Positions 1-29,543 are shown, counted from the stretch's first letter. The stretch is 29,543 nucleotides of DNA from Flavobacteriaceae bacterium (GCA_045046885.1 JASFYX010000028.1:1-29543); one strand, 5' to 3'. The notes: generated from the sequence alone by a model not told the origin. A program made the numbers and translations.

Positions 1-36
1 AGTTGTTGATAATTCATCGGCAATCAGTTTTTTTTT

Positions 37-68
37 CAAATATCGGAAAGTTAACTTTCCGATATTTG
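37..68. terminator. Perfect 32-bp palindrome CAAATATCGGAAAGTT|AACTTTCCGATATTTG, just downstream of the minus-strand secreted-protein gene. Strong hairpin, probably a terminator or protein-binding site.
   Basis: Read directly from the sequence: 16-nt arms that are exact reverse complements with no spacer, preceded by a T9 run at 25-33. The minus-strand gene 95..646 ends about 25 bp away. No clean U-tract follows on the minus strand, so classing it as an intrinsic terminator is tentative. Confidence 0.45.
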
Positions 69-94
69 TTTACTGTTGCACTTATTGTTTGAAC

Positions 95-646
95 TTAGTG
101 TTCAAAATCTAAAGTAGATACGGTTGTACTATTAATTAAATAGCTTATTTTATTGCCTATTTTTTCTATCCTTAGTATATTGTATTTACCTGTACTCCCT
201 TGTTTAATAGCGCTTGATTTTGTCCAAGCTACTAAATCTTTAAAACTACCATTATCATTTTTTGATATTCTATAATAGCCATCGCTTGTTATATTAAATG
301 CGTAAAAAGACCCCTTATCATCTCCTCCAAATGTCAAGCCATAGCCATAACCATCAACACCCGATTTTTTAATAGACAGTGTTTCTATTTTAAAATCTTT
401 ATCAGTATTAATATTTACAGATACGTGCGATTCCCATCCTCCTTTTTCTCTTTTGTGTTCAAAATGATAACTACCATTTCTTACACTTATATCGCGTTTA
501 GCATCATTACCTTCAGGCCAATTGTTTTTATTACTGTCAAAACCGTCAAAAAAAGGCAAACTCTTTCCGCTAACTACGTCTTGCGCAAATAATATTTGTG
601 TCGTTAAAAATAAAATCGAAATAAATAAAAACTTCTTTTTCATCAT
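95..646 (-). CDS. Small secreted hypothetical protein (183 aa) with an N-terminal signal peptide, immediately downstream of the C1 peptidase and apparently co-transcribed with it.
   Basis: The ORF begins MMKKKFLFISILFLTTQILFAQ, a typical Sec signal peptide. It is Gly/Tyr/Asp-rich with no recognisable catalytic motif. A 2-bp gap separates it from the upstream peptidase gene on the same strand. Confidence 0.6.
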   Translation of the reverse strand: MMKKKFLFISILFLTTQILFAQDVVSGKSLPFFDGFDSNKNNWPEGNDAKRDISVRNGSYHFEHKREKGGWESHVSVNINTDKDFKIETLSIKKSGVDGYGYGLTFGGDDKGSFYAFNITSDGYYRISKNDNGSFKDLVAWTKSSAIKQGSTGKYNILRIEKIGNKISYLINSTTVSTLDFEH

Positions 647-648
647 AA

Positions 649-2160
649 TTAATTGTGGTTAATGCTAATAAATACTGGGACTAAATTAGAAGATGAGTTT
701 GACGATTTAGCCGTAAATCCTATACTGTTTTTATCAAACTTAACTTCTTTTGAATTATACATATCGTTTTTAAAATATGTTTTGACTTTAGAAGTAAAAG
801 TACCGCTCCCATATTTTAAACTTTGTACTATTTTTTTTATTTCTAAAGGCTTAGTACTGTATAGAATACATAGAATATCTTTTCCTTTTACATTATCCAT
901 TTCAATAAAATAATCTTCGTTAGGTATGGCCACCTCACTATTACTAAAGCCAAAATAGGCACTGTAATTGTCAAACGGATATAAAGCGTTAACCGATTTA
1001 TCGCCACCACCATAACCAATTAAATAAACATAGGCTGGTTTATCGCTTTTAAAGCGGATTCTAAATTGTGTACCCGATGTGTACGGAGTTGCTACAGAAT
1101 AGGTTGTTTTTTGAGCCGAAACGATGTTAAAGTTTCTACTGGCATCAGGATTCAATTGTACAGGCATATTACTACCACTGCTTAACTGAAGCGTCATAGA
1201 ACCTTGTAAAGCCACAACTTCTGGTTTGGGTTTTGGTTGTGGTTTTGGAGAAGGTTTTGGTTTGGGTGCAGGCGGTGGATTTTTAATATTATCTACCATT
1301 ACATAAGCCGTTTTAACATATTTTTCGAAATCGGCGTAACGCACCCAACCAAATCCGTTGTTACCCCAGCGCGTTCCCCAAGAATTCATCAATTCAAAAG
1401 CACCGCCGTATTTGTTGTCATCGTAACCCATAACTACCATAGCATGGCCGCCTACTTTTCCTACTTGCACACCACTCCAAACACCATTAACTTTATAAAA
1501 GGAACTCGATACACGCATACCAATAACAACTGGATTTTTATTAGCCAATGCCTTTTTAACTTTATCGGCTAGTTTATACGGGTTGTCCCAATTAGCTAGT
1601 TTTAAAAACGTAGCAATTTTATTTTGTTTGGCTAATTGCATACCGTATTGAGAAGGTTTGGAAGAACATTTCTGATCTGAATAAGGGAAATCTTTATACT
1701 TAGTAATGCCATAATTTTTAATAAGATACATAGCATCAGCAATATAAGAGCCCCGTTTACAATAAATATCTTCTTTAGATTTTATGACATTATAAACAAA
1801 AGCGGGCGAATAAATATTCTGATTTATTAGTGAGGTATTGTAAGCCCATCCTTTTTTTACCGCGTTAGAAATAGTACGTGCCGCATAACCACTAGCCCAC
1901 CCTACACAAGAGGGCTGACGCCCCTGACTTAAAGGCGTGGGACAATAAGCCTTTAAACTGTAACTTGACGGAATACTTGTAAAACTGCGCGTTGTAAGCG
2001 GTGCTAATTCTTTTACTTTACTGTACTTTTCTTGGCTAAATAGCAAGCCTGTTGTGTATTGTTCTTGAGAAAATGCGTTACTAAACAGTAAGAAACTTAT
2101 TATTACTAGGCCAATTTTTTTCATAAGAAAGGGTTTAATTTTTGGTTTATTAGAAGTCAT
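649..2160 (-). CDS. Secreted papain-family (C1) cysteine peptidase with a Pro/Lys-rich linker and a C-terminal beta-rich domain resembling the DUF4384-type domain often found C-terminal to Bacteroidota C1 peptidases. The true start is probably the internal Met at nt 2124, where the signal peptide MKKIGLVIISFLLFSNAFSQ begins.
   Basis: Papain-like catalytic signatures:
- oxyanion Gln and catalytic Cys in QGRQPSCVGWASGYA; Cys85 is encoded at nt 1906-1908, verified by reverse complement.
- catalytic His in GGHAMVVMGYDD.
- Asn/Trp in ELMNSWGTRWGNNGFGWV.
The linker reads NPPPAPKPKPSPKPQPKPKPE. The C-terminal domain is about 190 aa. Confidence 0.8.
   Translation of the reverse strand: MTSNKPKIKPFLMKKIGLVIISFLLFSNAFSQEQYTTGLLFSQEKYSKVKELAPLTTRSFTSIPSSYSLKAYCPTPLSQGRQPSCVGWASGYAARTISNAVKKGWAYNTSLINQNIYSPAFVYNVIKSKEDIYCKRGSYIADAMYLIKNYGITKYKDFPYSDQKCSSKPSQYGMQLAKQNKIATFLKLANWDNPYKLADKVKKALANKNPVVIGMRVSSSFYKVNGVWSGVQVGKVGGHAMVVMGYDDNKYGGAFELMNSWGTRWGNNGFGWVRYADFEKYVKTAYVMVDNIKNPPPAPKPKPSPKPQPKPKPEVVALQGSMTLQLSSGSNMPVQLNPDASRNFNIVSAQKTTYSVATPYTSGTQFRIRFKSDKPAYVYLIGYGGGDKSVNALYPFDNYSAYFGFSNSEVAIPNEDYFIEMDNVKGKDILCILYSTKPLEIKKIVQSLKYGSGTFTSKVKTYFKNDMYNSKEVKFDKNSIGFTAKSSNSSSNLVPVFISINHN
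1226..1290 (-). repeat. Degenerate short tandem repeat (GGTTTTGG-type units) encoding the PKP-rich interdomain linker of the C1 peptidase.
   Basis: The plus strand reads ggtttgggttttggttgtggttttggagaaggttttggtttgggtgcaggcggtgg, which translates on the minus strand to PAPKPKPSPKPQPKPKP. Confidence 0.55.
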
Positions 2161-2204
2161 AAAAATAGACTTTTTTTTTGAAGTTACTAAACTAGCTTCT
2201 AAAA

Positions 2205-2240
2205 AGACAAAAAAAAATACGTCAGATGACGTATTTTAGT
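2205..2240 (-). terminator. Rho-independent terminator of folE: an AATACGTCA / TGACGTATT stem flanked by an A-run and a T-run, so it can act in both directions.
   Basis: The plus strand reads aaaaaaaaatacgtcagatgacgtatttt. On the minus strand the hairpin is followed by a T9 run, and it lies 20 bp downstream of the folE stop. Confidence 0.7.
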
Positions 2241-2258
2241 ATGTTGTAATTCTGTAAT

Positions 2259-2975
2259 TTAAGACAGATTAAAATTGGTTTCTAACTTTATATAATCTAA
2301 AAACTCTTGCCTCACTTTGGTGTCTTTAAATACACCTCCAAATTCTGCTGTAACCGTACTGCTGGCAATATCTCTAATGCCACGTGAGTTAACACATAAA
2401 TGTTTGGCGTCAATAACACACGCCACATCTTCTGTACCCAAAGCTTTTTGTAAGGATTGAACCACTTGCATAGTTAAGCGCTCTTGCACTTGAGGACGCT
2501 TGGCAAAATAATCGACTATACGGTTCATTTTAGACAAGCCAATAACGCGACCTTTAGAAATATAAGCCACATGGGCTCGTCCTATAATGGGTAAAAAATG
2601 ATGTTCACAGGTTGTGTAGAGTACAATGTTTTTCTCTACCAACATTTCACCATATTTGTAATTATTGTCGAAAGTGGATAACTTGGGTTTTTTAGCGGGA
2701 TTTAAACCCGAAAATAATTCGTTTACAAAAGCTTTAGCTACACGTTTTGGCGTACCTTTTAAACTATCGTCATTTAAGTCTAAGCCAAGTGTTTCTAAAA
2801 TATTTTTAAAATCGACTGTTATTGCCGCAATTTTTTCTTCATCCGTCATCTTAAAGGCCTCTTTTCGCATAGGTGTAGTAGCCGATGTACTTATATGATC
2901 GTCTCCTATATCGTCAATTTCAAACTGACTTTTACCATTTTTTCCTTCGAACATAGTAATTAATTTAGCTTGCAA
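2259..2975 (-). CDS. folE: GTP cyclohydrolase I (FolE). The true start may be an internal Met (M36 or M43), because the N-terminal 40 aa extend beyond typical FolE length.
   Basis: Conserved FolE core LYTTCEHHFLPIIGRAHVAYISKGRVIGLSKMNRIVDYFAKRPQVQERLT, containing the Cys/His zinc-binding motif. Confidence 0.93.
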   Translation of the reverse strand: MQAKLITMFEGKNGKSQFEIDDIGDDHISTSATTPMRKEAFKMTDEEKIAAITVDFKNILETLGLDLNDDSLKGTPKRVAKAFVNELFSGLNPAKKPKLSTFDNNYKYGEMLVEKNIVLYTTCEHHFLPIIGRAHVAYISKGRVIGLSKMNRIVDYFAKRPQVQERLTMQVVQSLQKALGTEDVACVIDAKHLCVNSRGIRDIASSTVTAEFGGVFKDTKVRQEFLDYIKLETNFNLS

Positions 2976-2977
2976 AG

Positions 2978-4690
2978 TTATGAATTCTTTAGCAACTCAA
3001 TGAGTTCTTTTAAAGAACAATTTTGCTGCGTACCACTCTGCATATTTTTTAATGTAAATTCTTTGTTTTCTATTTCAGAACTTCCTGCTAAAACCACAAA
3101 ATCTATCTGGCGTTTATTGGCATAAGTCATCTGTTTTTTCATCTTAGCCTTATCGGGATAGAGCTCTGCACTTATATTGTTTTGACGTAATTCTTTGATG
3201 GTGTTTACAGCGTATAAAGCTTCTGTTGCCCCAAAATTGATAAACAATACTTTGGGCTTTGGCAAAGCAACTGCTTCAAACAAATTACTTTCTTCTAAAG
3301 CCAAATAAATACGGTCTAAACCGAATGATATACCAATACCACTCACATTTTTTAGACCAAAAATACCTGTTAAATCGTCGTAACGACCGCCACCACCAAT
3401 AGAACCTATTTTTACACCCGTGGCTTCTACTTCGTAAATAGCACCTGTATAATAATTTAAGCCACGTGCTAAAGTAACGTCTATTTCTAAAGTGGCACTT
3501 TGTAAACCAATAGTTTCTATGGCATCTGTTACAAATTGCAACTCCTCTACACCTTTTGTACCTTCAATAGAATTGGCCAACATTTTGCGCAATTCTGCCA
3601 GTTTATTTTTATTTGTGCCTTTAAAGTGGAATAATGGTTGCACTTTATCAATTGCTTCTTTACTGATACCTTTTGCCAACATTTCTTTGGTAACGCCTTC
3701 TACGCCTATCTTATCTAGCTTATCTAAAGCTACCGTGAAGTCGATTAACTTGTCTTTAGCGCCGATTATTTCGGCCAAGCCGGATAATATTTTTCGGTTG
3801 TTTAATTTGATTACAACAGGAGATAATTTTAATCTGGTAAACACATCGTCGTACAATTGTACAAAAGCGACTTCTTGCCATAAGGACTTACTGCCTACCA
3901 CATCGGCATCACACTGATAAAATTCTCTAAAGCGTCCTTTTTGAGGACGGTCTGCCCGCCAAACGGGTTGCATTTGATAGCGTTTAAACGGAAAAGTAAT
4001 GTCGTTTTGGTGTTGTACCACATAACGTGCAAAGGGTACGGTAAGGTCGTAACGCAAGGCTTTTTCTGAGATAAATGGGGTTATATAATTAGACTCAATG
4101 ATATTAAAATATTTATTATAAAGATATTGCGATTTTCTTTTTAACTGAAATGATGTCATTTTAGAAAAATTTTCCAAACGATAAGTAGTTTTGCCGACAC
4201 TTGATAAAATTAATTTTATAAATTTTTCATGTGAAAATATACCTTTAATTTTTTTGTCTTTTGAAAAATTTTCTTCAAGAAATTTCCTTATTTTAAAACT
4301 TGCATTTTTTTCAATTTTATTCAATATTTCCACTAAATCATCATGCTTATAGATGTCTATTTCACCTAACTCAAAATCAATCAAAAATTCTTGATTTTCT
4401 TTCAAAATATCATAAATAACTTCACAAAATACTTTCCTATATTTCTTATAATTATTTTTATATTTTAGAAAATAATCACCAGATTCTAAAATCTTAAATA
4501 TCAACCTATCCCCTTCTTCGCCGTATTTCCCCATAAGGGTACTGCTGTTTTCAAAAGCCGGTGTTTCTATTGGCATAAAGCCAAACAACTCAAACGATTT
4601 TTTAATGGTATTAAATATATATTGGCGCTGTGCCACTTCTGTGGGAGAGAAATCTCTAGTGCCTTTTGGTATGCTTGGTTTAACCGCCAT
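2978..4690 (-). CDS. hisS: Histidine--tRNA ligase (class II HisRS) with an atypical in-frame insertion of about 115 aa between motif 1 and the HisA/motif 2 region.
   Basis: - N-terminus: [11 protein letters not shown].
- Motif 1 region: [12 protein letters not shown].
- HisA: [14 protein letters not shown].
- Motif 2: [27 protein letters not shown].
- Motif 3 / GLDR: GGGRYDDL ... GISFGLDRI.
- C-terminal anticodon-binding domain.
The total length is 570 aa against about 450 aa for typical HisRS. The extra residues ([10 protein letters not shown]...IIESNYI) come from a very AT-rich stretch at nt 4130-4500. Confidence 0.92.
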
Positions 4691-4734
4691 GGTTTGTTTT
4701 CAATTTTAAAGTTGCAAATATCCTAAAAACTAGG

Positions 4735-5463
4735 CTATTTATCTAGTAAAAGTCGTGCATTTTCTAAATCTTCGGGTGTATCTATCCCAATGGGGTTGTA
4801 ATTAATCTCAACCATTTTAACAGGCATATTGTTATGGATAAAGCGTAGGTTTTCTAACTTTTCAATTTTTTCTAGAGGTGCCATCGGTAAATTAGTAAAA
4901 TCTATAAGGGCTTGTTTTCTAAAGGCGTAAATCCCTATATGCTTAAAATATTTAATGTCTATTTTAGCCCTGTTATACGGAATAACAGACCGCGAAAAAT
5001 ACCGTGCAAAATTATTTTTATCGACCACCACTTTTACGTTGTTCGGATTTTCTATGTCTTTGATATCCGTTAAAGAGGTCATTAAAGAGGCTAAAGCAAT
5101 CTTATTTTCTGTGTCGTTTTTAAAAACCGCCAGCAATGATGCCAAGGTATCTTTATTGGTAAAAGGTTCGTCACCTTGCACGTTAATCACAATATCTATA
5201 TCCATATTGGCAACAGCCTCTGCAATGCGGTCACTCCCACTTTCGTGTACTTTTAAACTCATAATGGCTTTACCGCCATTGTTGGTAATTTCGTCGAAAA
5301 TAATTTGACTGTCGGTAACAACATAAACGTCGTCAAACAAACGGGTGTTTACAGCAGCTAAATAAGTAGTCAATATAACCGATTTACCTCCCAAATCTTT
5401 CATGAGTTTACCCGAAAAGCGCGAGGCGTCATAACGGGCGGGTATCATTGCTATTATTTTCAT
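4735..5463 (-). CDS. kdsB: 3-deoxy-manno-octulosonate cytidylyltransferase (CMP-KDO synthetase).
   Basis: N-terminal [24 protein letters not shown], the NTP-transferase P-loop-like motif of KdsB, plus QGDEPF. Length 242 aa. Confidence 0.9.
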
Positions 5464-5735
5464 GTAAATGAATTAAGGAGCGAAGTTAAGAATTATAGTT
5501 TAAAAACAACTTCTTCAAAAGTTCAACTTTGTGTTTTTATAATTTTCTTCACCTCCGTTGACATCCTCTTTATATTTAAAACACACGCTTTCACTTTATA
5601 GCACTGTGCCTTATAACCCAACTAATATCCTAAAAGAGATATGTGCTCTTTAAAAAGATTAATACTTAACCTTGTCCTTCCCTTAAAATATCGTAAATTG
5701 TACCCTGCTAATTTTAAGCTTTTTATCTTTCAGTT

Positions 5736-7661
5736 TTGAAAACTCTTAAACGCAGATATAAAATTTCATCCCTCTTGTTTTTCTTGCTATTTTTCATTCC
5801 TATATTTGTATTTTCTCAAGATAATTTAACACTGCGGAAGAAGGAATTTTATAAAAGTCTAGACTCAGAAAAATTATATGTCAAAAATTTAAACATTGGC
5901 GCTAGAAGGTACACATTTAAGCAGGAGAATTTACAGAAATATTATAGTCAACTATTAAAAGAATATCAAGAAAAAAAATCTGCATCAAATAATTTACAGA
6001 AGGCAATTTGGCTGTATGAAATTGGATATATTCAAATAAGCCTTAATAGAGCAGCTTTAGCCACTAAAACTTTTGAAAAGGCTTTAAAACGGATTGATAA
6101 ACATAAAAATAAACGGGCCTATAAATATCTCAACATAGAGTTGGCCGATGCCTATAGACATACTGGTCAAAAGAAAAAATCTAATGATATTTTTACCGAG
6201 CTTTTAAAATTACCCTTGATTAAAAAAGATACCGTTATAAAAATATGGTGTCTTCGTATAATGTCAGAAAATTACGAAATTTTAAAAGAATATCAAAAAG
6301 CCATGAAGTTGTCGTTACAGCTATATAAACATTCTCTTAAGATTAAAGATTATGATGATGCTTCTTATAAACTTATTCAGATGGGCAGGATAGCGTCTTA
6401 TATTGAGCATGATACGGCCTACTTTGAATACTTTCATTTGGCAAACAAGATGGCTCAAAAATCGGGTGTAAAAAGTCGTATTGGCAATAATTTGGTCAAT
6501 ACAGGAATCGCTTATCGCAAAGCAGGGTATCCTTTAAAATCATTAAAATATCTACTAGATGCAGAATCATATGCCACTAGCTATACATCTTATGGGTATA
6601 TCTATAATTTACTAGGCTTAAGTGCAACTTATTCTAGTCTAGACAATATTCCACAAGCTTTTTCTTATGCTAAAAAAGCCTTTAAAATTGCTAAGGAAAT
6701 AGATGCCTTCAATTATTTATTTGATTCAAACCTCAAATTGGCGAATTGTTTTATAAAAATGAACCAAAATGATTCTGCTAGAATCTATTTAAAAAAAGCA
6801 TTAAGATTAGATAGAATAAACGAGAATACTAATCAATCTATAAATTTATATAAGCAGTTATCAGATATTAGTATTAAGCTTAAGGACTATGCCTCTGCCG
6901 TAGCCTACTTAGATTCATCATATCTTAAATACACCAAATTTATCACTAATACTAATGATGATAAATTGGCGCAGTTAAAGGTTGAATCTGATTATTATAT
7001 CCATATGGAAAGGATAACAGCATTGATTTCTAGGAACAGAGTTGAAAAAGAAAAAAGCAAATATTTTCTTATAATTATCATAAATACTTCTATAGCTCTT
7101 TTAATAACCATACTTTTAGTGTTAATTATTAGGCAAAGACTCCATCAGCTTAAAGAATCTCATTTTAACTTGGTTAAGAAAAATATAGAGCTTGATAGGT
7201 TGAATCATAAATTATACGAGTGTGAAATAACACCAAAGAGAAAAATAAAACTAGAACATGTTAAAGATGAAGGACTTATAATAGCAAAATTAAAAAGGTT
7301 TTTACACAAAGATGAAATTTTTAAAAATTCTGATTTATCGCTTATAAGTTTAGCCGAATTATTAAAAACCAATACGTCTTATCTTTCTGCTATTATAAAT
7401 AATCATTTTCACTGTAACCTGAGAAGCCTTCTTAATAAATACCGAATTGATAAAGCCAGAAAAATGTTAATCTCTAATAAATTTAAACATTATAGTATGG
7501 AGGGGATTTCTGTAGAGGTTGGTTTTAAATCGCGTTCTGTATTTTATCAAACATTTAAAAACATTACAGGATTAACGCCTACTCTTTATGTTAAAAACTA
7601 TACGTCTGCTTCGCAAGATTTAGAAAATTTGAAAGATTCTAAAATTGAACACGCCTTTTAA
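5736..7661 (+). CDS. Transmembrane one-component regulator: signal peptide, extracytoplasmic TPR repeat region, a single TM helix, and a cytoplasmic C-terminal AraC-family HTH domain. The ORF track starts it at a TTG codon.
   Basis: - N-terminus: LLFFLLFFIPIFVFSQ.
- TPR-like repeats across aa 90-400.
- TM helix: YFLIIIINTSIALLITILLVLII, around aa 430-455.
- C-terminal AraC HTH: GISVEVGFKSRSVFYQTFKNITGLTPTLYVKN.
The start codon at 5736 is TTG and there is no in-frame ATG nearby, so the start is uncertain. Confidence 0.8.
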   Translation: MKTLKRRYKISSLLFFLLFFIPIFVFSQDNLTLRKKEFYKSLDSEKLYVKNLNIGARRYTFKQENLQKYYSQLLKEYQEKKSASNNLQKAIWLYEIGYIQISLNRAALATKTFEKALKRIDKHKNKRAYKYLNIELADAYRHTGQKKKSNDIFTELLKLPLIKKDTVIKIWCLRIMSENYEILKEYQKAMKLSLQLYKHSLKIKDYDDASYKLIQMGRIASYIEHDTAYFEYFHLANKMAQKSGVKSRIGNNLVNTGIAYRKAGYPLKSLKYLLDAESYATSYTSYGYIYNLLGLSATYSSLDNIPQAFSYAKKAFKIAKEIDAFNYLFDSNLKLANCFIKMNQNDSARIYLKKALRLDRINENTNQSINLYKQLSDISIKLKDYASAVAYLDSSYLKYTKFITNTNDDKLAQLKVESDYYIHMERITALISRNRVEKEKSKYFLIIIINTSIALLITILLVLIIRQRLHQLKESHFNLVKKNIELDRLNHKLYECEITPKRKIKLEHVKDEGLIIAKLKRFLHKDEIFKNSDLSLISLAELLKTNTSYLSAIINNHFHCNLRSLLNKYRIDKARKMLISNKFKHYSMEGISVEVGFKSRSVFYQTFKNITGLTPTLYVKNYTSASQDLENLKDSKIEHAF

Positions 7662-7759
7662 ATCCTTTCGATTAAGCTTCTCAAATAAATAGCTGATAAT
7701 AAAAAACTTATCTAACTACTTCTTATGCTGTCCTGTTTTATAAACCAAGACATACAAAT

Positions 7760-7804
7760 CTTGTACAATAATAATTATCTCCTATACTTTGTACAACAAT
7801 AAAA
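7760..7804 (+). promoter_or_regulatory. Two copies of the self-complementary octamer TTGTACAA, each followed by an AT-rich tail ((T/C)AATAA), about 28 bp apart in the 5' region of the lipoprotein/metalloprotease operon. Candidate operator, possibly for the adjacent AraC-type regulator, and/or promoter elements.
   Basis: cTTGTACAATAATAA at 7760-7774 and tTTGTACAACAATAAAA at 7788-7804. TTGTACAA is a perfect palindrome. The site is 25-65 bp upstream of the ATG at 7827. Confidence 0.35.
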
Positions 7805-7826
7805 TCTGATTAAAAAGGAAACAATT

Positions 7827-8480
7827 ATGAAAACCTTAATAATCTATTCAACGCTTCTAATAATTTCTGTAATACTATTGATAAATTGTAGTAGTAGTAT
7901 TAATAACACACCTGTTTTTGTAAACAATAAATACCTAAATTATTTACCTGCTATTGCAAAAAAATACACACGTATCTGCAAAGAAAAAGAACTCAACAAT
8001 TCTGTAGAAATAAATGAGGCGTATAGATTAGATAAAGAACTAAAGCTTCTAGAAAGAGAATGGGGTACTAAAATATCTAAAAGCAACAATACAAACCCTT
8101 TTACTACCGCACTGCCTTTTAAAACATTACCTAGCATAAATTACACTATCAACCAGATAACTGTTATACGAGACAAAGTTTATAAAACCTGTATCATTAT
8201 AAAGTTTGATGTAATAATTACTAAAGATATTAAAAATGCATACGATGGGTTTCAAAAAAACCTTTTTATATACTATAAAGCTGTTGATAACAAGGGAAAG
8301 GAAATACCAAAAACAACTTCAATAGCTACAAATTACAATAGAGATAATTTAAAATCTGGTTTTACTTTCTCTATTTTAGGTCAACTAGGTCCTTTAGCAC
8401 AACTCGAAAACTTCGCAAAAATCAATTTGATATCTCAAGAAGAATACAACAACAAGAAATATAAAAATATAGCACCATGA
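7827..8480 (+). CDS. Hypothetical lipoprotein (217 aa), translationally coupled to the downstream T9SS metalloprotease through an ATGA overlap.
   Basis: Signal peptide with a lipobox (MKTLIIYSTLLIISVILLINC-SSS). Its stop overlaps the start of the next gene by 4 nt. No recognisable enzymatic motif. Confidence 0.6.
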   Translation: MKTLIIYSTLLIISVILLINCSSSINNTPVFVNNKYLNYLPAIAKKYTRICKEKELNNSVEINEAYRLDKELKLLEREWGTKISKSNNTNPFTTALPFKTLPSINYTINQITVIRDKVYKTCIIIKFDVIITKDIKNAYDGFQKNLFIYYKAVDNKGKEIPKTTSIATNYNRDNLKSGFTFSILGQLGPLAQLENFAKINLISQEEYNNKKYKNIAP

Positions 8481-11400
8481 AAAAAATTACTCTTTATTCG
8501 CTAATTATAAGCTTGTTTATCTCGAGTCTGTCTTTTGCTCAAACCACAACATCAGATAATTTTGTCTTTCACTACACAAACTCAAGCCTCATTTCTCAAA
8601 GTCTTATAGACGAAATGGAATTTAAATTTGATGCCATTGATAAAACTATTTATGAAGTTTGGAGCAATATTAATCTGCTAAATCGCTCTCAAAAAATAGA
8701 CGTGTATCTTTATGACGCTACAGAGTCTTTTCCATCAGCGCCAAGCGATATACGCAATTGGCATATAGGATATTATTCTACGTCTTCTAATGAGTTACAT
8801 ATAAAAGTACCCACAACTACAAGGCAATTAAAATATTTTCCAAATTTAGAAGCAGCGACTATTTCAATTTTAGCACGGTACATTGTAGATAAAAAGAAAG
8901 GTTCTAAACTGGTTGACGGACGTAGCTTTGCTTTTGGTTTATTTGAGTCGGGCTATTCACCTGATGTCAATCTAATAAATACTTATTTAAGTAATAATAG
9001 CAACACATTCCCCAATGGTTACAACTCTTTTAGTACGTGGGGTCAATTAGACGATGAAACCAATGTACAACTGGCTTACACTTATATGTTTGCCTCAATA
9101 TTTAGGTACGGCTACATACACGCTACAATATATAATGGCGTTTGGTATGGCTATGAAGGAGACCCTGGTGGCGTTTGGTATCAAATCACTAGGATATTTT
9201 TCCTTATAGATATTGCAAATGGTGGCATGAGAAAGTTTGTTGATAGAGACGATTTTGTTATCTATAGCAACAGTCAAGAACAAGCCGATTTATCATTAGA
9301 AGCTTTGCAATGGTATGCAAATAAGTACGATGAATATTATGGTGCAAGAATAAACCACCCGCTATTAGTAGCTATATACGGTTCAAATGAAACATACAGA
9401 TATGCAGAGCGTGGCAACATAGATTATTTAGAAGGAGGCGGCGAAGCGCGAGGACATGAGTTTTTAAGAACCAGTCCTGCCACAGAAAATCTAAATACAG
9501 AAAAGGATAGGGTTTTTACAAAATATTCGGGCATTATTGGCCATGAATTTATGCACAATGTATTTGCGTATTTAGCCGAAACAAGACCCCCAAGCTGGTT
9601 AAACGAAGGTTCTGCCATGTTTGGAGATGTAGGCTATCAAGAAGGCTATAAGGGTATTAATGTCTATAACATGGCAGGAAAACACAACTTTTTTTGGAAT
9701 ACCAACAGTATGTATTTTCCAGATTTAGATAAAATATTTGAAATGGATGGTGATTTTGGTTACAGGATGGGAACCTCTGCTTTCACTTTTATAAAAAATA
9801 GATTCCCAAAAGAGACACTCTTGCGATTTATGAAAAATTCTAATGATTTTTCAATTATTGGGTATGCTAATATTGGAGCGTTTCAATTACATCTGTACGA
9901 AACCTTATATCATAAATATATACCCACTTTTTTATTTAACCCTACTTGGGATTTAAATAGAACTTATACCGCAGGTTCTAATTATACATTTACTTGGGAT
10001 GGACATTATATCAGTAATTTGGTTATAGAATATTCAACAGATGCCAAGCAAAGTTGGATTCCAATAACAGAAGTTACCTTGTCAAGTGGCAGTTATGCTT
10101 GGACCGTACCAAACGCTACAAATTGTATTTTGCGTTTTTCTGATAAAAAACATCCCGAAATTAATTTTACGTATCAAATATTGGGTAACAAACCAACAAT
10201 AGGCGACGTATTTAATATGACTTTTGAAAATGGGGCTATTAACAATATAACCTCAGGAAATAGCGGTACAGGAAAAGATTATGTAAGCTATGTGCCAAGA
10301 AGTGGCAACGGTAATTACGCCAATTTTAATGGCTTGTGGAATGGCATAACTGTTCAGAATTACCCCGATTTAAATCTGAATGAAAATTGGACTATTCAAG
10401 GTGATTTTTTAATAGAAAACACAACAGGAGTTATGAATACAAAGCCTGTTTTATTAGAAAAAATAGCTACCGATTATTGGCATAAAAACTATTCTATTTC
10501 TTTCAACAATAATGGTGCAAACAAACTCCGTTTTGAATATCAATTAGAAAACAATTCAACCGTTTATTTAGATGTTGATGTGGGTATAACTAATAATAAT
10601 TGGTACACATTTTATTTTGCGCGTTCAGTAGAAAATAATCTTGTAGAAGCACGCGTCTATAATCAAAATGGAACCTTAATAGGTAGTAATAGCAGACCCT
10701 TAAATGGCGAAGGGAAAGTAAAAACGGGCAATGGCGGCTTATATTTAGGTAGTGGCGATTTTTCACTTAACGAAACATGCTTACAAGGCGGTCTTGATAA
10801 TATTATAATTTCTGATACTTACTCTGCAAGTCTTCTCTTAAATCAATTTAGCAGTGCACCTATTGTATCAGATATACCCAATCAAACCATAGCAAGTGGT
10901 GGTAGTTTTACCACAATTCAATTAGATGATTTTGTAAATGATCCCGATAATTCTGACAGCGAATTAACTTGGCGTTATACGGGAAATTCCGCGCTTTCTG
11001 TTACAATTGACGCCAATAGAATAGCTACAATTAATACACCAAGTGCAAATTGGAGCGGTCAAGAAACAATTACTTTCACGGCTACAGATCCCGATAATAA
11101 TACAGGAAGTGATGATGTCATATTCTCAGGAGGTGCAACACTTGTACTCCATTTTGATGGTGTTAATGATTACTTGAAACTTAGCAATTTTACTTATCCC
11201 ACAGCAAATATGACAATTGAAGCTTGGATAAAACCAAGTGATATTACTAGCACTCAAGAAATTATTTTTGGCAAAAACCCTTCAAACGGTAGTGCCATAC
11301 AATTTAGAATTAGTAAAGATGGCAGATTGTTATATGGCGAAAACCCTACTTGGGCTTACGTAACAGCCAGTAATTGCATTACACTAAACCAATGGAATCA

Positions 11401-12040
11401 TGTAGCGCTAGTAAAAGAAAATGGCGTGTGTAAATTATATGTAAACGGCATTAAACTAAATGAATATAATGTTAATCAAGGTGTTACGCCAACAAATTTT
11501 AGTATTGGTGGTAGAGCCGAAAATATGGATCGCTTCTTTAAAGGTGAGATGATTGATTTAAGAATATGGAATATTGCACGGTCGCAATCAGAAATACAAG
11601 CAAAAATGTACAATGTTTTAAGTGCCTCAGAAACGGGTTTGTTGGCTTATTGGAAAATGAATGAAGGGAGTGGACAAACAGCCGATAATTTAGTTAATAG
11701 TGGTTTTGGACTTCAATTGGGGTCAACAACTAATACAGATACAAACGACCCAGTTTGGATGCTCTCTACAACACCGGTTAACCAAGAGGTTTTAGGTGTA
11801 TCAGATGTCTATTTAGACAAAGCATTTTTAATGTACCCAAATCCGTCAAAAAACAATCTAAACATCAATTTACCCGAAAAAGTTGATTTATCTATTTACA
11901 CCATAACCGGCCAAAAAATTTTAGAAAAGAAGAATATTAAAAAAGGTCTTATTGATGTTTCAAAACTTAAATCGGGTCTTTATATAGTGCTATTTAAGGG
12001 AGTGAAAGGAACGCTCTCTAAAAAACTCATTATCGAATAA
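8477..12040 (+). CDS. Large (1187 aa) T9SS-secreted zinc metallopeptidase of gluzincin type, carrying LamG (laminin G-like / concanavalin A-like lectin) domains and a C-terminal T9SS sorting domain.
   Basis: - Signal peptide: MKKITLYSLIISLFISSLSFAQ.
- HEXXH at aa 356-360 (HEFMH, nt 9542-9556), followed 16 aa later by NEGSAMFGD (Glu377 as the likely third Zn ligand). This is a thermolysin-like gluzincin arrangement.
- LamG-like segment around aa 880-1080: HFDGVNDYLKL...WNHVALV...LYVNG...GEMIDLRIWN...AYWKMNEGSG.
- An Ig/cadherin-like segment.
- C-terminal 70 aa, FLMYPNPSKNNLNINLP...LSIYTITGQKI...LKSGLYIVLFKG, is a canonical Por-secretion CTD. Confidence 0.85.
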   Translation: MKKITLYSLIISLFISSLSFAQTTTSDNFVFHYTNSSLISQSLIDEMEFKFDAIDKTIYEVWSNINLLNRSQKIDVYLYDATESFPSAPSDIRNWHIGYYSTSSNELHIKVPTTTRQLKYFPNLEAATISILARYIVDKKKGSKLVDGRSFAFGLFESGYSPDVNLINTYLSNNSNTFPNGYNSFSTWGQLDDETNVQLAYTYMFASIFRYGYIHATIYNGVWYGYEGDPGGVWYQITRIFFLIDIANGGMRKFVDRDDFVIYSNSQEQADLSLEALQWYANKYDEYYGARINHPLLVAIYGSNETYRYAERGNIDYLEGGGEARGHEFLRTSPATENLNTEKDRVFTKYSGIIGHEFMHNVFAYLAETRPPSWLNEGSAMFGDVGYQEGYKGINVYNMAGKHNFFWNTNSMYFPDLDKIFEMDGDFGYRMGTSAFTFIKNRFPKETLLRFMKNSNDFSIIGYANIGAFQLHLYETLYHKYIPTFLFNPTWDLNRTYTAGSNYTFTWDGHYISNLVIEYSTDAKQSWIPITEVTLSSGSYAWTVPNATNCILRFSDKKHPEINFTYQILGNKPTIGDVFNMTFENGAINNITSGNSGTGKDYVSYVPRSGNGNYANFNGLWNGITVQNYPDLNLNENWTIQGDFLIENTTGVMNTKPVLLEKIATDYWHKNYSISFNNNGANKLRFEYQLENNSTVYLDVDVGITNNNWYTFYFARSVENNLVEARVYNQNGTLIGSNSRPLNGEGKVKTGNGGLYLGSGDFSLNETCLQGGLDNIIISDTYSASLLLNQFSSAPIVSDIPNQTIASGGSFTTIQLDDFVNDPDNSDSELTWRYTGNSALSVTIDANRIATINTPSANWSGQETITFTATDPDNNTGSDDVIFSGGATLVLHFDGVNDYLKLSNFTYPTANMTIEAWIKPSDITSTQEIIFGKNPSNGSAIQFRISKDGRLLYGENPTWAYVTASNCITLNQWNHVALVKENGVCKLYVNGIKLNEYNVNQGVTPTNFSIGGRAENMDRFFKGEMIDLRIWNIARSQSEIQAKMYNVLSASETGLLAYWKMNEGSGQTADNLVNSGFGLQLGSTTNTDTNDPVWMLSTTPVNQEVLGVSDVYLDKAFLMYPNPSKNNLNINLPEKVDLSIYTITGQKILEKKNIKKGLIDVSKLKSGLYIVLFKGVKGTLSKKLIIE

Positions 12041-12136
12041 ATAAATTTGAAAATATAACACGTGGAGCTTAGAACCCACTTTAAAAAACAAAGCGTATCC
12101 GAAAAGCTATACGAGTAGGACCAAAACAAACACATT

Positions 12137-13342
12137 ATGGGATTATTTGACAGAACAGGTAAAGGCCGCACTTTTGATGGGAAAGAAAGTGAAAGAAAAG
12201 GCTTTATAGACAGAATAATATGGGAAACTGAAAAAGGAGAAATTACCTATAAGTTTCCTTATGATAACCTAACAACAGGAGCCGTTTTAATTGTTCGTGA
12301 ACATCAAAAGGCATTCTTCTTTAAAGATGGGGTGATGTATGATTCTTTCGGACCGGGAAGGCATACCTTAGAAACGGCAAACATACCATTTCTTCATAAA
12401 GCTCTAGACATCGCAACAGGTGGTGACAGCTCATTTATTGCAGAAGTATGGTTTGTAAGTACAGAACTGGCAAAAAGAAATATGCCTTGGGGTATTGGTG
12501 GATTAGAAATTGTGGATCCTTATGTCGGGGTTCTCGTAAAGCTAGGCGCCAGAGGCCAATATGGTTTTAAAATTTCTGATCCAGAAATCTTAATTAAAAA
12601 AATGGTAGGCTCATCTCACACATTTACTACAAATGAACTCTATGAACAATTTGAAGGTGACGTAATAGAAGGGGTGAAGAATGATTTAGCTGATTTTATA
12701 AAAAAGGAAAAATTAAGTATCGGTGATCTTGCTCGCTCACAGAAAGATATTGCAAATCATATAAAACAAAACCTCGATGTCACATTTATGGAGTATGGTG
12801 TTGAACTTCTCAATTTTAATATAAAAGGAATTGAAATTGATAAGAAGGATGAAGCTTACAAAACAGCAATGGAAGGTATTGCAGCAGGTGCTGCAGCAAA
12901 ACGCAGAAGAGAGATACTAGGCGATGCTTACACACAAGAACGTCAATTAGACATTATGGAACAAGCCGCTAAAAATGAAGGTATGGCAGGTGCTGCCATG
13001 GGCGCAGGTATGGGTGCCGGAATGGGCTTAGGCATGGGTAACATGGTAGGTAACATGATGACTAACGTGCAAGGAAATCCACAACAATCAGGAGCGCCAC
13101 AGCCTCCAGGAGCCGTTCCGCCACCCGTAGCCACTATATACACCACGCAAAACGGACAGACCTTAGGACCTTATTCAATACAACAGATAAATGAATTTGT
13201 TACACAAAACACAGTCACAAAAGACTCTCTTGTATGGAAACAAGGCATGCAAAATTGGGTTGCAGCAGCAACATTACCAGAATTACAACCACTGTTTCAG
13301 CAATCAAATACACCGCCTCCTCCACCGCCACCTGTTAAATAG
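12137..13342 (+). CDS. SPFH (Band_7_1-like) domain protein with a Gly/Met-rich low-complexity linker, proline-rich segments and a C-terminal GYF-like domain (DUF4339 / GYF_2 type).
   Basis: - N-terminus: MGLFDR...FIDRIIWE.
- An alpha/beta SPFH-like core with no TM helix.
- GMAGAAMGAGMGAGMGLGMGNMVGNMM repeats.
- PQPPGAVPPPVA.
- GYF-like motif: IYTTQNGQTLGPYSIQQINEFV...SLVWKQGMQNWVAAATLPEL.
- PPPPPPPVK tail. Confidence 0.8.
   Translation: MGLFDRTGKGRTFDGKESERKGFIDRIIWETEKGEITYKFPYDNLTTGAVLIVREHQKAFFFKDGVMYDSFGPGRHTLETANIPFLHKALDIATGGDSSFIAEVWFVSTELAKRNMPWGIGGLEIVDPYVGVLVKLGARGQYGFKISDPEILIKKMVGSSHTFTTNELYEQFEGDVIEGVKNDLADFIKKEKLSIGDLARSQKDIANHIKQNLDVTFMEYGVELLNFNIKGIEIDKKDEAYKTAMEGIAAGAAAKRRREILGDAYTQERQLDIMEQAAKNEGMAGAAMGAGMGAGMGLGMGNMVGNMMTNVQGNPQQSGAPQPPGAVPPPVATIYTTQNGQTLGPYSIQQINEFVTQNTVTKDSLVWKQGMQNWVAAATLPELQPLFQQSNTPPPPPPPVK
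12976..13056 (+). repeat. Imperfect 9-nt tandem repeats (GGTATGGGT-type) encoding the Gly-Met-Gly-Ala low-complexity linker of the SPFH protein.
   Basis: ggtatggcaggtgctgccatgggcgcaggtatgggtgccggaatgggcttaggcatgggtaacatggtaggtaacatg. Confidence 0.55.
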
Positions 13343-13387
13343 GGTGTATCACTAAATATATTTTAAACCTTTTAAAACCAAATAAAA

Positions 13388-14131
13388 ATGAAATATTTAA
13401 ATACAATACTCTTAATAATAGTTCCCAGTGTAACTATTGGTCTTTTCTTTTTGTTAGGAGACCCCTTAGAAACACCTTTATTCTATGTTAATCTAGGATT
13501 CACATGCCTCTTAGAGTTGATTCTTTTCGGCACAATAATAAGAGTTTCTAGCAAACCTCTGTTTAATGTCCCTAATCTGGCAGCATCTATCCAAATAGGT
13601 CGCTATGTCTTTTTAGCAGCAACTATTATGGTTGTTTATAATGTGTTATTTTATATCCTTAAAATTGACATTCACCCCAAATGGTACTTTGGCGCATTAA
13701 TTTTAACAACTCTTATTTACCTTGTCTTTATCATATTTGTCATTCAAGGTGGTAAGGTTCAAATGCAGCAAAGTGCAGATGTTAAAGAAAAAACAATACA
13801 GAGAACCAATTTTAAAGACAATGCCTTAGCTCTAAGTACTGATTATAAGCGCATGGCAATATCAAAAAAAAAGATAGACTATAAACTACTTGAAGAATGC
13901 AAGAAAGCTATCAATCTAATAGGTGATAAAATAAGCATAATTCCAATTGCAAAACTAGAAAGAAACACTGAACTCATTGCCAAAATAAACGATGAAATAA
14001 ATGAACTTCAAATCATCTTAAATCAGATAAAAGAAACCGACGACACAAAAAATAATATCGTGCAAATACAAATTTTGCGAGATAATGCTTACGGTGTGGC
14101 CGATAAAATCAATTTAATTAATCAAATCTAA
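13388..14131 (+). CDS. Integral membrane protein with four predicted N-terminal TM helices and a cytoplasmic coiled-coil C-terminal half. Second gene of the SPFH module.
   Basis: Hydrophobic segments:
- ILLIIVPSVTIGLFFLL
- LGFTCLLELILFGTII
- IQIGRYVFLAATIMVVYNVLFYIL
- WYFGALILTTLIYLVFIIFVIQ
C-terminal half with heptad-like spacing: NDEINELQIILNQIKE. It lies 45 bp downstream of the SPFH gene. Confidence 0.65.
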   Translation: MKYLNTILLIIVPSVTIGLFFLLGDPLETPLFYVNLGFTCLLELILFGTIIRVSSKPLFNVPNLAASIQIGRYVFLAATIMVVYNVLFYILKIDIHPKWYFGALILTTLIYLVFIIFVIQGGKVQMQQSADVKEKTIQRTNFKDNALALSTDYKRMAISKKKIDYKLLEECKKAINLIGDKISIIPIAKLERNTELIAKINDEINELQIILNQIKETDDTKNNIVQIQILRDNAYGVADKINLINQI

Positions 14132-14142
14132 ATTTTATAAAT

Positions 14143-15210
14143 ATGTCTTCAATTCAAATTCAACAAATTAAATGTCCAGAATGTGGTGGACAACTAAACA
14201 GTGTAGGCCCTTTTTCGCCACTAAAGACCTGTGCCTATTGCCATAGTGAATTCCAAGTCACTGGAACTATGGAGAAAGAAATGGAAACACCCGATCGTAT
14301 CATCGTTTTTAAAACAAATAAAGATGATTTTGAAAAAGAAGTGTTAACACTATTAGCCGAAGAAGATTATGCCCCTAACGATATTTTTGAAACTGCTGCT
14401 TTTAAAGATGTAGAAGGTATTTATCTTCCTATGTATTTATTTGAAGGGAAATATGAATGCTCATGGAATTGTTCCGTGGGTTATGCAGAAAATGAAGTGA
14501 GAGCTACCTATGATGGTAAAGGTGTAAAAGATGTTGAGGTTATCAAATACAGACCTCAAAGCGGCACGACAAAAAGTAATTATGCCATTGTATGTGTAGC
14601 TTATGAGGGACAAGAAATAAAACCTGAACTCATTGAATACACACGCTCTTATTTTTATGATAAAAACGCAGCTAAAGCTTTTGATGGAACCGATTTAGAA
14701 GGCTATAACTTTGTACTTCATAACTTAGACAAAGAATTAACTTGGGATAAATACGGAACAAGTTCAATAGAATATCTATCAGAACAAAAAAGTCTTGAAC
14801 AAATACCTGGTGATAATTACAAAGATTTTACCTGTAGCTTAAGCACAGACGAAAAAAATGATGGCAGACTGGTTTTTCTTCCTTTCTGGATGGTATATTA
14901 CGATTATAAAGACGAACATCATTATGCTATTATGGATGGAACTGGTGATTCTGGCATTACAGGAAGTACACCTGTAGATTTAGATAGATACAATGCTGTA
15001 CAAAAATGGCATAAAATTGCTAAATATGTTAAATGGGCTGCTTTTGCATCACTTATTCTTATCTTAAAATCAATATATTTCCCAATAATTGTTTGGGCTG
15101 CATTTGGTGGGTTAAAGGGGTACGCTATTTATAATGAAAAAATGATTTTAAATGCTAATAAAAAAATCAGGGAAGATAAGTTAGCTGAAATACTTGCCAG
15201 TGAAAATTAG
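14143..15210 (+). CDS. Zinc-ribbon protein with a central domain of about 250 aa, unknown function, and a single C-terminal TM helix (tail-anchored topology). Third gene of the SPFH module.
   Basis: - N-terminal zinc ribbon: CPECGG-x13-CAYCH.
- C-terminal TM helix: WAAFASLILILKSIYFPIIVWAAFGGL.
- 11-bp gap after the preceding gene.
- A terminator hairpin lies 158 bp downstream. Confidence 0.7.
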   Translation: MSSIQIQQIKCPECGGQLNSVGPFSPLKTCAYCHSEFQVTGTMEKEMETPDRIIVFKTNKDDFEKEVLTLLAEEDYAPNDIFETAAFKDVEGIYLPMYLFEGKYECSWNCSVGYAENEVRATYDGKGVKDVEVIKYRPQSGTTKSNYAIVCVAYEGQEIKPELIEYTRSYFYDKNAAKAFDGTDLEGYNFVLHNLDKELTWDKYGTSSIEYLSEQKSLEQIPGDNYKDFTCSLSTDEKNDGRLVFLPFWMVYYDYKDEHHYAIMDGTGDSGITGSTPVDLDRYNAVQKWHKIAKYVKWAAFASLILILKSIYFPIIVWAAFGGLKGYAIYNEKMILNANKKIREDKLAEILASEN

Positions 15211-15367
15211 AATAAATTGAGGCCTTAAAAAGCTATTTTAAAAGTACAAGCCAGTGTCTATTTAACTACCATTAGAAAACTATTATTATATATTGAAATA
15301 ATACTGACACCGAATTAGCCCCTTTTTATATGCTAAAACTTGGTATTATATGGTATTTTTAAAAAAT

Positions 15368-15402
15368 AAAAAACCCGTAAACATTTGATTTACGGGTTTT
15401 TA
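15368..15402. terminator. Bidirectional rho-independent terminator (AACCCGTAAA / TTTACGGGTT stem flanked by an A6 run and a T5 run). It serves the plus-strand SPFH operon and the minus-strand tRNA-Ser.
   Basis: The plus strand reads aaaaaacccgtaaacatttgatttacgggttttt, with a perfect 10-bp stem. It lies between the gene ending at 15210 and the tRNA 3' end at 15425. Confidence 0.75.
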
Positions 15403-15424
15403 GTTGGATTTGACAAAATCCTAG

Positions 15425-15509
15425 CGGAGAAAGAGGGATTCGAACCCCCGGAGGTGTGACCCTCAACAGTTTTCAAGACTGCCGCATTCGACCACTCTGC
15501 CATTTCTCC
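15425..15509 (-). tRNA. tRNA-Ser (anticodon UGA), class II tRNA with a long variable arm, 85 nt. CCA is not encoded.
   Basis: The reverse complement is GGAGAAATGGCAGAGTGGTCGAATGCGGCAGTCTTGAAAACTGTTGAGGGTCACACCTCCGGGGGTTCGAATCCCTCTTTCTCCG.
- 7-bp acceptor stem GGAGAAA / TTTCTCC with discriminator G.
- 3-bp D stem with GG.
- anticodon loop CTTGAAA (UGA).
- long variable arm.
- T-loop GGTTCGAATCC. Confidence 0.92.
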
Positions 15510-15644
15510 TTTAGCGTGCGCAAATATAAAACCCTTTTTTGTTTTGCTCAAACATTTTTGTTCTTTTTTTTGATTATAAATGCATAACGAAAAAGACATT
15601 TAATAATTCGAAAAAAAAACTTACTTTGTGAAGCAATATTTAAT

Positions 15645-16898
15645 ATGATTACACATAAATATTTTCCTACAAAGTACACAATTCGCTTTTTAGTCTGGAT
15701 AGTTTTTACCGTTTTTGTAAAACTATTTAGAATTAAAAAAAATATGCCTAATGAAATTAAGCTTCTTAAACCCCCTTATTTACTATTAGGGAATCATGTT
15801 GGCTATTGGGATGCTTTTATTATAGGCCATTTTCTGCCTCATTTTACACATTTTATTTCTTCTGATGCCACTTTTAGACAACCCTTTATGCACTTTTTTT
15901 TAACGCGTTTAGGAACTATTCCTGTAAAAAAGAACACACGCGACACCCAAGTTGTAAGAGATATGATTTCTGTAATTAACCAAGGTGAAAACATAGGTAT
16001 TTTTCCCGAAGCGCTAAGAAGTTGGACCGGAAGTAGTTTTAAGATGGATGCTTCAATAGCAAAATTTATTAAACTTTTAAATGTACCTGTTGTGGTTGCT
16101 ACAGCGAAAGGAATGAGCCTTTTTAATCCCCGTTGGTCTACAAAATTCAGGTTTACAAAAGTAGTAATAGACTATAATTTGGTGTTTACAAAAAATGTAC
16201 TGCAAGACATGTCAAATCAAGATATTTATATAAAATTGAACAAAGCTTTTCATCATGACGAAGTAGCGTATCAGCAAAAGAAAATGAATAAAATACGCTC
16301 TAATCATAAAGCCGAACACATTAGTTACGTCCTTTACCTATGTCCTAATTGTCAATCTATTGATAGTTTTAAAGCCTCCGGAAACACCTTTTCTTGTACG
16401 CACTGTAAGTACGATATTCACATAAATAGTTTTGGCTTTTTTGAACGGATGTCTGATGGAAAATTATTTTTTAGCAATATACGCGATTGGTACTCTTGGG
16501 AAGAAAAATACTTGTTAAATCATGTCAATAAAATGTTTGACAATAAGGAGAACTCTTGTATTTTTGAAGACAGTCATTCAAAATTTTACCGTAGTAATGC
16601 CAAAGGTAAAATGGTTTTTATTGATACCGTAAACCTTAAACTATTTATTGATAGAATTGAAATTGAGCAACTCTCTAAAAGCCGTACGATTACATTTAAT
16701 CTTATCGATTTACAAACTATAAATCCGCAAATTAACGAACGCTTAGAAGTTTATTACGCTGACGAAGCCTATCGATTTGTTGGTAGAGAACCCGGTGTTT
16801 CGGGGCTTAAGTGGGAAGTAGCTGTTAATGCCCTATGGAAAAAAACAGGGCAGACCCATAAATTGTCTGTGTATATCGCGCAAAATCTAGAAGAATAA
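15645..16898 (+). CDS. Lysophospholipid acyltransferase (PlsC / LPLAT family) with a C-terminal extension of about 200 aa containing a CxxC...CxxC zinc ribbon.
   Basis: - HX4D acyltransferase motif: GNHVGYWDAF.
- FPEALRS, equivalent to FPEGTR.
- Zinc ribbon: CPNCQS-x14-CTHCKY.
- N-terminal hydrophobic segment: FLVWIVFTVFVKLF. Confidence 0.75.
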   Translation: MITHKYFPTKYTIRFLVWIVFTVFVKLFRIKKNMPNEIKLLKPPYLLLGNHVGYWDAFIIGHFLPHFTHFISSDATFRQPFMHFFLTRLGTIPVKKNTRDTQVVRDMISVINQGENIGIFPEALRSWTGSSFKMDASIAKFIKLLNVPVVVATAKGMSLFNPRWSTKFRFTKVVIDYNLVFTKNVLQDMSNQDIYIKLNKAFHHDEVAYQQKKMNKIRSNHKAEHISYVLYLCPNCQSIDSFKASGNTFSCTHCKYDIHINSFGFFERMSDGKLFFSNIRDWYSWEEKYLLNHVNKMFDNKENSCIFEDSHSKFYRSNAKGKMVFIDTVNLKLFIDRIEIEQLSKSRTITFNLIDLQTINPQINERLEVYYADEAYRFVGREPGVSGLKWEVAVNALWKKTGQTHKLSVYIAQNLEE

Positions 16899-16937
16899 AA
16901 CTCGGAATACAGATTTTACCTTTCACTCTAAAAAATT

Positions 16938-16966
16938 AAAACCCCACATTAGGTATGTGAGGTTTT
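16938..16966. terminator. Hairpin with A/T flanks between convergent genes (acyltransferase on the plus strand, truncated hemoglobin on the minus strand). Likely a bidirectional terminator.
   Basis: aaaaccccacattaggtatgtgaggtttta: a CCCACAT / ATGTGAGG stem with one mismatch, an A-run upstream and a T-run downstream. Confidence 0.55.
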
Positions 16967-16988
16967 AATTGTAAAAGATGCTACTGTG

Positions 16989-17471
16989 TTATTTTCCCAT
17001 AACAGGTCCTTTTAGGGAATATAGGATATATAACATATCTTTTGTGGTTTCCACATCTATTTTATGATTTCCTAAAACAGTCATAATATCATCAACAGCT
17101 GCTAAAAACTCTTTTTCATTTATCTTTAAACCCGCATGTGCCGCAGTCATATCTCTGCCTGAATATTTTTCTGTACCACCTGTACCGGCAGCTAAAAAAG
17201 CCTTTACGTGGTTTTTAAAAACTTCCAAGCGTTTAGGGTCTTCTTTTAAAGACTGAAATTTATCTTTTATTAAAGGGTTTACAAGGTGAGCAGCGACAAT
17301 TTCGTCAACTAAAGCTGAAATACCTTCTGCTTTACCAAGACGTTCATAAAGACTAGGTTCTTTTGAAATAATGGCAACTTCTGCCTTTTCGTTCTTTTTA
17401 ACTTTGTTATCTGTACAGTTAATACTAACGAGTGCAAAAATTACTAAGCACATTAATTTTAATGTTTTCAT
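16989..17471 (-). CDS. Group-1-like truncated hemoglobin (2/2 Hb) with a lipoprotein signal peptide, predicted to be exported.
   Basis: - Signal peptide with lipobox: MKTLKLMCLVIFALVSINC.
- trHb-like core: YERLGKAEGISALVDEIVAAHLVNPLI ... YSGRDMTAAHAGLKINEKEFLAAVDDIMTVL. Confidence 0.7.
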   Translation of the reverse strand: MKTLKLMCLVIFALVSINCTDNKVKKNEKAEVAIISKEPSLYERLGKAEGISALVDEIVAAHLVNPLIKDKFQSLKEDPKRLEVFKNHVKAFLAAGTGGTEKYSGRDMTAAHAGLKINEKEFLAAVDDIMTVLGNHKIDVETTKDMLYILYSLKGPVMGK

Positions 17472-17572
17472 AGGTTTTATTTTATGGTTAATAATTAGTT
17501 AGAATCTCTAAAAATACAATATATATTTTTAACATCTATAAAACCAATCTTTTGAAAATTTTTATTGAGAAA

Positions 17573-17896
17573 TTAAAACTTATAATCGTCTCTGGCTGGT
17601 GAAAAAATATCGATCACTTCGCAGTAGGTAAGCGCTTCTCCTTTATGGATAACATTAGAGGGGATAACAACGACCATACCCGGACTTACAATTTGTGTTT
17701 CACCGGCAATAGTTAATTTCAATTGTCCTTTTGTAACAATACTTATTTGTTCTTCAGGATGAGAGTGCTCTGGTAAAATAGCGCCTTTATCAATTTGCCA
17801 AAAGCTGACAGTCATGTTTTTAGAATGTACGAATCGTCCTTTAAAACCTTTGACTATTTCGTGTAATTCAAGTTGATTTAAATCTGTAAAAGTCAT
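17573..17896 (-). CDS. Small cupin-domain protein (107 aa).
   Basis: Cupin motifs: ILPEHSHPEEQISIVTKGQLKLTIAGE and PGMVVVIPSNVIHKGEA. Confidence 0.75.
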   Translation of the reverse strand: MTFTDLNQLELHEIVKGFKGRFVHSKNMTVSFWQIDKGAILPEHSHPEEQISIVTKGQLKLTIAGETQIVSPGMVVVIPSNVIHKGEALTYCEVIDIFSPARDDYKF

Positions 17897-17945
17897 TTTC
17901 TAATTTTTAAATTCTGTATTGCATTTTTTACATTTATACTGATAG

Positions 17946-19199
17946 CTAATTAACCCTTTCTCCTTTCAAAAATAATGCTTTCTTTATAGCTTTTATCCTT
18001 GATTTTGCAAATAAAGTATTTTCTTTGTTTTTAGTCTCGAATCTGTATAGATACTTTTGGTAGAGTGCTAGCCCTTTTTTCTTGTCTTTATAATAAGCAT
18101 CAGTAGTTAGAGCCAACTGAAATAAAGATTTGTAATTATTAGTATTACTTGCAAAGGCCTTTTTAAAATGTTTTATGGCATTCTTTAAATCATTCTTATC
18201 GTGAGCAATAAGTCCTAACAAAAAATACTGCTTATCTAATTTAGGTGTCGCATTAAAAATTGACATAAAATCACTCATTTCTGCAAGTTTTAATTTTTTT
18301 TGATCATAATATAAACTCGCTAATCTATAATGCAATTGTGAATTGCTAAAATCCATCTTTAAACCTTCTCTAAAAGCTTTTTCGGCAGCATCATAATCTT
18401 TTAAATTATAATAACACATTCCCTTCATTTCATAAAGTGTAACCGATTTATAATTTAATGATGCCAACCTGTCTATAATTTTTATAGCCGATTTAAATTG
18501 TCTTGTAAAATATAATTCTTGTGCCTTTAAAAGATTAAAATTAATACTCAAACTATCAATAACCAGACCTTTATCTATAAATAAATTAGTAGAATCTTTG
18601 TATCTTAATTTCTTAAAAAATTTAGCCAACTCATAAATACTCCGCAAGTGCATCGTATCTAATTTATAAGCTTCTAAATAGCTCTGCCCCATCTTAAAAA
18701 ATTTGTTTTGCTTAGAAAAGGCTTTTGCCAATTGAAAGGGATAGCTAGGATTTAGAGTGTCTTGTTTTGTTAAATAACGATAAATTTTTTCTGCTCTTTT
18801 AGGTTTAAATTCTGATAGATATATTTTACCCAAACTATTTAAAACAAGTAGATTAGTAGAGTCCTTTTGGATTATTTTTTCATATACAGTAACAGCCTCT
18901 GTTTTATAACCGGCTAGATTAGATACATTCCCCAAAGAAACTTTAACTAAATTTTCATCTTTAATTTCTAATGCTTTTTTATAAAAGTTGACAGCTTTAG
19001 AATAATCACCTATCCGTTTATATATTTCTGCACTCTTAACAAAGACATCAAAACTAATAGGTTCATTCTCTAATATCTTTAAAGCCTTTTGATATTTCCC
19101 TTGTAATAAAAGAGTATCGAGATTGGTAAAATGTTCAATTTGAGCTTCTAATTTATAACACATTAGCATTATAAAAAACAGATAGAATATTTTTTTCAT
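17946..19199 (-). CDS. Secreted tetratricopeptide-repeat protein. The start is placed at the internal Met that begins the signal peptide MKKIFYLFFIMLMCYKLEAQ; the longest ORF extends to 19250.
   Basis: Multiple TPR-like motifs, for example AEIYKRIGDYSKAVNFYKKALEI and GMCYYNLKDYDAAEKAFREGLKMD. The ATG at 19199-19197 precedes the hydrophobic signal peptide. Confidence 0.7.
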   Translation of the reverse strand: MKKIFYLFFIMLMCYKLEAQIEHFTNLDTLLLQGKYQKALKILENEPISFDVFVKSAEIYKRIGDYSKAVNFYKKALEIKDENLVKVSLGNVSNLAGYKTEAVTVYEKIIQKDSTNLLVLNSLGKIYLSEFKPKRAEKIYRYLTKQDTLNPSYPFQLAKAFSKQNKFFKMGQSYLEAYKLDTMHLRSIYELAKFFKKLRYKDSTNLFIDKGLVIDSLSINFNLLKAQELYFTRQFKSAIKIIDRLASLNYKSVTLYEMKGMCYYNLKDYDAAEKAFREGLKMDFSNSQLHYRLASLYYDQKKLKLAEMSDFMSIFNATPKLDKQYFLLGLIAHDKNDLKNAIKHFKKAFASNTNNYKSLFQLALTTDAYYKDKKKGLALYQKYLYRFETKNKENTLFAKSRIKAIKKALFLKGERVN

Positions 19200-19293
19200 G
19201 AAAAAAGTTATATAATTAACACACAATCTAAAAAACTGATTGGTAGTCAAATATATAACTAAATATTTAGTTTTAAACGAAAAGTATTAAAAA

Positions 19294-20574
19294 CTATTTT
19301 CTATTTCGATTTTTAGAAAATCCTCTATTACCTTTATTTTGGTTGTTGCGGTTGTTGTTTTTAGGACGCCACTTCTTGGATTTATAATGCGAAGAATGTT
19401 CTTTTTTCTTTTCTAGTGGTTTTTCTAAAGGCATATCTACCTTAAAAGGATGCGCTTCTATTACAGGAATCTGTTGTTTTATCAGTTTCTGAATGTCCTT
19501 TAAATAAGGACGCTCCTCTTGATCACAAAAACTAATAGCTACACCACTGGCCAAAGCCCTACCCGTCCTGCCAATACGGTGGACATACGTTTCGGGTATA
19601 TTGGGTAAATCGTAATTTATTACCAAGGGCAATTCTTCTATATCTATACCACGTGCGGCAATGTCGGTGGCTACCAACACTTCCAATCCCCCATTTTTAA
19701 AATTGCTCAAGGCTTTTTGGCGCGCTGTTTGTGACTTATTACCGTGAATAGCTTCTGCCCCTATTTCTTCGCGTCTTAGTAATTTTACAATTTTGTTAGC
19801 GCCGTGTTTTGTGCGTGAAAAGACCAAAACAGCACTACAGTTTTCTGTCTGTAAAATATGTATAAGCAATTTAATTTTACTGCGCTTACTGACAAAATAT
19901 ACTTTTTGTGTTACTTTTTCGGCAGTGGCTTGTTCGGGTTTTATGACGATTTTTTCTGGATGGCTTCCCAATATTTTATGCGATAAAGTCACAATTTCTG
20001 CTGGCATAGTAGCCGAAAAGAATAACGATTGTCTTTGTGTAGGTAATTTGGCAATTATTTTTTTGATATCGTGAATAAAGCCCATATCTAACATTCTATC
20101 GGCTTCATCTAAAACAAAGTATTCAATATCTCTTAGAGATACAATGCCTTGATTCATTAAATCTAACAAACGCCCTGGAGTAGCTACCAAAACATCAATG
20201 CCTCTATTTAAAACAGTAACCTGAGTACCTTGTTTGACGCCACCAAAGATGACGGTGTTCTTAGTACCTGTAAACTTGCTGTATGACGCAAAACTATCGC
20301 CTATTTGTATGGCTAATTCGCGCGTAGGTGTAACTATAAGGGCTTTAATTTTTCTTCTGCCATTCTCTTTGTTTTTATCCAAATAGATTTGCTGAATAAT
20401 AGGAATGGCAAAAGCGGCTGTTTTACCAGTACCTGTTTGTGCCGACCCCAATAAGTCTCTACCTTTTAAAAGAATGGGAATAGATTTTTCTTGTATAGGT
20501 GTGGGATATTTGTACCCTTCTAAAACTAAAGCTTTAAGAATAGGTTCTATCAATCCGATTTCTGAAAATTTCAT
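19294..20574 (-). CDS. DEAD-box ATP-dependent RNA helicase (RhlE-like) with a basic C-terminal tail.
   Basis: - Q-motif region.
- Motif I: AQTGTGKTAAF.
- Motif Ia: PTRELA.
- Motif II: DEAD.
- Motif III: SAT.
- Motif VI: HRIGRTGR.
- Arg/Lys/Asn-rich C-terminus. Confidence 0.95.
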   Translation of the reverse strand: MKFSEIGLIEPILKALVLEGYKYPTPIQEKSIPILLKGRDLLGSAQTGTGKTAAFAIPIIQQIYLDKNKENGRRKIKALIVTPTRELAIQIGDSFASYSKFTGTKNTVIFGGVKQGTQVTVLNRGIDVLVATPGRLLDLMNQGIVSLRDIEYFVLDEADRMLDMGFIHDIKKIIAKLPTQRQSLFFSATMPAEIVTLSHKILGSHPEKIVIKPEQATAEKVTQKVYFVSKRSKIKLLIHILQTENCSAVLVFSRTKHGANKIVKLLRREEIGAEAIHGNKSQTARQKALSNFKNGGLEVLVATDIAARGIDIEELPLVINYDLPNIPETYVHRIGRTGRALASGVAISFCDQEERPYLKDIQKLIKQQIPVIEAHPFKVDMPLEKPLEKKKEHSSHYKSKKWRPKNNNRNNQNKGNRGFSKNRNRK

Positions 20575-20620
20575 GTAATTGTGTTAAGTAATTGAGTTAA
20601 AAAGTGGATTTTCTTCAAAC

Positions 20621-20657
20621 AACAAAAAAGCCTATCATTAGATAGGCTTCTGTTTTA
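20621..20657 (-). terminator. Rho-independent terminator of the cold-shock gene (AGCCTATC / GATAGGCT stem, ATTA loop, U-tract on the minus strand).
   Basis: The plus strand reads aaaaaagcctatcattagataggcttctgtttt. On the minus strand the hairpin is followed by TTTTTTGTTG, and it lies 20 bp downstream of the csp stop. Confidence 0.75.
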
Positions 20658-20677
20658 AAAAAGTATTATAATTTATA

Positions 20678-20869
20678 TTAAATTACTTTTACGTTTACTG
20701 CGTTCATACCTTTTTTACCTTCTACTAGTTCGAATTCAACTTCATCGCCTTCGCGGATGTCATCAATTAAACCAGAAATGTGTACAAAGTGATCTTTGTT
20801 CACACCTTCTTCGGTAATAAATCCAAAACCTTTAGATTCGTTGAAGAATTTTACTGTTCCTTTACTCAT
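20678..20869 (-). CDS. Cold-shock protein (CspA family, 63 aa).
   Basis: [22 protein letters not shown]...FVHISGL, containing RNP1/RNP2-like motifs. Confidence 0.95.
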
Positions 20870-20943
20870 TATTGTTATTTATAAAAATTAAGTTGCAAAA
20901 ATAGTAATTATTTTTAACAATACCTTACATTATTATAAAAGAA

Positions 20944-22707
20944 CTAATTAAATTTTATCTCATTACCATTTACATAAGTATTTAATACTTTAATATTCTG
21001 TAACTCTTTAGTAGAAATTGTCAAAGGATTTTTATCTACAACTATAAAATCGGCATATTTGCCTTTTGTTAAAGAGCCTAATTTGTCTTCCATAAAAATT
21101 TGCCAAGCGGCGCTGTAAGTCATTGCTTTTAAACCTTGTAATACAGTTATATGCTGATTATAACCTAATGTGTCGCCTTCCTTTGTAGTACGCTCAATAG
21201 CTGTCTGAATAAGTCTAAATGGGGCACTCTCAAACATAGGTTGGTCTGCGTGCATAGCATACTTTAAACGTCTCCTTTGTGCTTCACCAACGGGTAAAAT
21301 AGTTTCAGCACGTGCTGTCCCAATGATGTCATTTTTCAAAGCTTTACCGTAATAGTACAAATGATTGATATGAAAATTAGGTACTAGATTCAATCTTTCT
21401 ATGTCATTAAAAGTACTTTCTTGAAGTAAAATACAATGCTCTAACCTATCTCTAAATTTCGTTATATCTGTAACTTTATTGGCTTCAGAAAAAGCATTTA
21501 CCACTTCTTCTGTGGCAGCGTCGCCTTGAGCGTGAATGGCAATTTGCCATCCTTTTGACGTATATCTCTCAATAAATTTCACCAAACTGTCTTTTTGAAT
21601 CAAGGCTTTACCACGTGAACCGTTTGGAATATGCAATCCGTTTTGTGTTAAATCTGAAACTACGTAAGGCTCTTTTAAATACATAGAGCCTGTATAAGGC
21701 GAACCGTCATACCACATTTTAACGCCTATAATATTGTAGAAATCATTATCCGTTTTCTTTTCAGGTAATAAAAAATCCTTATCGCGACGGATATAAATAA
21801 AGTGTCGTGGATTGACCTCTCGTTTAGGTAACAGCCCTATTTTGGCTAAAAGCTGATTGATAAAAGTCGGTTTTTCGGCAGACAAATGTTGGTATAAGCG
21901 CAAAGGTTTAGCGTTATTAATTGAAATACCCGCAGATATCACCGATGTATTACCATTTTTGGCATATTGTTTAAAAACATTACTAGTAGCTTTTGTAAGT
22001 GCTTTTGGTGTAAAAACTTCTTTTTGTAATACATCTAAAACAGGTTTAAAGGCTACCTGCTCAGCAATCATTCCTGTTAAATTACCTAAACTATCACGTT
22101 CGTAATAACTCGACTTAGAAGGGTTTTGAGTATTTTTATCAATCCCTACTATTTCTAAAGTTTTAGAGTTGACCCAATAACTATGTAAACTTTGCGATAT
22201 TAAAACTAAAGGATTATCTGGAGCTACACTATCTAAAAATGACAAGCTTGGCGATTTTAACCCTTCAACCAAAACAGGATCAATTCCTTTACCAATTAAC
22301 CACTCGCCTTTCTTTTTCTTTTTAACACTTTTGGCCAAATACTGCCAAACATCTTTTGGTGTTTTGTGTTTAAAACCAGACAAGTCAACCATTGGTTCTA
22401 AAAAAGCCGACAATGCTACGTGAGAATGACTGTCTATAAAACCGGGTAAAACTGTTTTTCCTTTTAAATTTACAACTTTAATATACTGATTTTTAAGCTT
22501 CGATAAGACGTCATTTGTACCAACGGCTACAATTTTACCATTCGCAACAATCATAGCTTGTGCTTGAGGCATATCGTCATCTAGAGTGATAATATTAGCA
22601 TTTTTGTAGAGAGTAGCTTCTGCCTTTTTAAAATCTCTTATAATATAAAAATAGCCCGTTAAGGCTACAGCCAAAACAACTATGATAATGCGAATAAAAA
22701 TTTTCAT
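20944..22707 (-). CDS. Membrane-anchored or secreted metal-dependent amidohydrolase (Amidohydro_3-like).
   Basis: N-terminal hydrophobic anchor MKIFIRIIIVVLAVALTGYFYII. Metal-binding motif PGFIDSHSHV. Large amidohydrolase fold of 587 aa, with His/Asp ligands near the C-terminus (HADQPM, YVNG). Confidence 0.8.
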   Translation of the reverse strand: MKIFIRIIIVVLAVALTGYFYIIRDFKKAEATLYKNANIITLDDDMPQAQAMIVANGKIVAVGTNDVLSKLKNQYIKVVNLKGKTVLPGFIDSHSHVALSAFLEPMVDLSGFKHKTPKDVWQYLAKSVKKKKKGEWLIGKGIDPVLVEGLKSPSLSFLDSVAPDNPLVLISQSLHSYWVNSKTLEIVGIDKNTQNPSKSSYYERDSLGNLTGMIAEQVAFKPVLDVLQKEVFTPKALTKATSNVFKQYAKNGNTSVISAGISINNAKPLRLYQHLSAEKPTFINQLLAKIGLLPKREVNPRHFIYIRRDKDFLLPEKKTDNDFYNIIGVKMWYDGSPYTGSMYLKEPYVVSDLTQNGLHIPNGSRGKALIQKDSLVKFIERYTSKGWQIAIHAQGDAATEEVVNAFSEANKVTDITKFRDRLEHCILLQESTFNDIERLNLVPNFHINHLYYYGKALKNDIIGTARAETILPVGEAQRRRLKYAMHADQPMFESAPFRLIQTAIERTTKEGDTLGYNQHITVLQGLKAMTYSAAWQIFMEDKLGSLTKGKYADFIVVDKNPLTISTKELQNIKVLNTYVNGNEIKFN

Positions 22708-22757
22708 ACTTTAATTATGTATTTGTTGAAAAACAAATCTACAAATAAAAAGTAATT

Positions 22758-23603
22758 TTATTTTTCTAAATCAAATCGTATAAAAATAGGAAAGTGGTCT
22801 GAAACAAATTTATTATTTGCGCTCATTTGTGTTACGTGGGTATATTTAAGAACCTTTACTTTCTTGACAAAAAAGTAATCAATGCGTGTTTTTGTTTGTA
22901 GATTATTAAAACCATTAAAAGTTCCGCCACTTCCATTAAAGGTGTTTTTAGCAATTATTTTAGCATCTATAAGATTATCTTTCAAAAGTTTAATAGGTGC
23001 TTTGTCTGGCGTATCATTAAAATCGCCCATTAAAATGACGGGGTAATTGTTTGTATTTAAAGTTCTTATTTTGTCTAAAATTAACTGTGCCGAATTAAGC
23101 CGTGCCACAGACCCTTTATGGTCAAAATGGGTATTAAAAACCCAAAATTCATCACCTGCTTTATGCAACATAAACAATCCATAAGTACAAATTCTGTTAA
23201 GCGCTGCGTCCCACCCTTTTGAAGGTTTTTCGGGTGTTTTAGACAACCAAAAGGTACCGCTTTGTAGCAATTCAAATTTTTTATAATTATAAAACAAGGG
23301 GGAATATTCTCCTTTGGTTTTGCCATCGTCACGTCCTACGCCAATATAATGATAGTCTTTAAGATTTTTAGCGATATAATTCACCTGATTTAACAAGCCT
23401 TCTTGAATCCCAAAAACATCTAGTTTATATTTTTTTAAAATATTTATAACACCTTGTTTTCTATCGTGCCAACTGTGTTCTTTATCCCAAGTATTGTCAT
23501 ACCTAATATTAAAAGACATAGCTTTATAATGCTGCCCTATAATAACTTGTGTTATCATTAATACAGATATAAAACTGAAAGCTACTTTTTTAAAATTAAT
23601 CAT
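22758..23603 (-). CDS. Secreted endonuclease/exonuclease/phosphatase (EEP) family protein. The start is placed at the internal Met MINFKK..., which begins a signal peptide; the longest ORF (to 23648) would overlap ppc.
   Basis: Catalytic motifs: SFNIRYD, GIQEG, GDFND and the C-terminal SDHFPIFIRF. Signal peptide: MINFKKVAFSFISVLMITQVIIGQ. Confidence 0.8.
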   Translation of the reverse strand: MINFKKVAFSFISVLMITQVIIGQHYKAMSFNIRYDNTWDKEHSWHDRKQGVINILKKYKLDVFGIQEGLLNQVNYIAKNLKDYHYIGVGRDDGKTKGEYSPLFYNYKKFELLQSGTFWLSKTPEKPSKGWDAALNRICTYGLFMLHKAGDEFWVFNTHFDHKGSVARLNSAQLILDKIRTLNTNNYPVILMGDFNDTPDKAPIKLLKDNLIDAKIIAKNTFNGSGGTFNGFNNLQTKTRIDYFFVKKVKVLKYTHVTQMSANNKFVSDHFPIFIRFDLEK

Positions 23604-23613
23604 AATTACAATT

Positions 23614-26208
23614 TTATGCAGAATTCCGACTTGCATTAATATTGCCAAAAAGTGAACGTGTTACCATTTTTTCATAAACTTTTATCAGTTCTTTATCGGT
23701 CTTTTCTACTTTTTGTAAATCTTGAATTTTAAGCAAAGCATATTGCTGAATTGTAAGTAATGGTAAGACAATATTTTCGCGAATATTAATCGAAGCCAAG
23801 CCTTCTGGATTATTTTGCATCAATTCTGTATATCCTGTCAGTTTTAAAATGAGTCTTTTGGTTGTTTCGTATTCACTAAAAATCAATTTCCAAAAAGCAC
23901 CAAATTCGGCATCATCAGCCATGTAGGCTGTTAATTCAAAAAATGTTTTTGTCAAAGCCATCATACTATTTTTAATCAAAGCTTTAAAGAAATCTGAGTT
24001 TTTATAAAGAGTAATTAATTTATCAAAATCTCCTGAATCTTCATATTTTTTTAAGGCCGTTCCCACACCATAAAAGCCCGGTACATTTTGTTTTAACTGA
24101 CTCCACGACCCTACAAACGGTATGGCACGCAAATCCGCAAAATTTAAACTTTCAGATTTTGAACGCTTACTTGGGCGACTGCCTATATTGGTTTTAGCGT
24201 AATATTTTAAAGTACTGATACGTTCTAGATAAGGTAAAAATTGAGGATGATTTTTAAAAGCTACATAAGCGTCATAACTCTTTTCGGCTAAATCGGCTAA
24301 TAAAGTGCTCTCCTCTTTAGTCAATTGTGTATTTTCACTACTGAATAATTTATTGGCAATACCTGAACTCAGTAATTGTTCCATATTGTATTTAGAAGAA
24401 TCAACCGTCCCAAAATTAGAGCTTATAGTCTGTCCTTGAACAGTTAACTGTATTTCCTGATTTTCTATTGTCTGTCCTAACGACGCGTAAAACTTATGCG
24501 TTTTACCACCGCCACGCGCTGGTGGGCCACCACGTCCATCAAAAAACAGGGCTTTAATGCCGTGTTTTCTAGAAATAGCAGTCAAGGCTTCTTTAGCTTT
24601 ATAAATAGACCAATTGGCCATTAAATAGCCCCCATCTTTTGTGCCATCAGAAAAACCCAACATAATAGTTTGCTTGTTATTTCTTTGCGATAAATGCTTA
24701 TTATAAGCCTCATTTAAATAAAGTTGTTCCATTACTTTTGGCGCCATTAATAAATCGTCAATAGTTTCGAAAAGAGGAATGATATCAACATTCAATTCAT
24801 TTTTAAAACCACATAAATTAAACATCGCAAAAGTTTCCATGACGTTTAAAGCACTCTGATTATTACTTATAATATATCTATTAGCGCCCTTTTCACCATT
24901 TTGATTCTGAATAGTTTTTATAGCTTTTATAGAGCCCAGCGTTTTATGAACGATATCTTCTTTAAATAAATCTATATCTAAATCGGCTGAAATACTTGAC
25001 AAAATAGCTATTTGTTGCGATTCATTAAGTTTTAAGTAATCATCAGGAAATAAATCTGTTTTTTTATCAGAAAGGGTCTTAACCAAACTCTCAAAAACAG
25101 TATGATGTACACGGCTGTCTTGTCTTATATCTAATGTGGCAAAGTGATACCCAAAAATAGTAACTTTATTTATAAAATCTGTAATTTCTTCAAGATAAAG
25201 TGATTGGTGTTTGTCTATTAAAATAGCTTTGATATTTTGTAATTTTGCTTTAAATTCATCAAGAGATATCAGAGTATGGGACTCTAAATTTGTTGAATTT
25301 TCAAAAAGCATATGTTCTAACTCTTTCACATGATTGTGAATACCTGAAAAAGTTAATTTACGCTTTAACATTCGCATATCGCGATAATATTTTTTTAAAA
25401 TCGTTTGCTTGAGTCTTTTGGCTACTTGCAAAGTAATTTCGGTTGTAACATACGGATTACCATCTCTATCGCCTCCTGGCCAAAATCCTAAATTTATAAT
25501 TTCATTTTCTATAGTCTGATTGTCAAAAATATTACTTTGAATATAGTTATAGAGTTCAGAAACAGCTTCATAAAATACATTCTCTAAATACCAAATCAGG
25601 CTGACAGCCTCATCAAACGGGCTGGGCTTTTCATGTTTTAAAAAAGGTGTTTTACCCAATTGAGCCAACAATTTATTGATGTGCAACAAATCATTTTTCT
25701 GAATAGCTTCCGTTAAATCTGTAATAATTCCCAAAACAGGTCCTGGATAAAATTGTGTTGGATGTGCCGTTAAAACAATACGGGTTTTAAACTGCTTTAA
25801 ATAGGCTTTTAAAGCTTCCTTTTTATGTTCAATAGCAGCTGTTTCTTTGCTGTTACGCAAGGTGCCAATACCATCCATATTATTGACAATAGCAAATGAG
25901 GCATCTTCAATCGCATCAAACAAAACAACCTGACGTTCTATATATTGTATAAATTTAAACAACATATTTATACGCGATGGTTCAGAAGGATTGTCTTTAT
26001 ATTTATAAAAAAACTGATTGATAATTTCGGTAGGATTTTTACCTTTTTCAAAACCTTTTTTACACTGCTCATGAAATAAAGGCAACAATACCCCTGTTTT
26101 TTCAATCTTATCAAAAGGCAATGTCATAAAAATACTGTTGTAAATATTGTATTTTGCTAAGACATTTTCATTAAACCTTTTAAGTTTGGGTTGTTTGTAC
26201 ATAACCAT
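23614..26208 (-). CDS. ppc: Phosphoenolpyruvate carboxylase.
   Basis: Conserved PEPC motifs: VLTAHPTQ, GFSDGTKDGGYL and FDGRGGPPARGGG. Length 864 aa. Confidence 0.95.
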   Translation of the reverse strand: MVMYKQPKLKRFNENVLAKYNIYNSIFMTLPFDKIEKTGVLLPLFHEQCKKGFEKGKNPTEIINQFFYKYKDNPSEPSRINMLFKFIQYIERQVVLFDAIEDASFAIVNNMDGIGTLRNSKETAAIEHKKEALKAYLKQFKTRIVLTAHPTQFYPGPVLGIITDLTEAIQKNDLLHINKLLAQLGKTPFLKHEKPSPFDEAVSLIWYLENVFYEAVSELYNYIQSNIFDNQTIENEIINLGFWPGGDRDGNPYVTTEITLQVAKRLKQTILKKYYRDMRMLKRKLTFSGIHNHVKELEHMLFENSTNLESHTLISLDEFKAKLQNIKAILIDKHQSLYLEEITDFINKVTIFGYHFATLDIRQDSRVHHTVFESLVKTLSDKKTDLFPDDYLKLNESQQIAILSSISADLDIDLFKEDIVHKTLGSIKAIKTIQNQNGEKGANRYIISNNQSALNVMETFAMFNLCGFKNELNVDIIPLFETIDDLLMAPKVMEQLYLNEAYNKHLSQRNNKQTIMLGFSDGTKDGGYLMANWSIYKAKEALTAISRKHGIKALFFDGRGGPPARGGGKTHKFYASLGQTIENQEIQLTVQGQTISSNFGTVDSSKYNMEQLLSSGIANKLFSSENTQLTKEESTLLADLAEKSYDAYVAFKNHPQFLPYLERISTLKYYAKTNIGSRPSKRSKSESLNFADLRAIPFVGSWSQLKQNVPGFYGVGTALKKYEDSGDFDKLITLYKNSDFFKALIKNSMMALTKTFFELTAYMADDAEFGAFWKLIFSEYETTKRLILKLTGYTELMQNNPEGLASINIRENIVLPLLTIQQYALLKIQDLQKVEKTDKELIKVYEKMVTRSLFGNINASRNSA

Positions 26209-26288
26209 TAAATTAAGTGTGAAAATTACAAAAGCTCTACAAAATTTACCAAAGTATTTTTACAATTCTACGAAATCGTTTACTTTCC

Positions 26289-27581
26289 TCAGTCATTAAT
26301 TGCAGATTCTATAATTTGAATAAACTGCCAACCAGTGGCATCATCAATTAGACCGCTGGTCTGTTTCATTATTATTCCTATTAATTGTTCTTTAGGGTCT
26401 GCAAAATATTGCGTGTTAAAATAACCACCCCAATCAAAAGTTCCTTCGCTACCTCTACCGCCTTTAGAAGCACCTTTGGCATTGATAACCTCAAAAGCTA
26501 AACCGTAAAAACTTCCGGCTTCTTTCCAGATATTTAAAAATTGCTTCTGCATCATAAAATCAATAGTTGTTCTACTTAAAAAGCGTTTACCGTTATAGGT
26601 GCCATTATTGAGATACATTTGTAAAAATGTGGCATAGTCTAAGGCTGTACTAGACAAACCTCCTCCTCCAGAAAAATAAGTTTTAGCTCCTTTTATAGGA
26701 TAATTTGCCTCGAATAAATCACTTTTTAAAGGCTGCCATTTATCCTCTTTTCGTTCTTGAACTGTCACCAACCTATCGGCTTTTGCATCGGGTAAATAAA
26801 AATCGGTATCATTCATACCTAAAGGGTCAAAAAGTCGGGTTTGTAAAAATGTATCAAAAGGCAGTCCTGAAATAATTTCTACAAAATAGCCCAACACATC
26901 CAAACCTTCACTATAGACAAACTTTTCACCCGGATTTTGATGTAAGGGCATAGTGGCCAATTTTGTGATGTTTTCTTTTAAAGTCACAGGTTCTGTTGTA
27001 AATGCATCAATAATACCTGCTTTGTGGTAGATTTTCCTAAATCTGGCATCACGGTCTATCATGCCATAACCAATACCCGAAGTATGTGTTAACAAATGCC
27101 TTATAGTAATAGGCTTAGTACTCGGTTTGGTTGTAAAAGTCGAATCTTTTTCATTAAAAGTAGCGAGGACTCCCGTATTTTTGAATTCGGGAATGTACTT
27201 AGAAATAGGATCGTCTAATCTAAATTTACCTTCTTCCCAAAGCATCATGACAGCTGTGGCCGTAATAGCTTTTGTTTGCGAGGCTATCCTAAAAATAGCC
27301 TCCTTTGTCATAGGTTTTTTGGTCTGATTATTGGCTAAACCAAAAGCTTTGTGATAGACTATTTTACCCTTACGTGCTACGAGTACCACCATTCCGGGGA
27401 CTTTATTATCCGAAACAGCTGTTTTACAAATTGAATCCATTTGCGCTAAACGTGATGCAGACATACCTACACTGCTTGGTGTTGCAACAGCCAGCACTTC
27501 AGCCGATTTTTCTGATTTTATTTGTGTGCAAGATGTTAGCGATATAAAAATAACTAACAGTAATAATTTTAGATTTTTCAT
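26289..27581 (-). CDS. Serine hydrolase of the beta-lactamase / PBP-like (class C-type esterase) family, with a lipoprotein-type signal peptide.
   Basis: Signal and lipobox: MKNLKLLLLVIFISLTSC. SxxK active-site motif: IASQTKAI. A YxN-type region. Length 430 aa. Confidence 0.85.
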   Translation of the reverse strand: MKNLKLLLLVIFISLTSCTQIKSEKSAEVLAVATPSSVGMSASRLAQMDSICKTAVSDNKVPGMVVLVARKGKIVYHKAFGLANNQTKKPMTKEAIFRIASQTKAITATAVMMLWEEGKFRLDDPISKYIPEFKNTGVLATFNEKDSTFTTKPSTKPITIRHLLTHTSGIGYGMIDRDARFRKIYHKAGIIDAFTTEPVTLKENITKLATMPLHQNPGEKFVYSEGLDVLGYFVEIISGLPFDTFLQTRLFDPLGMNDTDFYLPDAKADRLVTVQERKEDKWQPLKSDLFEANYPIKGAKTYFSGGGGLSSTALDYATFLQMYLNNGTYNGKRFLSRTTIDFMMQKQFLNIWKEAGSFYGLAFEVINAKGASKGGRGSEGTFDWGGYFNTQYFADPKEQLIGIIMKQTSGLIDDATGWQFIQIIESAIND

Positions 27582-27709
27582 TTATTTAAGTTGTAATAGA
27601 TTAAAATTAATCAGTCCTTCAAATCTAGTAAAAAAGAAAGACTTTAAATTGCCATCCCATTTATTATCTATTTTAGCCTTTTTAGCTACATTTACACTTT
27701 ATTAAAATT

Positions 27710-28462
27710 ATGCAATTCCCATACGATTTACTAACCCTTATAGGTATTGGCTTTGTAGCGGGCTTTATCAATATTTTGGCAGGTGGTGGTTCTCTGCTCA
27801 CCTTACCCATTCTTATTTTTTTAGGTTTACCGCCTAATGTGGCCAATGGTACTAATCGTATTTCTATCGTTATTCAAAATGTATTTTCGGTTGCCGGATT
27901 TAAAAGTAAAGGCGTATCCGAATTCCCGTTTGCCGGATGGGTGGCTGTTTCTGCTTTCTTTGGCGCTATATTAGGCGCTAATATTGCCGTAGATATAAAA
28001 GGTGATTTATTCAATAAAATATTGGCTGTCATCATGTTTATTGTGGTGGTTTATATGCTTATAAATCCCAAAATAACGGTTGACCATACCGAACGTAAAA
28101 AAGGAAAATATTTTTGGATAAGCATTGTGGCCTTCTTTTTTGTGGGTGTTTACGGCGGATTTATCCAGGCCGGTGTGGGCTTTATTATGATTATGGCTTT
28201 ATCGAGCATCAATCATTTTACTCTGGTAAAAAGCAATGCTATCAAGGTTTTTGTCGCCCTTATTTACAACTTATCTTCCATTGCTATTTTTGCGATGTCG
28301 GGTATGATTAATTGGAAATTAGGTCTTTATCTGTCTATTGGTAATGCCCTTGGCGGATGGGTATCAAGTCGGTATCAAGTTAAAAAAGGCGATGGTTTTG
28401 TGCGTATATTTCTCATAATTATGATAGTAGTTATGGGTATTAAACTCTGGTTTTTCAAATAG
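27710..28462 (+). CDS. TauE/SafE (DUF81) family membrane transporter, a putative sulfite / organosulfonate exporter.
   Basis: About eight hydrophobic helices. Gly-rich repeats GFVAGFINILAGGGSLLTLP and IQAGVGFIMIMA are typical of the TauE/SafE duplication. Confidence 0.8.
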   Translation: MQFPYDLLTLIGIGFVAGFINILAGGGSLLTLPILIFLGLPPNVANGTNRISIVIQNVFSVAGFKSKGVSEFPFAGWVAVSAFFGAILGANIAVDIKGDLFNKILAVIMFIVVVYMLINPKITVDHTERKKGKYFWISIVAFFFVGVYGGFIQAGVGFIMIMALSSINHFTLVKSNAIKVFVALIYNLSSIAIFAMSGMINWKLGLYLSIGNALGGWVSSRYQVKKGDGFVRIFLIIMIVVMGIKLWFFK

Positions 28463-28505
28463 TATTTTAATTTTACCTTTGTAACAATTCTTTTAAGCGA
28501 TAAAA

Positions 28506-29543
28506 ATGACAGGAAATTCTTTCGGCAGACTATTTAAACTCACGACTTATGGCGAATCACACGGCCCAGCTATTGGCGGTATAATTGACGGCTGTCCGGC
28601 CGGATTAAAATTAGATTTCGAAGCCATTCAAGCCGAGCTCAACCGCCGTAAACCGGGGCAATCTAAAATAGTAACCCAGCGTAAAGAAGCCGATGAAGTG
28701 ATTTTTTTATCAGGTATTTTCGAAGGTAAAACCACAGGTGCGCCTATTGGGTTTCAAATACAAAACACCAATCAGAAATCTAAAGATTACAGTCATAACA
28801 ACGACGTTTTTCGTCCCTCACACGCCGATTACACCTACACTAAAAAATACGGCTTACGCGACTATCGTGGTGGTGGTCGTTCATCAGCGCGCGAAACAGC
28901 CAACTGGGTAGTAGCGGGTGCCATAGCCAAACAATTGTTAAAAGATATTTCAATACAAGCTTATACGTCGTCTGTGGGCGATTTATTCTTGGCAAAACCC
29001 TATCAAGAACTCGATTTATCACAAGTCGATTCAAATATTGTCCGTTGCCCTGATGCCAACATCGCACAGCAAATGATTGCAAAAATAGAAGCCGTCAAAA
29101 AACAAGGTGATACACTTGGCGGTACCATAACTTGTGTTATTAATAATGTCCCTGCAGGATTAGGCGAACCTGTTTTTGATAAACTCCACGCCGCTTTAGG
29201 TCAAGCTATGCTCAGCATCAATGCTGTAAAAGGTTTTGAATATGGTAGTGGTTTTTGCGGAGCACAAATGAAAGGCTCAAAACACAACGACTTATTTAAT
29301 ACCAATGGCAGTACAAAAACCAATCTGTCGGGTGGTATTCAAGGGGGTATCAGCAATGGTATGCCTATTTATTTTAGGGTGGCATTTAAACCTGTGGCCA
29401 CCTTATTACAAAAACAAGAAACAATTGACAGTAAAGGAAATAAAGTAACAATGCAAGGTAAAGGCCGTCACGACCCTTGTGTGGTACCACGCGCTGTACC
29501 TATTGTAGAAGCTTTAGCTGCTTTGGTTTTAGCTGATTTTTAT
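28506..29543 (+). CDS. aroC: Chorismate synthase, 3'-truncated by the window edge (346 codons present with no stop).
   Basis: [34 protein letters not shown] ... RPSHADYTY ... [11 protein letters not shown] ... [10 protein letters not shown]. The open frame on the plus strand runs from the ATG at 28506 to the end of the window. Confidence 0.93.

Follow-up and report, generated by a model that had tools for sequence, protein, structure and literature searches.

The three adjacent genes described here form a genuine, widely conserved operon, and we consider it rather probable that their products build a sub-membrane SPFH scaffold that operates independently of PspA. The operon lies in a stretch of 29,543 nucleotides of Flavobacteriaceae DNA (hereafter: the window) and encodes a soluble SPFH protein (g1), an orphan membrane protein (g2), and a membrane-anchored zinc-ribbon protein (g3). 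SPFH proteins are universal, and their roles in bacteria are poorly understood. To our knowledge, Bacillus subtilis YdjI is the only member of the soluble Band_7_1 branch that has been studied, and it is viewed as an adaptor of PspA. The analysis presented here shows that the YdjI/YdjG pair is a self-standing, deeply conserved unit that exists without PspA, and that in abundant genera of the human gut (Prevotella, Parabacteroides, Muribaculaceae, Akkermansia) it is accompanied by a different third subunit. The features of the cluster are listed in Table 1.

Table 1. Features of the three-gene cluster and of its tRNA-side flank (coordinates counted from the first nucleotide of the window)
Feature	Coordinates	Strand	Basis or remark
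g1, soluble SPFH protein, YdjI homologue, 401 aa	12137-13342	+	ORF, Pfam, hydropathy, BLASTP
g1 SPFH/Band_7_1 domain, aa 43-235	12263-12841	+	Pfam PF13421, E 9.9e-33
g1 Gly/Ala/Met-rich, glycine-zipper-like linker, aa 281-311	12977-13069	+	sequence, homologue comparison
g1 proline-rich tract 1 (PQPPGAVPPPVA), aa 321-332, immediately N-terminal of GYF_2	13097-13132	+	read from sequence
g1 GYF_2 domain, aa 335-383	13139-13285	+	Pfam PF14237, E 1.3e-16
g1 proline-rich tract 2 (PPPPPPPVK), aa 393-401, extreme C-terminus	13313-13339	+	read from sequence
g2, membrane protein, orphan family, 247 aa	13388-14131	+	ORF, hydropathy
g2 four TM helices, aa 6-119	13403-13744	+	hydropathy
g2 hydrophilic, probably helical cytoplasmic domain, aa 120-247	13745-14128	+	hydropathy, composition
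g3, YdjG-family membrane anchor, 355 aa	14143-15210	+	ORF, hhalign, AF2 model
g3 Cys4 zinc ribbon, C11/C14/C30/C33	14173-14241	+	conservation, profile matches
g3 core alpha/beta domain, aa 50-279 (~230 aa)	14290-14979	+	
g3 C-terminal hydrophobic anchor, aa 296-325, followed by 30-aa amphipathic tail	15028-15117	+	hydropathy
Hairpin, 13-14 bp, between g3 and tRNA-Ser	15369-15401	.	terminator scan
tRNA-Ser(tga)	15424-15509	-	213 bp from g3, 3' end towards cluster

Gene order, flanking elements and distribution

The three open reading frames are co-directional and separated by gaps of only 45 bp (g1-g2) and 11 bp (g2-g3), in agreement with a preliminary description of this DNA, which had called them tightly spaced genes of one strand. 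The order SPFH-g2-g3 is kept at approximately 55 metagenomic loci, at which the identity of g3 is only 30-40%, and also at six related loci (L001-L006), each of which has different flanks; the expectation that the trio would be found as a syntenic unit lacking pspA is borne out by both sets. Because the same families recur in the same order at dozens of independent loci, the adjacency of g1, g2 and g3 is not a matter of chance. The named hosts are Flavobacteriaceae, Prevotella, Parabacteroides, Muribaculaceae and Akkermansia muciniphila, and, as judged from gene order, the three-gene synteny is shown to be conserved across phyla. In addition, dyads that consist of an SPFH gene and a YdjG-like gene were found (Comamonas, loci L094 and L097). 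Every named member of the trio is annotated as "hypothetical protein", and our search found no publication on the trio in Bacteroidota, as had been anticipated for a module thought to be uncharacterized in this phylum. When all ORFs of the window and of approximately 90 related loci were searched with the PspA HMM, matches were obtained in the Bacillus loci only, and a Pfam scan detected no PspA/IM30 among the ORFs of the window.

The terminator scan identified a sole strong hairpin, which lies 158 bp past the stop codon of g3. Since a proper T-run is present only on the minus strand, it must be regarded primarily as the terminator of tRNA-Ser, but it may also end the transcript of the operon. 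Thus, the terminator proposed to follow the last gene does exist, but it mainly serves the tRNA gene on the opposite strand. Similarly, the tRNA-Ser gene does face the cluster with its 3' end, but at a distance of 213 bp, rather than lying directly against it.

Families and domains of the three proteins

The Pfam comparison places g1 in the SPFH superfamily (114 bits against PF13421, cut-off 24; model positions 9-196 of 211) and assigns to it a GYF_2 domain (60.5 bits against PF14237, cut-off 25.8; model positions 2-50 of 50). In NCBIfam the GYF_2 segment was aligned to the GYF region of GltJ with a score of 22.8 bits, far below the cut-off of 450. Hydropathy analysis detected no TM-like segment in g1. 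The preliminary reading of g1 as a soluble Band_7_1 SPFH protein with a Gly-Met linker, polyproline and a GYF_2 domain is therefore supported by Pfam, hydropathy and sequence alike, and the two HMMs proposed for its verification (PF13421 and PF14237) both score above the Pfam gathering thresholds. The similarity to the Bacillus protein extends through the Gly/Met linker: BLASTP aligns g1 with YdjI over 323 aa (E 2e-14, 26% identity), and with the SPFH protein of Comamonas at E 2e-26.

In the best 25-aa window of the linker, Gly, Ala or Met occupy 21 positions. A segment of this type is found near residue 280 in nearly all 52 distinct SPFH homologues, including YdjI, with a median of 18/25. The modules seen behind this conserved linker vary and comprise a Zn ribbon, SHOCT, GYF_2 or HTH; for instance, the g1 orthologues of Prevotella, Parabacteroides and Akkermansia exhibit the Band_7_1-SHOCT architecture. 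Hence, the C-terminus of these SPFH proteins is a slot for swappable adaptors. The GYF_2 domain is also carried by one YdjG-like protein (P0122). A polyproline run at the C-terminus is kept in every GYF-type SPFH homologue, and runs of at least three prolines are present in all eight GYF-type proteins versus none of the 44 non-GYF ones (8/8 versus 0/44); no polyproline runs were found in the g2 or g3 partners of the SPFH homologues. The statement that GYF domains bind proline-rich peptides has a bacterial precedent in GltJ, for which binding of a proline-rich sequence by the GYF domain has been demonstrated experimentally, and GYF is often paired with a Zn ribbon (PMC11135422).

The analysis of g3 confirmed the N-terminal CxxC zinc ribbon, the uncharacterized core and the single C-terminal TM segment that had been noted before. 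The four Cys residues of the ribbon (C11, C14, C30 and C33) are at least 90% conserved among 81 diverse homologues, its profile matches in the PDB are to the zinc ribbons of eS27, RNAP-P and TFIIE, and 18 of 105 family members match Zn_Ribbon_TF. For the core domain we found neither a Pfam model nor a solved relative. The conserved residues of the core are structural and not catalytic according to the alignment of homologues, which argues for a scaffold rather than an enzyme. Hydropathy analysis reveals one hydrophobic stretch only, and in the AF2 model (mean pLDDT 96.3) the C-terminal part forms a helical hairpin (residues 280-308 and 312-354). Longer members of the family possess Lcl_C, LprI, WG_beta_rep or TPR domains C-terminal of the anchor segment, which suggests an N-in/C-out topology for g3.

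A total of 2524 representative homologues of g3 were found at E<=1e-3, and we regard the YdjG core as a newly defined family, with more than 2500 representative clusters and without a Pfam model. The relationship to YdjG itself is detected by BLASTP (6e-8 over 291 aa), and the profile comparison that had been recommended for this pair confirms the homology, with hhalign aligning the family profile (A2) to Bacillus YdjG at 99.7% and E 8e-27 over 263 columns. SPFH genes are missing next to several distant YdjG-like genes, so this family is not confined to the anchoring of SPFH proteins.

The four TM segments attributed to g2 were likewise recovered by hydropathy, all within the N-terminal half of the protein. 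The other 128 aa form a hydrophilic part with a high content of Ile, Lys, Asn and Leu and a single Pro, a composition that fits a helical or coiled-coil fold. No match to the g2 family was found in Pfam, NCBIfam, PADLOC or PHROG, nor was any likeness to YdjH, PspA or any PDB chain detected. The flavobacterial-type and gut-type g2 profiles are related to each other (hhalign 95.8%, E 8e-9), and the homologues always occur between or beside SPFH and YdjG-like genes. Judging from these profiles, g2 represents an orphan family newly defined here, the second one without a Pfam model in this operon.

Relationship to the Bacillus module and to other SPFH systems

In B. subtilis the genes pspA-ydjG-ydjH-ydjI form an operon of the sigma-W regulon (Scholz et al. 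2021, PMC8581546; Ravi et al. 2024, PMC11237479). The soluble SPFH protein YdjI depends on the membrane proteins YdjG, which has a Zn ribbon, and YdjH (PMC8581546, PMC9239133), and its membrane foci require both of them (PMC8581546). These reports match what the preliminary description had stated about ydjGHI. The analogy drawn there holds for two of the three proteins, since pairwise and profile comparisons show g1 to be homologous to YdjI and g3 to YdjG, but fails for the third. YdjH is a TPM-domain protein (TPM_phosphatase match at 1e-23), whereas g2, tested as its relative, gave a BLASTP E of 0.29, a value of 0.6% when its family profile was compared with YdjH by hhalign, and no Pfam match.

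Both modules combine a soluble SPFH protein of the Band_7_1 type, in which a low-complexity Gly/Met linker precedes a small domain at the C-terminus, with a protein composed of a Zn ribbon, an uncharacterized core and a C-terminal TM segment, and both are tight co-directional operons that include a third membrane protein. However, that third protein is the TPM-domain YdjH in B. subtilis and a 4-TM/helical orphan here; pspA is present in the Bacillus operon and absent here; and the SPFH gene comes last there and first here. Furthermore, g3 has one Zn ribbon, as opposed to two in YdjG, and the double Zn ribbon at the tail of YdjI is replaced in g1 by GYF_2 and polyproline. The hosts differ as well, with Bacteroidota and Verrucomicrobiota for the trio and Bacillota for the B. 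subtilis-type module. Relative to B. subtilis, three features are new: g2, the tail of GYF and polyproline, and the absence of PspA. The recruitment of PspA is the one known output of the Bacillus system, and the gene for this partner is absent from the window and the related loci.

Two described architectures resemble individual parts of the cluster. The Band_7_1-SHOCT proteins reported by Eberhardt et al. 2013 (PMC3581485) share with g1 the succession of SPFH domain, linker and short C-terminal module, but g1 bears a polyproline-flanked GYF_2 in place of SHOCT, and that report does not describe g2 and YdjG-like operon partners. The ZnR-linker-GYF module of Myxococcus GltJ, put forward as a general switch module (Attia et al. 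2024, PMC11135422), similarly combines a GYF_2-type domain with a Zn ribbon under the membrane. In GltJ, however, ZnR and GYF belong to a single polypeptide and AglZ supplies the proline-rich ligand (PMC11135422), whereas in the window the SPFH protein carries both GYF and polyproline, its partner g3 carries the Zn ribbon, and the gliding-motility context is missing. With flotillin/NfeD (FloA/FloT with YqiJ/YuaF) and HflK/C the cluster shares an SPFH scaffold encoded beside a dedicated membrane partner, and the general idea of oligomeric SPFH assemblies that organize the membrane. Nonetheless, the SPFH proteins of those systems belong to the Band_7 (PF01145) or flotillin families and use a TM helix or hairpin as their own anchor, unlike the soluble Band_7_1 protein g1, and neither g2 nor g3 is related to NfeD.

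Proposed mechanism and alternatives

We propose that g2 and g3 would form a membrane platform that recruits g1. According to the predicted topology, the Cys4 zinc ribbon and the core of g3 would be cytoplasmic and its C-terminal anchor would lie in the membrane, while g2, with its four TM helices and cytoplasmic helical domain, would stand in for YdjH. The three proteins presumably interact physically, and g1 would oligomerize at the platform, like SPFH proteins in general, projecting the Gly/Ala/Met-rich linker and an exchangeable C-terminal adaptor. In the window this adaptor is GYF_2 sandwiched between two polyproline tracts, i.e. a domain accompanied by its own putative ligand, and the cassette most likely acts either as a latch that binds to itself or as a link from one subunit to its neighbour. 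The latch could gate or strengthen the assembly, or be displaced by a proline-rich client, and it offers a directly testable hypothesis. By analogy to YdjI, the assembled scaffold may organize stressed membrane or restore it, and may draw in an effector whose gene lies elsewhere; a role in membrane stress is suggested on these grounds. The analogy might not transfer, because the middle components of the two modules are not homologous.

A broader version of this proposal, which we put forward only tentatively, places the SPFH and YdjG-like pair at the centre of a membrane machine that is widespread and does not depend on PspA. Plug-in adaptors (Zn ribbon, SHOCT, GYF with polyproline, HTH) would set its specificity, a 4-TM partner of its own would have been acquired in Bacteroidota and Akkermansia, and a HerA/FtsK-like ATPase and an acidic disordered protein would have been coupled to it in many gut commensals. 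Such a machine might constitute an undescribed ATP-assisted system of membrane remodelling, translocation or defence, and not an accessory of Psp.

The same ATPase is the basis of an alternative that we find rather unlikely, namely that the trio serves as the membrane platform for a larger machine that is driven by ATP and translocates or remodels a macromolecule at the membrane, rather than being a stress scaffold as such; the ATPase and the acidic protein, which would be co-transcribed with the trio in many relatives, would be encoded elsewhere or lost in the organism of the window. A HerA-like P-loop ATPase of approximately 890 aa, an acidic disordered protein, SPFH, g2 and g3 follow each other on one strand, with gaps of approximately 7 and 22 bp, in 19 of the 31 gut-type metagenomic loci that have more than 2.5 kb of upstream DNA and in at least four of six g3 lineages, which hints at a role beyond passive scaffolding. 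The ATPase matches DUF87/HerA (3e-9), the DNA-translocating ATPase CedD (1e-24, below the cut-off), and the PADLOC models HerA and mad8. However, it is missing from the window and from all GYF-type loci (L001-L006, L096), as well as from the Akkermansia and Parabacteroides types, Bacillus and Comamonas. The conserved core that stands on its own is therefore the trio or dyad, and the link to the ATPase could reflect lineage-specific synteny of Prevotella-like genomes.

That the trio is an anti-phage or abortive-infection module, in which the SPFH/YdjG-like complex senses phage-induced membrane damage and triggers a response, seems to us unlikely. A type I R-M system that includes a DUF1016 nuclease does lie beside locus L006, one distant YdjG-like gene adjoins a Clp_N-TIR protein, the HerA-type ATPases next to trios of the gut type are similar to the HerA and mad8 proteins associated with defence, and the Bacillus relatives are part of the "phage shock" network. 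Against this, no PADLOC defence model was matched, leaving the phage sensor suggested in the preliminary description without direct support: in PADLOC-DB 2.0, g1, g3 and the gut-type trio proteins have no match and g2 has one at chance level (E 0.022). No effector domain (nuclease, TIR, pore-former or protease) is recognizable in the trio. Its neighbours are mostly housekeeping or secretion genes that vary by lineage, tBLASTn searches of phage and plasmid collections returned one partial match each, and the order and presence of the genes are stable over deep divergence, unlike in typical defence islands.

The suggestion that the trio was carried in by a genomic island that inserted at tRNA-Ser is largely refuted and may be regarded as very improbable: the tRNA gene does face the cluster, and collinearity with the closest relative (L005) stops 81 bp past g3 on the tRNA side, but the 29.5-kb window contains no integrase or other mobility gene, positions 1-16000 contain no direct repeat of the tRNA-Ser 3' end (15424-15470), no tRNA lies within 6-10 kb of the trio at the five other loci L001 and L003-L006, phage and plasmid matches are almost lacking, and the G+C content of the trio (0.33-0.39) equals that of its flanks. 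At L005 collinearity spans the trio together with the T9SS-cargo gene upstream of it (90.9% nucleotide identity), and the break therefore lies beyond the trio and not around it.

The trio and the Bacillus pspA-ydjGHI proteins

The three genes are all co-directional, with gaps of 45 bp (g1-g2) and 11 bp (g2-g3) and a spacer of 96 bp 5' of g1 (see the table). The preliminary description of their open reading frames, spacing and domains was accurate, except that the terminator placed after g3 chiefly belongs to tRNA-Ser, because the T-run of the only strong hairpin lies on the minus strand. The product of the gene directly upstream is a T9SS cargo protein of 1187 aa (Big_9, Laminin_G_3, Por_Secre_tail), and farther upstream a papain-like protein is encoded that combines Peptidase_C1 with DUF4384.

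Positions of the trio and of related features in the window and in other loci (L-numbers)
Feature	Locus	Positions	Strand	Remarks
g1	window	12137-13342	+	401 aa, ORF
g2	window	13388-14131	+	247 aa, ORF
g3	window	14143-15210	+	355 aa, ORF
Hairpin, sole strong one	window	15369-15401		T-run on minus strand; terminator scan
tRNA-Ser(tga)	window	15424-15509	minus	
T9SS cargo protein	window	8477-12040		
Peptidase_C1 protein	window	649-2160		
SPFH C-terminal module, GYF_2 with polyproline	window	13139-13339		flavobacterial type
SPFH protein (g1 homologue) with double Zn ribbon	L008	4539-5510		Bacillus
SPFH protein (g1 homologue) with SHOCT	L029	4197-5276		gut type, example
SPFH protein (g1 homologue) with excisionase-like HTH	L093	4339-5439		Comamonas
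Glycine-zipper protein	L093	6899-7132	minus	
Glycine-zipper protein	L096	4340-4954		
Signal-peptide/multi-TM protein	L045	80-1480		upstream of g3
Type I R-M with DUF1016/YhcG genes	L006	12062-19810		
Five-gene cluster, example	L057	33-7059		also L025, L039, L044, L048, L050-L064, L080-L089

The preliminary description of YdjGHI agrees with the literature: deletion of ydjG or ydjH leads to the loss of YdjI and PspA membrane foci, the four Bacillus proteins interact in two-hybrid assays (PMC8581546), and a Zn ribbon of the TFIIB type is present in YdjG (PMC9239133). In the account of Ravi et al., YdjG comprises two Zn ribbons, an NTF2-like domain that is uncharacterised, and a TM segment, and YdjH is a protein with a TPM domain (PMC11237479). 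We obtained the Bacillus locus from close relatives of B. subtilis via an exact match to the published ydjG primer, and used for comparison the four genes as read in B. stercoris (L008). The alignment of g1 with YdjI (26% identity over 323 aa, E 2e-14) extends through the Gly/Met linker. For g3 and YdjG the pairwise similarity is lower (21% identity over 291 aa, E 6e-8), and the profile of the g3 family (81 sequences) matches YdjG in hhalign at 99.7% (E 8e-27, 263 columns); the motif LP(F/V)WMV.YDY...(M)(D/N)G is common to both proteins. By these alignments, two of the three parts of the trio are true homologues of Bacillus proteins, and the proposed analogy with ydjGHI holds for g1 and g3 but not for g2.

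YdjH is a TPM_phosphatase protein according to Pfam. A divergent YdjH as the identity of g2 was ruled out both by BLASTP (E 0.29) and by hhalign of the g2 family profile (0.6%); a PspA- or ESCRT-III-like nature of its cytoplasmic domain was likewise rejected (hhalign against PspA, 0.15%). Judging from these comparisons, g2 is a non-homologous replacement for YdjH. In contrast to the Bacillus system, the trio has an unrelated middle protein and stands alone without pspA, and the core of the earlier reading, with g1 and g3 as relatives of YdjI and YdjG in a self-standing module, is upheld.

Architecture of the three proteins

In g1, Pfam places Band_7_1 at aa 43-235 (E 1e-32) and GYF_2 at aa 335-383 (E 1.3e-16), both far over the gathering threshold, and hydropathy reveals no hydrophobic segment. 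The two domains are separated by a Gly/Met-rich stretch (aa 281-311) followed by the proline-rich tract PQPPGAVPPPVA, and the protein ends with PPPPPPPVK. A Gly/Ala/Met-rich segment around residue 280 is common to nearly all SPFH partners (median 18/25 residues), and behind this conserved linker the C-terminal module is swapped between lineages: the flavobacterial type has GYF_2 with polyproline, Bacillus a double Zn ribbon, Comamonas an excisionase-like HTH, and the gut type SHOCT (a Band_7_1-SHOCT architecture was already recorded in 2013; PMC3581485). Runs of at least three prolines flank GYF_2 on both sides in all eight distinct GYF-type SPFH proteins and in none of the 44 others, so that GYF and polyproline go together as a single cassette; no such runs occur in the g2 and g3 partners. 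In GltJ, the GYF domain has micromolar affinity for the proline-rich sequence of AglZ. In 44% of bacterial GYF proteins a Zn ribbon lies next to this domain, and these have been proposed to be switch modules (PMC11135422). Because of this co-occurrence and the GltJ-AglZ precedent, the remark that g1 carries both a reader and its ligand was well founded, and on the simplest reading the cassette would act as a latch, in cis or between subunits. A member of the YdjG family (P0122, 492 aa) has an N-terminal GYF_2 (aa 3-52, E 8e-10) preceding its Zn ribbon, which indicates that the adaptor can be carried by either partner.

The middle protein, g2, holds four hydrophobic segments within aa 6-119 by hydropathy, and its last 128 aa are hydrophilic, rich in I, K, N and L, and almost devoid of proline. 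It has no match in Pfam, NCBIfam, PADLOC or PHROGs. The profiles of the flavobacterial and gut types match each other (hhalign 95.8%, E 8e-9), therefore the middle gene is homologous throughout the loci.

The CxxC...CxxC motif of g3 spans residues 11-33 and its single hydrophobic stretch residues 296-325; zinc-ribbon matches in Pfam were sub-threshold only, and NCBIfam, PADLOC and PHROGs yielded nothing useful. A word-indexed search yielded no more than 14 close clusters, whereas searching 1.84 billion representatives with a profile retrieved 2524 proteins at E<=1e-3, 626 of them at E<=1e-10; a second profile search with the family returned 23 proteins, with no named YdjG among them. A Pfam scan of 105 members matched zinc-ribbon models only, hence the core domain of g3 is without a Pfam family. 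The label 'DUF4178', attached by one source to the Parabacteroides homologue, was not reproduced by the Pfam scan, and against PDB sequences the g3 profile matched with the ribbon alone. From 81 diverse sequences, AF2 gave a confident model with a mean pLDDT of 96.3 and pTM of 0.88 (pLDDT 54 with 14 close homologues), in which the ribbon is followed by a helix, a very long beta-hairpin (91-152), and then more helices and a sheet, with a helical hairpin at the C-terminus. Foldseek matches in the PDB were limited to beta-pore-forming toxins (E>=0.04, TM about 0.08) and were taken as noise. In BFVD, the model resembles two giant-virus 'DnaJ-like subfamily C member 3' proteins, from Yasminevirus and Edafosvirus (E 1e-8 and 1.5e-7, TM 0.40), possible viral homologues of the YdjG core.

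Near-invariant in the g3 family are the four Cys and Pro, Gly, Trp and Tyr residues; the alignment contains no conserved acid, base or nucleophile, which favours a domain for binding or scaffolding over an enzyme. In the long members (P0072, P0101, P0110, P0117), Lcl_C, LprI, WG_beta_rep or TPR domains are appended past the hydrophobic segment. This arrangement suggests a cytoplasmic ribbon and core with an outward-facing C-terminus, the appended domains being sensor-like extensions on the outer side.

Homology and gene order are established by the comparisons, and from them we infer how the three proteins might interact, how they are oriented and what physiological role they serve: on the best explanation, the trio would form a PspA-independent sub-membrane SPFH scaffold, with the YdjG-family g3 and the new 4-TM protein g2 as its anchors and GYF/polyproline as its latch. 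We regard this picture as moderately probable.

Distribution and genomic context

Exact look-ups of g3 and g2 homologues provided five loci (L001, L003-L006), all of which carry Band_7_1+GYF_2, a protein of about 240 aa and one of about 356 aa, with different flanks at each. A metagenome scan added 80 loci with a g3 identity of 30-42%, and the ORFs called in them were searched with HMMs from the window and Bacillus proteins. The order SPFH, g2, g3 is held in essentially every locus with sufficient upstream DNA (about 55); the exceptions are a few rotations (L069) and an insert of about 1.4 kb between g2 and g3 in four loci. HMM searches of the locus ORFs found no PspA or TPM match outside the Bacillus loci, confirming the trio as a syntenic unit without pspA. 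Named hosts include Prevotella sp., Parabacteroides gordonii/timonensis, Muribaculaceae and Akkermansia muciniphila, in which the trio members are annotated as 'hypothetical protein' throughout. The trio is unstudied, yet widespread among gut Bacteroidota and in Akkermansia, and it brings to light two families for which there is no domain model.

The insert (L047, L052, L056, L067) encodes a protein of about 466 aa with a signal peptide, several TM segments and no Pfam family; in L045 such a protein is placed upstream of g3. One 90%-identity cluster (cluster 2) combines 357-aa g3-type proteins with 230-aa proteins that are g2-type by HMM, and is probably an artefact of gene calls across both genes.

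The pairing extends to more distant loci: on a Comamonas replicon, the gene for a 'TFIIB-type zinc ribbon-containing protein' (hhalign 99.8%, E 6e-30) directly follows that of an SPFH protein (E 2e-26 to g1) and the middle gene is missing, and in L094 and L097 YdjG-like genes adjoin Band_7_1+SHOCT. At three loci distant YdjG-like genes lack an SPFH neighbour, hence the pairing is not universal. Such SPFH-less genes lie alongside a Clp_N-TIR protein (P0155 contig) or T6SS-type genes (DUF2169, PAAR-like) and HicAB toxin-antitoxin (L011/L012). Small glycine-zipper proteins (Gly-zipper_YMGG type) directly follow the YdjG-like gene in the Comamonas locus and in the GYF-type metagenomic locus L096.

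There are sporadic hints that the trio occurs in defence contexts: immediately downstream of it in L006 lies a complete type I R-M system (HsdM, HsdS, HsdR) with DUF1016/YhcG nuclease genes, a distant YdjG homologue has a TIR neighbour, and HerA-like ATPases are found near gut-type trios; however, no PADLOC model matches the trio. Of the 31 gut-type loci whose upstream DNA exceeds 2.5 kb, 19 have two same-strand genes ahead of the trio, with gaps of a few bases; these encode a HerA/FtsK-like ATPase of about 890 aa (DUF87 3e-9; CedD 1e-24; PADLOC HerA and mad8) and a low-complexity protein that is highly acidic and varies in length (220-460 aa). Together with SPFH-SHOCT, g2 and g3 they make up a five-gene co-directional cluster in many Prevotella-like gut/rumen loci. 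This arrangement is the main ground for retaining, as less probable, the reading of an ATP-assisted membrane-remodelling, translocation or defence system. Neither the window nor the GYF-type, Akkermansia, Parabacteroides, Bacillus or Comamonas loci have this arrangement, and we treat the ATPase and acidic protein as a lineage-specific add-on to the trio.

Phage or plasmid cargo was rejected on the basis of tBLASTn with g3 against 50,697 phage and 72,556 plasmid records, which gave a single partial match in each collection. The suggested accessory origin by integration at tRNA-Ser also had to be abandoned: a Pfam scan of the ORFs found no integrase in the window, the tRNA-Ser 3' end is not repeated in window 1-16000, the G+C of the trio matches its flanks, and the five related loci have no tRNA within 6-10 kb of the trio. 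Genes of the window include housekeeping ones (HisRS, GTP cyclohydrolase I, CMP-KDO synthetase-type cytidylyltransferase, PEP carboxylase, DEAD-box helicase) besides T9SS cargo and AraC regulators. Moreover, window 8454-15291 and the locus of the closest relative (L005) run collinear, with 90.9% nucleotide identity, which puts the break beyond the trio, on the tRNA side. Collinearity stops 81 bp past g3 (window 15291-15424 versus L005 11906-12324); beyond this point the window has tRNA-Ser and an acyltransferase and L005 a thioredoxin gene, marking a rearrangement point beside the tRNA.
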